The notes under the pieces are model-generated. The model worked only from the letters and a program-made list of their open reading frames with translations, searched no databases and was not told the DNA's origin. Shown one piece after another: positions 1 to 64,000 of a DNA stretch of 64,000 nucleotides; the stretch's first letter is position 1, and each line of letters begins with the position of its first letter. The translations under genes were made by a program, and so were the position numbers. This DNA comes from Candidatus Poribacteria bacterium. Its GTDB lineage: Bacteria; Poribacteria; WGA-4E; PCPOR2b. The stretch covers positions 3,776,001-3,840,000 of the forward strand of contig OZ220744.1 of the NCBI GenBank assembly GCA_965116925.1, read 5' to 3'.

Positions 1-27
1 GTCATAAATTCAAATGCATTCACGGAG

Positions 28-70
28 AAAGCCCATATCCAGTGAGAATTGGTGTGGGCTTTTTTATTTT
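28..70 (+). terminator. Rho-independent terminator of an upstream gene
   Basis: AAAGCCCATA...TGTGGGCTTT stem followed by a T-run. Confidence 0.65.
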
Positions 71-124
71 CGTTGAGTAACGAAACCCACACGATTGTGC
101 TACAGACATTGGTTTAATCACCGC

Positions 125-154
125 TTGTCAACCGAGACCGCTTCATGCTATAAT
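125..154 (+). promoter_or_regulatory. Putative sigma-70 promoter of argH
   Basis: TTGTCA-18 bp-TATAAT with extended -10 TG. Confidence 0.55.
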
Positions 155-229
155 ACCGCCCAATCCAATGCCGTAAAATAAGAGGTTTTACGAACTTTCA
201 CCACTTCCCATCTTCGGGGCTGGCCAACG

Positions 230-1741
230 ATGAACACTTCTACCAAACTCTGGGGCGGGCGATTTCGCTCCGAGGTGTCAACTGAAACTGAAGACTTCAC
301 ACAGTCCATTGATGTCGATTCACGCTTGGTCCCACATGACATCTGGGGCAGTCAAGTCCACGCTATCATGTTGGCACGGCAAGGAATTATCTCTGATGAT
401 GATCTCCGGCAGATCTTGCATTGGCTGGGCAAGGCGGAATCGGATTTCCGTGATGGGAAGTTTGTCCTCAAACCTGAAAAAGAAGATGTCCACATGAATG
501 TGGAGTCCTACCTCATCGAAGGTGCCGGAAGTGAGTATGGCGGAAAACTTCACACCGCTCGGTCTCGAAATGATCAGGTACTTGTCGATGCACATCTCTA
601 TATCCGCGAACAGCTCCTCGACACACAGCAGGGGGTATCCCATTTGTGTCGTGCGTTTCTCTCTATCGCACAGGAACACACCGAAACGGTCATGCCGGGC
701 TATACGCATACACAACACGCACAGCCAATCAGCCTTGGGTTTTGGGCGACAGCCTACGTCAGCATGGTTCTCCGGGATCAGAAGCGGTTGAATACAGCTT
801 ACGACCTTGCCAATCTCAATCCACTCGGCGCTTGTGCGCTCGCAGGGACCTCCTTCTCAATCGATCGAAACTTGACAACCGAGTTGCTCGGTTTTGATAG
901 GACGCATGAACATGCGTTGGATGTAATTAGCTCCCGCGATTTTATCGCTGAACCGCTTTTTGCGCTGACACTGCTGATGACCACCCTCTCAAGGCTTGGT
1001 GAGGAGATTGTTTACTGGACAACTTATGAATTTAACATCGCAACGCTTGATGATGCGTATGCGACGGGCAGCTCGATCATGCCTCAGAAAAAGAACGCCG
1101 ACATCGCGGAATTGACACGTGGACGGACGGGGAAGGTTTATGCAGCCCTTATGGACCTCTTGACGAATCTCAAAGGGTTGCCTACAGGATATAATCGCGA
1201 TCTCCAAGAGGACAAACCACCGCTGTGGGGTGCGTTTGATGTGGTTCAATCTTGCTTGGGGATTCTGCCCGGTCTTCTTGAGACACTCGACTTCAACACA
1301 GATCGGTTGGAACTGCTCGCCAATGCGAACTTCGCAACGGCAACAGAGCTAGCCAATTTCCTCGTTAGCGAACAGGGCTTGCCATTCCGAGAGTGTCACG
1401 GGATAGTTGGGAGCGTCGTGGAGGGCTTGGCGAAACGGGAGAAAACCTTTGGAGATTGGCAGGAAACGCAAGAGTTGTTGCGTTCCGAAGGTATTGACCT
1501 ATCCATCGCGCAACTCCAGTGCATTCTTGATCCGACACTTTCCCTCCACAATAACCGGAGTCTCGGCGGCACATCGCCCACGGAGGTGAAGCGAATGGTG
1601 GGTGAGTTTGAGAAAAGACTGAGCGAAATCGACAGCCAAATCCGCTCGCGGCAGGAGCAGATTAATACCGCTTACCAGAAAACACTTAGGATTATTGAAC
1701 AGGTGCTAGAGGGTAGAGCGATTGCAGAGGTCAATTTTTAA
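230..1741 (+). CDS. argH: Argininosuccinate lyase
   Basis: KLWGGRF N-terminus, LHTARSRNDQV, MPGYTH, GSSIMPQKKN signature, GYNRDLQEDK. Confidence 0.97.
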   Translation: MNTSTKLWGGRFRSEVSTETEDFTQSIDVDSRLVPHDIWGSQVHAIMLARQGIISDDDLRQILHWLGKAESDFRDGKFVLKPEKEDVHMNVESYLIEGAGSEYGGKLHTARSRNDQVLVDAHLYIREQLLDTQQGVSHLCRAFLSIAQEHTETVMPGYTHTQHAQPISLGFWATAYVSMVLRDQKRLNTAYDLANLNPLGACALAGTSFSIDRNLTTELLGFDRTHEHALDVISSRDFIAEPLFALTLLMTTLSRLGEEIVYWTTYEFNIATLDDAYATGSSIMPQKKNADIAELTRGRTGKVYAALMDLLTNLKGLPTGYNRDLQEDKPPLWGAFDVVQSCLGILPGLLETLDFNTDRLELLANANFATATELANFLVSEQGLPFRECHGIVGSVVEGLAKREKTFGDWQETQELLRSEGIDLSIAQLQCILDPTLSLHNNRSLGGTSPTEVKRMVGEFEKRLSEIDSQIRSRQEQINTAYQKTLRIIEQVLEGRAIAEVNF

Positions 1742-1748
1742 TAAGGGA

Positions 1749-1911
1749 TAGGACTTACGCACTTCAGTAGGGAACGCAGATCTGCGTTCCCTACGAATCC
1801 CTTATGGAATCTCTGTTGTAGTTGCCCGATGAATCGGGCGTTGGGACGGGTGTGCAGAGGCGATAAATCGCCGAACTACAAAACGTTGAACATTCAACTG
1901 CGTAACTCCTA
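1749..1911. mobile_element. TA-bounded MITE-like element containing GTAG palindromes
   Basis: Terminal inverted repeats TAGGACTTACGCA (1749-1761) / TGCGTAACTCCTA (1899-1911), 1 mismatch; internal perfect 28-bp palindrome 1767-1794 and an inverted pair of GTAG hairpins (1818-1840, 1859-1879). Confidence 0.7.
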
Positions 1912-1924
1912 AAGGGAGAGAAAA

Positions 1925-3454
1925 ATGAGGATTGGTATCGCTGGTCTTCATCATGAGACCAACACCTTTGCTTTAGAACAGAACGATACTATGGATACTG
2001 TCCATGTCCAGCGTGGAGAAACTCTGATCGCTACACACCCCAAGAATTTTATCGGCGGTTTTGTAGAAGGCGCCAAGCGAGGCGACGTAGAACTGGTTCC
2101 CACCGTCAGAATTGGCTTCGCCCACGGCGGCATCATCCATGCCGAAGTTTACCGGCGCTGTCGTGATATGATTGTGACAGGCTTGCAGCAGGCGGGACCG
2201 TTAGATGGCGTCTACTTCGCGCTTCATGGAGCGATGGTCGCAGAAGCACCCTATACCGATGCTGAAGGCGAACTGGTGCGGGAAGCGCGGCGGGTTCTAG
2301 GGGATATTCCTATGGTCGGTACTTACGACTTTCACGCTATCATGAGTGACGAGGAGGTTGAAGCACTCGTTCCTTTTCCTAATAACACCAATCCCCATAT
2401 TGACGGTTATGAGCGGGGATTGGAGGCGGCGGAATGTCTACTCCAAACGTTAGATGGCAAAATTAATCCGGTTACCCATCGAGTGTTTGTGCCGATCATT
2501 GGCCCCAATATCGGTCAAAGCACTTGGTCACACTTGCCGCAAGAGGAGCAAGGACTGCTACTCTATCAGTTGAACGAAAAGCGAGCGGAGATGGAAAAGA
2601 CCCCCAAGGTAATCAATATCACCATTCTCGGCGGCTACGGGTACGGTGATTCTGCGGATGCCGGTATGTCAATCATAGCGACGACTGACGGCGACCCGGA
2701 ACTCGCCAAACGACTGGCTCAAGAGTTGGCAAGGGATCTGTGGGAGCAACGGGAGCAATTGAAAATGGTGCGCCCGATACAATCTATTGATGCGGGAGTA
2801 AAAATGGCAATGGCTGATCCGCGAAAGCCGATTCTCTTGGTGGACTTAGGTGATGACCCCGGCAGTGCCTGTCCCGCCGATAGTCCGGCCGTGCTGGAAA
2901 GTCTGCTTCGTTGTGGGGCGCAGGATTGTGCACTCACTATCCGTGATGCAGAAGTGGTGCGCGCAGGCATAGCAGCCGGAGTAGGCGCAGAACTCAACAT
3001 CACCGTGGGGGGCAAGATTGACCAACGCTTCTACCAACCGCTGCAAATAACGGCTCAGGTCAAGTCTATTGACGATGGCAGGTACATGATCTGTGGTCCC
3101 ACACATGGTGGTTGGGGTCGTGAAGTCAACGAGGAAGCGTTTCGTGAGGCAAATGTGGGTAAGCGGGTTGTGCTGCGCACCGGGAATAAAATCGACGTTA
3201 TCTGCTCCCAACGAGGGACCGGCAAGGACCGAGATTTTTTCAAGAGTGCCGGTATCCTGTTGGAGGAGAAACAGATCCTCGTTGTCAAATCCAATCAAGC
3301 CCATCGCGCCTCCTTTGATCCGGTCGTTGCTGGCACCATAGAGCTAAACACCCCTGGTGTCAGCACTGTGAACTACGCTAGCCTCCCCTATCGCTACCTA
3401 CACCGCCCGATTTGGCCCATTGATGAGACGATGGATTGGCTGCCTTCTGCGTAG
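1925..3454 (+). CDS. M81 family metallopeptidase (MlrC-like)
   Basis: HETNTF, LHGAMV, DFHA, PHID, C-terminal VVKS..AHRASF and PIWP motifs. Confidence 0.9.
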   Translation: MRIGIAGLHHETNTFALEQNDTMDTVHVQRGETLIATHPKNFIGGFVEGAKRGDVELVPTVRIGFAHGGIIHAEVYRRCRDMIVTGLQQAGPLDGVYFALHGAMVAEAPYTDAEGELVREARRVLGDIPMVGTYDFHAIMSDEEVEALVPFPNNTNPHIDGYERGLEAAECLLQTLDGKINPVTHRVFVPIIGPNIGQSTWSHLPQEEQGLLLYQLNEKRAEMEKTPKVINITILGGYGYGDSADAGMSIIATTDGDPELAKRLAQELARDLWEQREQLKMVRPIQSIDAGVKMAMADPRKPILLVDLGDDPGSACPADSPAVLESLLRCGAQDCALTIRDAEVVRAGIAAGVGAELNITVGGKIDQRFYQPLQITAQVKSIDDGRYMICGPTHGGWGREVNEEAFREANVGKRVVLRTGNKIDVICSQRGTGKDRDFFKSAGILLEEKQILVVKSNQAHRASFDPVVAGTIELNTPGVSTVNYASLPYRYLHRPIWPIDETMDWLPSA

Positions 3455-3602
3455 TGTCTATGGGGAATTTGCTATCATTCAATCAACTCCGGCTGTGTCA
3501 AGAAAATAACTCAGAGTTTGTGCTTTTGGACATTAATTTGTCAGTTCCGATACTGATGCTAACAAGCTAATGATTGTACAGAGTTAGAACAGGAGATTGC
3601 TG

Positions 3603-4430
3603 ATGGAACAGCAACCACGAGAAAAATATCAACTCACCCTTGATCAGCGGCACTTCTTTGGAACACAAGGCTATCTGAAAGTTGAAGGATTGCTGAGTGA
3701 AGAAGACCTTCGTGAACTTGACCGTCATTCGATGGATATGGCGATGGGGAAGGTCGACTTCAGCCAACTGGAAGGAGTTACACCGAGAAGCGAGGGTAAC
3801 ACCCCTGCGGATATGGAGGATAAGTTCTTCCGCTTCATCCAGTTCCACCGGCACTTGACAATCCATGAGCGGTTTCTGCTACATCTCCGCATCCTTGATG
3901 TGCTTGAGACCTTGATTGGTCCCGATGTAATGGCGATGCAGTCAATGCTTTTCCTAAAGCCTCCGAAAAAATCCGGTCAGGCTTATCACCAAGATTCCTT
4001 TTACATCAAAACTGCCCCGGATACGTTGTGCGGAGCTTGGATAGCGATCGATGATTGCGATGAGGAGAACGGCTGCATGTATGTTGTTCCCGGTTCTCAC
4101 CTACACCCAATTTATGAGGAGGTAGCACTACCGGACAATACCGACGATTTTCAGGAAAGGCTGACCGAAATTGTCGGTGTAAAAGAAGGTAGCGAAGTAC
4201 CGGCGACCGCCAATGCCGGAGATGTCATCTTCTTCCATGGTCACCTTATCCATAGATCTAAGCAGAATCGATCAAAAGACCGATTTCGGCGGGCGTACGT
4301 CTGCCACTATGCCAACGCTCGATCTTATACCGAATGGGGCGAGGGCAATCAGAACCATATTCTTGCTCGCGGGTCAACGCATTTGCCGTTTGCGACACCT
4401 CGCTTTGTTACGCATGACCCGCTTGAGTAG
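3603..4430 (+). CDS. Phytanoyl-CoA dioxygenase family protein (PhyH)
   Basis: HQD iron motif, WIAIDD..EENGC..VPGSH, GDVIFFHGHLIHRS; SD AGGAG before ATG 3603. Confidence 0.9.
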   Translation: MEQQPREKYQLTLDQRHFFGTQGYLKVEGLLSEEDLRELDRHSMDMAMGKVDFSQLEGVTPRSEGNTPADMEDKFFRFIQFHRHLTIHERFLLHLRILDVLETLIGPDVMAMQSMLFLKPPKKSGQAYHQDSFYIKTAPDTLCGAWIAIDDCDEENGCMYVVPGSHLHPIYEEVALPDNTDDFQERLTEIVGVKEGSEVPATANAGDVIFFHGHLIHRSKQNRSKDRFRRAYVCHYANARSYTEWGEGNQNHILARGSTHLPFATPRFVTHDPLE

Positions 4431-4473
4431 CGTTCCAGTTTCGATTTTTAGGTATACCAATTCGCTCCGTTGA

Positions 4474-4640
4474 AACTTGGAAAGGAGATTTCGGTCAGTT
4501 ACCCCGCCCTGAAGGGACGGGGCTTGTTTGAAACGTCCGTCCAACGGGTCTTACAAGGTTCTGCGCTTCTGTCCCCTGACGGGGGATTTCGGGGTCGTTT
4601 GCAACCGACGCACCTCCACGCAAGGCTACAGCAGCCTTTT
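4474..4640 (-). ncRNA. Predicted omega RNA (scaffold plus ~20-nt guide) of TnpB element 1
   Basis: Hairpins overlapping the tnpB 3' end up to the right end; guide inferred from flank (CGAAAUCUCCUUUCCAAGUU); 5' boundary approximate. Confidence 0.6.
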
Positions 4641-5721
4641 TGATATTTATCGCGGCGTTATGGTCTCTATTGAGGACCAACCCACAATGGGGGCAATCAT
4701 GGAGACGATCCGACAACTGTTTAGGCACAACTTCATTACAACCGGAGCATTGCTGACTGGTATGGTGAGGTTTCACTTTCGTGAACTGCTTGCCGGCACT
4801 TGCAGCCTTGCTTTGCAGTTTCAATCGAAAGCTACCCCATCCCGCGTCAGATATACTCTTGGCGAGGTAGTGGTTCTTCAACATATTGGTGATGGTCAAG
4901 TTCTCTACAGCGACCTCATCACATCGTTCAAGGAGACGATGGGCTGCCTTGAACTGAAAATCCTTGCGCTGATTCACTATCCGTTCATGGCAACGGGCGA
5001 CAATCTCACGTTGTTTTGCTCGGCGGCGGCTCCCCTTTTTGCGGCGAGACAATACGCATTGATGTTTGCCAAGCTTCTTTTCGGATTTACGATAATGGCG
5101 GAGGTTTGGGATATGTTCGCCATCAGAATCGACAGCAAACGAGTTAAGTCCCACGTCTACGCCAATCGTCGTGTGGACAGGGACTTCTATAGGGGCTGGC
5201 ACTTCGACGCAGATAGTTACATACCAACCGCTGGCTCGCTTGATGACCGTCAGATTCTTGATGTTGCCGTCAGGTAAAGGACGGTGATAACGAATCTTGA
5301 GGTGTCCTATTTTCGGAACAACGACTTTGGCAAACTTACGATGTACACTCCGGACCAGCTGCTTGGACAGGTGGCTAAAGGTCATTGACCGGTATCGCCC
5401 TTCGCCTTTGAAGCGGGGGAAGCCCGGTGCCGCCCCGTTCTTGGCACGGCGGAAGAATGCTTTGTACGCTTTATCCAAACGGCGCATCGCATCTTGGAGA
5501 ACATCCGCGTGAAGTCCTGCAAATGCCTTGGATGCTGCTTTCAAGTCAGGTAAGGCGTTGGCTTGGGTCGTCCATTTGACAGAATCGTTATTTTTCTGGT
5601 AAGCGTCTATCCGCCACGCTAACGCTTGATTGTAGAGATTTCGCAACAAGGCAAGCCAAAACAAAAAAGTATGTCGCTGTTTCGTCGTAGGATAGGCGCG
5701 ATATTCATAAGTCTTTTTCAT
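4495..5721 (-). CDS. tnpB: RNA-guided endonuclease TnpB with canonical RuvC triad
   Basis: KTYEYRAYPT HTH start, PRFK, GVDVGL (D), VAVENL (E), CSGC/CPHC zinc finger, NRDHNAAINI (D); start 5721 chosen by analogy with element 2. Confidence 0.93.
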   Translation of the reverse strand: MKKTYEYRAYPTTKQRHTFLFWLALLRNLYNQALAWRIDAYQKNNDSVKWTTQANALPDLKAASKAFAGLHADVLQDAMRRLDKAYKAFFRRAKNGAAPGFPRFKGEGRYRSMTFSHLSKQLVRSVHRKFAKVVVPKIGHLKIRYHRPLPDGNIKNLTVIKRASGWYVTICVEVPAPIEVPVHTTIGVDVGLNSFAVDSDGEHIPNLRHYRKSEKKLGKHQCVLSRRKKGSRRRAKQREIVARCHERIVNQRKDFQFKAAHRLLERCDEVAVENLTITNMLKNHYLAKSISDAGWGSFRLKLQSKAASAGKQFTKVKPHHTSQQCSGCNEVVPKQLSDRLHDCPHCGLVLNRDHNAAINIKKAAVALRGGASVANDPEIPRQGTEAQNLVRPVGRTFQTSPVPSGRGN

Positions 5722-5847
5722 GCTGGTTAGCTTTCTGGCTTTCATTCCTTTTCTACGAGGTGTAGGGGACATCCCGAAGGGTTCGGGATGGTAGAAATCC
5801 CCTACGAAAGCCATAAGAACTGTACCATATTTCACACAACTTTTCAA
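5722..5847 (-). promoter_or_regulatory. tnpB1 promoter plus pseudoknotted 5' leader
   Basis: TTGAAA-17-TACAGT with extended TG; four complementary segment pairs between 5736 and 5813. Confidence 0.7.
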
Positions 5848-5908
5848 CGAAAAAGGAGCGCAGTTTCCTCCCCGCTCTAAAGAATGGGGGCTCCACTGCG
5901 AAGATTTG

Positions 5909-6760
5909 ATGAACAATCAAGATGTCAAACTGACGGATCAGCAGATCAATTTTTTTCAGACCTTCGGTTATCTAAGCTTCCCCGGATTCTTGGCAGACCG
6001 TAGCGAGGAAATCATCAATGCGTTTGAAGCGGTTTGGGCGGAACGTGGAGGAGGCCATAACGGGAAACCCCACGAGGGGACAGCACGCTCCTGTATCGTT
6101 CCGTTCATCGATCAGAGCGAATATTTATCGTCTCTGTTAGATGACCCCCGTATATTGAGAATAGCGACCACGCTTCTCGGTGACGACTTCAACTATATGG
6201 GCAGCGATGGGAACTACTACGTCGGAGATACGCGCTGGCATTCTGATGGGGGACACAAACCGGAGGATCCTACCCACCTCAAAATTGCATTTTACCTCGA
6301 TCATCTAACCCGTGACACCGGTGCCCTGCGCGTCATTCCCGGCAGCCATCTCTTTGGGGATGGTTACGCGGATCGGCTTCAGGAGGAGATTCGGGAGAGT
6401 GAAGCAGACTGGGGCGTTCATGGCAAGGATGTGCCAGCAATCGCATTCGAGACGCAGCCGGGGGATGTGGTGTGTTTCAATCACAATACCAAGCACGCTG
6501 CGTTTGGCGGCGGCACACGCCGACGGATGTTTACCATGAACCTTTGTGAACGTTATCCCGAAAATCGTTTGGAGGACCTACGCACCTACATCGGCAACTC
6601 AGCGCGGTTCTGGATCGACCGCAAATATGGTCCGAAGATGGTAGGTACTGCGGGCCCTGAACGGATAGTGCACTTAGAACAGGTGATGGCTAACGATGGG
6701 CATCTCGCTGAGCTTTCACGTAAAGCGCAGGAAACAATGAGCGAACCTTCGCGTGGGTAA
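5909..6760 (+). CDS. Phytanoyl-CoA dioxygenase family protein (PhyH)
   Basis: WHSD, YLD..T..TGALRVIPGSH, QPGDVVCFNHNTKHA. Confidence 0.9.
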   Translation: MNNQDVKLTDQQINFFQTFGYLSFPGFLADRSEEIINAFEAVWAERGGGHNGKPHEGTARSCIVPFIDQSEYLSSLLDDPRILRIATTLLGDDFNYMGSDGNYYVGDTRWHSDGGHKPEDPTHLKIAFYLDHLTRDTGALRVIPGSHLFGDGYADRLQEEIRESEADWGVHGKDVPAIAFETQPGDVVCFNHNTKHAAFGGGTRRRMFTMNLCERYPENRLEDLRTYIGNSARFWIDRKYGPKMVGTAGPERIVHLEQVMANDGHLAELSRKAQETMSEPSRG

Positions 6761-6814
6761 GTTCTCCGCTAGTGTAGCGCGTTCATCCTCTCATTTCACA
6801 CAACTACGATTTGT

Positions 6815-6853
6815 GTTCAGGGGTTCAAGGGTTGTTAAACCCCTGAACTTTTT
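6815..6853 (+). terminator. Rho-independent terminator
   Basis: GTTCAGGGGTT/AACCCCTGAAC stem then TTTTT, between convergent genes. Confidence 0.65.
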
Positions 6854-6871
6854 GTAGCATTCATAGGTCGG

Positions 6872-7912
6872 CTAAAAAGCTGACTGCACCCTTTCCGCCT
6901 TCCCGCTCCTTGCAGACCGCTCGCAGGCATCTAACACAGCGATGACCTTCGTACCGACCTCTGCGTTAATTAGTGGCTGTTTGTTGTGCTTGAGGCAGTC
7001 TTCAAAATGTAGCATATAACGCACCACTTCACCGATATGTCCAACATCGGCAATCTCATCTGTCCCTATAGAAGCGGCCTCTTCGACGGGGATGATGCTG
7101 CGATGGTCATCATCGAAAATCGCATCCCCATTGACAACACTGCCGGCAGTTCCGTAGACCGATAGCCCTAGCATTGGCATCGGTGCATGACAGAGACCGT
7201 AAAGCCCTAGGACACGGCCGAGCCGCCCATCCTCATAGATTAGATTGACCATCCAGTTGTCGTTGAAATGTCCCTCACCTGACGGATATCGCTCATCAAT
7301 TCCGCTTTCATGGGCAATCGCATGTACGGCACTGGGGAAACCGAGAAACCAGATAATCAGATCCATTGGATGACACAGTCCGCCGTAGAGCGTTTTCTGA
7401 GGCATCTGGTGTCTCCACGGTGTCGCTGTTAGCACGCTGCGCATATCATGGACATAATGGGCTTCGACTGCGACGATATTGCCAAGTTTGCCAGCTTCCA
7501 TTAATCGGTGCGTGTGCATAAAATCTGGTCGAAAGCGGCAGGTCTGTCCAACCATGAGTTTCAAACCGGTTTCCCGCGTCCTCTGCAATACACGAACCGC
7601 ATCGTCAAGGCTGTCAACAAACCCTTTTGTGCAGATTATATGCTTGCCACAATCGAGAGCGTCAAGGCAGTGCTGTGCGTGAAGTGGATCCGGTGTGTAA
7701 ATGCCCACGATGTCGATTTCATCCCGCTGGAGGAGTTCCCGATAATCCATCGTTGCAAACGGAACATTATGTTCTGTACGGATGCTTTCCAGCCGATCCG
7801 CATCTGTATCGCAAATCCCCCGGATTTCCAGATCGGTATCGGGAATCTGTCGAATCCCAAACATCGACTTTCCCATCCCTAACCCAATAATCCCAACGCC
7901 AATTTTCTCCAT
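6872..7912 (-). CDS. Gfo/Idh/MocA family oxidoreductase
   Basis: GIIGLGMG Rossmann motif, YTPDPLHA, GKHIICTK; SD GGAGG before ATG 7912. Confidence 0.88.
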   Translation of the reverse strand: MEKIGVGIIGLGMGKSMFGIRQIPDTDLEIRGICDTDADRLESIRTEHNVPFATMDYRELLQRDEIDIVGIYTPDPLHAQHCLDALDCGKHIICTKGFVDSLDDAVRVLQRTRETGLKLMVGQTCRFRPDFMHTHRLMEAGKLGNIVAVEAHYVHDMRSVLTATPWRHQMPQKTLYGGLCHPMDLIIWFLGFPSAVHAIAHESGIDERYPSGEGHFNDNWMVNLIYEDGRLGRVLGLYGLCHAPMPMLGLSVYGTAGSVVNGDAIFDDDHRSIIPVEEAASIGTDEIADVGHIGEVVRYMLHFEDCLKHNKQPLINAEVGTKVIAVLDACERSARSGKAERVQSAF

Positions 7913-8071
7913 GTCTCTATCGCCTCCTGTTGTAGATGTCAAAATTACCCATTTTTCCCGCGAAAATGCGAAAATTGTTTCCACCTCAAAGTTGAGGATT
8001 ATATCATAGATTATGAATTGCATTACAAACAAAGACATTTTAATTTTATGTTACGAAAAACCCTTTAGGTC

Positions 8072-8177
8072 TATAGTAGATTTTAGAATTAATGAGACAC
8101 TGCAAATCGGCGCAGTTGGAAACAGCGCCTACCAGATGAGGAGCGAAAGTGTCTGTTTATTTTTTAAATTCACTATA
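8072..8177 (+). mobile_element. Correia-like MITE, copy 1, inserted in the left end of element 2
   Basis: TATAGTAGATTTTAGAA ... TTTTAAATTCACTATA termini; near-identical copy at 13337. Confidence 0.82.
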
Positions 8178-8236
8178 AATCCCAATCCTTTAGGTTTGGA
8201 GCATTTGGGGCGCAGCCTATACAGATTGCTTTAGCA

Positions 8237-8362
8237 TCGACTTTTCAGGAGAAATATGGTATACTTGTCCCGTCTTTCGGTGGGAAGGTTCGACACCATC
8301 GCACGGTGGTGCTTCCCACACCCTATCGAACAGGAAGACGAAAGACCGAAAGGACCCTCCCC
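8237..8362 (+). promoter_or_regulatory. tnpB2 promoter plus pseudoknotted 5' leader
   Basis: TCGACT-17-TATACT with extended TG; four complementary segment pairs 8272-8346. Confidence 0.7.
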
Positions 8363-9514
8363 ATGTATACAACCAAGAAGCTGAAATATGATAAGACCCC
8401 TGACTTGGATATGCTTGCTCACGAGTCTGGTCGTTGCTATTGCAAAGTTGTGTCTTTACTCTGGAAAGTCAAGCGGAAGAAAGGGTTTTGGCTATCACAA
8501 GGTGCAGTCCAAAAGTATATGCGTTTGCGTGGCTACAATCTACACTCACAAACGGTACAAGCGATAATCCAATCCTATTTTGATTCGCTCAAGAGTTACT
8601 TTCGGGCTGTCGAGTCAAATCCTGAAGCGAAGCCACCAAAACGGACTCCTCATTTCTACAAGGTGCGTTGGATTCAAAATGGCATCGCCTTCAAAGATGG
8701 TGTCGTCAGGTTGTCTAATGGTAAAGGCAATGCGCCTATTACCCTCAAATCAGATGTCAAACCGGTCTATGTGGAGATGTACTTCCAACGGGGGAGTTAC
8801 TACTTTTCACTTGTCTACAAGGTGCATACACCCCCCAAGTGTGAAACAGACAAAGCGGTTGCGATAGACATGGGTGAGATTCACCCGATAGTTTCTCATG
8901 ACGGACAACAGACCATCATCTACAATGGTCGTGCGTTACGGGCTATCAAACAGTATATCAACAAGTTTAAGGCACATATCCAATCTAAAATGGATAGGTG
9001 TATCAAACGAAGTAATCGCTGGTATCGTCTCAAACGAGTTAAGACCAAGATACTGGCAAAGTTGAACGCTCAACTGAAGGACGCCGAACATAAAATCACA
9101 TCTCGATTTATATCCGACTGCTTAAAGGCGAAGGCGGATACGATAGTGATTGGAGACCTAAAAAGTATCCGGGATAGAGCGAAGTTTTCTAAGAAGTCTA
9201 ACCAGAAGGTTCACCAATGGGCGTTTGCCCGTCTCCAATTCATGATATGCTACAAAGCAGAGTTAGCAGGACTCAAAGTCAAGGTTGTATCCGAGGCATA
9301 CACCTCTCAGACCTGCCCACGGTGTGGCAATCGAAAGAAACCGACAAACCGGAACTATCACTGCAATCACTGTAGCTTTGAATACCACCGAGACGGTGTT
9401 GGTGCAATCAACCTTTGGAACAAAGTATCGGGATTCCTGTTGAGTCCCGTAGTTGGGGCGATGGTGTCCCCGATAGGTGTCAGATTTGATTGGCACCTAT
9501 GTAAATCTGGCTAA
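8363..9514 (+). CDS. tnpB: TnpB with rearranged RuvC-II
   Basis: AIDMG (D), IVIGDL (canonical E absent), SEAYTSQTCPRC, CNHC, HRDGVGAINL (D); SD AAGGA before ATG 8363. Confidence 0.9.
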   Translation: MYTTKKLKYDKTPDLDMLAHESGRCYCKVVSLLWKVKRKKGFWLSQGAVQKYMRLRGYNLHSQTVQAIIQSYFDSLKSYFRAVESNPEAKPPKRTPHFYKVRWIQNGIAFKDGVVRLSNGKGNAPITLKSDVKPVYVEMYFQRGSYYFSLVYKVHTPPKCETDKAVAIDMGEIHPIVSHDGQQTIIYNGRALRAIKQYINKFKAHIQSKMDRCIKRSNRWYRLKRVKTKILAKLNAQLKDAEHKITSRFISDCLKAKADTIVIGDLKSIRDRAKFSKKSNQKVHQWAFARLQFMICYKAELAGLKVKVVSEAYTSQTCPRCGNRKKPTNRNYHCNHCSFEYHRDGVGAINLWNKVSGFLLSPVVGAMVSPIGVRFDWHLCKSG

Positions 9515-9580
9515 CATAGTGGATAAGAATCCCAATGCTTTCGCTTTGGGAGTACGTCAATGGATTTTTAGGGAAAACGC
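9425..9580 (+). ncRNA. Predicted omega RNA of TnpB element 2
   Basis: Stems 9429-36/9442-49 and 9473-81/9492-9500, possible pseudoknot 9481-87/9503-09, right-end hairpin, then guide from 9561. Confidence 0.6.
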
Positions 9581-9620
9581 AAGCCTACTGAAGCAATTAT
9601 GTCGAACAATAGAATTTTGC

Positions 9621-9649
9621 TTGTATAAAAATTTGGTTTGTGCTACAAT
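9621..9649 (+). promoter_or_regulatory. Putative sigma-70 promoter
   Basis: TTGTAT-17-TACAAT with extended TG. Confidence 0.55.
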
Positions 9650-9727
9650 ATGGCAAACTTTTGGAAATTGTCATACCATAAACCATATTCGTTCACTTTA
9701 GAATGAATCTTTTCCGAGGAGGTAACA

Positions 9728-10600
9728 ATGAGAAGTATAACAGGAATAGCGATTGTTAGCATTTTTGTTTTTAGTATTATCCTCAGTGGCTGCGGTAAAT
9801 TGAGCAAAGAAGAGTTTGCCATGGAGATGGATAAATACAACCAAGAAAATACAGCGGCACACACTGATCTGGGTAACCAAGTCTCTGAGCTGAGTGGCAA
9901 GGTTGATGCTCAAGGGGATGCTTTGAGGTCAGAGGTGTCTATGGCAAAAGAAGCTGCCATTACTGCCTCTCAGCAGGGTGATGCGGATACAATTACAGTT
10001 GCCAAAGAGGCAGCTGAAAGTGGGGACGCCAAACTGCGTGAGGAACTTATGCAGACTGCAAATATGGTTGAGGAAAAGGCACAACAGGCCGCCATGTCCG
10101 GAGATCAGAAGCTCCAGGACCAGATTGCTGCCGTTGAGGATACAACCAAAATGCAAGCCCAAAAGATATCCGATTTGGAAGCTGCACTCATGGAGACAAA
10201 AAAGGCACTTGCTGCAACTAAAGAGATGGCTGCTGCCAAACCAATGATGGTGGCTACAGTTCAGTTCCCCAGTGGGAAAGTCGACCTGACTGCAGCTGCC
10301 ATGGAAGCCCTTGATAAAGCAGTGGCAAAGATTCAAGCAGATGCTGAGGCATCGGTCCTCGTCAAGGGTCACGCGGATGGCAGCCCGGTACTCAGGGGAA
10401 GATACCGCAGCAACTGGGATCTTTCTCAAGCTCGTGCAGATTCGGTTGTGCAATATCTCAAGAGCAAAGGCGTAGCGAATACAATTCAATCTCGTGGACT
10501 TGGACATACGGAACCTATCGCTCCAGTTAAGACGAGAGAGGGGCGCGCCCAGAACCGGCGAGCAGAGGTTATTCTCTTGCCGGCTGGCTCGATGATGTAG
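9728..10600 (+). CDS. OmpA/MotB-family lipoprotein with coiled-coil stalk
   Basis: Lipobox LSGC, Ala/Glu/Gln-rich helical region, GHAD...NWDLSQARA...NRRAEV. Confidence 0.88.
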   Translation: MRSITGIAIVSIFVFSIILSGCGKLSKEEFAMEMDKYNQENTAAHTDLGNQVSELSGKVDAQGDALRSEVSMAKEAAITASQQGDADTITVAKEAAESGDAKLREELMQTANMVEEKAQQAAMSGDQKLQDQIAAVEDTTKMQAQKISDLEAALMETKKALAATKEMAAAKPMMVATVQFPSGKVDLTAAAMEALDKAVAKIQADAEASVLVKGHADGSPVLRGRYRSNWDLSQARADSVVQYLKSKGVANTIQSRGLGHTEPIAPVKTREGRAQNRRAEVILLPAGSMM

Positions 10601-10623
10601 CACTTCACACTGTACCTACTTTC

Positions 10624-10668
10624 AGGGAAATTGGGTGGAATCGGCTTCATCCCAATTTCCCTTTTTTT
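10624..10668 (+). terminator. Rho-independent terminator
   Basis: AGGGAAATTGGG/CCCAATTTCCCT stem then T-run. Confidence 0.8.
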
Positions 10669-10699
10669 ATGATAATTTAAGTTGCTGTTCAAAAAGTGT

Positions 10700-11167
10700 A
10701 TGGCGAGCAAGAACCAACTATTTGAGGCGAAAACGGAATTTATCGGTACACGCGGCGTTAAAGAGTACCGTGAGACCATCCCTGTTTGGGTGAATACAGA
10801 TGATGTTGTGCTAGAAATCGGTTGTGAGTGGGGGACGACAACCGCGTTGATTGCGCCGCATTGTCAGAAGGTCATCGGTACTGACATTAGTCCTAAGTGT
10901 ATTGAGCGTGCCCGGGAAATGCACCCTGACCTGCACTTTGAGGTCCTAGATGGATTCGATGTTAAAGCAGCACTTGAGTTCGGTGAACAGTTTAATAAGA
11001 TTTATATTGATATTTCCGGTTTATCTGGTTACCGGTCTCTGCTTGATACAATTTCGTTACTTATGATGTACGCGACTGTGCTGCGGCCCGAAGCAATTAT
11101 CGTTAAAAGTGGCGCGCTCAAACGTTTTGCTGCACACTGTATTCCGTGGCGGTCAACGTCATCTTAA
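10700..11167 (+). CDS. Class I SAM-dependent methyltransferase
   Basis: VLEIGCEWGTTT motif I, GTDIS. Confidence 0.75.
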   Translation: MASKNQLFEAKTEFIGTRGVKEYRETIPVWVNTDDVVLEIGCEWGTTTALIAPHCQKVIGTDISPKCIERAREMHPDLHFEVLDGFDVKAALEFGEQFNKIYIDISGLSGYRSLLDTISLLMMYATVLRPEAIIVKSGALKRFAAHCIPWRSTSS

Positions 11168-11231
11168 TTACCTTTTGAGAGGATTTTTCGTCACCCTAAC
11201 GCTAGACTGACGGATTACCGTTTCACGTACC

Positions 11232-11966
11232 ATGCATCTTCCACAGGGTCCTGTCACTTATAAATATATAGAGGTTGGTAAGACACTCTATCAAGCTGTG
11301 TCAACACGAACACCACGATTTCCGCCTCGTGTTGCGTATGTGATGCTTAATTCACTGTTTGAGGAAGAACGGGAGCCGATTACAGTGTATGATCCGTTCT
11401 GCGGTAATGGCGTCATCCTCTGCACAGCGTACCTTCTTTTTTGGCGGAAAATAAAAAAATTGATCGGGACAGACCTGCATCCGGTTGTGTTAGAAACGGC
11501 ACAGCAAAATTTTCGGTGGATGAAGGAACGAAGTGCCCTTGAGGAGCGATTACATGCGATCGAAGCGTACAAAACCGAGAATGATAAACTGAAAAGAGCT
11601 TATCAGGAACGGTGCCGATTGATCTTTAATCACGCGCAACAGATTCACCTTGATGTAGAACTCTCACAACACGACGCAACTCGGATTCGGGAGCATCTGG
11701 CTTTGATTGATGGGGAAGTCGCCCTCGTCACAGATCCACCTTACGCTCATAATGACCATTGGCATCCGAAGGATGGACCGGAATTAGCGGATTTTGGTCC
11801 TCTTGAACCGTTCCTTCAACAAGTTGCAGAGGCACCGAATGTGGCTACGCTCCTGATCTGTTACCGAGTCGATCAACCAATTCGCAAGTTGTTGGAGACG
11901 TACTTTGTGGTGACGCCGCTCGGCGGAACAAAAGGTAGAGCCATCTATCAATGTCAACCGAGATGA
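11232..11966 (+). CDS. SAM-dependent methyltransferase, AviRa-like rRNA methyltransferase
   Basis: GKTLY...PRFPPRVA, TVYDPFCGNG, VTDPPY. Confidence 0.6.
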   Translation: MHLPQGPVTYKYIEVGKTLYQAVSTRTPRFPPRVAYVMLNSLFEEEREPITVYDPFCGNGVILCTAYLLFWRKIKKLIGTDLHPVVLETAQQNFRWMKERSALEERLHAIEAYKTENDKLKRAYQERCRLIFNHAQQIHLDVELSQHDATRIREHLALIDGEVALVTDPPYAHNDHWHPKDGPELADFGPLEPFLQQVAEAPNVATLLICYRVDQPIRKLLETYFVVTPLGGTKGRAIYQCQPR

Positions 11967-12031
11967 AGCTGATATATGAAATGTAATGACAACCAAAAAC
12001 GGGAATAGGACCGTTGACAATATAACAAGAA

Positions 12032-12745
12032 ATGGACAGATCTTACATAGTTTCTCCACTGCTACTTATAGTGCTTATTGGCTGCTTCGTAGGAAATATC
12101 TCGGTTGGATCGACAGTCGTCTCAGACGCGCCGCCTGAAGGCGAGCGTCCTAATCTACTACATAATGTTGTAGGGCGTAGCGTCGAATCCGCATCGTTCC
12201 ACATCTCTTTCTTTTCTTATAAGCCAAGCTTGGAGCAGCTTACAACGTTGTTGAACAGCCTCGGCGCGCCGGCACTCAACGCCGGGTTGATGCCGGTTGC
12301 TTCTCTGAAACTGAAACACGCGCCGGAGTTATCTTCCCAAATAGCGATTGGGTATTGGACAAATGCTACAGCCCTACCACCACCGACCGCCGCCGACCTT
12401 TCCGCTACCTTTATCCCCATTTCGTTCAGCTTGCTCTATTATCCCGTCCTGCTCCGTGATTTCCTTCCGCTTTACTTTGGGGGCGGCGTGGGGTATTCAC
12501 ACTTGAGTGTTGGTGGCAGTGGTCTTGTCCTATTGGCGCAACAAGGAATCACTCTTGATGATGGGAATTCTGGTTTGACGGGGAATGTTCAAGTCGGATT
12601 AACGTATTTACTTCTCGACGACCAGCTTACCCTTACCCTTGAGGCAAAGCGGATCCTCAAGACTTTCAAGGGGAGCGGTGCGATTCCCTTCGACCTCGAT
12701 TTTGACGGCACTGCGATTGGCGTGGGGATTGGATTGCACTTCTGA
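12032..12745 (+). CDS. Outer-membrane beta-barrel protein (OmpW/OmpA-like)
   Basis: Signal peptide, LYFGGGVGY strand, terminal GVGIGLHF. Confidence 0.65.
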   Translation: MDRSYIVSPLLLIVLIGCFVGNISVGSTVVSDAPPEGERPNLLHNVVGRSVESASFHISFFSYKPSLEQLTTLLNSLGAPALNAGLMPVASLKLKHAPELSSQIAIGYWTNATALPPPTAADLSATFIPISFSLLYYPVLLRDFLPLYFGGGVGYSHLSVGGSGLVLLAQQGITLDDGNSGLTGNVQVGLTYLLLDDQLTLTLEAKRILKTFKGSGAIPFDLDFDGTAIGVGIGLHF

Positions 12746-12769
12746 AAGGAATGAATCAGCAGATGGAGA

Positions 12770-13294
12770 TTGGAATTGAACGTAGATTTCTTAAAAGATA
12801 AAACAGTCGGAAAAATTTTGCCTTGGCTCGCTTGGGGATGTCTAGTCGTAATTTTAGGTTGTGAGACCGGTACAATAGACAATTTCGGAGGTATCAAGGT
12901 TGAAACTAATTTTCGGTTTGATCGGATTGAGTTCGACATTTTCTTGCTGAATGAAAACGGTCGTCCATTAATCCAGACCGGAAGTATCTTGACACCGGGA
13001 ACTGGGCCCAGGAGCCTCTCGGAGTCCAAATTCACGGCACATGTCGAGATCTACTCAATGCGGAATGGTGCTAGAAGCAAAAAAGTCTACGATGGACGTC
13101 CCATTGATTTGCGATGGGGGGCACTCGGTGGAAACCGCAGGGTCCTTTTTGCGGAAATACCCCATCGGTTGATTGAAAAAGATGAGCAACGTGACACGAG
13201 GATGGGCGTGATTATTGTCACATTGCAAACGGACAAACAGGGCCCATTTAAGGATACTCTGGAAGATACGCGAATTTATAGCCTAGCCCCCTAA
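12770..13294 (+). CDS. Hypothetical lipoprotein
   Basis: Hydrophobic stretch with ILGC lipobox; start uncertain. Confidence 0.55.
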   Translation: MELNVDFLKDKTVGKILPWLAWGCLVVILGCETGTIDNFGGIKVETNFRFDRIEFDIFLLNENGRPLIQTGSILTPGTGPRSLSESKFTAHVEIYSMRNGARSKKVYDGRPIDLRWGALGGNRRVLFAEIPHRLIEKDEQRDTRMGVIIVTLQTDKQGPFKDTLEDTRIYSLAP

Positions 13295-13336
13295 TAGGAT
13301 CGACAATTTTCGATCTTTTCTCTCCTTATATTTATT

Positions 13337-13444
13337 TATAGTAGATTTTAGAATTAATGAGACACTCTAAATCGGCGCAGTTACAAACAGCGCCTACCAA
13401 ACATGGGGAGCGAAAGTGCCCGTTTATTTTTTGAATTCACTATA
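13337..13444 (+). mobile_element. Correia-like MITE, copy 2
   Basis: Same termini and interior as 8072-8177. Confidence 0.82.
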
Positions 13445-13562
13445 ATTAACCCACCCGAATGCCTATCGCACAATTTTGGTTAATCCCTTCCTCTCCTTTT
13501 TCGTCATTCTAATATCTAAATATACGCTGCATCTCAACACCTAAGTACCAAAAGAAGGAAGT

Positions 13563-15791
13563 ATGAGTTTCAATCTGCATCAATTCCCTGAAATTAGAAA
13601 ATACCTATTTCTTTTAAGTTTTATATTCTTATTTCCGATTTGTATAAGTTCCGCCGCTGAACCGATAGAATACCGAGCCGAGGCGTATCGAACTTTTCAG
13701 AGCATTGAGATTGACGGGGATTTCAGTGAAACCGACTGGCAGCATGCAAAGCGAATAAATCAATTTGTCCAAACCGAGCCCGATGAAGGGGCCCCGATAA
13801 CTGAATCAACAGAGGTCCGTATCCTTTACGATGAGAAAAACATCTACTTCGGTTTTACCTGTTCAAGTTCCGGTCGTGATAACATTGTTGCCAACGAAAT
13901 GCGTCGAGATGCAGAAAATTTGCGTGAGAATGATAACGTTTTCATCCTTTTGGACACCTACAACGATAAGCGGAGTGGGGTTTTCTTCCGCATCAATCCA
14001 TTAGGTGCAATGCAGGATATAGCGTTGACAAACAGCGGAGATAGCCAGAACAGGAGTTGGGATGCTGTATGGAACTGTCGCTCCAAGATCAATGATACCC
14101 ATTGGACAACGGAGGTTGCCATTCCTTTTAGCCAACTCCGTTTCAACAGAAGCGATTCGATGGTCTGGGGCTTGAATTTTGGACGAACCATCCGGCGAAA
14201 GAACGAGGAAGCCACGTGGGTTCCGGTATCGAGACAGTATGGGAGTCGATCGAAATATCGAACCGCTAACCTCGGTAACCTAGTTGGTTTGGCAGGCATT
14301 GGCTCGTCAAGACGGCTTGAGTTTCTGCCTTATGTCCTACCGGGGGTTAGTCGAATCGAGGGTGATGAGGGCACCGATGGGGTATTCGACATGGGCTTGG
14401 ATCTGAAGTACGGTTTAACCTCGAACCTTACCGCAGATCTAACGCTTAACACGGATTTTGCTCAAGTTGAGGCGGATCAGGAACAGGTCAACTTGACGCG
14501 CTTTAGTCTGTATTTCCCGGAGAAGCGCCCCTTCTTCTTGGAGGGTGCCGGACTATTTGATTTCGGTATTCCTCGTCCGAGTTTCTTTAGTCCGCCTCCG
14601 TTACTCCTCTTTTATAGTCGTCGCATCGGTCTTGAGGAGGGTTACGCCATCCCGATTATCGGTGGGGGCAAGATTACGGGGAAGGTGGGACCTTACGGCA
14701 TTGGCCTGTTGAATGTGTTGACGGACGAATTTCAGACCGATTCATCAGTTACGGATCAAGATGAAATTGTTGATCTGTCTAGGACAAATTATTCGGTGCT
14801 GCGTGTCACACGGGATATCTTCAGTGGCTCTAGCATCGGAGCGATTGCGATTAATAAACAGGATCCGGATACATACAACCGTGCGGGAGGATTGGACTTC
14901 GCATATCGCCCAAACGACAGTATTGATGTTCGTGGATTGTGGGCACGAACTTACGAGGAGAATGTTTCTAGCAAGAATGATGCGATGTACTTTGGCGGTA
15001 CTTGGCGAAACAGTCTACTCCGATTCAATGGAACATATACGTTCATCGGTGAAGATTTCAACCCTGAAGTCGGCTTCGTCCGCCGTCAGGGCAGCCGACG
15101 ATTCCGTGGACAGATACGTTTCACCCCCTGGCCCAGAAAATTCGGAGTACGACGCATCTTCATGGGACCGGATGTTGACTATATTCTTAACCAAGATGAT
15201 GAGCTGGAAACGCGGGAATTTTCACTCACTAATTGGTTTCAGCTTGAGCAGGGGAGTTGGATCAACGTTGAGATTCGACGAACCTCCGAATTTCTTGACG
15301 AGGATTTTGAAATCCGTGATGGCATTATCATACCGGTTGACGATTACAACTTAACTACCCTCAGAACGATGATCGATACGGATCAGGGGCGGAAGATTTC
15401 CGGTCGATTCGGGGCAAATTACGGCACCTTTTTTAATGGTACAAATCGCGGGTTTGATATCCAGGCGAACTTCAAACCGAGCGGACGCCTCGCCTTTGAA
15501 ACGCAATATCAATTTAACCGGGTGAATCTCCCGAACGAAGATCCTTTCAATGTGAATATTTTCGGGAGTCGCATTGTTTATGCTTTTACCACAACCCTTT
15601 TTGCGAAGTTGTTCGCCCAATGGAACAGCGACGATCAAGTGATTTCCACTAACTTTTTGCTCAACTACATCTACCGTTCCGGCAGCGATTTTTACCTCGT
15701 TTTCAACCAGACTTATGATAGTGATGGTGCGAAAACAGAACTTGAAGAATCAACAGTTGTTGCGAAGATGACTTATTGGTGGAATCCGTAA
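13563..15791 (+). CDS. CBM9-like plus DUF5916 outer-membrane protein, paralog 1
   Basis: Signal peptide, IDG..W.., WTTEVAIPFSQLRF, NTDFAQVEAD...NLTRFSLYFPEKRPFFLEG, YSRRIG, terminal YWWNP. Confidence 0.88.
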   Translation: MSFNLHQFPEIRKYLFLLSFIFLFPICISSAAEPIEYRAEAYRTFQSIEIDGDFSETDWQHAKRINQFVQTEPDEGAPITESTEVRILYDEKNIYFGFTCSSSGRDNIVANEMRRDAENLRENDNVFILLDTYNDKRSGVFFRINPLGAMQDIALTNSGDSQNRSWDAVWNCRSKINDTHWTTEVAIPFSQLRFNRSDSMVWGLNFGRTIRRKNEEATWVPVSRQYGSRSKYRTANLGNLVGLAGIGSSRRLEFLPYVLPGVSRIEGDEGTDGVFDMGLDLKYGLTSNLTADLTLNTDFAQVEADQEQVNLTRFSLYFPEKRPFFLEGAGLFDFGIPRPSFFSPPPLLLFYSRRIGLEEGYAIPIIGGGKITGKVGPYGIGLLNVLTDEFQTDSSVTDQDEIVDLSRTNYSVLRVTRDIFSGSSIGAIAINKQDPDTYNRAGGLDFAYRPNDSIDVRGLWARTYEENVSSKNDAMYFGGTWRNSLLRFNGTYTFIGEDFNPEVGFVRRQGSRRFRGQIRFTPWPRKFGVRRIFMGPDVDYILNQDDELETREFSLTNWFQLEQGSWINVEIRRTSEFLDEDFEIRDGIIIPVDDYNLTTLRTMIDTDQGRKISGRFGANYGTFFNGTNRGFDIQANFKPSGRLAFETQYQFNRVNLPNEDPFNVNIFGSRIVYAFTTTLFAKLFAQWNSDDQVISTNFLLNYIYRSGSDFYLVFNQTYDSDGAKTELEESTVVAKMTYWWNP

Positions 15792-15846
15792 CGCATGAAA
15801 CATAGGACATTTGTAAATATTTGTTTTTTTTCAAAGGAAACCGTCT

Positions 15847-18084
15847 ATGATTTGCCATTTTAACAGAGTACCTATCACGTCACGGTGTGGAAAATCTTTT
15901 CTTATTCTGTCTATGTGCTGTCTGCTGTTTCCGTTCACTGTGAATGCAGATTCGGACGCTATGGAATACCGCGCTCAAGCATATCGAACCTATCAGAGCA
16001 TTGAGATTGACGGAGAATTCAACGAGGAAGACTGGCAGAACGCAAAAACTATCACTCGACTCATCCAGTATGAACCCGTCGAGGGAGAGTTGATTTCGCA
16101 ACCTACGGAGATACGCATCCTTTATGACGCTGAGGAGATTTACTTCGGTTTTACCTGTTTTGACTCTGATATGTCCAAAATAGTTGCCAACGAGATGCGC
16201 CGAGACGGCAGTGGTCAGGACGGATTGCGTGAAAACGACCACGTCTCTATCCTTCTGGATACCTATAACGATCGGCGCAATGGATTTTACTTCCGTGTCA
16301 ATCCGCTAGGAGCACAGGAAGACATGGCTTTAATAAACAGCGGAGAGAGTCGAAATCAGGCTTGGGATGCGATCTGGGAATGTAGCACCAAAATCAATGA
16401 TAACCATTGGACAGCGGAGATAGGTATTCCTTTCAGCCAACTCCGTTTCAGTAAGAGTGACGATATGACATGGGGGCTAAATTTGGGACGAAGCCTTATG
16501 CGCAACCAAGAGGATGCAACATGGGCACCACTCTCCAGAGCGCATGGATTCTTTGCGCGATACCGCACCGATGTCATCGGCAGTTTAGTCGGTTTGGAAG
16601 GGATTACTCCCCCACGGAATCTGGAACTGCTGCCCTATATCCTGCCGGGGGTGAATCGTATCGAAGAAGATAAACAAACCGACGGGGTATTTGGCTACGG
16701 TTTGGACCTCAAGTACGGTATTACCTCCAATCTTACTGCGGACCTGACATTTAACACCGATTTTGCACAGGTCGAGGCGGATCAGGAGCAGGTCAACCTT
16801 ACCCGCTTCAGCTTGTTCTTCCCGGAGAAGCGTCCGTTCTTCTTAGAAGGGGCAGGACTGTTTGATTTCGGTATTCCACGCACTAGCTTCCGCCGTCCGC
16901 CGCCGTTGCTGCTGTTTTATAGTCGCCGCATCGGTCTTGAGGAGGGACGTGCCATCCCGATTATCGGTGGAGGCAAAATTACGGGCAAAGCGGGACCTTA
17001 CGGCATCGGAATGCTAAATGTAGTAACGAATGAATTTTATGATGAGAGCGATCCGGATGAAATTATCGATCTGTCGCGTACCAATTATACCGTGTTGAGG
17101 TTGACACGTGACGTTTTCAGTGGCTCACGCATCGGGTTAATCGGCATCAACAAGCAAGATACTGACACATACAACCGGGCAGGTGGATTTGACTTCACGT
17201 ATCGGCCAATCGATAGCCTCGATGTACGTGGGCTCTGGGCTCGCACGTTTGAATCAGACATCTCCGGTCAGAACAATGCCTTATACGTGGGTAGCACCTG
17301 GCGAAACAGGGATCTTCGCTTGGAGGGTTCATATACGGACATTGGTGAAAACTTTAACCCTGAAGTCGGATTTATCCGGCGGGAGGGAATCCGCCGAATC
17401 AACAGTCAAGTGCGTTATAGTCCCCGGCTCGGCAAATTTGGGATTCGTCAAATCTATACAGGCCCGGAGTTTGATTTTATCCTCAATCAAGACAACCAGT
17501 TGGAAACTCAAGAGATCACATTGACCAACTATTTTCGGTTTGAAAGCGGAAGCTACATTGGTTTTCTACCTAAACGAACCACAGAACACCTTGATGAGGA
17601 TTTTGAAATCCGAGATGGGATTATTATCCCGCCGGGCGAATACACCTTCACTGAAATGATGATTAGAGGTTCCACCGATGATACGAAAGCACTTGCAGGG
17701 CGATATAGTGTGAATTTTGGCAACTTCTATAATGGAAGCAGGTGGGGATTTACCCTCGACGCGAGTTTCAAACCAAACGGGCGTTTGAATGTTGAGCCTA
17801 TATTTCAGTTTAACCGTGTAACGCTTCCGCAAGACGCATTCAATGCGAGCATTTTCGGTGCTCGTGTGGGCTACTCCTTTTCGACAACGCTTTTTGCAAA
17901 AATATTCGCGCAATGGAACAGCGACGATGACATAATCGCCACTAACTTTCTGTTGAATTATATCTACCGTCCCGGGAGCGACTTTTACCTCGTTTTCAAT
18001 CAGATTTATGACACTGGCGGCACAAAAACCGCACTTGACGAATCCACGGTTGTCGCAAAAATGACTTACTGGTGGAATCCGTAG
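15847..18084 (+). CDS. CBM9-like plus DUF5916 outer-membrane protein, paralog 2
   Basis: Same motifs as paralog 1. Confidence 0.88.
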   Translation: MICHFNRVPITSRCGKSFLILSMCCLLFPFTVNADSDAMEYRAQAYRTYQSIEIDGEFNEEDWQNAKTITRLIQYEPVEGELISQPTEIRILYDAEEIYFGFTCFDSDMSKIVANEMRRDGSGQDGLRENDHVSILLDTYNDRRNGFYFRVNPLGAQEDMALINSGESRNQAWDAIWECSTKINDNHWTAEIGIPFSQLRFSKSDDMTWGLNLGRSLMRNQEDATWAPLSRAHGFFARYRTDVIGSLVGLEGITPPRNLELLPYILPGVNRIEEDKQTDGVFGYGLDLKYGITSNLTADLTFNTDFAQVEADQEQVNLTRFSLFFPEKRPFFLEGAGLFDFGIPRTSFRRPPPLLLFYSRRIGLEEGRAIPIIGGGKITGKAGPYGIGMLNVVTNEFYDESDPDEIIDLSRTNYTVLRLTRDVFSGSRIGLIGINKQDTDTYNRAGGFDFTYRPIDSLDVRGLWARTFESDISGQNNALYVGSTWRNRDLRLEGSYTDIGENFNPEVGFIRREGIRRINSQVRYSPRLGKFGIRQIYTGPEFDFILNQDNQLETQEITLTNYFRFESGSYIGFLPKRTTEHLDEDFEIRDGIIIPPGEYTFTEMMIRGSTDDTKALAGRYSVNFGNFYNGSRWGFTLDASFKPNGRLNVEPIFQFNRVTLPQDAFNASIFGARVGYSFSTTLFAKIFAQWNSDDDIIATNFLLNYIYRPGSDFYLVFNQIYDTGGTKTALDESTVVAKMTYWWNP

Positions 18085-18183
18085 TTCGTGAAACGTAAAA
18101 CGTGAAACCTATAAAGCAAGCAAACAACATCAGGACTTGCTCAATAGAATCAATTCTGGAGCCATTTTGAAAGGAGACCGTTT

Positions 18184-20433
18184 ATGATTCATTACCTCAA
18201 TTTTTGGTGTCAGTTTTCAAGTGGTGGTATTCTGCGACACGGAAGCTATTTTTTCCTGTTAGCGATCTGCTATCTGTTACTTCCATTCGCTGTGTGTGCT
18301 AACTCCGGTCAGATGGAGTACAAGATTGAAGCATACCGAACATTTCAGAGCATTGAAGTCGATGGTGATTTTAATGAGTCTGACTGGCAGCACGCGAGTC
18401 CGATTAATCAGTTTTTCCAAATTGAGCCTAATGAAGGTGAGTCGATAAGCGAACCGACGGAGGTCCGCATCCTATACGACGATAAGAATATCTACTTCGG
18501 TTTTACCTGTTTCGACACAGATATGTCCAAGCTGGTTGCCAACGACATGCGTCATGACGCACGAGACCTGCATGAAAACGACAACGTCTTTCTGATATTA
18601 GACACTTATAACGATCAGCGCAACGGGTTTGCCTTCCGCATCAACCCGTTGGGGGCATACCAAGACAGAGCCGTAACGAACGGTGGAGACAGCTTAAATC
18701 GGAGCTGGGATGCGGTTGTGACGTGTCAGGCGAAGATCAATGGTGACCACTGGACAGCCGAACTCGGTATACCGTTCAGCCAACTCCGTTTTGACAAAAG
18801 TGACAGGATGACTTGGGGGATGAATGTGGGCCGGGGCGTTCGCAAGAACAATGAGGAAGCGATATGGGTGCCGGTGCCTAGGCAGTATGGGGGGATGGCG
18901 AAATACCGTCTCGGTAATCTCGGCAGCCTTGCGGGTTTAGAAGGGATTGCCCCATCTCGGCGTCTGGAACTGCTGCCTTATGTATTGCCGGGGATGAGTC
19001 ATACCGAAGGAGATGCCGGCACCGATGGGGTATTCGATGTCGGCTTGGACCTCAAGTACGGTATCAACTCTAACCTTACAGCGGATCTGACGTTTAACAC
19101 CGACTTTGCTCAAGTCGAAGCAGATGAGGAACAGGTCAACCTCACGCGCTTCAGCCTATTCTTTCCTGAGAAGCGCCCGTTCTTTTTAGAAGGAGCAGGG
19201 TTGTTTGATTTTGGCATTGGTCGTACTAGCTTCCGCCGTCCACCGCCGCTGCTGCTGTTTTATAGCCGCCGCATCGGTCTTGAAGAGGGGCGTGCCATCC
19301 CAATTATCACAGGTGGTAAGATCACCGGCAAAATGGGACCTTACGGCGTCGGTATGTTGAATGTGTTGACGAATGAATTGCACGATGATACAGATCCGGA
19401 GGACATTGTTGATGTCTCACGCACCAATTACTCCGTGTTGAGGTTGACGCGGGACCTTTTCAGCGGCTCACGTATCGGATTAATTGGTATCAATAAGCAA
19501 GATGGAGATGCCTACAATCGCGCTGGCGGATTCGATTTTTCATACCGTCCGGTAGACAATTTTGATGTACGTGGACTATGGGCGTATACTGCCGATTCGG
19601 ATGAGGCAGATGGGAGCGATAATGCGTGGTATATCGGCAGCACTTGGCGAAATGACCGGTTTCGGGTGGGTGGTTCATATACCGACATCGGTGAGAACTT
19701 TAACCCCGAAGTTGGATACATCCGGCGGGAGGGTATGCGTCAAATCCGGAGTGATATACGTTTTACCCCTTGGCCCAGAAAATTTGGGATTCGCCGCATC
19801 TGGACGGGTCCGGAATTTGACCTTGTCCTCAATCAGGACGGTGACTTAGAGACCCGTTCTATCCGCTACAGCAACTGGTTTGAACTGGAGAAAGGTGGTC
19901 GCTTACAATTTGAGGTGCGGCAGACTGCTGAACACCTTGAGGAGGATTTTGAAATCCGAGATGGTGTTATCATCCCCATTGATGAGTATAGCTTTGCATC
20001 TGCTAGGGTAGGGATTCAGACCGATGAAAGTAAAATGCTTGCTGCGGAATTTGATGTGGATTTTGGCCAGTTCTACAACGGCAATAGGCGAGGTTTTGAC
20101 ATCGGGGCAACCTTCAAACCGAGTGGACGTTTCGCCCTCGAATCTCAATATCAATTTAATCGGATAACCCTCCCCGGGGAAGAACCCTTCAATGCAAATG
20201 TCTTTGGCGGTCGTTTCGCCTATTCCTTCTCGACTCAACTCTTTGCGAAACTGTTTGCCCAGTGGAACAGCGACGATAATGTGGTCTCCACCAACTTTCT
20301 GCTCAACTACATCTACCGTCCAGGCAGCGATTTCTACCTCGTTTTCAACCAGATTTATGACAGCAACGGTGGGGGCGTCAGTCTTGACGAATCTACACTT
20401 GTTGGAAAGCTAACATATTGGTGGAATCCGTAA
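18184..20433 (+). CDS. CBM9-like plus DUF5916 outer-membrane protein, paralog 3
   Basis: Same motifs as paralog 1. Confidence 0.88.
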   Translation: MIHYLNFWCQFSSGGILRHGSYFFLLAICYLLLPFAVCANSGQMEYKIEAYRTFQSIEVDGDFNESDWQHASPINQFFQIEPNEGESISEPTEVRILYDDKNIYFGFTCFDTDMSKLVANDMRHDARDLHENDNVFLILDTYNDQRNGFAFRINPLGAYQDRAVTNGGDSLNRSWDAVVTCQAKINGDHWTAELGIPFSQLRFDKSDRMTWGMNVGRGVRKNNEEAIWVPVPRQYGGMAKYRLGNLGSLAGLEGIAPSRRLELLPYVLPGMSHTEGDAGTDGVFDVGLDLKYGINSNLTADLTFNTDFAQVEADEEQVNLTRFSLFFPEKRPFFLEGAGLFDFGIGRTSFRRPPPLLLFYSRRIGLEEGRAIPIITGGKITGKMGPYGVGMLNVLTNELHDDTDPEDIVDVSRTNYSVLRLTRDLFSGSRIGLIGINKQDGDAYNRAGGFDFSYRPVDNFDVRGLWAYTADSDEADGSDNAWYIGSTWRNDRFRVGGSYTDIGENFNPEVGYIRREGMRQIRSDIRFTPWPRKFGIRRIWTGPEFDLVLNQDGDLETRSIRYSNWFELEKGGRLQFEVRQTAEHLEEDFEIRDGVIIPIDEYSFASARVGIQTDESKMLAAEFDVDFGQFYNGNRRGFDIGATFKPSGRFALESQYQFNRITLPGEEPFNANVFGGRFAYSFSTQLFAKLFAQWNSDDNVVSTNFLLNYIYRPGSDFYLVFNQIYDSNGGGVSLDESTLVGKLTYWWNP

Positions 20434-20435
20434 AG

Positions 20436-20464
20436 TGAAACGTGAAACGTAAAACGTGAGGCGT
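20436..20464 (+). repeat. Heptamer tandem repeat (GTGAAAC/GTAAAAC)
   Basis: GTGAAAC GTGAAAC GTAAAAC GTGAGGC; also at 18088-18108 and about 33173-33190. Confidence 0.7.
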
Positions 20465-20595
20465 ATAATTGAACACACCACATTCCAAGCAAGCGAACAA
20501 CATCGGGACCTGGTGAAAGATTGCCCATGTAATGAGATACTTTCCTTTGTTAATTCTTTTTTCCCGAACCCTATTTTGAGAAGGGAGCACTTCCT

Positions 20596-21531
20596 ATGAG
20601 CCAAGAGACGGTTTGGTTACTATCAGAAGAGGGCATCTTAGACTTCAACGGTGAACCAATCGACGATGCTCCATTTCAGCCTGCATCAATCACTTCGGGA
20701 GATGTGGGGCAAGATCGGTTGTCTATTATCGCTAATGGCCATGAGGTTTGGACGTATGCTTCGGGGACGTGGAATCAGCAGATATCAACGGACATCACCC
20801 TGAACTGCGTTTGTTGGACATCTGATGATCGGTTACTCGTGGGCACGGAACGCGCTCGGCTCGCATGGGTCGCCGATGGTGAGTTAAATTTTATCGACAG
20901 TTTTGACGCGGTGCCAGAACGTAGGCTGTGGAAAACGCCGTGGGGTGGACCTCCGGATGTACGCTCTTTGGCGGTCTCTACGGACGGAACCATCTACGCG
21001 AACATTCATGTCGGTTGGGTTGTCCGCTCATGTGACGGTGGCAAGACTTGGGAAAACCTTCAGAAAGGGTTGGAGATGGATGTACATCAGGTTGCTACGC
21101 ATCCATCCGATCCAGCGACCGTCTTCGCTGCGACCGCTAGCGGGTTCTATATCAGTAGGGACTATGGCGATACGTTTGTGCACCAGCGGAGTGGTATGCC
21201 CTACTATTATCAACGGGCATGCGCTTGCTTCCCTGAAAGCGATGTATACCTAGTTTCCACATCGCGAGGTCCCCACAGCAGGGTAGATGCCCAACTCTAC
21301 CGAAGCGATGACGCAGGCGAAAGCTGGGCGTTGGTCGCTGGTCTGCCTGAACAGATTGGTGAGAATATTGACACCTTTCAGATTATTATCGTTGGCGGGC
21401 TGGCTGCGTTGGTAGTTGTGGATGACACCGTTCTATACCAAACCGATGACTGTGGGCTAAATTGGCAAAAGGTAGCCGATTATCCGAGGTTGTTCGGTGG
21501 ACTCGTCGTTCAAATGCCACAAGCGGCTTGA
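20596..21531 (+). CDS. BNR/Asp-box repeat beta-propeller protein
   Basis: S.DGGKTW, SRDYGDTF, SDDAGESW, TDDCGLNW Asp-boxes. Confidence 0.8.
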   Translation: MSQETVWLLSEEGILDFNGEPIDDAPFQPASITSGDVGQDRLSIIANGHEVWTYASGTWNQQISTDITLNCVCWTSDDRLLVGTERARLAWVADGELNFIDSFDAVPERRLWKTPWGGPPDVRSLAVSTDGTIYANIHVGWVVRSCDGGKTWENLQKGLEMDVHQVATHPSDPATVFAATASGFYISRDYGDTFVHQRSGMPYYYQRACACFPESDVYLVSTSRGPHSRVDAQLYRSDDAGESWALVAGLPEQIGENIDTFQIIIVGGLAALVVVDDTVLYQTDDCGLNWQKVADYPRLFGGLVVQMPQAA

Positions 21532-21590
21532 GATTTGGTTTTTCTTTTGCTTAGCTTCCACAAATCTACCCGTAGGAGAAACTAATACCG

Positions 21591-23900
21591 TTGGTACATC
21601 AAGAGATGTTAGATACATTACCTACTTCAATAGAAACAGCTTTAAGGACGACGAACATTTCTTTAGACAAGGTAAGGTTCGCCGCACAGAGCGATCTCAA
21701 TCCCGATGGTCTGTTCGGTGAAAGTTGGTTCGTCCTGACCGAGACAGAATTCTTAGCACTTGATGCAGCAGGCGTTGTTCTCCATCGCGTGCCATATAGC
21801 GAAGTGATCGAGGTGCGCTCAGAAGCGGTCGTTGACGGGGGAATTCTCGTTCTGGAGATGATGGGGGATGCCCTTGATCTCATCCGTTACTCAAATGGGC
21901 TGATACCGAAGTTTGGGTATATAGCGAAATTTCTCAGTGAGGAGATTGAGCACCGGCAAGGGAAACGCGACGAAGCACCGATGTGGGAGTACGAAGAAGA
22001 GCAGAAGTTCTGCAAGGCATGTGGCTTACCGCTGCCCGATGTGTTTCTGCCGTGTCCGGCGTGCACTAAAAAACATCGTGTTATGCTGCGCATTCTCTCC
22101 TATCTCAAGCCACATAAGAAGCGGGCGGCTGTGGTGGTGTTGCTCATGCTTGTCTCAACACTGATTGCGCTCATGCCTCCCTATTTTACAAAGATCCTCA
22201 TTGACGATGTGTTGAAGTTAAACGAAGACCTCGCAGCAGCGCAAGGTGCTGCAAAAACGGCGGTGGGTCAATTCTTTCGGTCGTTTGAGACAGCAGCACT
22301 TGCGTTGACGGTTGCCGTCGGTTGTCTTATAGTGGCGCATATCCTCACCCATATCCTTGATATTTTTCGCGGGCGTTTGGCCGCATGGCTGACCTTCCGC
22401 ATGATAGCAGACATCCGTGACCAGATTTACGAGCGACTGCATGGGCTTTCCCTTCGATTTTTCGATAAACGCAAGACTGGGACTGTTATCTCTCATATCA
22501 CAGAGGATAGTACGCGCCTACAGTGGTTTCTATTGGATGGACTCCAGTTCCTTGTTATCGACCTGTTGATGCTCTTTGGCATTGGTGCTTTCCTATTTTC
22601 GATGAACTGGAGGTTGGCGTGCTTTATCCTAATTCCAATCCCATTGGTAGTTCTCGGCGCAAGGTGGTTCTGGAAGAAGGTTCGTGGACTCTGGCATCGG
22701 GCGTGGCGGCGAAGATCGAAGATGTACGATATTGTGAACGACTCGGTCTCCGGTATCCGTGTTGTTCGGGCGTTTGGTCAGCAGAAGAGTGAGGTCGGAC
22801 GGTTTTCCTATACGAACGAAGATGCCCGCAATTACGACACGGTTGCCGAAAAGGTTTGGGCAACCTATTATCCGTTGCTGCAGTTTGCTGTTCAGTTAGG
22901 AACGATTATCGTCTGGTATGCTGGGGGATTGCAGATTCTCACTGACGGAATGACATTCGGCACATTGATGGCGTTTCACTTTTATTTAGCGATGTTCTAC
23001 GGACCGTTACGGCATTTGAGTCCAATGGTTAACTGGGCATCGCGAGCGATGACAGCGGCGGAACGGATCTTTGAGGTCATCGACTCCGAGCCAGAGCAGT
23101 TAGATGACAGTAGGCTCGTCTCAAAATCAAAACTCCAAGGAGAGGTCAAATTCCACAATATGACCTTCGGCTATGATTCGCATAAGCCTGTCCTCCGAGA
23201 CATCAACCTCCACGTCAAACCGGGTGAGATGATCGGCTTAGTTGGGCATTCTGGAGCAGGCAAATCGACACTGATTAATCTGATTTGCCGGTTTTACATA
23301 CCGGATTCAGGGAGCATCACCATTGATGGTATAGATATAACGAAAATTCGCCTTGAGGACCTGCGACAGCAGATTGGCGTCGTACTCCAAGAACCGTACC
23401 TTTTCAATGGAACCATTGCGGAGAACATCGCCTACGCCAAGCCGGGAGCGGGGATGGAAGCTGTCATTACCGCCGCAAAGGCTGCCAACGCCCACGAGTT
23501 CATTGTGAAATTTCCTGACGGATACGACACAGAGGTTGGCGAGCGGGGTGGTAGGCTGTCCGGCGGAGAACGGCAGCGGATATCAATTGCACGGGCAATT
23601 CTGCATAATCCACGCATCCTGATTCTTGATGAGGCGACTTCGTCGGTTGACGTTCAGACGGAGCGCAAAATCCAACAGGCGATTGATCGACTTGTTCAGA
23701 ACCGAACGACTTTTGCCATTGCCCATCGGCTCTCCACACTGCGGAATGCAGATCGCCTCTTCGTCATAGATAAGGGGCGGGGTGTCGAATGTGGATCGCA
23801 TGAGGAGTTGATGGAGCAGAAGGGAATTTACTACAACCTCGTTGAAACACAGCGGCAAGCCTCCGAGATTCGCTCAGAGGCGCAAGCTGTTGAGAGGTAA
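21591..23900 (+). CDS. ABC exporter (fused permease/ATPase) with N-terminal extension and CxxC...CxxC
   Basis: GHSGAGKST, LSGGERQR, LDEATSSVD, membrane domain; TTG start after AGGAG. Confidence 0.92.
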   Translation: MVHQEMLDTLPTSIETALRTTNISLDKVRFAAQSDLNPDGLFGESWFVLTETEFLALDAAGVVLHRVPYSEVIEVRSEAVVDGGILVLEMMGDALDLIRYSNGLIPKFGYIAKFLSEEIEHRQGKRDEAPMWEYEEEQKFCKACGLPLPDVFLPCPACTKKHRVMLRILSYLKPHKKRAAVVVLLMLVSTLIALMPPYFTKILIDDVLKLNEDLAAAQGAAKTAVGQFFRSFETAALALTVAVGCLIVAHILTHILDIFRGRLAAWLTFRMIADIRDQIYERLHGLSLRFFDKRKTGTVISHITEDSTRLQWFLLDGLQFLVIDLLMLFGIGAFLFSMNWRLACFILIPIPLVVLGARWFWKKVRGLWHRAWRRRSKMYDIVNDSVSGIRVVRAFGQQKSEVGRFSYTNEDARNYDTVAEKVWATYYPLLQFAVQLGTIIVWYAGGLQILTDGMTFGTLMAFHFYLAMFYGPLRHLSPMVNWASRAMTAAERIFEVIDSEPEQLDDSRLVSKSKLQGEVKFHNMTFGYDSHKPVLRDINLHVKPGEMIGLVGHSGAGKSTLINLICRFYIPDSGSITIDGIDITKIRLEDLRQQIGVVLQEPYLFNGTIAENIAYAKPGAGMEAVITAAKAANAHEFIVKFPDGYDTEVGERGGRLSGGERQRISIARAILHNPRILILDEATSSVDVQTERKIQQAIDRLVQNRTTFAIAHRLSTLRNADRLFVIDKGRGVECGSHEELMEQKGIYYNLVETQRQASEIRSEAQAVER

Positions 23901-23902
23901 AC

Positions 23903-24478
23903 ATGAACACGGAAAAAGAAAAGATGTCTAAGGGTATCGCCGCTTTGGAATCGGGTCCTCCACTCCCAATCGGAGTTGAAGATGATGATTTCACGCCGAG
24001 ATATTTGGATCCGGAGAAGATACGCCTGTTTCGGTCGCCGATGGGTGCTCCTCGTCTGGAAATCCTAGAGGAGGTCTGCTACACTCGCGTGGCGGTGCGT
24101 CGCATTCTCCCGTTGAGTGATCCCGATCGTTATATTTCGCTTGGGATTGGAGAGGAGGTGGAGATCGGCATCATTGAGGATCCATCACGACTCAACTCCG
24201 AAAGCCGCGAAATCCTTCGCGAGGAGCTCGATAAGCGATACTTTACACCTATCATACAGAAGGTTCATCGCGTCAAGGAGCGATTCGGCATCCATGACTG
24301 GGAGGTTGAAACATCGCGCGGCCGGATCACGTTCTCTGTACAGGGGCTCCATCAGAACGTTAGGCAGTTTCCACCTGCCCGACTGCTTGTAACAGATGTC
24401 CGTGGGAATCGGTACGATATTCCAGACTATCATAGACTCGATTCGCACAGTTTTAATCAGATTCAGCGACACCTGTAG
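23903..24478 (+). CDS. DUF1854 domain protein
   Basis: PLSDPDRYISL, EEL.KRYF.P.I, WEVETSRG, DVRGNRY.IPD; usual partner of this ABC family. Confidence 0.8.
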   Translation: MNTEKEKMSKGIAALESGPPLPIGVEDDDFTPRYLDPEKIRLFRSPMGAPRLEILEEVCYTRVAVRRILPLSDPDRYISLGIGEEVEIGIIEDPSRLNSESREILREELDKRYFTPIIQKVHRVKERFGIHDWEVETSRGRITFSVQGLHQNVRQFPPARLLVTDVRGNRYDIPDYHRLDSHSFNQIQRHL

Positions 24479-24586
24479 GTTGATGAATGGACTGGTGCTT
24501 TGAACTGTTTTGAACAATCAAAGCAGCCTGAACCTCCGCATGGAAAACTTTGCCCGAAGCTTAGGATTCGTTACGGGAGACAAGTT

Positions 24587-26836
24587 ATGACTGACCATTT
24601 TAGTTTTTGGAACCAATTTCCACTCTGTAGAATTACCCATAACGGCAAATTATTTCTCTATCTGGCTGTTTGCTTTTTGTCAGTTCCATTGATTGTAAAT
24701 GCAAGCCCGGATTCTATAGAGTATACAGCCGAAGCATATCGAACCTTTCAAGCCATTGAGGTTGATGGAGATCTTACCGAATCTGATTGGCAGAACGCCA
24801 AGCGGATCGGTGGGTTTGTGCAAATGGAACCGGACGAGGGGCAGCCGATGACGGAAGCAACGGAGGTCCGAATTCTTTACGATGAGAAAAATATTTACTT
24901 CGGTTTTACCTGTTTTGACTCGGATATTTCTAAGGTGGCTGCCAACGAGATGCGCCGCGACGGCAATCTATGGGACAACGACAACGTCTTTGTACTTTTA
25001 GATACCTATGACGACCAACGGAGCGGATTTTTCTTCCGCGTCAATCCGTTGGGGGCAATGGAAGATGTCGCTATAATGGACAACGGAGACAGTCGGAACG
25101 AAAACTGGGATGCCGTCTGGGACTGTCGCACAAAAGCCAATGAGAAGTACTGGACAGCGGAGATTGGTATTCCGTTCAGTCAACTCCGTTTCAATCAAAG
25201 CGATGTAATGACATGGGGAATGAACATGGGACGGAGCGTCATGCGAAATCAGGAGGAGGGGATGTGGACGCCGATTTCCAGAGCACATGGTTGGCAAGCC
25301 AGATATCGCACTGCCAACATTGGTCGTTTGGTGGGTTTGAAAGGAATTGCGCCCTCCCGGAATCTAGAATTGTTGCCTTACGTTTTGCCGGGGGTGAGCC
25401 GAATTGAGGCAGACAATGATACGAACGGGGAGTTTGAAGTTGGTCTTGATGCCAAGTATGGGATTACCTCAAATCTTATCGCCGATCTCACCTTCAATAC
25501 CGATTTCGCTCAAGTTGAAGCGGATGAGGAACAGGTCAACTTAACCCGTTTCAGTCTGTTTTTTCCAGAGAAACGGCCTTTCTTCTTAGAAGGTGCCGGG
25601 CTGTTTGATTTCGGTATCCCACGCACCAGTTTCCGTCGACCGCCTCCATTGCTCCTCTTTTACAGTCGCCGTATTGGCCTTGCGGAAGGGCAGGCGGTCC
25701 CGATTATTACCGGCGGCAAGATTACCGGCAAAGTGGGACCTTACGGAATCGGTCTGTTAAATGTGTTTACGGACAAGTTTCACACCGATCCCTCTGTTAC
25801 TGATCCGGATGAAATCGTTGATGAACCACGCACAAACTACTCCGTATTGCGGATGAGACGGGACTTCTTTAAAGGTTCCACCGTTGGACTGATTGCGGTC
25901 AATAAACAAGACGCTGACACATACAACCGCGCAGGTGGATTTGACGTTGCGTATCGTCCTGCCGATAATATCAACTTCCGTGGGCTCTGGGCTCGTACTT
26001 TTGAAGATGATGTGTCAGACCAAAGGGATGCTTTGTACTTTGGGGGTGATTGGCGGAATGAGAATTTACGTTTGGAGGGTTCATACATAGATATTGGCGA
26101 GAACTTTCACCCCGAAGTCGGATTTGTCCGTCGGCAGGATGTTCGCCGCTTCCGCGGTGAGATGCGATTTACACCTATACTTGCTAAATTTGGGATTCGT
26201 CAAATTTGGGCGGGACCGGAATTTGATTTCATTCTCAATCGAGATAATGAGCTAGCAACCCGAGAGTTTACATACATGAACTGGTTTGAGCTAGAGGGTG
26301 GAGGCTGGTTTGGTTTTCAGGCACAGCGAACCTTTGAACGTCTCGACGAGGATTTTGAAATTCGCGATGATATAACGATCCCGGTTGACGAATATCATTT
26401 CAATTCCTTCCGGGTGTCGATTAACACCGATGATACGAAAATAGTGTCTCTCCAATTAGGAACGAATTTTGGGGGGTTCTTCGATGGGGAAAGGGTCGGT
26501 TTTGATATCGGACCGGATTTCAAGCCAAATGGGCACTTCAGTCTTGAGCCGCGTTTTCAATTTAATCGGGTTACCCTTCCTGCGGGTTCATTCAATGCGA
26601 GCATTTTCGGTACGCGTGTGAGCTATTCCTTTTCCACAAGATTCTTTACTAAATTGTTTGCCCAATGGAACAGCGATAGCAATGTATTTTCCACCAACTT
26701 TCTACTCAACTACATCTACCGCCCCGGCAGCGACTTCTACCTTGTTTTCAACCAAATCTATGACAGCAACAGCTCAAATGCTAAACTGGCGGAGACCACA
26801 TTTGTCGGAAAGATGACTTATTGGTGGAATCCGTAA
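24587..26836 (+). CDS. CBM9-like plus DUF5916 outer-membrane protein, paralog 4
   Basis: Same motifs as paralog 1; SD GGGAG before ATG 24587. Confidence 0.88.
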   Translation: MTDHFSFWNQFPLCRITHNGKLFLYLAVCFLSVPLIVNASPDSIEYTAEAYRTFQAIEVDGDLTESDWQNAKRIGGFVQMEPDEGQPMTEATEVRILYDEKNIYFGFTCFDSDISKVAANEMRRDGNLWDNDNVFVLLDTYDDQRSGFFFRVNPLGAMEDVAIMDNGDSRNENWDAVWDCRTKANEKYWTAEIGIPFSQLRFNQSDVMTWGMNMGRSVMRNQEEGMWTPISRAHGWQARYRTANIGRLVGLKGIAPSRNLELLPYVLPGVSRIEADNDTNGEFEVGLDAKYGITSNLIADLTFNTDFAQVEADEEQVNLTRFSLFFPEKRPFFLEGAGLFDFGIPRTSFRRPPPLLLFYSRRIGLAEGQAVPIITGGKITGKVGPYGIGLLNVFTDKFHTDPSVTDPDEIVDEPRTNYSVLRMRRDFFKGSTVGLIAVNKQDADTYNRAGGFDVAYRPADNINFRGLWARTFEDDVSDQRDALYFGGDWRNENLRLEGSYIDIGENFHPEVGFVRRQDVRRFRGEMRFTPILAKFGIRQIWAGPEFDFILNRDNELATREFTYMNWFELEGGGWFGFQAQRTFERLDEDFEIRDDITIPVDEYHFNSFRVSINTDDTKIVSLQLGTNFGGFFDGERVGFDIGPDFKPNGHFSLEPRFQFNRVTLPAGSFNASIFGTRVSYSFSTRFFTKLFAQWNSDSNVFSTNFLLNYIYRPGSDFYLVFNQIYDSNSSNAKLAETTFVGKMTYWWNP

Positions 26837-27003
26837 CGTAAAATTTTCCACTTGGTAGACTCTCACGCTTAACCAGGCGAACCTCCTTTCAAATTTACCA
26901 ATTCCCCATCCTCGGCGTATTTTTGCGGTTGACAGTTTATGTTGGCATAGATTGTGCTTGTTTAAAAATCGTATTTTTACGTTTAACGTTTCCGGGGGAT
27001 ACC

Positions 27004-29325
27004 ATGAAACGCTTAATTTTATCGCTTTCAGTTTTTTTCGCTGTCCTTTTCTGTGTAAACAGCTATGCTGAGTTTCCACACCAATTTCTGTTCGGACATA
27101 CAGGCCGTGCGCTTGCCGTTGCGTTTAGCCTTGATGGAAGGTGGCTTGCCTCCGGCGGTGCGAATGAGATTCTCATCTGGGAGCCCGGTGCCGATGAGCC
27201 AATTTACACACTCACTGGACACACAGGAAAAATCCAAGACCTTGCTTTCCGCCCCAACGGCAATCTAGCATCTGCTTCAGTTGATGGGACGGTACGGTTG
27301 TGGGATATATCGACACAACAACAGATTCGTGTGTTCGAGGGGCACGCTGGACAAGTCACATCTGTAGATTTTAATTCCTCTGGCAGACGCATTGTTTCTG
27401 GTTCGCGAGATCGAACGCTCAAGCTATGGGAAACCGACACCGGTAAACTTCTAGCGACGTTTGAAGGGCATACAGACGTTGTCTGGTCCGTTGCGTATAG
27501 CCCAGATGGCAGCATAATCGCCTCCGGATCAGAGGATGGCACTGTGCGTCTTTGGAATGCCTCAAATGGTTCACCACTCCACAGCTTGACTGGACATACA
27601 CAAGGGGTTCTTTCTGTTGTGTTCCATCCCCATAGCAACCTCATCGCGTCAGGGGCTAGGGATGGAACTGTTCGACTCTGGCACATCAATTCGCTAGAAT
27701 CCAGCGATCCTATTGGGGATGCAGAGCCATTTGCGACCTATGACCGCCAAGTTATGTCAGTCCGTTTTAATCCGAGCGGACGAATCCTCGCCATTGGTCT
27801 GCTGAATTCACCGACTGACAACACCCTTAAACTGTGGGATGTCCCCACCCGCTTTGAACTCCAATCTTTCGATACGCAAATCGTACATGATTTATCTTTC
27901 AATCCAACTCATCCGCAACTTGCAGTTGTGGGGTCAGTTGAAGGAACGATTACGATTTGGAATTCGAGTTATCCAAGGCCGGTGCTCCTTGAACCGCAAA
28001 GGGGCGAGTTGGTCAATCCCTCACAAATCAACTTGAGATGGGAAGCCGTTGAAAATGCAGTTTACTATGATGTCGAAATTTCAAACAATTCAAATTTTAC
28101 TGCGGCAAGCACGCAGTTTATGACTGTTACCGCCAACGAGTTATCCTTTGAGGGTAAGAACAATATTTCCCACTATTGGTGGCGTGTAAGTGCCGGTAGT
28201 TTCGGTAGGGTCAGTGATTGGTCTGAGGTCCGAGATTTCCGAGCCCCAAGTTGTGCGGTGAGGATCGTACCGTCGGCTCGACGGATCAATTTAGGAGAGG
28301 AGTTTGCAGTCGACGTTTTCGTCGAATCTGTTATCGACTTAAGAGGATTTGAGTTTGATTTGCAATGGACCAATCCTGATGTACTTACGTTTGTGACTGT
28401 CACCAAGTTCCGAACTGTTTTTGGAGAATCTGGAATTGGGCATCAGCCGACAGAGCCACCAGACCAGATAAATGGGATATACAAAGATGTCAGTGCTGCC
28501 AAAACCGGAGCTAGCGGAGTAACTGGTAGCGGCATCATGTTAGGTGCTTCATTTCGGGCAAAAGCTGTTGGATCGAGCAAAATTCAGTTGCAAAATATGA
28601 TTCTTGTCGACTCAAATGAAGAGCGACTCGACTGTGAAATTCACGAGTTAAAAGTGATGGTCGAAGACCCTGTCCGCCCTTGGGATGTCAACGCCGATGG
28701 GGTTGTAAACATTTTCGATCTTAGCATTGTCGTGCGATCCATAGGGCAGCCAATTCCGACACATTCGGATATTTATCCAGATGTCAATGGTGACGGCGTT
28801 ATCGATCTCAATGATTCTCTGCTGGTAAGTGCACATTTTGGTGAGTCTTATCAGATTGGTGAAACCCGTGCTGCTCCGCAATCCGCTGGTGAATCCCTGT
28901 ACTTAATTCCACCATCGATACGCAAGCAGCTTGAATCAATTTACCACGAACTCCTGTTGATGCCTAATAATTCCCCGGAGTTTATTCGGGCTAGACAGGT
29001 CTTGCAATATCTCCTTTTCCCATCTGTCCCAGCGCATAATCAGTTGCTGCAAAACTATCCAAATCCATTCAATCCAGAGACGTGGATTCCCTTCCACATC
29101 GCTTCAGCCGGTCAGGTCACGATTGGGATTTATGACGCTGCTGGGGCACTGATTCGTCAACTTGACTTGGGATACCTGAAGCCCGGACGCTATCTGACTC
29201 GAGGAAGCGCAGCGTACTGGAACGGGAAGAATGTATACGGTGAGTCCGTCGCCAGCGGGATCTATTTCTACACCCTTTCCACAGCGTCCTTCCAAGCAAC
29301 CCGGAAAATGATTATCAGTAAATAG
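27004..29325 (+). CDS. Secreted WD40 + Fn3 + cohesin-like + dockerin-like protein with T9SS-type/FlgD-Ig C-terminal domain
   Basis: GH...WD repeats; DVNADGVVNIFDL and DVNGDGVIDLND; LLQNYPNPFNPETWIP...SGIYFY..RKMII. Confidence 0.85.
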   Translation: MKRLILSLSVFFAVLFCVNSYAEFPHQFLFGHTGRALAVAFSLDGRWLASGGANEILIWEPGADEPIYTLTGHTGKIQDLAFRPNGNLASASVDGTVRLWDISTQQQIRVFEGHAGQVTSVDFNSSGRRIVSGSRDRTLKLWETDTGKLLATFEGHTDVVWSVAYSPDGSIIASGSEDGTVRLWNASNGSPLHSLTGHTQGVLSVVFHPHSNLIASGARDGTVRLWHINSLESSDPIGDAEPFATYDRQVMSVRFNPSGRILAIGLLNSPTDNTLKLWDVPTRFELQSFDTQIVHDLSFNPTHPQLAVVGSVEGTITIWNSSYPRPVLLEPQRGELVNPSQINLRWEAVENAVYYDVEISNNSNFTAASTQFMTVTANELSFEGKNNISHYWWRVSAGSFGRVSDWSEVRDFRAPSCAVRIVPSARRINLGEEFAVDVFVESVIDLRGFEFDLQWTNPDVLTFVTVTKFRTVFGESGIGHQPTEPPDQINGIYKDVSAAKTGASGVTGSGIMLGASFRAKAVGSSKIQLQNMILVDSNEERLDCEIHELKVMVEDPVRPWDVNADGVVNIFDLSIVVRSIGQPIPTHSDIYPDVNGDGVIDLNDSLLVSAHFGESYQIGETRAAPQSAGESLYLIPPSIRKQLESIYHELLLMPNNSPEFIRARQVLQYLLFPSVPAHNQLLQNYPNPFNPETWIPFHIASAGQVTIGIYDAAGALIRQLDLGYLKPGRYLTRGSAAYWNGKNVYGESVASGIYFYTLSTASFQATRKMIISK

Positions 29326-29536
29326 GAGAAGTATTTCAATGAAGACAGGACTGGCGCAACTTTGGCACATAGGGGTAGATTTTTGATTTTTAACCCCCTA
29401 AATCCCCCTTATCAGGCAACTTTCAAGAACAGTGGTTTGATGGTGAAATTCGTCGCACACATGGTTCAAGCGGTTGTTGACCAAGATAACGAATGATAAC
29501 AAAACAATTCGCGCTGTTAGTTTGGACATCTGCACA

Positions 29537-32500
29537 ATGAGCACCCTTCTCTATTTTATTCTACCCCGATTTCCTCATCAACGTATCGCCTTATTTTTCA
29601 AATATAGTTTTCGCTTCCCGTTTTACCTTTCACCTTTTACGCTCTTCCTTATTCTTTTTCTTCTAACACCTGACGCCATATTTGCCCAGCAAAATTTTCA
29701 ATGGCGAAATTTCACACGAAGCGGTGATAATCTGAGCAGCAACAATGTTAGAACCATCACTGAAGATCGATTGGGGCAAATCTGGTTGGGGACGAATAAG
29801 GGATTGAGCCGTTTGGATGGCTTCTGGCACGAGGCCGGCAGGTCGAACGGAGGCCCCCAAGGAGCTGATGTCTTCAAGATTTTTGAAGATACCGCAGGCT
29901 TCATCTGGGTTGCAACGGATGCCGGGGTTTATCGAGGAGTATGGGACAATTCGCGAGGACAGGTTGATTGGTTGCAACATTATACCCAAGGAACGGGATT
30001 GATCGGTATCGGTGGGCGCGTTGTGACAATGATCCAACGCCAAAATGGTGAAATCTGGATCGGGACACCGCTAGGCATCAACCGGTTTGATGGCGCAGTC
30101 TGGGGCACGGTGGATAGTGCGGAGGTTGGACAACTCAATCAAGGTGTGCAGGTCATCTATGAGGATAAGACTGGGGCCCTCTGGTTTGGACTTTCACAGA
30201 GCAATCGCCTCCAAAGCGGAAATCTTATCAGCCGTTTCAATGGCGTCGGGTGGGAAATTTTTAGCGTAAACGATGGCTTACCGAATGGTGATGTGCAAGC
30301 AATTTTGGAAGACAACTTTGGTAATCTCTGGGTCGGTACAACCGCCGGCGCGGCGGTTTACGACGGTTCAACTTGGCATGTTGTAACGGCGCAGGATGGG
30401 CTTCTAATCGGCAGCAATGTGCAAATCATAATGAGTGATCGGGAAGGGACAATCTGGCTTGGGACCACCGCCGGCATCAGCCAATTTTACCCACCGGCAC
30501 AGTTCACCCCGATGGCACTCCGTGATTTAGGACGTTGGCGGCATCTGACAAGAGCAAACGGTTTGGCAAGCAACAATATCCAAGCTCTGCTTGAAACACG
30601 AGCCGGCGAGATCTGGATTGGGACACGAGATAATGGGGTCAATTTTTCAGATCGATCGTGGAAGTCAGTCACCACAGATAACGGATTGAGTCACAATAGC
30701 GTGACAGCAATGCTGAAAGATCAGCGGGGTAGGCTTTGGGTCGGAACGCGTAATGGATTGAGCCTCTATACGCGGAACGGGGTTGAGCTGGTCAGCGGGG
30801 CTCCGGGAAATGAGATTCGCACACTAGCTGAAGATTTTCGGGGCCGAACCTGGGTTGGTACGAACGCTGGCATAGGCGTCTTCAATGGAGTATCATGGGA
30901 AGTCTTCCGGATTCCAGATATTAACGTTAATAGTGTTCAATCGCTTATCGTCGATTCAGGTGGCGATGTTTGGGCTGGAACAGGGTTTTTGCCAACGGAT
31001 GACCTCCCCGGTTTAGATCGCTATGACGGGCAGCAGTGGGAAAGGAATCAATTTCTGGAGATTGACCGGACAATCGTCGTTATGTTCACAGACTCGCAGG
31101 GACGAATCTACTTCGGTACGGTTGGCAACGAAGAGGGTGGTAGCGATCTGTGGGTTTACGATGGGATAGATTTGGAACCAATTTATAGCCTGCCTGAAAA
31201 ATTCTCGGTTCACACGATTTTAGAAGTGTCTAGCGGTGAGATTTGGGTTGGTACAGATACCGGTATTCAGATTTTTGACGGACGAACGTTGGATCCCACT
31301 ATTTCACTGACAACTGACGATGGATTGGTGGATAACCGCGTACAGGCACTTTACCGCGATGGAGATCGGATCTGGGTCGGTACGGCTGATGGTGTCAGTT
31401 TGTTCCAAAACGGTCAGTTTGAACGGATACTGACTGCAAGTCATGGACTCAACAGCAATAACATCTCAACAATTGCGGAAATGAACGAGATGCTTTGGTT
31501 TGGTAGTAAGGATAACGGTGGGTTAAGCATCTTCAGTCCGGAGATGACTCCGCCTCGTACGAGAATTACCGATGATAGCCCGAAAAATGGTGAAGTTGTT
31601 GGGGACACAAGCGTTGTTTTTAAGTTTGAAGGTGGTGATGCTAGTACGCCCGCCGGAGAGCTTCGTTATGTTTACCAACTTGACGACGGACAGTTGATGC
31701 CTACCGACGATGAGAGGGGCATTGCTAAACGCGCTATATTGTCAGGTCTCGAAGAGGGACCGCATCGCTTTACGGTGTATGCCATTGATAGGGAAGGCAA
31801 CCAAGATTTGACGGGGGCAAGCAGGGACTTTGTGGTTGACTCCCTCGCCCCAACCGTGATTATTACTGCGCCAAAGGAGAACGCTGTGATTGGTGGCGTT
31901 TATGAAATCAAAGGTACTGCGATGGATAAAACGGATTTTCTGGATTACCAGATCCGTATCTTTCCCAGTGATTCTACTTCAGATGAACCTCTGCCTCCTT
32001 TTGTTTCAACAGTGCCTGTTATAGACGACACACTTTATCGCTGGGATACACGCACAGTCGCCGCCGGTTTATACACGATTGAGTTAGTGGCACGGGATAC
32101 GCCGAATGGTGATTACGATAGGGAACATCTTGCCACTATATCAGTCACGGTTGAAGTTGATAGACATCGTCCAGAGGTCGAGATTCTTTCTCCCGCTGAG
32201 AACGAGCAGGTGTCACAGAGAATTGAGATTCGTGGCACCGCAGATGACCGGAATTTCAAGGAATATACCATTGAATACGGACCCGGAGAGTCTCCTGATA
32301 CTTGGTTACCCATATCCAAACCGCCGACGTTTTCAACCCCTGTGACCCGCGATATATTAGCGTTATGGGACGCGCCGAATTTATCGGGGCTGCACACATT
32401 ACGGTTAGTTGTGGAAGATACAGCGGGACATAGAGAAGTTGATCAAGTGCGTATATTCTTCAATCCGAGTGTAGATCGTGAAACTGGCGGCACGGTGGAA

Positions 32501-33169
32501 AGCCATGACAATCGGGCAAAAATCACCTTTCCGCCGAACAGCTTGCCACGGACAACTGTCATAACAGTCAACCCGGTGACAGAAAAATCGTTGCTCCCTG
32601 TTTCCCCTATACCGTTTCAGGCTTACGATTTTGCACCTGAGGATCTGCGGTTACACCAGTTGAAACCGGCAACCCTCCAATTTTCCGTTGAAGATGCAGC
32701 ACTACTTTCAAGCTCTAAAAGAAAAGAAACCTTGACAATCACCCGCTGGGATGGCAAAACATGGCTCCCTATTGGTGGGACAATTAATGTACAGCGCGGG
32801 ACAATCTCAACGGTGGTTTCGACGCTTGGACGATATGCCATCACCACAAGACCCGCTGTAGAAACGGAGGAAAATACGATTATCTCCAATCTAACCTGCC
32901 AACCGCGGGTGTTCTCGCCCAGCCGGGAATCAACGTGGATCTCATTTCGATTAAATCGTCCTGATGATATAACAATTAAAATCTATAATGAAGCCGGACG
33001 CTTGAGACGGTCACTAAGAGAATCGGAACCCTTGTCAGATGGGGGACATGTTTTCGAGTGGGACGGACGCGATGATGAGAATCGGCGGGTGGTCAGTAAT
33101 TTTTATTTCGTCACCGTTGAGGGCGAGGGAGCGCTGGGGACAAAAGTTGTTGTGGTACAGAATGATTAG
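29537..33169 (+). CDS. Secreted two-component-regulator-type beta-propeller protein with Ig-like and FlgD-Ig C-terminal domains
   Basis: Repeated GL.SN.V.AI.ED..G.IW.GT; C-terminal FSP...WDGRD...Y; start uncertain. Confidence 0.82.
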   Translation: MSTLLYFILPRFPHQRIALFFKYSFRFPFYLSPFTLFLILFLLTPDAIFAQQNFQWRNFTRSGDNLSSNNVRTITEDRLGQIWLGTNKGLSRLDGFWHEAGRSNGGPQGADVFKIFEDTAGFIWVATDAGVYRGVWDNSRGQVDWLQHYTQGTGLIGIGGRVVTMIQRQNGEIWIGTPLGINRFDGAVWGTVDSAEVGQLNQGVQVIYEDKTGALWFGLSQSNRLQSGNLISRFNGVGWEIFSVNDGLPNGDVQAILEDNFGNLWVGTTAGAAVYDGSTWHVVTAQDGLLIGSNVQIIMSDREGTIWLGTTAGISQFYPPAQFTPMALRDLGRWRHLTRANGLASNNIQALLETRAGEIWIGTRDNGVNFSDRSWKSVTTDNGLSHNSVTAMLKDQRGRLWVGTRNGLSLYTRNGVELVSGAPGNEIRTLAEDFRGRTWVGTNAGIGVFNGVSWEVFRIPDINVNSVQSLIVDSGGDVWAGTGFLPTDDLPGLDRYDGQQWERNQFLEIDRTIVVMFTDSQGRIYFGTVGNEEGGSDLWVYDGIDLEPIYSLPEKFSVHTILEVSSGEIWVGTDTGIQIFDGRTLDPTISLTTDDGLVDNRVQALYRDGDRIWVGTADGVSLFQNGQFERILTASHGLNSNNISTIAEMNEMLWFGSKDNGGLSIFSPEMTPPRTRITDDSPKNGEVVGDTSVVFKFEGGDASTPAGELRYVYQLDDGQLMPTDDERGIAKRAILSGLEEGPHRFTVYAIDREGNQDLTGASRDFVVDSLAPTVIITAPKENAVIGGVYEIKGTAMDKTDFLDYQIRIFPSDSTSDEPLPPFVSTVPVIDDTLYRWDTRTVAAGLYTIELVARDTPNGDYDREHLATISVTVEVDRHRPEVEILSPAENEQVSQRIEIRGTADDRNFKEYTIEYGPGESPDTWLPISKPPTFSTPVTRDILALWDAPNLSGLHTLRLVVEDTAGHREVDQVRIFFNPSVDRETGGTVESHDNRAKITFPPNSLPRTTVITVNPVTEKSLLPVSPIPFQAYDFAPEDLRLHQLKPATLQFSVEDAALLSSSKRKETLTITRWDGKTWLPIGGTINVQRGTISTVVSTLGRYAITTRPAVETEENTIISNLTCQPRVFSPSRESTWISFRLNRPDDITIKIYNEAGRLRRSLRESEPLSDGGHVFEWDGRDDENRRVVSNFYFVTVEGEGALGTKVVVVQND

Positions 33170-33387
33170 GGGATGAAGCGTGAAACGTGAGTGACGGGAT
33201 TCTGGAAGCTGAAGCAAATGGCTAAAACGGTTAGAAATATGGTAAAATTATGAAATCAAAGTTGCCGGCTGTCAAAATTTTTCTTGTCACAGTGTAAATT
33301 TCTCGCCAGCGGGCACGTGGGGAATTTCTATTGTCATAGATTTTAGAATTTGCGTCTCGTTACCTAATTAAAGAATTTTCAGTCTCA

Positions 33388-35544
33388 ATGATATGGATTA
33401 CCGAAAGAGTCTTGACAAAACTGAGTACACTTCGCATGATATTTGGAGTGTGCTGCTGTCTTTCAGTGTTATTCGTGCTATGCGCTACAGATGCGATATA
33501 TGGTGCTGAGGAGCAGGCGACAACAGGTGCCCGTGCTATCGGTATGGGAGGGGCATTCATCGGTGTTGCGGACGACGAAAACGCTGTGCGTCGGAATCCC
33601 GCCGGACTGCCCCGTTTGGACAGATATGCTGTAGGGTTTGAACAGACGCCGTCCGGGTTGTTTGATGCGCTGCAAACAAGCTATCTCAGCGCAGTCTTGC
33701 CGACATCCGAGAAGATGGCACTGGGCGTTGATTGGCTGCAGGTTGGTATTGAAGATGAAGAGTTGAACTCAAATCGCGACAGTTTCAACTTTGCTTATAG
33801 TTATGCCCCTTTGTCTCAACTGTCCCTTGGGGCAAATCTGAAATACTTTACGTGGTCAATCGCACTAGATGACAGATCGAGGGGAGCAGCAACGGGTTGG
33901 GGCACGGATGTTGGTCTTCTGTACCAGCCCCATCGCCGCTGGAAGTTGGGGGTACTTGCACAAAATTTCATCGGTTTTGGATCCGGGGAAGGATTGAGTT
34001 ACGGCACTTGGATAAGACACGATTCAGATGTCAGAGAAAAAGTTTTCCCGACTGCATACAAATTTGGTATTGCGTATCATCCTATTTCAAATTGGTTAAT
34101 CTCCGCAGACCTAACAGACCGGTTGCAGCTCGGCACAGAATTTTTGCCGAATCGAAATTTTGCCATCCGTGCAGGATTCCAGAAAGATTTGTATACGTCC
34201 GAGTCACCGACTTATTCGCTGGGTGGTAGTATAAGATATAGATGGATGGATTTTAACGTCGCGTATCTCATCCCTCCGACGTTGCCACCAACTACCTATG
34301 TTGGGCTTTCGCTCAACTTCGATTTTCGGAAGTTGCCGGTGCTCATTGAGGAGGTTCGCATAAGAGATCTCTATCCAGTGCTTCGTCGCTATTATGCTAC
34401 ATCGAATCGAGATCTAGAGAAGGAGACTTTGGATAGTGCCACGCCGCTGGTAATTACAGAGGCGGATCGAGAGTATTACTATCCACTTGAGGAAGCCAAT
34501 CAGATCGGCAGGATTTGGCTCAAAAACGAGAGCAATAAAGAGATAACCGTTCATATTAAACTCTTTATTCCTGAATTTGTCAGCAAAAACGGCACAGAAG
34601 TTGCGTCTGTTATTGAGATGCAGCCGTTAGAGCGGGCTTCGGTGCCAATACAACAACTGGTGTTAACACCAAAAGCACTGAAATTGTCGCAAAATCAGCC
34701 TGTTGAGGCACAGATTCAAGTGATTGAGAGCGGGGGCTCCGCCTACCGAACTTTTCCTGTAACATTTTTGTTACACGATAATCATTCAATCCAGTTGGAT
34801 GATGTTGCGAAACTTGCTTGTTTCATTTCCTCGGAAAGTTCGGTGGCAGATTCGGCGATTGGTGCATTCATCAATCAGGTGCGTACCGCATTTCAGACGG
34901 AGATTGATATCGCGGATATGCCGGAGAACCTGTATGTTGCCATGTTGTTGTTTAATGTTCTGCACGGCGTATCGTATGCGCGGGATCCAAATATACCGCG
35001 GCAGAGGGGGACAATTGATGAGATTAAGCATCCCCATGAAATGTTGGAAAGTCTTATGGGGCAGCACTCAGGAGATGACGATAAATCTACCTTTGGTGAC
35101 TGTGATGACAGCACAGTCCTCTACTGCTCTCTACTTGAATCGGTCGGCATCGAAACAGCACTCATTCAGCTACCAAATCATGTGTTAATGGCGTTTAATC
35201 TGGGCAATATTTCTGTTAAACAAGCGCAAGAAATAGGCTTACCCAGCGATTACTACGAGACAGTCAACGGGCAGGCTTGGATTCCGATTGAGACAACTCT
35301 TATCAACGACGGTTTTGCCGCTGCATGGCAGGAAGGGTGTCAATCACTCCAAGCGGTGAATATCCGGGCTGAAACTGTTGAGGATGCATGGGAAAAATAT
35401 GGTGAGAGTCCCTTTACGGGAGAACCGATCCAGCTTTCTATTCCAAAAGACCTCACCCAAAAACGGATTGATGCGGACCTCGCCACTCCATGGCTGATGG
35501 AATTTTTGAACGCACTCTCCAACGTTAGTACATTAGTAGATTAG
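33388..35544 (+). CDS. PorV/PorQ-like beta-barrel fused to a transglutaminase-like domain
   Basis: GARAIGMGGAFIGVADD..A...NPAGL; C-terminal GDCDD..VLYCSLLESVG, NHV, WIPIETT. Confidence 0.75.
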   Translation: MIWITERVLTKLSTLRMIFGVCCCLSVLFVLCATDAIYGAEEQATTGARAIGMGGAFIGVADDENAVRRNPAGLPRLDRYAVGFEQTPSGLFDALQTSYLSAVLPTSEKMALGVDWLQVGIEDEELNSNRDSFNFAYSYAPLSQLSLGANLKYFTWSIALDDRSRGAATGWGTDVGLLYQPHRRWKLGVLAQNFIGFGSGEGLSYGTWIRHDSDVREKVFPTAYKFGIAYHPISNWLISADLTDRLQLGTEFLPNRNFAIRAGFQKDLYTSESPTYSLGGSIRYRWMDFNVAYLIPPTLPPTTYVGLSLNFDFRKLPVLIEEVRIRDLYPVLRRYYATSNRDLEKETLDSATPLVITEADREYYYPLEEANQIGRIWLKNESNKEITVHIKLFIPEFVSKNGTEVASVIEMQPLERASVPIQQLVLTPKALKLSQNQPVEAQIQVIESGGSAYRTFPVTFLLHDNHSIQLDDVAKLACFISSESSVADSAIGAFINQVRTAFQTEIDIADMPENLYVAMLLFNVLHGVSYARDPNIPRQRGTIDEIKHPHEMLESLMGQHSGDDDKSTFGDCDDSTVLYCSLLESVGIETALIQLPNHVLMAFNLGNISVKQAQEIGLPSDYYETVNGQAWIPIETTLINDGFAAAWQEGCQSLQAVNIRAETVEDAWEKYGESPFTGEPIQLSIPKDLTQKRIDADLATPWLMEFLNALSNVSTLVD

Positions 35545-35602
35545 TAGATTCATTCATGAATGAACCAATGAACCGAAATAAGTTACACTAGGAGGAAAAC
35601 CG

Positions 35603-36481
35603 ATGATAGTCCACAAAACCTTAACCGTTACAATCTGTTTACTCTGTATGATGCTGGCATACACCTCGTATGCTGAATTGGAAGAGTCAACAGCAACATT
35701 TACATTTGGTGAGATAGAAGTTCTAAAAACCGGCGAACAGGAGTGGCGTTTTCTGGAGAAAGGCATGGTCCTCGCTGCAGACGATTTGGTGCGAATGCCA
35801 CCCTTCTCGCTGATGCGATTAAAAATAGAGGAGGACACCCGCTTACCGACCCTGTCAGGTGGACGTGAGGTCCTTGTTCGGACGTTAATCAATGAAGGCC
35901 TTCAGCGTAGGGAAGCCCAAAAAGGGAGGCGGATCAATGAAGATTTTGATGAAGATCCCGCAACGGATGTGCTGCCCGTTGGCAATAAGCGAAAAACACG
36001 GAATCGCGCTTCGGATTTTGAGGGATTGCCTGCGGTGAAGGTAAGTCAAAATGAGCTAGAAACCCTTCGTCGCAAAATCGATCTGCTTCCCGATGAGATT
36101 GCATTGTTGGTCTCTCCTGTCGTCGTTGGCTCTGTCCGAGAAAATGTGGAAGATCCCGCGTATCCTGCGCCCAACCTGGACTTGGCTCGAAAAATCTACG
36201 GTATATTCAACAAAATTGAGGTGGAGGTATCACGTCGTCCTTTGTTGTATGCTCAACTGCTTCACCATGCTGGTCTCAATGCTGATCTTGACATCAATGA
36301 AAAAGGGCAGCTGTTCGTGGTTTTTGACAGTGAGGTCCTCTCCGACAACGCCAAACAGATTGCCGTAAATCAGCAGTTAATCCATGAGAGGCAGGGGGAA
36401 GATACGGTCTGGATTGCTGTGCAGATTCAATCATCTCAACAGAATTTCACGACAGCATGGTATCAAGGAAGCCAGCAGTAG
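35603..36481 (+). CDS. Exported protein with FecR-like N-terminus and degenerate transglutaminase-like C-terminus
   Basis: Signal peptide; GEIEV...W..L..GM.L...D.VR; LLYAQLL..AGL, WIAVQ, FTTAWYQG. Confidence 0.6.
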   Translation: MIVHKTLTVTICLLCMMLAYTSYAELEESTATFTFGEIEVLKTGEQEWRFLEKGMVLAADDLVRMPPFSLMRLKIEEDTRLPTLSGGREVLVRTLINEGLQRREAQKGRRINEDFDEDPATDVLPVGNKRKTRNRASDFEGLPAVKVSQNELETLRRKIDLLPDEIALLVSPVVVGSVRENVEDPAYPAPNLDLARKIYGIFNKIEVEVSRRPLLYAQLLHHAGLNADLDINEKGQLFVVFDSEVLSDNAKQIAVNQQLIHERQGEDTVWIAVQIQSSQQNFTTAWYQGSQQ

Positions 36482-36549
36482 AGGGAAAACAGGGGGATGA
36501 GCCCGTGAGCAGATGAGGTGATTGCACATTTTATACCTCACCAGACTTT

Positions 36550-38484
36550 ATGCTCTCAAAACTAGCGCAATCTCAGAAAGTATATCTCCTGATCGGCATC
36601 GTGAGCCTGCTGCCGTTCATAGTGGTTGGGTTTCTACGTGATCTGGGTACTTTTGAGTTTATTGAACTGAAGACGCTAGATAGCCGACTACGGTGGACTG
36701 TGCCTCCTTCGCCCCCAGTTTCCTCTCAAATTGCGCTGATTACGATTGATGCCAAAAGTGAAAAGGAACTTGGACTAGCACCAGCATGGCGCTCCCACAT
36801 TTACGCTGCGCTGATTCACTCGCTCCAGCAAGCCGACCCGAAAGCAATTGGCTTAATTGTGTGGTTCAACAGCGAGTGGGAGGATGAACAACGGATTCCC
36901 GGTAAAAAGCTATTTGTTATCCGCCCCTACCCTAAGCCAAAGCCCACGGGGGCACTGCCAGAAGTCACCGATTGGCGCACCTTACCCGACAACTTAGCGC
37001 AAGCGCAGGGTTGGGGTTTTAGTTATTTCCCGTTGAGCGATTCGGATGGTATCGCTCGTTCCGCCCAGCTTGTCGTCAAAGACCTTGCCACAGGGACTTA
37101 TCGTTACTCCTTCGCAATGTCGATCCTGTGTCAAGCCTATGGTGTTTTTCCCACATCTATAAAATTGCAGGAGGAATTTTGGGTTGGAAAATATCTTGAA
37201 TTCGACTCGCCGACGGGAGAGGTAGTCCGTGTTCCTGTTGACTCACAGGGACGATTGTTCATTCGATTTGTCGACGATGAGAAGGTGTTTCAGCCTGTTT
37301 CTTTTATTGATGCTCTATCAATGGCGGAAAATGAAACGAACCAATTTTTGCGCGAATTTAGCAATAAGTGCATATTGATTGGCATCACAACAGAAGGTGT
37401 CAATAAAAGGGCGACCCCAGTGGGCGAACTGTCAGCACTCGCTCTGCGGACAAATCTGCTCAACGGTCTGTTAAATCAAGATTTCGTTTGGCAACTCAGT
37501 CGAGGCGGCAATCGGCTCTATATTGTTTGTCTTGCGGTGCTTTCTGTCGCGGTAACAATGTTAATTTACCGAAGCGGACATAGCTACCGATCTATGCTAC
37601 TCTTCGGCAGCGGTCTGATACTATGTCATCTGCTTTTTGTCGGCGGGATGTTCGTTCTCTTTGACCTTTGGGTTGAAGTCACTGGATCAACCCTAGCATT
37701 GCTTCTTAGTAGTGGAATCAGTAGCTTACTCCTAGCGCATCTTCGGCTGCGGTATTTGCTTAGTCAGTTGCAAACGACGCAAGATCAGTTGGTCAGATCA
37801 GAAAAAGAGGCTGTGTTTGGTGTGATGTCGGCGCGTGTTCGGCATGAGTTGCGAAATGCGCTGAACCTAATCCGCGCTCCGGCGGAAATGATCCGGGTTA
37901 ATTTTCAAAAGCAAGACCCTCTCAAGCTGCGAGAACAACCCGCAGAGATTGTTAGTGAAATGGATCAGATTATTGGGTGGGTAACAAAGCTGGATGAAAT
38001 GATCGAAGATGAATTCAGCTTTTTCCAAGATTCCCACATGAATTTCGAGCGACAAGCAGTTGAACCCATCCTGAAGTCCGCGGTGGAGATGGTACAACCG
38101 GTGATTGATGAGAATCAGATCGAAGTTCGGATGAATCTGCCGCCGATAATTCCGCCACGGCGCCTCGATGATGATAAGATGCGGATTGTCTTTACAAACC
38201 TAATTAAAAATGCTTGTCAAGCGATGCCATCGGGAGGGACATTGGAAATTGTCGTAGAGGTGTCAATACTTCAGCAGGACAGAGTTACTGTCATCGTCAA
38301 GGACACAGGAGTGGGCATCCCTGCGGAGGAACTCTATCGAATTTTTGAACCTTTTTATACAACTAAACCACGTGGATTGGGCCTTGGTCTGGTGAATGTA
38401 AAGAACATCGTCGAAGCGCATGGCGGCACAGTACGGGTGGAGAGCGAAGTTGGTATAGGAACGACGTTTTTCGTTCGGTTGTAA
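36550..38484 (+). CDS. CHASE2-domain sensor histidine kinase
   Basis: ELKTLD.RL, ITID..S, DSDG..R, three TM helices, RHELRN H-box, [23 protein letters not shown]. Confidence 0.9.
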
Positions 38485-38533
38485 CCGATCTCTACCGTTT
38501 TCTCAGGCAATTACGCATTAACGGATACAAATC

Positions 38534-40009
38534 ATGAAACACGCACGAATTTTAATTGCAGACGACGAACAGGCGACCTGTAAATACATTGATGCACAAC
38601 TCAAGATGGAGACATCAATTGATGCCTCCGTTGATTTTGCTTATAATCGGGATGCGGCTATTGCACAGTTAGACGAAAATCCGTCTTATGACTTGATTCT
38701 GGTCGATCTCTGGATGCCGGACGCACAGGGAATTTTGGATAGAGAAGCAGGGCTAAAAGTTCTTAAGCAGAGCAAGAAACAACACCCGATACCGCAAGCC
38801 ATAGTTATTACTGCTAACAGTTCTTCGGAAACTGCACTTGAGGCAAGTGGATTGGGGATTTACGACTATGTCAGCAAGCCGATTAACTACACCCACCTAA
38901 TCGAAGTTGTCAAGGAGGTGTTGAGCCAGCGCGATCACGAGCCTCCTGCTCAAGATGACAATATAGGTTTTGCCGATGATTATGCCGATGATTATGAAAT
39001 TATTGGCAAGAGTCCTGCCATGATTGAAGTGATGACAACTGTCGGGCGAGTTGCGCGATCAGAAACAGATGTCTTACTCTATGGCGAAAGCGGCACTGGC
39101 AAGGATTTTGTCGCACGCGCCATCCATAAGCATAGCCCACGTTCTGGGGGTCCCTTTGAGGTTGTTAATTGCAGCGCAATTCCAGCAGAGTTAATTGAGG
39201 CAGAACTATTCGGCATCGGGAGACGGGTGGCGACATCGGTTGACCAACGTCCGGGCAAATTTCAGCAGGCACACGGTGGGACTATTTTTCTTGATGAGAT
39301 TGGCGATCTAAGTCTGGAGATGCAGCCGAAATTACTGCGTGTGTTGGATTATAAAGAGATTCAGGGCGTTGGGGTGAAAGTGCAGCGGGTTGATGTTCGG
39401 ATTATCGCTGCAACCAATCGTGACCTTGGGGCGGCGGTGCAAGCAGGAAAGTTTCGGAGTGATCTCTACTATCGTTTGAAGCCGATAATTGCTTTACCGC
39501 CATTGCGCGAGCGCGAAGGAGATATTGAATTGTTGGCGTGGCATTTTCTCCACAAATATTCTCACCTCCTCGAACAGAAGCGTACCTTTGGTTTTGACGA
39601 TGTGGTGCTCGCGGCATTTGAGCAGTATCATTGGCCGGGAAACGTGCGGGAATTGGAGAAAGCGATCGAATATGCAATCCTCACCTGCACGGGTCCACAG
39701 ATTTCCATACGCGATTTGGTGCCGGAAATCTTTGAGAACAGCGCTGAATCTACTCCTGAATTCCTTGATCAAGGAAGGGGTGAAAGGGACGAGAATGCAG
39801 ATGTGGGGGATGTAGGTTTTCGTAGCCTACTTGATGCTGCAACAATTAAGGAGGCTTCACAAGGATTTGAGCGAATTTTCTTGGAGCACAAACTCAAGCA
39901 AAATCACTGGAACATTCAAGCAACGGCGGAACAGATTGGTATTCGGCGGCAGTCGTTGCATCGTAAGATTAATGAATTGGGGTTGCAGCGAGATTTGAGT
40001 CGGACTTAA
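38534..40009 (+). CDS. NtrC-family response regulator (REC-AAA+-HTH) with non-canonical L1 loop
   Basis: ADDE and DLWMP receiver, GESGTGKD, FLDEIGD, WPGNVREL, Fis-type HTH; RVATSV in place of GAFTGA. Confidence 0.92.
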   Translation: MKHARILIADDEQATCKYIDAQLKMETSIDASVDFAYNRDAAIAQLDENPSYDLILVDLWMPDAQGILDREAGLKVLKQSKKQHPIPQAIVITANSSSETALEASGLGIYDYVSKPINYTHLIEVVKEVLSQRDHEPPAQDDNIGFADDYADDYEIIGKSPAMIEVMTTVGRVARSETDVLLYGESGTGKDFVARAIHKHSPRSGGPFEVVNCSAIPAELIEAELFGIGRRVATSVDQRPGKFQQAHGGTIFLDEIGDLSLEMQPKLLRVLDYKEIQGVGVKVQRVDVRIIAATNRDLGAAVQAGKFRSDLYYRLKPIIALPPLREREGDIELLAWHFLHKYSHLLEQKRTFGFDDVVLAAFEQYHWPGNVRELEKAIEYAILTCTGPQISIRDLVPEIFENSAESTPEFLDQGRGERDENADVGDVGFRSLLDAATIKEASQGFERIFLEHKLKQNHWNIQATAEQIGIRRQSLHRKINELGLQRDLSRT

Positions 40010-40019
40010 TGGGAATTTG

Positions 40020-40059
40020 TGTCGCTTTTGTGTTACATCGTCACATTCAGGTGACGATG
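40020..40059. promoter_or_regulatory. Candidate enhancer (activator-binding) dyads
   Basis: TGTCGC..TGTTACA and perfect CATCGTCAC-N6-GTGACGATG about 165-200 bp upstream of the -24/-12 site. Confidence 0.45.
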
Positions 40060-40222
40060 GCGCGAGGCATAAACCAGCTTGGAATTGCCAATCAAAATAC
40101 GATAATAAAAAAGTAGCGCACTTCAGTTGATAGCCGTCAATCTTGTCACCTTCCGCTTTCACGGTTAGCTTATTGCTGATTTCTCTTTTCTATTTTCTCC
40201 CAATTTCCATCTTGTCGCAATG

Positions 40223-40237
40223 TGGCACATATATTGC
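40223..40237 (+). promoter_or_regulatory. Sigma-54 (-24/-12) promoter
   Basis: TGGCAC-ATATA-TTGC, exact consensus spacing. Confidence 0.7.
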
Positions 40238-40294
40238 CTATAGTTAATGAGGCAGTTTACAGGCAAGCTAAAGACTCAAGTGTTGGGGGAAAGA

Positions 40295-41482
40295 ATGGTG
40301 CTGCAGACAAATGAAGTTATACCGCTAAAAGGTCCTACTAAAACGCCCGTTGACGATTTAACAATCCCGAAGCTGCGTTTTGTACCCACCGATGCACAAA
40401 TACAAGAGTCACCAGAAGAATTTCCAATTGACGCAGCCAATGATAACGCCAAAGCGTTTGAAACCCGTTATTCAGATCAAGAGGACGGTTTATTAAGGAC
40501 CTACCTTCACCAGATTGGTAAAATCCCACGTTTAACTCAAGAGGAAGAAACCAACCTGTTCATCAAGATTGAAAAGCGTCGGTTGCAATCTGATGAGCTC
40601 TATCAGGAGTTGGTCGCCTACCTGCCTGACCTTTCTCTGGACAACCAGCCATCTACTGCTATCCTGAACCGCAGAATTATAGCTGAATCCCTCCCACAGT
40701 CCACCGAAGAGTATCTTTTGGATTTGGTGCAACACATAAAGTTATACAATGCAGAGGCTGAGACTGCTAAGAACCACATTGTTGAAGCGAATTTAAGACT
40801 AGCAGTCTGCATCGCGAAAAAATATCGGGAGCGTGGACTTGATTTACTCGATCTGGTTCAAGAGGCGAGCATCGGACTTCTCCAGGCGGTTGATCACTTT
40901 GATTGGCAGCGTGGTGTCAAATTTGGAGCGTACGCTTCGTGGTGGATGCAGCAGGCAATTGGCTGTGGTATTGCTAATCATGGGCGGATGATTCGTCTGC
41001 CGGCGTATATCCTCGGTGAGATTCGGAAGGTGAATCGGGTGGAAGCACGCCTGCATCAGCAGACCAATCGCGAACCGAGCCGAAAAGAGGTCGCTGAGGC
41101 ATCGGGGCTCACTGTGGATCGGCTTCTGCTACTGGACCGACTAACCACTAATACCGTATCGCTGGAGACTTATAATAATTCGGGACAAGGTGGAATTGAG
41201 GATTTTGTCGCGTGTGAAAAGACCCCGAATCCGCTAGAGGAACTCACTCGGCAAAATTTGGTGGCGGAAGTGAAAGCAGCCTTGACCGAGCTACCGCCGC
41301 GCGAACAGCAAATCATTTCCCTAAGATATGGATTGGAAAATGGAAAGGAACACAGTTTACAGGAGATTGGTGCGTTCCTGAATCTCTCCAGAGAGCGGAT
41401 TCGACAGCTTGAGATGAGAGCCTTAAATCGACTACGTCACCCTGCTCGTTGCGAGCACTTCCGAGATTTTGAAGACGTCTAG
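40295..41482 (+). CDS. Alternative sigma-70 factor (RpoD/RpoS-like)
   Basis: YL.QIG..P.LT.EEE, EANLRL...IAKKY, DLVQE..IGL..AV..FD, YASWW, LSRERIRQLE. Confidence 0.9.
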   Translation: MVLQTNEVIPLKGPTKTPVDDLTIPKLRFVPTDAQIQESPEEFPIDAANDNAKAFETRYSDQEDGLLRTYLHQIGKIPRLTQEEETNLFIKIEKRRLQSDELYQELVAYLPDLSLDNQPSTAILNRRIIAESLPQSTEEYLLDLVQHIKLYNAEAETAKNHIVEANLRLAVCIAKKYRERGLDLLDLVQEASIGLLQAVDHFDWQRGVKFGAYASWWMQQAIGCGIANHGRMIRLPAYILGEIRKVNRVEARLHQQTNREPSRKEVAEASGLTVDRLLLLDRLTTNTVSLETYNNSGQGGIEDFVACEKTPNPLEELTRQNLVAEVKAALTELPPREQQIISLRYGLENGKEHSLQEIGAFLNLSRERIRQLEMRALNRLRHPARCEHFRDFEDV

Positions 41483-41483
41483 C

Positions 41484-41885
41484 CTAGGAGGAAGGCGGTG
41501 ACCTCGTTCCTTCTCGTTGTGAATCCGGTGATTCTTCAGGATTGAACATGTAGTCGAAGCTCAACCACAAGCTGCGAGAATAGCGGAAGAAGAAGATGGG
41601 GAAAAGGGCGCAGAAGGCTACCCACAGAATGAAGTTTGCAAGAAAAGAGATAGAAGTGAAATAACCCAACGCAAAATAGCCAGCAAATGCAATAAGAACA
41701 GTCATACCGTAGTTAATATACATTGCCCCGACAAAGTATCCTGCCTCGCGTTCAAATCCGAAGCTACAGCTACCGCACTCCGAACGCATTTTGAACATAC
41801 CTGTAAACATTCGACCTTCACCACATCTCGGACACCTTAAGCGCAGTCCTTTTACGAAGATTTGTCCCTTGCTCTGTTTCTGCAT
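41484..41885 (-). CDS. DUF983 family membrane protein
   Basis: RCPRCGEG...CGSC...ERE.GYF.GAMY, two TM helices. Confidence 0.8.
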   Translation of the reverse strand: MQKQSKGQIFVKGLRLRCPRCGEGRMFTGMFKMRSECGSCSFGFEREAGYFVGAMYINYGMTVLIAFAGYFALGYFTSISFLANFILWVAFCALFPIFFFRYSRSLWLSFDYMFNPEESPDSQREGTRSPPSS

Positions 41886-42146
41886 CTACTGCTTTCCCTC
41901 CTTGAACTCCCACCTTCAATAAGTTATAATTTCCGATTGAGAACCTAATTTTAGCATAGCTGGTCGGTGATGTCAATTTAGTCTTGCAAGCAGAAGTCGA
42001 TCGCCTCCCACTCTTTGATGTTGGCACCAATAATGGCAATCTATCATGAACGTTGCCGTAAGGGCGAGGCTCACTTGCCCTATTGGCGTGCTCAACATTT
42101 TTCAAACCGATTCATCGGTGAATCGTGGAGCTAGCGGAGCACAATT

Positions 42147-42959
42147 ATGGATTATCGCATAGAAGCGAACCGAAAGAACTGGAACGAGCGCACCCCTGCT
42201 CATGCAGCCTCTGAATTTTACGATGTGGCGGGATTTCGCAATGGTCGGATAACGCTGACCGATATAGAAAGAACGGAGGTGGGTTCTGTCGAAGGCAAGT
42301 CTCTGCTGCACCTTCAGTGTCACTTTGGTATGGATACGATGTCATGGGCTCGATTGGGAGCGGAAGCGACGGGGGTTGACATCTCAGACGCCGCAATCGA
42401 TTTGGCGAAAGCATTGAATGATGAGCTGCAATTGAATACCCGATTTATCTGTTCCAATATCTACGACCTACCCGATGTACTGGATGAAGAGTTCGACATC
42501 GTATATACGGCGATGGGGGTGCTTTGTTGGTTGCCAGATTTGTCTGGATGGGCAAATATCATCGCTAGATTTCTCAAACCCAACGGTATTTTCTACATCT
42601 TGGATGGTCACCCATTCGCACACGTATTTGAATCGGAAGAGAACCTAGATGGAGTTCAGGAACTACGGGTGCGATATCCGTACTTCAAAAAAAAGGAGGG
42701 CGACTTCTACGAGGGTGGCCAGCCCAGTTATGCAAGTTCAGAAGTCATAGAAGCTGGATGTTACGAATGGCAGCACAGCGTTGGTGAGATACTGAATGCC
42801 ATCTTGGATGCTGGATTACGGATTCAGTTCTTTCACGAGTTTGCACGCAGTGGCTATAAAGCCTTTCCATGTATGGAAAAAGGTAAGGATGGCTGGTGGC
42901 GGCTTACATCGCACAACGACTCAGTCCCACAACTATTCTCGCTGAAGGCGACTAAATAA
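42147..42959 (+). CDS. Class I SAM-dependent methyltransferase
   Basis: LLHLQCHFGMDT, GVDIS, GVLCWLPDL. Confidence 0.88.
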   Translation: MDYRIEANRKNWNERTPAHAASEFYDVAGFRNGRITLTDIERTEVGSVEGKSLLHLQCHFGMDTMSWARLGAEATGVDISDAAIDLAKALNDELQLNTRFICSNIYDLPDVLDEEFDIVYTAMGVLCWLPDLSGWANIIARFLKPNGIFYILDGHPFAHVFESEENLDGVQELRVRYPYFKKKEGDFYEGGQPSYASSEVIEAGCYEWQHSVGEILNAILDAGLRIQFFHEFARSGYKAFPCMEKGKDGWWRLTSHNDSVPQLFSLKATK

Positions 42960-43038
42960 GCCTGAATAGCCTCAGTTCATACGACTGAGTTAAAAGTCTA
43001 TCGGTTGCACGACTTGAGTTGTCCTTGATTGCATTATT

Positions 43039-45882
43039 ATGAAAATCCAAAACGGCATTGCAATTGTCTGTTTCTTCCTCTCTGGTTTCGCGGGGCTAGT
43101 CTACGAGGTGTCGTGGATACGGAAGGCTTCTCTGGCCTTTGGATCCACGACGTTTGCTGTTAGCACAGTATTAGCGGTCTTTTTTCTCGGACTGGCTTGT
43201 GGCAGCTATCTGTTTGGACGAATTGGCCAAAACACGGTGCGACCATTAAGGCTTTACGCGCTGATCGAAATCGGACTTGGACTGTTCGCTATGGCAAGTC
43301 CTTACCTCCTTGACTTCACGGAGAGCCTCTACGGCCCAATCTATCGCGCTCTAGCGGGTCATGCCGTTATTCTATTCATAGCACGCGGGGTGCTGGTGTC
43401 TCTCGTCATCCTCCCACCTACTATCCTCATGGGCAGCACACTTCCCCTCTTTTGCCGCCAATTCGTTCACAGCGATGCAAGGGTCGCCAATCGTGTTGGA
43501 ATGCTTTACGGGGTGAACACCTTGGGCGCAGCGGTGGGCTGTGCAGCAGCTGGGCTCTTCTTGCTGCCAACACTCGGACTTCGGCTCACTGTTCAGTTGG
43601 GGGCCGCCTTGAACCTCCTGTGCGGCATTGCTGTCTGGCTATTACCCGTCGCCAAAAATCAGCTTCCTCAATTGAATCAGGATTCAGAGGAGCCTGCAAG
43701 TCAGGGCAAAATAGCTACGGAACGGTTTACCGCCGCGCAGCTCCCCATTGCCATTCTGTTCTTTTCCGTTGGCTTTGTCGTCCTTGGGAGTGAGGTGCTT
43801 TGGACACGCTACTTGCGACTTTTGACCCGTCAGAATAGCGTATACACCTACACCTTAACACTGACAGTGATACTAGTCGGTATTGTCCTCGGTAGTTTTC
43901 TCGCTTCCCGTCTCTTCGATCGGTCAACACCGCGCGCACGATATTTTGGTCTATTTCAAATTCTTACAGGGCTATCGGTGCTAACTGTTATGACCCTTCC
44001 ACATACTTTTTGGGCAGGTGTCAAAAATGAGTTGGGGATGTATTTCCTTCTACTATTGCCGCCCGCGATCCTTTCGGGCGCGTCATTTCCGCTTGCGGTG
44101 CGGATGGTTGTCGAAGGTGCATCAGGGGCAAGTATAGGGACGGGGCGGATGGCAGCAATTAACACGCTGGGTGGAATTCTCGGCTCGCTGCTGATTGGAT
44201 TTGTGGGGCTGCCCATCTTTGGGATAAAGTTCAGCCTCCTGTTTATTACAGGCGTCAGTTTATTAACCGGATTCGCTGCATGGTTCTGGATTGACAAAAC
44301 CTTCTCACCGCTTTTGCGAGGAGGAGCAGTGGCCGGAGCATTACTGATCTGGGTCTGTGTCCCTTTTGCTTCAGGGACTCAGATACCCGCCGATTTTCTT
44401 GCGAGTGGACGGCAACTGGTGGCTTTCCGTGAGGGATTTGATGGAGATTTGGCTGTTATCCGAAGAGATGAGAAGTGGATTGAACTTGAAATTGACCGAT
44501 GGTGGCAGGGAAGCAATCTAAAAAATCAGCAGGTAGTTGGGGCGCATATTCCAGCCCTCTTGCACCCGAATCCAAAAAACGTTTTGGTTGTTGGAGCAGG
44601 GACCGGACAAACGCCAAGCCGTTTTCTGATATACGATATTGACCGTCTCGATTGTGTCGATATCGAACCGACGCTGTTTGAGTTTATCCGTGACCATTTC
44701 GACTCGAAGTGGATGGCAGACGAACGGGTCAAGCTGATTAGTGAGGACGGGCTCAATTACCTGAATCACAGTGATGTTATGTATGATATAATTGCCATTG
44801 AGGTGGGCCAAATCTTTCGCCCCGGTATTGCGTTTTTCTACACTGCTGATTTCTACCACCGTTCCCGGCAACGACTTCGGCCCGGTGGTCTCCTCACCCA
44901 ACTGGTTTCAATACCGTCGCTCACAACCGATCAGTTCCGGGGTGTGATTAAAACCTTCCTTGACGCTTTTCCGCAGAGTTTTCTGTGGTACAACTCCTCC
45001 GATTTGCTCCTGATTGGTGTGAACGATACAGATTTCAAGATCAGCCCCACCACCTTAGAACAGTTATCGTCTAATGAATCCGTGCGCCGCGACTTGCGCT
45101 ACACCTTTTGGGGCGGACCTAAACAGTGGCTTAACTGGATTCCTGTCTTTCTCGGAGGATATCTGGCAGGGCCGCATGAACTCGCTCAACTGGCATCGGG
45201 GGCTCGCCTTTACCGTGATGATTTGCCGGTGCTCGATTACGCAACCAGTTTGAGCTACATCACCGAGACGAATGAGATTCCAATTGTCAAAGATTACCTG
45301 CTCAAGCATACCGGTTCCCTAGACGAGGTCATTGATTTCACACTTTCTGCCGAAAAGATTTCAGATATTGAAGAGCTCCGCAAGAAAAATCTAGGGGCAA
45401 TCATCGCAGAAGCCCTTCTCCGGCGGGCAGAGCTGCTGACACTTTCAAGAGACGATGCAGCCGACGAGGTTATTACGTTACTTTCAGAGGCGGTCGACTG
45501 GAATCCGGACCATTTTGAGGCGAATCGTATGCTCGCCGACGCGCTGATAGGGCAGGGGCGGAACAAAGCGGCGGGGCGCTATTATGTGGAGGCTAACCGA
45601 ATTCGCCCGGAAGATCCCCATGTCCTACACGGCATTGCCCACACACTCTATCGTCTCAATAGAATTGAGGCAGCAATCCCATACTATCGGGCTTCGTTGC
45701 GCCTACGACCCAACCACGCCGAGACGCACAATCACATTGGGCTCGCCTTGGCTAAACGAGGAAATTTCGTCGAGGCACGCCAGCACTTCAAGACAGCGGT
45801 CCGCTTGGATCCTGACTACACTGAAGCCAAGCGAAATCTTGCTGGGGTGAGGAAAGCTCTACAGGCGATGCCGCAAAGGTGA
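43039..45882 (+). CDS. Fused MFS/spermidine synthase-like protein with C-terminal TPRs
   Basis: SGFAGLVYEV.W, NTLGA, VLVVGAGTG, TPR repeats. Confidence 0.85.
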   Translation: MKIQNGIAIVCFFLSGFAGLVYEVSWIRKASLAFGSTTFAVSTVLAVFFLGLACGSYLFGRIGQNTVRPLRLYALIEIGLGLFAMASPYLLDFTESLYGPIYRALAGHAVILFIARGVLVSLVILPPTILMGSTLPLFCRQFVHSDARVANRVGMLYGVNTLGAAVGCAAAGLFLLPTLGLRLTVQLGAALNLLCGIAVWLLPVAKNQLPQLNQDSEEPASQGKIATERFTAAQLPIAILFFSVGFVVLGSEVLWTRYLRLLTRQNSVYTYTLTLTVILVGIVLGSFLASRLFDRSTPRARYFGLFQILTGLSVLTVMTLPHTFWAGVKNELGMYFLLLLPPAILSGASFPLAVRMVVEGASGASIGTGRMAAINTLGGILGSLLIGFVGLPIFGIKFSLLFITGVSLLTGFAAWFWIDKTFSPLLRGGAVAGALLIWVCVPFASGTQIPADFLASGRQLVAFREGFDGDLAVIRRDEKWIELEIDRWWQGSNLKNQQVVGAHIPALLHPNPKNVLVVGAGTGQTPSRFLIYDIDRLDCVDIEPTLFEFIRDHFDSKWMADERVKLISEDGLNYLNHSDVMYDIIAIEVGQIFRPGIAFFYTADFYHRSRQRLRPGGLLTQLVSIPSLTTDQFRGVIKTFLDAFPQSFLWYNSSDLLLIGVNDTDFKISPTTLEQLSSNESVRRDLRYTFWGGPKQWLNWIPVFLGGYLAGPHELAQLASGARLYRDDLPVLDYATSLSYITETNEIPIVKDYLLKHTGSLDEVIDFTLSAEKISDIEELRKKNLGAIIAEALLRRAELLTLSRDDAADEVITLLSEAVDWNPDHFEANRMLADALIGQGRNKAAGRYYVEANRIRPEDPHVLHGIAHTLYRLNRIEAAIPYYRASLRLRPNHAETHNHIGLALAKRGNFVEARQHFKTAVRLDPDYTEAKRNLAGVRKALQAMPQR

Positions 45883-45935
45883 GCGCAGCCTTTATCCGAT
45901 GTTATTCACTAGCAAATTAAATTGAAAAATCGTTG

Positions 45936-45964
45936 TTGACCTAAGAACTAAAACGTGATACAAT
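45936..45964 (+). promoter_or_regulatory. Putative sigma-70 promoter of the FG-GAP array
   Basis: TTGACC-17-TACAAT with extended TG. Confidence 0.6.
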
Positions 45965-46063
45965 AAATAGGCTAGCTAGAGGTTGTCCAATAAGAAGAAT
46001 TATTGGATACTGGGACCTAAAGGTCAGTTGAAAGGAGTTTTCAATCTGAAAGGAGCGTTATCA

Positions 46064-47710
46064 ATGAAAGTTTTGCAACTTAGCTTTACCTGTCTTGTTT
46101 TATTGGTTGGGCAGGTCGCACTGAGCTATGCCGCTGTTCCCGATGTCGAGGGGGAGGTTGTTCCTAGACCCGAAGGAGGAAGCACCAATTGGGGGCATTC
46201 CGTTGACATCAGTGGAACGGTTTTCATCGCTGGGTACACCTCGTATGTTGGAAATGCTGGAGGTGTCTTCATCATGGAACAAAAGGGGAAGCGGTGGGAT
46301 ATTTTAGAGCACTTCAAAACTCCCGATAACGGAACGAGAGATTGGTACGGGAAGGCTGTCGCTATTGAAGGTGATATTGCTGTTGTGAGTGCCTACGAAC
46401 ATGGCGGGAAAAAACGCACCGCAGGCGACTCGTTAGGTGAGGGGCCCGGGAGGGTTTATGTCTACGAGCGTCAGGGCGGCAAAGGGTTTGGAGAGATGGC
46501 AAAATTGAAGGGCGAGGGCATCCAAAACAATGACCGGTTCGGGTATTCTGTTGACCTCAGCAGAGATACCCTCATTGCCGGAACCCCTTTTCATGACGAG
46601 GAGAAGGGTGCGGTCTATGTTTATAAACTTGAAAACAAGCAATGGAAGCAGCAAGCTAAACTTCAAGCGGACGACGCGGGTGTCAAGAATCGGTTCGGTT
46701 GGGACTGTGCGATCCATGAAAACACGATAGTTGTCGGTGCCCCGCTCGCTGCTGCACCTGCGAGACTCTCCGGCGCGGCGTATATCTTTAAGCGACAAGG
46801 AGACGCTTGGGTACAGACGGCAAAGGTTACCCCCGAAGATGGGGATGGCGGCGATAGTTTCGGTGCTGCTGTTGATGTGAGTAAGAGTCGTATCATTGTT
46901 GGAGCAAACAAAGACGAGAACGAAGTGAAGAAACGTGGCTCCGGTTCTGCCTATATCTTCCAAATAGTTGGAGATGCCGTTACACAGGAGGCGAAGTTGA
47001 CCGCGGACGAACCTCAGGAAGGTGCCGGCTTCGGTCTTTCGGTTGCACTCGATGTGAATCGTGCACTCGTCGGGGCACCCTCTGCCGATACGAAGCGCGG
47101 CGATGACTCCGGTGCTGCTTATGCGTTTCTGAAGGTCGGTGCCGACTGGGTGTTGCAGGCGAGAGTTATACCTGAGAAAGGACCGGATGAGGGTAAGGGG
47201 CTGACCAGTGGTGACAATATGGGCAGTGCTGTCGCCCTTGATGGTGAATTCGGGCGAAAATTCAACTTCGCTGCCATCGGCGTTCAATGGGATCATCAGG
47301 AAGGTGATGATAACGGTTCCGTATATATCTTTGATACCCAGAATGTGGACGGTCTCAACATACCGTTGTCGGTTGAGCCCCGCGGTGATTTGGCACTGAC
47401 GATGTTCGGGGATATCAAGCGGACAGCGTTGCTTCAAAACTTTCCCAATCCGTTTAACCCAGAGACGTGGATTCCTTATACGCTGGCTGATGATACGGAG
47501 GTAAACGTTCGTATCTATGATGTTGAGGGTAAGTTGGTGCGTCATCTGGACATCGGTTACCAGCGGTCAGGACAGTATATCAACAGAGAGAAGGCTATCT
47601 ATTGGGATGGTAGGGACCAATTGGGTGAGTCGGTTTCGAGTGGTGTCTATTTCTATACCCTAAAGGCGGATGGGTTTTCAGATACCCGCCGTATGGTTAT
47701 CCTCAAGTAG
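46064..47710 (+). CDS. FG-GAP repeat protein with T9SS-type C-terminal domain, copy 1
   Basis: FG.SV.I.G....VGAP....GA.Y.F repeats; LLQNFPNPFNPETWIPY; SD AAGGAG. Confidence 0.9.
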   Translation: MKVLQLSFTCLVLLVGQVALSYAAVPDVEGEVVPRPEGGSTNWGHSVDISGTVFIAGYTSYVGNAGGVFIMEQKGKRWDILEHFKTPDNGTRDWYGKAVAIEGDIAVVSAYEHGGKKRTAGDSLGEGPGRVYVYERQGGKGFGEMAKLKGEGIQNNDRFGYSVDLSRDTLIAGTPFHDEEKGAVYVYKLENKQWKQQAKLQADDAGVKNRFGWDCAIHENTIVVGAPLAAAPARLSGAAYIFKRQGDAWVQTAKVTPEDGDGGDSFGAAVDVSKSRIIVGANKDENEVKKRGSGSAYIFQIVGDAVTQEAKLTADEPQEGAGFGLSVALDVNRALVGAPSADTKRGDDSGAAYAFLKVGADWVLQARVIPEKGPDEGKGLTSGDNMGSAVALDGEFGRKFNFAAIGVQWDHQEGDDNGSVYIFDTQNVDGLNIPLSVEPRGDLALTMFGDIKRTALLQNFPNPFNPETWIPYTLADDTEVNVRIYDVEGKLVRHLDIGYQRSGQYINREKAIYWDGRDQLGESVSSGVYFYTLKADGFSDTRRMVILK

Positions 47711-48034
47711 TTTTCCTTGAAACACATCAAACCTTCCACTTGGATTGCTAGGTGTGATTCTAATTGAAAGCTTTTACATGGTGAAACCCAGCATTCGATA
47801 ATCTGCGTGTGAATTAGAGTGTTGGGTTTCACTTGATTTAGCCACACAATAGTGTTGTTAACAAGCAGTGCTCCAGCCTACCTTTACAGGGATTTGTTCT
47901 AACCGTTCAACTCAACCCGTACGATATAATTAGTTTTGATGTAGTGGTGTGACCTGTGGGTTGAAATTTGCCTCTCGACGCAGTGAATTAACCGTTGATT
48001 GGGGAAACGGTTAATCCTGAAAGGAGTGCTATCA

Positions 48035-49687
48035 GTGAAAACCTTGCAGATTACCTTCACCTGTCTCATTCTACTAGTTGGACAGGTCGCACTGAGCTAT
48101 GCTGTTCCCGATGCTGAAGGAGACGTTATCCATAGGCCTGAGGGAGGACAAACCAATTGGGGGCATTCTGTTGACATCAGTGGAACAACCCTCATCGCCG
48201 GGTATACTTCTTATACAGGTGATCTCGGCGGTGTCTATATCCTTGAATACGATGGGAAGAGATGGGATCTTATAAATCACTTCAAAACCCCCGACGGAAA
48301 CACGAGGGATCAGTATGGACATGCTGTCGCTATTGAAGGTGACATTGCCGTCGCGAGTGCCTACGAACACGGCGGGAAAAGACCTACCGCAGGTGGAAGG
48401 TTCGGAGGCGGACCGGGAATAGTGTATGTCTTCCAACGTCACGCCGGAGGGAAAGGGTTTGGGGAGATGGCAAACTTTAAAGGCGAGGGTGTCCAGAATG
48501 ATGACCGGTTCGGATATGCTGTTGACCTCAGTGGAAATACCCTTATTGCTGGAACCCCTTTCCATGATGGAGAGAAAGGTGCTGTCTATGTCTACGTGCT
48601 TGACGGAAACAAGTGGAAACATCAAGCTAAACTCCAAGCGGACGATGGGGCTCCAAAGAATCGGTTTGGTTGGGATTGCGCGATTAGTGAAAACACGATA
48701 GTTGTTGGTGCCCCGCTCGCTGCTGCACCTGCAAGGCTCTCCGGCGCAGCTTATGTGTTTAAGCGGCAGGGAGACGCTTGGGCGCAGGTTGCAAAGATTA
48801 CCCCCGATGACGGGGATGGCGGTGATAGTTTCGGTGTTTCTGTTGACGTGAGTAAGAGTCGTATCATTGTTGGAGCGAACAAAGACGAGAATGAAGTGAA
48901 GAAGCGTGGCTCGGGTTCTGCCTATATCTTCCAATTAGTTGGAGATGCCGTTACACAAGAGGCGAAGTTGACAGCGGACGAGCCCCAAGAAGGTGCGGGT
49001 TTTGGCTTGACAGTTGCGCTGGATGTGAACCGTGCACTTATCGGCGCGCCTTCGACCGATACGAAACGGGGTGACGATTCGGGAGCTGCTTATGCGTTTC
49101 TAAAGGTCGGCCCCGACTGGGTGTTGCAGGCGAGAGTCATACCTGAGAAAGGACCGGATGAAAGTAAGGGCCTGACCAGTGGTGACAATATGGGTAGTGC
49201 TGTCGCCCTTGATGGTCAATTCGGACGACGGTTGAATTTCGGTGCTGTCGGTGTTCAATGGGACGCACACGCTCAAGGTGGCGATGATGAAGGTTCTGTA
49301 TATATCTTTGATACCGCCGATGTGGAGGGTCTCAACATACCGCTGTCGGTTGAGCCACGCGGTGACTTGGCACTGACGATGTTTGGGGATATCAAGCGGA
49401 CAGCGTTGCTTCAAAACTTTCCCAATCCGTTTAATCCAGAGACGTGGATTCCTTATACGCTGGCTAATGATACGGAGGTAAAAGTTCGTATCTATGATGT
49501 TGAGGGTAAGTTGGTGCGTCATCTGGACATCGGTTACCAGCGGTCAGGAAGATATATCAGCAGAGAGAAAGCTGTCTATTGGGATGGTAGAGACCAACTG
49601 GGTGAATCAGTTTCGAGTGGTGTGTATTTCTATACCCTAAAGGCGGATGGGTTTTCAGATACCCGCCGCATGGTTATCTTGAAATAG
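48035..49687 (+). CDS. FG-GAP repeat protein, copy 2
   Basis: Paralog of copy 1; GTG start after AAGGAG. Confidence 0.9.
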   Translation: MKTLQITFTCLILLVGQVALSYAVPDAEGDVIHRPEGGQTNWGHSVDISGTTLIAGYTSYTGDLGGVYILEYDGKRWDLINHFKTPDGNTRDQYGHAVAIEGDIAVASAYEHGGKRPTAGGRFGGGPGIVYVFQRHAGGKGFGEMANFKGEGVQNDDRFGYAVDLSGNTLIAGTPFHDGEKGAVYVYVLDGNKWKHQAKLQADDGAPKNRFGWDCAISENTIVVGAPLAAAPARLSGAAYVFKRQGDAWAQVAKITPDDGDGGDSFGVSVDVSKSRIIVGANKDENEVKKRGSGSAYIFQLVGDAVTQEAKLTADEPQEGAGFGLTVALDVNRALIGAPSTDTKRGDDSGAAYAFLKVGPDWVLQARVIPEKGPDESKGLTSGDNMGSAVALDGQFGRRLNFGAVGVQWDAHAQGGDDEGSVYIFDTADVEGLNIPLSVEPRGDLALTMFGDIKRTALLQNFPNPFNPETWIPYTLANDTEVKVRIYDVEGKLVRHLDIGYQRSGRYISREKAVYWDGRDQLGESVSSGVYFYTLKADGFSDTRRMVILK

Positions 49688-49728
49688 TTATCCTTATCCG
49701 AGAGAGCGACTTAATAGGTTTTGTAAAG

Positions 49729-49766
49729 TAATTGTAGGTCGAGATGTAAATCTCGACCTACAATTA
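49729..49766. repeat. GTAG-type REP-like palindrome
   Basis: 17-bp perfect inverted repeat TAATTGTAGGTCGAGAT-GTAA-ATCTCGACCTACAATTA. Confidence 0.7.
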
Positions 49767-49811
49767 ACTGCTTATTGAAAAAGGTGGTTCATCCTGAAAG
49801 GAGCGTTATCA

Positions 49812-51455
49812 ATGAAAACCTTGCAAATTATCTTTACCTGTCTCATCCTATTAGTTGGACAGGTCACATTGGGCTATGCCGCTGTCCCTGATGTTGAGGG
49901 AGAGGTTGTTCCTAGGCCCGATGGCGGAAGCACCAGTTGGGGGCATTCCGTTGACATCAGTGGAACGACCTTTATTGCTGGGTACACCTCGCATAGGGGA
50001 CATAGTGGGGGTGCCTTCATCATGGAACGAGAGGGGAAGAGGTGGGAGACTTTAGACCACTTTAAGACCCCCGATGCGGGGACGATGGATTGGTACGGTT
50101 GTGCCGTTGCCCTTGAAGGTGACATTGCTGTCGTGGGTGCCTACGAACATGGTGGCAAAAGACGCAAGGCAGGCGCACTGTTAGGTGGCGGACCAGGATT
50201 AGTGTATGTCTACAAACGTGAAGCCAAAGGGTTTGAGGAAATGGCAAAACTTAAAGGCGAGGGTGTCCAAAACGATGACCGGTTCGGATATTCGGTTGAC
50301 CTCAGCGGGAAAATTCTCGTCGCTGGCACTCCTTTTCATGACGAGGAGAAAGGTGCTGTCTATGTTTACCAACTAGACGGTAAGCAATGGAAACAACAAG
50401 CCAAACTTCAGGCGGACGATGCGGGTGTAAAAAACCGATTCGGTTGGGACTGCGCGGTTCATGAAAACACGATAGTTGTCGGTGCCCCGCTCGCCGCTGC
50501 ACCTGCGAGACTCTCCGGCGCAGCGTATGTCTTTAAGCGGCAGGGGGACGCTTGGGCACAGGTAGCCAAGATTACCCCCGAAGATGGGGATGGCGGCGAT
50601 AGTTTCGGTGCTGCTGTTGATGTCAGCAGGGATCGAATCATCGTTGGAGCAAACAAAGACGAAAATGACGCGAAGAAGCGCAGCTCCGGCTCTGCCTATA
50701 TCTTCCAATTAGTTGGAGATGGCGTTACACAGGAGGCGAAGTTGACCGCGGACGAGCCTCAAGAAACTGCTAGCTTCGGGCATTCGGTTGCCCTTGATGT
50801 GAACCGTGCCCTCGTCGGCGCGCCTTTTGCAAATACGAAACGAGGCCTTAACTCCGGTGCTGCTTACGCCTTTTTGAAAGTGGGAGCCGATTGGGTGTTG
50901 CAGGCGAGAGTCATACCTGTGAAAGGACCAGATGAACCCGGTTTACCGGGTGGCGACAACATGGGCAGTGCCGTTGCCCTTGATGGTAAATTCGGACGAA
51001 GATTCAACTTCGCTGCCATCGGCGTTCAATGGGATAGTCAAGAGGGCGGGGGTGATGCCGGCTCCGTTTATATCTTTGATACGAGAGATGTCGACGGTCT
51101 CAACATACCGTTGTCGGTTGAGCCACGCGGTGACTTGGCACTGACGATGTTTGGGGATATCAAGCGGACAGCGTTGCTTCAAAACTTTCCCAATCCGTTC
51201 AACCCAGAGACGTGGATTCCTTATACCCTCGCTGATAATACAGATGTAAACGTTCGTATCTATGATGTCGAAGGTAAGTTGGTGCGTCATCTGGATATCG
51301 GTTACCAGCGGTCAGGACGGTATATCAGCAGAGAGAAAGCTGTCTATTGGGATGGTAGGGACCAACTGGGTGAGTCTGTTTCGAGTGGTGTCTATTTCTA
51401 TACCCTAAAGGCGGATAGGTTTTCAGACACCCGCCGCATGGTTATCCTGAAGTAG
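49812..51455 (+). CDS. FG-GAP repeat protein, copy 3
   Basis: Paralog of copy 1. Confidence 0.9.
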   Translation: MKTLQIIFTCLILLVGQVTLGYAAVPDVEGEVVPRPDGGSTSWGHSVDISGTTFIAGYTSHRGHSGGAFIMEREGKRWETLDHFKTPDAGTMDWYGCAVALEGDIAVVGAYEHGGKRRKAGALLGGGPGLVYVYKREAKGFEEMAKLKGEGVQNDDRFGYSVDLSGKILVAGTPFHDEEKGAVYVYQLDGKQWKQQAKLQADDAGVKNRFGWDCAVHENTIVVGAPLAAAPARLSGAAYVFKRQGDAWAQVAKITPEDGDGGDSFGAAVDVSRDRIIVGANKDENDAKKRSSGSAYIFQLVGDGVTQEAKLTADEPQETASFGHSVALDVNRALVGAPFANTKRGLNSGAAYAFLKVGADWVLQARVIPVKGPDEPGLPGGDNMGSAVALDGKFGRRFNFAAIGVQWDSQEGGGDAGSVYIFDTRDVDGLNIPLSVEPRGDLALTMFGDIKRTALLQNFPNPFNPETWIPYTLADNTDVNVRIYDVEGKLVRHLDIGYQRSGRYISREKAVYWDGRDQLGESVSSGVYFYTLKADRFSDTRRMVILK

Positions 51456-51670
51456 CTATCCTTATCGAATCTAAAACCAGATTTGGAGTAGATACTCGTC
51501 CCTGATCCAAAATTGAGAACGGGTATCTGAACCTATTTTTGGGCGGTTGTCGTATTGGGCAGGTCGTTGAACACTTCGTATTTCAGCGAGCCCGAACGGC
51601 ATTATGAGCAATATTATCGAGTTATGGGTTTAGAGCGAATTGGTAAATTCGGAATTCGTTTCTAAAAGTA

Positions 51671-51699
51671 TTGCCTTTTATTTTTATTTATGATATAAT
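51671..51699 (+). promoter_or_regulatory. Sigma-70 promoter of the LamG gene
   Basis: TTGCCT-17-TATAAT with extended TG. Confidence 0.65.
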
Positions 51700-51892
51700 T
51701 TCCAGTGTCTTATATAGTGGTAGATCCAAAATGGATTTTAGGGGTTTGTTCTCCGATAATTTTTTTGAATCGGAGCGTTCCCTAGCAGATATGATGATGA
51801 ACTTCCATTATCATAAATTTAGTTTTAGAGTCAATTGAATTTCAGATTTTGACTCTAGAATTTCATTAACCTCAATATAAGGAGGAATTAAA

Positions 51893-52729
51893 TTGAAACG
51901 CCTACTATTTGTTACACTCGCAATAACTTTAGTTGCAGGTGGCTATGCAACCGCTCAGATGGCGGTATTTATTGATGGTGCTGACTTTGAGAGTTATGTG
52001 TCAGCACCGCATGACCCGTGTTTCTTCGACGATGACCTCTGTTGTCCGTTTACCTTTGAATCATGGTTCAAACCCTTTGACTCTCAAGGGGAGCGAATGA
52101 TTCTCAACAAAGAGGATCATTGGGAAAGTGCTAACAAGGATGGCCTCTTCCAATCTGCTATCGCAGGTGCGAAAGAGGACGGCAAAAATAACGGTTGGGC
52201 ATGGGAAAACAGTGGTCTCGGTGTCGGGGTCAATGTTTGGAACCACGGCGCAGTTGTCTGGGATCCGCCAAAAGTCCATATGTTTCTCAATGGCAAACAG
52301 GGGGACGATGGCGAGCACGCTGGCAATAAACTGGCTTGGGCGCATGAAGATACGTTCAAGATGGGAAGGCGCGAACGTGGTGGTGCGACGCACTCTGTCT
52401 ACCACGGACTGATTGACGAGGTCCGTATCTCAAAAGGTGCCCGCTACAAAGGCGACTATGAGGTTCCTAAAACCGAGTGGGTGCCAGATGCGGATACAAG
52501 AGCCCTCTATCATCTGAACGAAGTAGAAGGCGCAGCGACAATTGTCAATTTTGCCAAAGAGGGTGGCCACGCCAAACCGTGCCCGGATGCTGTTCTCGAA
52601 GGGGCAGTTGAGTTGTGGGACGTTGGTCTTGGTAGCGGACACGAACAACCGTTTGAGCCGTTCTCTGTTGAGCCCGGTGGCAAGATGACGACGACGTGGG
52701 GACACGTTAAAGACCGTCCAGTATATTAA
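51893..52729 (+). CDS. Secreted LamG/concanavalin-like domain protein
   Basis: Signal peptide, FTFESWFKP, WNHGAVVWD, GLIDEVRIS, tail SVEPGGKMTTTWGHVK; SD AAGGAGG. Confidence 0.85.
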   Translation: MKRLLFVTLAITLVAGGYATAQMAVFIDGADFESYVSAPHDPCFFDDDLCCPFTFESWFKPFDSQGERMILNKEDHWESANKDGLFQSAIAGAKEDGKNNGWAWENSGLGVGVNVWNHGAVVWDPPKVHMFLNGKQGDDGEHAGNKLAWAHEDTFKMGRRERGGATHSVYHGLIDEVRISKGARYKGDYEVPKTEWVPDADTRALYHLNEVEGAATIVNFAKEGGHAKPCPDAVLEGAVELWDVGLGSGHEQPFEPFSVEPGGKMTTTWGHVKDRPVY

Positions 52730-52771
52730 AAAAATGTGATGCGTAAACCGCGTATCTTCAATGATGTTAAG

Positions 52772-52805
52772 AGGGGCGAAACTGAAAATGTTCGCCCCTT
52801 TTTTT
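52772..52805 (+). terminator. Rho-independent terminator
   Basis: AGGGGCGAA/TTCGCCCCT stem then T-run. Confidence 0.8.
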
Positions 52806-52862
52806 ATTGCTTGCATGTAGGGTTGAGATTTGATAACATGAGGTTGTAGGGGGATAGAGTCG

Positions 52863-53738
52863 ATGAGTCGTTTCACTATAGTAGCGGTTACACTGCTGTT
52901 CTTCAGTGCTGTAACTGACTCCGTCTCGAATCCTGCGCTTGACCTTGGTGATCACCTCTTTGCGTTGGGAGATTACAACGCGGCGATTACGGAATACAAG
53001 CGGTTTCTATTTTTCGATGCCGACCCTCCGCAGGCGGGTGAGGTACAGTTCAAAATTGGCTTGGCATACCGCGCTCAGGAGTGGTGGGCGGAAGCGGCTG
53101 AAGCGATGATTGCGGCAGTCCAATTGACAACGGAAACCGAATTGCAGGCGGAGAGGCGGGTTGAGCTCGCTGTGACACTGATTGCTAGTGGCACCTACGA
53201 TCTCGCGCTAGTAGAACTGATCAAGGTTGATATGCAGAGCCAGTCGGCACGGTTGCGTCAACGCGCTCGTTTCTTACGGGGGATTGCCTATCTGTATCAG
53301 TTCAAGTGGGAACAGGCGCGATCGGTGTTTCACGCGTATTTCGATAAAATTCCCAGTGCAGCGGGAGCTGCTACTGAGATTGACAGGCTCTTTTTAGATG
53401 CTCATGGTCGGTCACAGAAGTCGGAAAAGGTGGCGCGGCTGCTCTCTACCCTTTTGCCAGGGCTAGGACAGACTTACGCTGGCGACTGGAAAAATGGGTT
53501 GAATGCCCTGCTTCTCAATGGAGTGCTCGGTTACGTTACCCTTGATGCTGCAATCGAACGAGACTATGACGACGCGCTCCTTTCGTTCTTCTTTCTGTTT
53601 CACCGCTATTATTCGGGGAACCGTTACCGCGCAGCAGAGGCAGCGCAGACGTTCAACGATCGGGAAAATCGCCAGCATGTCGAGAAAATTTTGCAAGCCT
53701 TGGCAATTCAATTCGCACAAGATAAGCGCAGGGAATGA
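52863..53738 (+). CDS. TPR-repeat membrane protein
   Basis: GDYNAAITEYKRF TPRs; LS..LPGLGQ.Y.G membrane motif. Confidence 0.75.
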   Translation: MSRFTIVAVTLLFFSAVTDSVSNPALDLGDHLFALGDYNAAITEYKRFLFFDADPPQAGEVQFKIGLAYRAQEWWAEAAEAMIAAVQLTTETELQAERRVELAVTLIASGTYDLALVELIKVDMQSQSARLRQRARFLRGIAYLYQFKWEQARSVFHAYFDKIPSAAGAATEIDRLFLDAHGRSQKSEKVARLLSTLLPGLGQTYAGDWKNGLNALLLNGVLGYVTLDAAIERDYDDALLSFFFLFHRYYSGNRYRAAEAAQTFNDRENRQHVEKILQALAIQFAQDKRRE

Positions 53739-53801
53739 GACAGATGCTTGAGTCCTATACCTTGCCCTCCCGATCAAGATAAAAAAATTGGACTGTTTCT
53801 C

Positions 53802-54566
53802 ATGCTCATAGATTCGCACGCCCACATTCAATTAGATAAATTTGATGCAGATCGGGGAGCTGTTTTGGAACGAGCTCAAGAGGCCGGGGTGCACGCGATG
53901 ATGGTCATCGGATTTGATCTGGAGACCAGTCGTGGGGCAATTGCGCTCGCAGAAAAATATGATCAGATCTACGCGACCGTTGGTATGCATCCACATGATG
54001 CGAAAGATCTGGCTGACGAAACTGTGTGTATCTTTCGCGACCTTGCTGCACACCCGAAAGTCGTGGGACTCGGCGAGATGGGTTTGGATTACTACCGAGA
54101 TCTCTCTCCCCGTCCGATTCAGAAAACAGCGTTTGAACGTCAGTTAGATCTGGCGGAGGAATTGGACCTCCCGATAGTGATCCATAACCGTGAAGCCTAC
54201 CACGACATCCTCCCAATTTTGCAGGCGCGGCGCGGCAGGGTACGTGGTGTGATGCACTGTTTTTCGGGTGATGTTGAAATTATGCGCCAGAGCCTTGCAC
54301 TCGGATTTCACATCGGCATCGGTGGTCCGGTGACTTATCGCAAGTCAGACGCTTTGCAGGAGGTCGCTCAAAAAGTTCCCGCGGATGCCTTACTAGTGGA
54401 AACGGATTGTCCATGGCTAGCACCACAATTTCGACGCGGGAAGCGCAACGAGCCGGCGTATGTTCGTGCAACAGCAGAGAAGATTGCCGAACTGCGCGGC
54501 ATGTCGCTAGAAGAAATTGGTGAGATAACGACACAAAATTTTGAAGGGTTATTTATCACGTCATGA
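53802..54566 (+). CDS. tatD: TatD family deoxyribonuclease
   Basis: IDSHAH, VGMHPH, GEMGLDY, IHNREA, HCFSG, ETDCPWL. Confidence 0.92.
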   Translation: MLIDSHAHIQLDKFDADRGAVLERAQEAGVHAMMVIGFDLETSRGAIALAEKYDQIYATVGMHPHDAKDLADETVCIFRDLAAHPKVVGLGEMGLDYYRDLSPRPIQKTAFERQLDLAEELDLPIVIHNREAYHDILPILQARRGRVRGVMHCFSGDVEIMRQSLALGFHIGIGGPVTYRKSDALQEVAQKVPADALLVETDCPWLAPQFRRGKRNEPAYVRATAEKIAELRGMSLEEIGEITTQNFEGLFITS

Positions 54567-54656
54567 GTTCAACTTAATGCACGGTATGAGTTTCTCGAAA
54601 CGTAGGCGTTATTGTAAATTTAATTCATATCGGATATTTTAGAGGAGAGTTATTCG

Positions 54657-55760
54657 ATGAAAATCACAAAGGTCGAGACATTTTTAGTTAAACCGCGTTG
54701 GCTCTTTTTGAAGATTCACACCGACGAGGGATTGGTGGGGCTTGGTGAACCGATCCTCGAAGGACGTGCCAAGACCTGTGCACAGGCTGTCGATGAGCTT
54801 GCACCTTATCTGATTGGCAAAGATCCACGGCGCGTTGTCCACCACTGGCAGGCGATGTATCGCCACGCCTTCTATCGTGGGGGTCCCATCATGACGAGTG
54901 CATTGAGTGGCGTAGATCAAGCACTCTGGGATCTTGCGGGGAAGTCGCTCGGCGTTCCTGTCTATCAGTTGTTGGGCGGTCCGACACGCGATCGCATCCG
55001 TTTGTACAAAGGTGGCGGTGATCCTGAGACCATCAAAGAGTGGGTTGATAAAGGGTTCACAGCATTTAAGACAGGTGTTGCTGGTGGAAGACCTGCTCGA
55101 CTAATTGAATCGAAAGGATTTGTAGACCGTGCCGCTGAACGATTTGCTGCATTGCGCGAGGCCGCTGGACCTGATGTCGATATTGGCATTGACTTCCACG
55201 GTGCAATCAGTCCGCAGACAGCAAAACTGCTGATTCGTGCGTTAGAGCCTTACCAGCCGATGTTTATTGAGGAACCGTGTCAGTGCCAAAATGTAGATGT
55301 AATGGCAGAAATTGCGCGGGGCACACATTTGCCGATTGCTACCGGGGAACGGATTTTCACTAAGTGGGGCTTCCGTGAAATATTGGAGAAGGGTGCAGCT
55401 TCTATCCTTCAGCCAGACTTATGCCATGCAGGTGGAATCAGTGAAGTCCGAATCATTGCAGGTATGGCGGAGGCATACTACGCTGGTCTCGCGCCTCACA
55501 ATCCATTGGGACCAATTTCGCTTGCGGCGTGCATTCAGTTAGATGCCTCGATTCCCAACTTCCTCGCACAAGAGCATACAACGTTAGGGGAGGGTTACCT
55601 CAAGAACCCGTTTGTTTTCAAGGACGGCTTCGTGGAGTTACCGACGGGTCCCGGTTTGGGGATTGAACTTGATGAAGATGCGATGGAGGATAAGATCGAC
55701 CACGACTGGCAGAACGCCCAGACCTATGATCCAGATGATGGGTCAGTGATTGATTGGTAG
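54657..55760 (+). CDS. dgoD: Galactonate dehydratase (mandelate racemase/enolase superfamily)
   Basis: PRWLFLKI.TDEG..G.GEP, FYRGGP, DFHG, FIEEP, ATGER, APHNPLGPI. Confidence 0.85.
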   Translation: MKITKVETFLVKPRWLFLKIHTDEGLVGLGEPILEGRAKTCAQAVDELAPYLIGKDPRRVVHHWQAMYRHAFYRGGPIMTSALSGVDQALWDLAGKSLGVPVYQLLGGPTRDRIRLYKGGGDPETIKEWVDKGFTAFKTGVAGGRPARLIESKGFVDRAAERFAALREAAGPDVDIGIDFHGAISPQTAKLLIRALEPYQPMFIEEPCQCQNVDVMAEIARGTHLPIATGERIFTKWGFREILEKGAASILQPDLCHAGGISEVRIIAGMAEAYYAGLAPHNPLGPISLAACIQLDASIPNFLAQEHTTLGEGYLKNPFVFKDGFVELPTGPGLGIELDEDAMEDKIDHDWQNAQTYDPDDGSVIDW

Positions 55761-55894
55761 TTTGCGTGTTTGTTCATTGGTTCATTGAATGAAGTTCTGA
55801 ACTCTTGAACGCTTAACCGATGGGGAAACGACATCCTCATCAACCCACACCAAGGGTTAATGCGGGAAATTGACTAAAACTAAGGAGGCGTGCA

Positions 55895-56665
55895 ATGCTA
55901 ACAGCAGAGCAGGAATCGTATTTTGACACTTTCGGCTTTCTCTTTATGCGGCAGTACTTCTCGCCGGAGGAGATGAGCGAGATTACGCATCAGTTCGACA
56001 AGGTGCTGACGGAAGAACGTGGTGGCAAGCCCTTCACCGGGGAAGAACAGGGTACGACAACCATCGTTGAACACAGCTCCTTTTTTACGCAGCTTGTTGA
56101 AGACGATCGCATCTATGAGGTCATTGAACAGTTGATGCCGGGCGAGTTCATCTGGTCTGGTTCTGAAGGCAACCTTACTGCTCACAGCGAGCACCGATGG
56201 CATGCGGATCGACAAGGCGTCGCAGAGGTTGATTACCTGCGCATCAAGGTGATGGTCTATCTCGATCCAGTGACGAAAGATCGAGGCTGCTTGCGCGTTA
56301 TCCCCGGTTCACATCGGCTGCCGCTCCACATGGATCTTGGACCACTAATCGCTCAGAAAGCGGATTCGAGCCCAAGTACCTTCGGAGTTTCCGGATCAGA
56401 ATTGCCATGCTTTCCGCTTGAAGCGCAGCCGGGTGATGTTGTATTCTTCAATCACTGTCTGTGGCACGGGATGTTCGGGGGTTGGGCGGGGCGTCGCTAT
56501 ATCGCTCTAAAATTCGCCGCCAAGCCGACAACTGAAGCGCACATGGCTTCTCTGCGGCGTTGGTCACCCTATGCTCTGAAGCCTAATGCGGCATTTATAA
56601 ATAGTGATAGACCGCGAGTTCAGAACATGATGAAAGGCGTTCCGGGGGTTGGATCGGGCGGCTAA
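55895..56665 (+). CDS. Phytanoyl-CoA dioxygenase family protein (PhyH)
   Basis: WHAD, YLDPVT...GCLRVIPGSH, QPGDVVFFNHCLWHG. Confidence 0.9.
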   Translation: MLTAEQESYFDTFGFLFMRQYFSPEEMSEITHQFDKVLTEERGGKPFTGEEQGTTTIVEHSSFFTQLVEDDRIYEVIEQLMPGEFIWSGSEGNLTAHSEHRWHADRQGVAEVDYLRIKVMVYLDPVTKDRGCLRVIPGSHRLPLHMDLGPLIAQKADSSPSTFGVSGSELPCFPLEAQPGDVVFFNHCLWHGMFGGWAGRRYIALKFAAKPTTEAHMASLRRWSPYALKPNAAFINSDRPRVQNMMKGVPGVGSGG

Positions 56666-56925
56666 TTGTGGGGATTGATATGTTCTAGTTTAACGGTGGG
56701 TACGGTCACCGCAAGGGTCGGTTGAAAATCTATTGCAAATATTCTGATTATACCTCTGCCTGCTTCGGATCACGGATGAAAAGCGCGGTCAAGATGGTCG
56801 CGAGTGTAGCGACGATAAGAACGGGGTGGAAATCCTAAAACTACCAAACCGCAACCTTTTAGCGTTGCCGATAACGCTATTGTTAGGCATAACACGTCTC
56901 CTTACCTTTTGCCGTGTGTGCAGTT

Positions 56926-58488
56926 CTATCCTTTCTTAAAGGTAACGACTTCTGGCAATGGCATATAGTTCTGTTTTTCAAGGAGTGCGAGGAGTTTCTG
57001 AGATTGCTGGCGTGATACCACGAAATCCGTTGGGGAAATCTCACCGAGAATATACCTCCCAATCTGTTTGGAGGTTTTGATTTCTTGGGCGATATGCACG
57101 TTTTTGCAGCGTAGCAGCATCACATCCATTAAATAGATCTGACCATACTGTTCTGCCCAATCTTTGATAGAGATCTCAACATTTTGCGGAATACCCGTTT
57201 TGGAATGAGTTTGCAAAAATATCAAGATTTCATCAAAGGAGAAGCCTGAACGCAAGCCGTTGTAGATTGATTGGGCGGAGAGTTTATAGGTGGACATCTG
57301 ATCTGCTTGATGGAGTTCTGCAATATGATTGAGCTTCCAGCGAAGTTCGGGTGCTAGATAACTTGAGGCAAGCACCTCGTGATTGGGTTGAACAATAAAC
57401 GATGATTCAAACTCGTAATTCTCAATCGGTTCGTCATAGAAAAGGCGTCGTCCGATATCTGTTACCTGAATTGCAACATCATCCCCTAGATGGGCAAATG
57501 TAATCCCTCCCATATAGGTTAGGTGGTTAACTAAGGAACGTTCAAGCTGAGAATAAAGGGTTTGCCTCCAAGTAGCACTCACTGCGAATGTGGAGATTTG
57601 ATCTTGAATCGAGGAAAGCAGGACCCACTGTTCTGGGGAGAGAATGCGCACAATGGATTGTGCAATTGGCACTGATGGGTCTTTCGACATGCCATGTTCC
57701 AACCAGTGGTTGTATATGTCCAAGAGTTTTTCTGGATCGGTTTTTTGGATCCATTCCTTGCCGGCTTCACTACATACTAGGTCAGCATCCTGTCGATAAA
57801 TGAGTTTTTGGTGTCGGCAAAAATCAAAGATCAGAGCTAAACGATCCGGATTTTCCGCCGCTGGGTTGATCCGATCGTAGACTTTTGGTGTGTCGTTCGG
57901 CACTTCAAAATGTTTGAGAAGATGTTTCTGGGTATGCTTGTAGATGCTGCCTTGTTGCGTCTGCCGTATTCCGTATTGGGAGGCAAAGCAGAGGAAGGTA
58001 AAAGTATCCCGGACCAGTGCAAAACCGTCATTGCGAATATTCATGGGCGTTTCTTTGGGGTGCCTCAGGGTCACGCTCATATCTTCCGCGAAAATTTCTT
58101 GTAGCAACAAACGCAGGTCAGCCGGGACAATATAGTGATATTGCATACCGCTTGCTGCGAATGTGAAAATAAAGCCTGATTCGGCGAGGGTATGCAGAAT
58201 TTCGGCACCTCTGCTAGACCAACCGCGGCTCATTTGATTAACCTTCCGATTGAATAGATGAAACGGAACCCCCGTTTCCCCGCATGAGAAGGCAAGGATC
58301 ATCAGCACTAAACGCTCGTAAGAGTTAAGGCGCGCTACCAAGTCTTTCAAGAATGCTGGATTAAGAAATCTCTCAACAATTTGATGGCGCAACTTTGATG
58401 CCGGAAGTCGATCCGTTAATCCTATCCGGCGTGCGGCTCGTTGGCAGTATGCTTTGGAGGCGTTCTTAAGGAAATCTCTATAGTTCAT
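56926..58488 (-). CDS. Helicase-associated (XPB/Ssl2-N-like) domain protein
   Basis: C-terminal IVQPN.EV...Y.L...SI..G...FL..HS...IPQNV...I.DW...YG. Confidence 0.75.
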   Translation of the reverse strand: MNYRDFLKNASKAYCQRAARRIGLTDRLPASKLRHQIVERFLNPAFLKDLVARLNSYERLVLMILAFSCGETGVPFHLFNRKVNQMSRGWSSRGAEILHTLAESGFIFTFAASGMQYHYIVPADLRLLLQEIFAEDMSVTLRHPKETPMNIRNDGFALVRDTFTFLCFASQYGIRQTQQGSIYKHTQKHLLKHFEVPNDTPKVYDRINPAAENPDRLALIFDFCRHQKLIYRQDADLVCSEAGKEWIQKTDPEKLLDIYNHWLEHGMSKDPSVPIAQSIVRILSPEQWVLLSSIQDQISTFAVSATWRQTLYSQLERSLVNHLTYMGGITFAHLGDDVAIQVTDIGRRLFYDEPIENYEFESSFIVQPNHEVLASSYLAPELRWKLNHIAELHQADQMSTYKLSAQSIYNGLRSGFSFDEILIFLQTHSKTGIPQNVEISIKDWAEQYGQIYLMDVMLLRCKNVHIAQEIKTSKQIGRYILGEISPTDFVVSRQQSQKLLALLEKQNYMPLPEVVTFKKG

Positions 58489-58688
58489 TGTGTGCTCAAC
58501 TGCTCCTGATCGGAGATTGGGTGAAAGGTAAATTATAGCATACCAGCATCACAAAACAAGCCTTATTTTTGGTTTTCGGTCCGTAAGGAAAAAGGTTGAA
58601 AAATGGGCTACAGGCACTGAAGATGCTGAGTGAGTCTATTATTGAGTTTGTTGTTTCGCGCTATATATCGCATAGATGGAGGGAATCG

Positions 58689-60110
58689 ATGAAATCATCT
58701 AAATATCACGTTTGGAAGTGGCGAATTGCCTTGATGACATTGGCAGCCTGGATCTGCCTTGATGGCGTGGAATTAATCACACAAGCGCAGGTGCAACCCC
58801 CCCGTCGTAGAAGAGGGTTAATGATCAGTCCAGAGGCCTTAAAGAAAAGGGAGGAACCAACGGTTGATATTGGGAAAAGCCTCGTGGAAATTGCCCAGCG
58901 TGCAAGCCGTCAAAGCGCGAACCAGATGGTAGATTTGGTGCTTATTATTGATGGAAGTTTGGCGATGAAAGGTCCGGGCAAGATAGTCGAAGAACGGATT
59001 GTTGATATAGCGAATGCCTTTGAAGAATCGATGGTTGATTATCGGTTTGGGCTCGTTTGGTTTCAAGATGCTGGTAAAACATCACGGATCACAGTCAAAC
59101 CGTTGCAGCGAGGACTCACTGAACTTGAAGACGACTTTCGCAATTTACCACCACCGAAATTTAAAGGGCGTGCCGCTGGACACGGGCTCGACGCGATTAT
59201 GAAAGGTATTGAAGATTTGCAATTCCGGTGGGATGCCGAAAAGCACCTCGTTGTTGTGACAAACTCAAAATTGCAAACGTCTTGGGAAGGAAAAGACGGG
59301 AAAAATCAGGTTATCGGGAAGATTCTGGATTGGTGTAAAAAAGAGGAAATTCGGATTAACATCATCGGAGTCAGCGAAGAGATACAGATGCAGTTGACTG
59401 ACCTGACCGACGGGAAGTGGTACGCTATTGACAAATATCAACGTAGGGTTGACCATGCCCCTCTGATAGATAAATCTATAACTAAGATTGATGGAATTTT
59501 CAGACGCATCGCTCAACATATCGCTGCAACGGCGGAACAACCCGTCGATCTGATATTTGTGTATGACTCCAGCTTGAGCATGAACGAAAAAGTGAATGAA
59601 ACTTGCATGGGACTGGATACATTGGTCGAGGTTCTGGATAGTGAGGGGATAGATTATCGATTTGGAATCATCCGGTTCTGGGCACAGTCAGGAGGCGGTG
59701 AAAGTTTGATTACGATAACGCAACCGCCATTAAGTGCTGAACAGGTGAAAAAACTGTTTCAGAGACCGAAGCGCGGCGACGAACATCTGTTGGATGCAAT
59801 TATGGAAGGTGTACCCAAACTGCAAACACCTGATGATCGGAAGCTCGTACTCTTTATCGTTACCGATGAGCCCTCTAGCAGTGGACCGGGAACAAAATAT
59901 ACGTCTATGAGGGCAGTCGAAGTCTGTCGCAGCGTTGACGCGCAAGTCAATGCTATCGGAGGAGTGGGATCGATGGGTTCTGTACATGATTCAGCCGATG
60001 CTCATGGGGTTTCTGACGAATTCCAGCGACGTGCTCCTGCAGCCACAAACGGACAACATTACATCATGCCGGGGGCCGCGGTGCTATTTCAGAGTCGGCT
60101 CATTAGGTAA
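58689..60110 (+). CDS. Exported tandem-VWA domain protein
   Basis: Two MIDAS-like motifs (IDGSLAM, YDSSLSM), DYRFG in both halves, VTDE. Confidence 0.78.
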   Translation: MKSSKYHVWKWRIALMTLAAWICLDGVELITQAQVQPPRRRRGLMISPEALKKREEPTVDIGKSLVEIAQRASRQSANQMVDLVLIIDGSLAMKGPGKIVEERIVDIANAFEESMVDYRFGLVWFQDAGKTSRITVKPLQRGLTELEDDFRNLPPPKFKGRAAGHGLDAIMKGIEDLQFRWDAEKHLVVVTNSKLQTSWEGKDGKNQVIGKILDWCKKEEIRINIIGVSEEIQMQLTDLTDGKWYAIDKYQRRVDHAPLIDKSITKIDGIFRRIAQHIAATAEQPVDLIFVYDSSLSMNEKVNETCMGLDTLVEVLDSEGIDYRFGIIRFWAQSGGGESLITITQPPLSAEQVKKLFQRPKRGDEHLLDAIMEGVPKLQTPDDRKLVLFIVTDEPSSSGPGTKYTSMRAVEVCRSVDAQVNAIGGVGSMGSVHDSADAHGVSDEFQRRAPAATNGQHYIMPGAAVLFQSRLIR

Positions 60111-60186
60111 GCGGTTAATTGATTGAAAATCTGTCCCCTGTAATTTATCGAGTTAGCAACGGATGCCTGTTGACCATACATGGAAG

Positions 60187-60251
60187 TTTGGTAGGCGCTG
60201 TTTCCAACTGCGCCGATTTGGAGTGTTTCATTAATTCTAAAATCTACTATA
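60187..60251 (-). mobile_element. Truncated Correia-like MITE, copy 3
   Basis: Reverse complement of the first ~65 bp of the 8072/13337 element; flanked by a 33-bp direct repeat. Confidence 0.78.
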
Positions 60252-60291
60252 GCAACGGATGCCTGCTGACCATACATGGAAGGGAGATAGC

Positions 60292-61716
60292 ATGATAGAC
60301 GCGGAATTGGCTTTCGCTTCAGCGACCAATCTCTTAGAAATGATCTCGACGAAACAGATTTCCCCGGTAGAACTGACCGAGTTATACTTTGACCGCATCA
60401 ATAGACTGGACTCACAACTAAACGCATTCCTGCTCTTGACCCACGACGAGGCGATGGAAACTGCCAAAGCTGCCGAAGCGGCAGTTATCCGCGGTGATGA
60501 ACTAGGGCCTCTACACGGGCTGCCCATCCCTATCAAGGACACCCAAATGACCAAGGGGATACGGACGACTTCGGGTTCGGTGGTATACAAGGATCGGATA
60601 CCGGAGCGGGATTCCGCTGTGGTGGAGCGTGTGCAAGAAGCTGGAGGCATTGTCATCGGCAAAACCAATGTTCCAGAGTTCGGCATGGTCGGCACTTGCG
60701 AGAACAGCTTGGGTATCTCCGGCTGCAACCCTTGGAACACCGATCGCACACCGGGAGGCTCCAGCGGTGGTGCTGCGGCAGCTGTGGCAGCGTACCTGTG
60801 TCCCCTTGCTACCGGTAGCGATGGTGGCGGATCCATCCGTATACCCGCCAACTTATGTGGCGTTTACGGCATCAAGCCTTCGCAGGGGCGCGTCTCCGGC
60901 TACACAGGCTTGCAAGGTCCTGCGATGCCTTACATGTTCTCACAGAACGGTCCCCTTACCCGCACTGTGAGGGACGCTGCCTTACTGCTCCAGACGCTTG
61001 CCGGGCACGATCGCAGAGATCCCACCTCCCTCCGAGAAACACCACCCGATTTCATCGCTGCAGTAGATAGAGAGATTCAGGGGTTGCGTATCGCTTGGAG
61101 CCCAGATTTTGGCTTCGCTGATGTGGAACCCGATGTCTTGGAGGTTACCTCAAGGGCAGCACAGCTATTTGAGGGTCTCGGTTGTCACGTCGAAGAATCC
61201 GACTTGGCGATGGACCCGCCTTATGACACTTTCGGTGCCATCATAGCGGCGGATTCGTATAGCAGCCAAGGCAGGTATCTGGAAACCTATGGAGATCAGA
61301 TGACCGAATTTGCTGTATTCCTTCTTGAATACGGTGCGAAAGTCACCGCAACCGATTACGCTAGGGCACTCGGTCAGATAGATCTCTTGAAGGCGCGTAT
61401 GACCGACCTGTTTGAGAAATATGACCTGCTGCTTTCGCCGACATCGTGTTTCCCTGCCTTCCCCAACGGCGAGTATCCCGGCAAGTGGTCACCTAATAGG
61501 ATTTTCCCGGATCAGTACTGGAATGGTGCGTTTACGTTACCGATTAATGTGATTGGACACCCCGCTGCTACCGTGCCCGCAGGTTTCTCCTCCGACGGTC
61601 TGCCCATCGGTCTCCATATTGTAGGGAGGAAGGAAGATGAAGAAACAGTGTTGGCTGCATCGAGGGCATTTGAGCGGGCGCACCCATGGATACAGCACCG
61701 ACCTCCGGTATCCTGA
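60292..61716 (+). CDS. Amidase signature family protein
   Basis: GLPIPIKD, GKTNVPEF, TPGGSSGG, GSDGGGSIRIPA. Confidence 0.92.
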   Translation: MIDAELAFASATNLLEMISTKQISPVELTELYFDRINRLDSQLNAFLLLTHDEAMETAKAAEAAVIRGDELGPLHGLPIPIKDTQMTKGIRTTSGSVVYKDRIPERDSAVVERVQEAGGIVIGKTNVPEFGMVGTCENSLGISGCNPWNTDRTPGGSSGGAAAAVAAYLCPLATGSDGGGSIRIPANLCGVYGIKPSQGRVSGYTGLQGPAMPYMFSQNGPLTRTVRDAALLLQTLAGHDRRDPTSLRETPPDFIAAVDREIQGLRIAWSPDFGFADVEPDVLEVTSRAAQLFEGLGCHVEESDLAMDPPYDTFGAIIAADSYSSQGRYLETYGDQMTEFAVFLLEYGAKVTATDYARALGQIDLLKARMTDLFEKYDLLLSPTSCFPAFPNGEYPGKWSPNRIFPDQYWNGAFTLPINVIGHPAATVPAGFSSDGLPIGLHIVGRKEDEETVLAASRAFERAHPWIQHRPPVS

Positions 61717-61756
61717 TCGGTCACTTAAAATTGCGAATATCGTAATCTGTATTACT

Positions 61757-61790
61757 GCGCCCCACGTTCAGGCATTTAGGGGCGTTTTTA
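61757..61790 (+). terminator. Possible terminator
   Basis: GCGCCCC/GGGGCGT stem with long loop, then T-run. Confidence 0.45.
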
Positions 61791-61890
61791 TTTGTCCCCT
61801 CCAGTTGAAACTTTGAGGTATGAATGCAGCTAAAGGGTAACAGATTAGAATCCGCGGATATAGTAATCGCACCTATCGGCAATTTTTCCC

Positions 61891-62280
61891 CTATGGAAGG
61901 TTGAGTTGCCACGAGACACCAAAGCGATCACTTACCCAACCGAATCGTGCGCTAAACCCGTAGTTGTCTAATGGCATAAATATCTCTCCATCCTCAGCAA
62001 GTGCTGAGTACAACCGCTCAAGTTCTTCTTGTGACTCACAATCAACGAAGATTGAGATAGCGGGCGTGAAGCCAAAATCATGCTTTATCGGAGTATCAAT
62101 ACAGATGAATTCTCTACCACCAAGAGTAAAAAAGGCGTATTGAATTTTGCCTTTATGCTCACCTTCGTTGTAGTATGACACATCAGTCACTTCAGACATG
62201 GGGAATAGACCAACGTAGAAATTCATTGCGTCTCCAGCAGTGCCATCAAACATTAGATGGGTTCGGATCCTTGTCGCCAT
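61891..62280 (-). CDS. VOC/PhnB family protein (3-demethylubiquinone-9 3-methyltransferase-like)
   Basis: HLMFDG.A.DAMNFY, FTPAISIFV.C, FGWV.DRFGVSWQL; SD GGAGG. Confidence 0.88.
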   Translation of the reverse strand: MATRIRTHLMFDGTAGDAMNFYVGLFPMSEVTDVSYYNEGEHKGKIQYAFFTLGGREFICIDTPIKHDFGFTPAISIFVDCESQEELERLYSALAEDGEIFMPLDNYGFSARFGWVSDRFGVSWQLNLP

Positions 62281-62494
62281 CAGGTATTTTCCTCCTGTGT
62301 TGTATAACTCTTTTTTAAACCGAATATTTTCCACATAACACTATTTTGCGGCTGTAACCGCTGACTTTTTGGTTATCCAGAACTTTTTACTCCCTTCAAC
62401 TCGGCATCACAGTCGTGAAGTTCGGCATAAACCGTGTCCGATACGCGGGCAGTGCGAAAAAAGAAAAACAGAACAGTCTAACCCTGCCTTCATT

Positions 62495-64000
62495 TTACGG
62501 TGTTGTTGCGACAGTTTCATCGTCTTGTTCAGCGGCTTTCCCACGAGTGGCGTTGGTGAGAACAATGTTTCCGCTGATGCTGGTAAGCCGTAGGCTTGCC
62601 TTTGGCGCATTAAGTATTCCGCTAATCCAATTTGTCCGAACCTCCGCGTCAATTAAATCCCAATCACACTTCAGCACCCCGGTGACACTATTTGCATTGA
62701 TTGTGCAAGCGACAGATTCGGCTAGCTCCATCTGAATGTTCCCGCTGGCGGTGTTGATATCGTATTCCGCGCTTTCGGCAATTTCTCCCTTGATGGTAAC
62801 AACACCTGTCGCGCTGTTGATTTTAAGCCGAGCAGGTTCTGCGTCAATTATGGTCGCTGCGCCGTTCACGAAATTCAATTCAAGCGCACGTAGTCGATGC
62901 TGCGGAACGCGTAGACACTGGTTAACCGTAATTTTTTCTTGGGCTTCATCTCTGGCACGAACCGTTAGGCGTTCCCCGCGTTGGATGATTTCCGGACGCG
63001 CAGCTTCGATCTGCTGTTTTGCGTCCTCTCCGGTTCCCGTTTGAACTTGTAGGGTAATTTCCAATGCAATAGCATCTTCCCTCCACCCCTCTACCAAAAT
63101 TGTCCCATTCACATTGGAAAGTTGGATGTCAGTGATCTGTGGGTGATCAAAACGTTGCTTTTCACGCAATATCTTTGGGCCATCGGGTTCCTCCGTCTGG
63201 CTATCGGGTTGAAAATCCGCGGTTACAGCCGGTGGTGCTTGAGGGTTTGGATCCGCAATTTTGGGGTGTGCTGCTCCGGGTTGGCTTGAGGGTTGCCCGA
63301 ATTGATTAAACGGCAGTGTTACTTGTGTCCCCCATTGCGCTGCCTTCATCATGCGTTCTGGAAAGGCATCAATGGGTCCGTAATTCATCGTCAGCTCATC
63401 GATCTTCGATGTGTACAGATCTCGAATCGTGTCCACATCGCCTTCACCAAAGTAAAACATGCTTACAAAACTCGCCCGCCGATTTGGAGATAGCCCAACA
63501 CCGTAAATCAGTGGTTGAATAACAAAGTGTGTACCGATGCGTGGGTAGTAGATCTCAAGATTGTCTATCACACCGGGAGGGAAAAGCATCCCGAATGCCA
63601 TTCCGTCGTGGGTGACTGCTGCCCAACCCGCGCTGGGGGTGACAGATTTCTTGAATCCGAGTTCAGTAAATCTCCCTGACAAGAGTTGATCGTCAAGGGG
63701 CAGGTGATAAATGTTGTTTTTCAAGGCATTGCCCAGACAGAGTTCGGGATGAATGCCAAACGTAAACTTGTTAAACTGCTGATCGAAATTGGTAAAACTG
63801 TACTCAACCCTCAAGATTGGCGCATTGGGTTCGAGGGATAGCGTTTTGGAAAGCAGCACTCTGCCGAATCGCGTCGGTGAAATGACAGATAGTGTGACAT
63901 CCCCCGTTCCTTTTTCTATTCTCCACGGTGCTTTCCAAAGCTGGTTCCTCAACGGACTGCCGATACACTCCTCAATCCCGCCATATTCTGTGTAGGAACC
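62495..64000 (-). CDS. Partial CDS (5' end outside window): galactose-mutarotase-like domain plus DUF4097 beta-strand repeats
   Basis: Frame open to the window edge (YGGIEEC...W); C-terminal NG.I.V / SG.I repeats. Confidence 0.65.
   Translation of the reverse strand, partial: GSYTEYGGIEECIGSPLRNQLWKAPWRIEKGTGDVTLSVISPTRFGRVLLSKTLSLEPNAPILRVEYSFTNFDQQFNKFTFGIHPELCLGNALKNNIYHLPLDDQLLSGRFTELGFKKSVTPSAGWAAVTHDGMAFGMLFPPGVIDNLEIYYPRIGTHFVIQPLIYGVGLSPNRRASFVSMFYFGEGDVDTIRDLYTSKIDELTMNYGPIDAFPERMMKAAQWGTQVTLPFNQFGQPSSQPGAAHPKIADPNPQAPPAVTADFQPDSQTEEPDGPKILREKQRFDHPQITDIQLSNVNGTILVEGWREDAIALEITLQVQTGTGEDAKQQIEAARPEIIQRGERLTVRARDEAQEKITVNQCLRVPQHRLRALELNFVNGAATIIDAEPARLKINSATGVVTIKGEIAESAEYDINTASGNIQMELAESVACTINANSVTGVLKCDWDLIDAEVRTNWISGILNAPKASLRLTSISGNIVLTNATRGKAAEQDDETVATTP

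Follow-up and report, generated by a model that had tools for sequence, protein, structure and literature searches.

A pseudoknotted leader RNA with two tandem partners for its first strand lies ahead of tnpB genes in Poribacteria

The window analysed here, a stretch of 64,000 nt from a contig of Candidatus Poribacteria, holds two divergent tnpB genes and raises the question of what occupies the space between their promoters and their start codons. A preliminary description of the DNA had placed there a pseudoknotted 5′ leader RNA shared by the two genes. We find a compact pseudoknotted fold of about 85 bases, which lies between promoter and tnpB in many mobile elements of these sponge bacteria. 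The leader is a real structured RNA that has not been catalogued; control of transposon genes by leaders is itself already known. The first tnpB gene and its leader (copy 1) are laid out as follows, with end hairpins, inverted repeat and helix D read directly from the sequence.

4494..5908, minus strand: element 1, a tnpB-only element of IS200/IS605 type (IS1341-like); empty-site contigs from public runs join 4492 to 5908/5909
4494..4525, minus strand: right-end hairpin of element 1
4495..5721, minus strand: tnpB gene 1, 408 aa, with PF01385, PF07282 and PF12323 over cut-off
5729..5735, minus strand: A″, distal partner of A, which covaries with A and lies over a predicted weak ribosome site, AGAAAG, that the ribosome may use
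5737..5743, minus strand: A′, proximal partner of A, closing the three-way junction (folding, alignment)
5747..5760, minus strand: short hairpin E, with arms 5760-5758 and 5749-5747 of 3 bp, 87% paired in the alignment
5756-5750, minus strand: C′, in the loop of hairpin E, pairing with bulge C (pseudoknot covariation)
5762..5805, minus strand: long arm, with helix B (5805-5798/5769-5762), bulge C (5797-5791) and hairpin D (5790-5770)
5790-5782/5778-5770, minus strand: pairing of helix D
5806..5812, minus strand: strand A, the predicted first bases of the transcript, with A′ or A″ as partner (covariation, sequence)
5819..5847, minus strand: promoter of sigma-70 type, TTGAAA-17-TACAGT with extended TG (promoter scan), predicted +1 at 5812
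5859..5900, minus strand: inverted repeat at the left end of element 1, distinct from the leader and present also in leaderless sisters

The fold of the leader is a three-way junction of A, B and E, in which the bulge of the long arm and the loop of the short hairpin join in a kissing helix of 6-7 bp. Much of the preliminary description of copy 1 stood: all four of its helices, A, B, C and D, pair at these minus-strand coordinates, the TG-extended sigma-70 promoter is present at 5847-5819, and the crossing of B/B′ by C/C′, which makes the fold a pseudoknot, is borne out both by the coordinates and by covariation of C with C′. The linkers about C′, given as ACC and AGGA, in fact run to ACCUC and AGGAAU, and hairpin E, whose loop holds C′, had been overlooked. 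The GAAAG given before the ATG is A″ (5735-5729), a second copy of A′ that lies 7 nt before the ATG. The 16S tail of this genome ends CCTCCTTTCT and is complementary to the AGAAAG of A″ in family f1, one of the families of the phylum considered below.

The second gene and its leader are arranged as follows, the two end hairpins of its element being likely assignments from the sequence.

8181..8200, plus strand: likely left-end hairpin of element 2
8237..8265, plus strand: promoter of copy 2, TCGACT-17-TATACT with extended TG (promoter scan)
8272..8362, plus strand: leader copy 2, with A 8272-8279, B 8280-8287/8312-8319, C 8288-8293 and D 8294-8311
8321-8346 and onward, plus strand: 3′ part of leader copy 2, with E 8321-8335, A′ 8339-8346 and A″ from 8347
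8363..9514, plus strand: tnpB gene 2, 383 aa, with PF07282 and PF01385 over cut-off
9531..9560, plus strand: likely right-end hairpin of element 2, ending TCAA

The order of stems in copy 2 is identical to that in copy 1, as had been proposed, and the two TnpB proteins of the window are 19% identical (alignment A6). At the second RuvC motif most aligned homologues read EDL or ENL and TnpB 2 reads GDL; the other two acidic residues align. Taken singly, copy 1 folds with a z-score of -5.4 (0 of 200 shuffles as stable) and copy 2 with one of -1.7 (15 of 200); the folding of copy 2 alone is not beyond chance, and it is comparative evidence that carries the claim of a leader.

For the nested helices this evidence comes from 75 distinct sequences aligned to model R1, the alignment being fitted to the model and the sequences being kin. 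In it 97.1% of cells are paired (98% in the long-arm helices), and both sides vary in 24 of 25 pairs. Covariation stands at 0.539 as against 0.202 in shuffled alignments, with none of 500 shuffles reaching the observed value, and as against 0.07-0.09 in slid controls; the compensatory change first proposed from two copies is strong across the 75. Cells with G-U number 77 and those with A-C 10, an excess from which we conclude that it is the sense strand that folds. The pseudoknot is absent from model R1 and was tested separately on the 43 distinct bulges found among the 75 leaders. At least 5 Watson-Crick pairs with the leader's own E loop are formed by 34 of the 43, compared with 4.4% of 1806 cross-pairs, and at least 6 by 27 of the 43, compared with 1.6%; none of 2000 permutations did as well, although permutation counts overstate significance in related sequences such as these. 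Nine bulges fall short of 5 pairs, five of which reach 4-7 pairs when G-U is allowed.

The position of the leader relative to its promoter is equally regular. Among 56 well-scored promoters (19 of the 75 rows, with weaker scores, being left out), the start of helix A lies 7 nt downstream of the -10 box in 54 copies, and in 52 the helix begins with G; this fixed spacing leads us to predict that transcription starts at the base that opens helix A. The promoter scan gave no opposite-strand site close to either tnpB start codon in the window. Contigs from RNA libraries span the leader, one of them extending upstream across the predicted +1; such contigs carry no strand, start or level. Library depth is higher near the right end, to which we give no evidential weight, and the sigma-54 locus is poorly covered. 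Two other interpretations of the leader were dropped: a leader peptide, as copy 1 has an in-frame AUG upstream that is not conserved among the copies, and an intrinsic terminator, as no U-run follows A′.

The feature that the preliminary description had overlooked is that A′ is followed by a near-copy, A″, so that A is complementary to two tandem partners. In a hand-picked set of 28 distinct versions of A from all classes, with two rows set by hand, 25 pair at -5 kcal/mol or lower with the region downstream in their own leader, as against 15.5% of cross-pairs, and none of 5000 permutations of the A:A″ test gave as low a value. In the 19 rows linked to tnpB, A″ has its first base 3-17 nt upstream of the AUG and covers the predicted ribosome site or the start codon. 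Many copies of family f2 have an A″ that is not Shine-Dalgarno-like and still covaries with A; in L064 and L200 A″ contains the AUG, and a Shine-Dalgarno-like AAGGA lies between A′ and A″. The two registers lie within 2 kcal/mol of each other in 42 of 63 parsed copies (median -0.1 kcal/mol), and the proximal, open register wins in 45 of the 63, by 4.0-4.5 kcal/mol in both window copies; these energies cover 63 of the 75 rows, the other 12 being unfit for the parse, and the energy model takes account neither of the pseudoknot nor of the off state's larger loop. In the long variant the kissing helix is compatible with both registers, and in a short variant (L209) it is the A:A″ state that has the lowest energy, A′ being sequestered in a hairpin of its own and hairpin E excluded.

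We propose, and hold the chances to be about even, that the leader is a sliding-helix gate on the translation of tnpB. Building on the observed fold, the two partners and the placement of A″, the model supposes that a transcript begun at the predicted start would first pair A with A′ as it is being synthesized, leaving the ribosome site free (on), and that A would then move over by about 8 nt to pair with A″, so that initiation is blocked (off), with a consequent effect on protein output. The sequence-free kissing core may bias the balance between the registers, and it would be the likely point of action of the trigger, whether a host protein, Mg2+ or temperature, or time since synthesis. Repression by default may be slight, since the open register wins in the window copies and the energy model omits the pseudoknot and the larger off-state loop. 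Of the regulatory module that had been suggested from the two copies, the translational switch is thus the best reading; autoregulation and ligand sensing fare otherwise as general roles, as described below.

The kissing helix has a further property, in that no column of the bulge reaches 85% conservation. In a 35-row set from one tnpB subfamily, the bulge differs by 0.46-0.55 per site in the four bins of greatest distance, compared with 0.18-0.37 in hairpin D and 0.37-0.65 at four-fold-degenerate sites in the same bins; at short distances the bulge stands at 0.09 where synonymous sites stand at 0.12, and at 0.21 where they stand at 0.25. Helices A and B are biased low in this test, the loci having been picked by a pattern that fixes both. 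The kissing sequences evolve at roughly the rate of synonymous sites and yet remain matched, and several C/C′ versions coexist within one genome. Such a pattern could be the mark of a device for self-recognition, with C/C′ as a barcode, in which pairing between molecules would tip the helix off as copy number rises and new C/C′ versions would escape the resident copies. The multitude of bulges among the 75 leaders, nearly all of them matched to their own loop, their coexistence and their divergence in distant bins, above that of hairpin D and near that of four-fold-degenerate sites, are all as it would have them; we nevertheless regard it as very unlikely, as the bulge is no faster than synonymous sites at short distances, relaxed constraint explains the data equally, the pairs compared are not independent, and B and E keep constant lengths of 8 bp and 3 bp, which agrees with intramolecular pairing.

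The near-absence of conserved sequence bears also on whether the leader might be a riboswitch aptamer or a self-cleaving ribozyme. A multistem junction, a pseudoknot and an apparent expression platform are what one would look for in such RNAs, and the covariation of A with A″ points to a predicted alternative pairing over the ribosome site. Self-cleaving ribozymes such as the pistol, HDV-like and twister classes have invariant unpaired catalytic nucleotides. In a diverse alignment of 40 rows, however, only 7 columns are at least 85% conserved, five of them paired, so that the unpaired ones are a single loop C, in a loop absent from short variants, and one A in A″. There are no conserved nucleotides for a ligand pocket and no common gene theme; the riboswitch scores are at chance level (SAM-VI 20.7 bits against a cut-off of 57.5, Na+ 14 against 40.5), and no ribozyme family appeared in the Rfam scans. 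Of the readings considered here we hold this to be the least probable, and the small-ligand sensing offered in the preliminary description is not retained as a general role, almost no unpaired base being conserved.

Comparison with known families, to none of which the preliminary description could assign the leader, likewise gave no assignment. No Rfam 15 family matches at its gathering cut-off; positions 1-16000 of the window gave no match at E<=1, and sub-threshold matches appeared only at E<=10 on short loci. The closest in nested skeleton is the DUF1874 RNA (RF02953; PMC5737381), whose Rfam consensus has a closing helix, a long arm, a short C/G hairpin and a purine-rich ribosome site, and whose three-way junction followed by a ribosome site is found in the leader too. 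One leader of the sigma-54 class discussed below (L025) aligns with it end to end at 22.2 bits against a cut-off of 42, with 32 model positions skipped; it is the one of 13 distinct copies scanned as short loci that matched, and this genome gave no match over cut-off. In contrast with the leader, the short loop of the DUF1874 RNA has 4 nt, too few for a kissing helix of 6-7 bp, and many internal-loop bases are conserved in the published consensus as far as consulted, whereas the leader's bulge has 43 versions in 75 sequences. The same source, in the part consulted, reports the DUF1874 RNA from consecutive intergenic regions (PMC5737381). The literature consulted yielded no description of the leader; a motif described only in the supplement to PMC5737381, which holds most of its 224 motifs, is a possibility. 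Kissing between a hairpin loop and an internal loop or bulge occurs also in the ALIL pseudoknot of IS3411 and other IS elements, which, according to the parts of the report consulted, stimulates -1 frameshifting from 3′ of the shift site and has its apical-loop stem first (PMC5009743). In the leader, by contrast, the bulge comes first, both stems belong to one junction, and the whole is an untranslated leader between promoter and start codon.

In its action the leader would most resemble the 5′ UTR of IS200 tnpA, from the same transposon superfamily, in which RNA structure represses translation and the antisense RNA art200 and Hfq take part (PMC4513863, from its abstract). The two differ, as far as that description goes, in that the IS200 leader controls tnpA by way of antisense RNA and Hfq, and the abstract mentions neither a pseudoknot nor a tandem partner. 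The Arc protein, too, is a regulator carried by an element that restrains a strong element promoter, in its case by repressing IS605 promoters at the DNA (bioRxiv 10.64898/2026.09.24.754181); here the same position is filled without any ORF, and neither a UTR nor RNA structure nor a pseudoknot is mentioned in the text of that report seen by us. The omega-RNA, which TnpB excises from the mRNA, occupies the 3′ end of tnpB, and both it and the ORF-less PATE elements parallel the leader as non-coding RNA in tnpB elements with ORF-less derivatives (PMC10055086, PMC10278001, in the parts consulted). Identity of the leader with omega-RNA was rejected, the leader being 5′ and optional and model R1 giving two matches in the window, both 5′ and none at the 3′ ends. 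For element 1 we take the 3′ omega-RNA to lie at the right-end hairpin, 4494..4525.

How far the leader extends beyond the two genes that it had been said to serve was examined with model R2, which gives 39 matches in this genome at E<=1 and 38 at E<0.001, among them tnpB remnants, ORF-less miniature elements and copies without visible element ends. By tblastn the genome has 29 TnpB loci, 3 of them 3′ fragments, and 22 of the 26 loci that have a 5′ end carry the leader while 4 do not. At E<=0.001 the leader is present in 108 of 150 genomes of the phylum Poribacteria (23 of 25 in family f1, 79 of 99 in f2, 5 of 10 in f3 and 0 of 15 in other families). Many tnpB genes have no model match: genome G052 has 108 TnpB matches and 40 leader matches, and of the model-negative tnpB genes inspected two directly follow tnpA-like sequence and others carry a short form. 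In this form, from genus g7, hairpin D is missing and helix A encloses two hairpins that kiss through covarying loops; about a dozen loci show it by eye, the g7 loci noted being L203, L204, L206, L207, L209, L210 and L399-L408, and R2 missed both short-form loci tested. A strict pattern search of the species-genome collection returned 99 stretches, and among the 80 listed 79 are from Poribacteria and the other, L076, has no model match; the same pattern found none in viral contigs and none in metagenome contigs. R2 applied to 141 genomes of the phylum of L076 gave one weak match at chance level (25.7 bits, E 0.003), and it gave none in 100 loci comprising 76 viral TnpB, 21 TnpB of that phylum and the Poribacteria loci L200, L203 and L204. 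As these last three carry variants of the fold by eye, R2 overlooks divergent forms. A topology scanner run on 128 viral TnpB upstream regions, with 30 partial or offset loci left out, gave two AT-rich and unconvincing matches; it is insensitive, having caught only 1 of 8 family-f2 loci of Poribacteria. Metagenome contigs scanned at the protein level with TnpB 2 yielded no relative. The leader is thus detected in one phylum, and its occurrence may be wider, as the searches also miss divergent forms within Poribacteria.

A class of leaders without tnpB lies behind promoters of sigma-54 type, whose consensus we take to be TTGGCAC-N5-TGC, with palindromic upstream sites and often just behind a gene for a sigma-54 activator. 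To this class belong all 4 leader matches in genome G023 and all 7 in G032, assemblies of 1 and 2 contigs that are 96% and 94% complete and have no PF07282 match. Leaders in genomes without a TnpB match argue against a requirement for binding of TnpB, and autoregulation by TnpB, which had been put forward, cannot therefore be the general role. Most copies of the class have an extra hairpin of about 45 nt 5′ of A, and host genes begin 150-550 nt downstream of the leader; A″ is followed by no conserved ORF, and no element ends were seen. By eye, the bases after A″ resemble the first codons of genes of TnpB 2 type with the AUG altered, which suggests that the class may have been captured from a transposon. 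Palindromic sites, promoter and leader make up a repeated cassette of about 350 bases, at L057-L061, L063, L065, L173, L174 and L178 and in this genome at G000:C1 322174, 338634, 3117509 and 3232679, often downstream of a sigma-54 activator and upstream of genes whose products look secreted or leucine-rich-repeat-like. Downstream of leaders in general there is tnpB, no gene, or a variety of host genes with no shared metabolic theme.

Miniature elements without an ORF, at G000:C1 4280337, 5588994, 2585541, 5407739 and 3969498, have the order left end, promoter, leader, omega-RNA-like or other non-coding sequence, right end; in three such elements a small hairpin separates A′ from A″. The ORF-less element at G000:C1 863388 has the same promoter and end hairpins and a different sequence in place of the leader. 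At G000:C1 5833003 (L410) the leader lies, by eye, ahead of a UvrD-like gene, with no intact ORF of 100 aa in 2.6 kb, and L179 is a copy without A″ ahead of a DEAD-box helicase. L050 and L056, from different families, each precede, next to position 1501, one and the same short sequence other than tnpB, with a small divergent ORF at its side; bulge C is missing from L056.

In both the miniature elements and the sigma-54 class A″ is kept and covaries with no conserved gene downstream. Gating does not explain A″ in copies without clear translation unless near-cognate starts or short peptides matter, and because A″ persists where nothing is clearly translated the main rival to the gate is a stabilizer of the 5′ end, an explanation that we consider possible though unlikely. 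The paired +1 base and the knot would protect the transcript, be it tnpB mRNA, omega-RNA precursor or host mRNA, from decay begun at the 5′ end, and A″ would keep that end paired when A′ is opened. A position at or near the predicted transcript start is common to nearly all contexts, including ORF-less elements, where the leader lies directly ahead of 3′-end-like sequence, and the host genes that begin 150-550 nt away, and the small number of bases conserved in sequence also agrees with such a role. For protection, however, a single partner would suffice, most sigma-54 copies have their 45-nt hairpin 5′ of A, and A″ in tnpB copies follows the initiation region, in places onto the AUG itself. 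A broader proposal, which we think improbable taken as a whole, joins the sliding helix to a barcode-like kissing lock in a portable RNA regulator, by which transposon transcripts would sense their own number and shut off translation of TnpB, mutant barcodes would escape, and host sigma-54 promoters would have taken over the device.

As for the elements that carry the leader, sisters of theirs have spread without it. Element 1, whose right end (5908/5909) is uncertain by one base, has the features of an IS1341-like element, namely tnpB, hairpin ends, a fixed adjacent motif, an empty site and no tnpA inside; five Y1 transposase matches lie elsewhere in this genome. In related copies TTCAT or TTCAC precedes the left end. 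From the insertion context in the window (4478-4492 and 5909-5913), element 1 sits between a purine-rich, ribosome-site-like GGAAAGGAG (~4479-4487) and the ATG, at 5909, of a PhyH-family gene, and since TTCAT reads ATGAA on the opposite strand, start codons may be frequent targets of such elements. In a sister element on a contig from the public runs, promoter and leader (5722-5857) are replaced by 31 other bases, and three leaderless sisters, 59-66% identical to TnpB 1, have the same ends at three different sites. Promoter and leader are therefore an optional cassette, in keeping with the modularity first suggested, to which the four 5′-complete tnpB loci without a leader also attest.

These sisters weigh against the remaining possibility, that the leader acts as a single-stranded DNA structure for transposition or as an operator for autoregulation by TnpB. 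The leader lies just inside the left end, its strand is the one as which IS200/IS605 elements move, and the asymmetry of G-T over A-C cannot separate RNA from that DNA strand. We judge a role of this kind very improbable indeed, given sisters that share the ends and lack the leader, end hairpins that are separate from it, copies behind sigma-54-type promoters with no element ends in the TnpB-negative genomes G023 and G032, and a spacing from the -10 box that is fixed.

The leader represents a new family of structured RNA with very strong natural covariation and an unusual design, in which A, A′ and A″ covary together and a kissing helix is free of fixed sequence. One study, in the portion consulted, suggests that output of TnpB is under post-transcriptional control of the IS200 kind (PMC10278001). 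On its predicted role, the leader would be a specific and mutable RNA candidate for limiting native TnpB output, with a natural control built in, as sister elements exist with and without it, and its design could be reused as a small, tunable device for translation.
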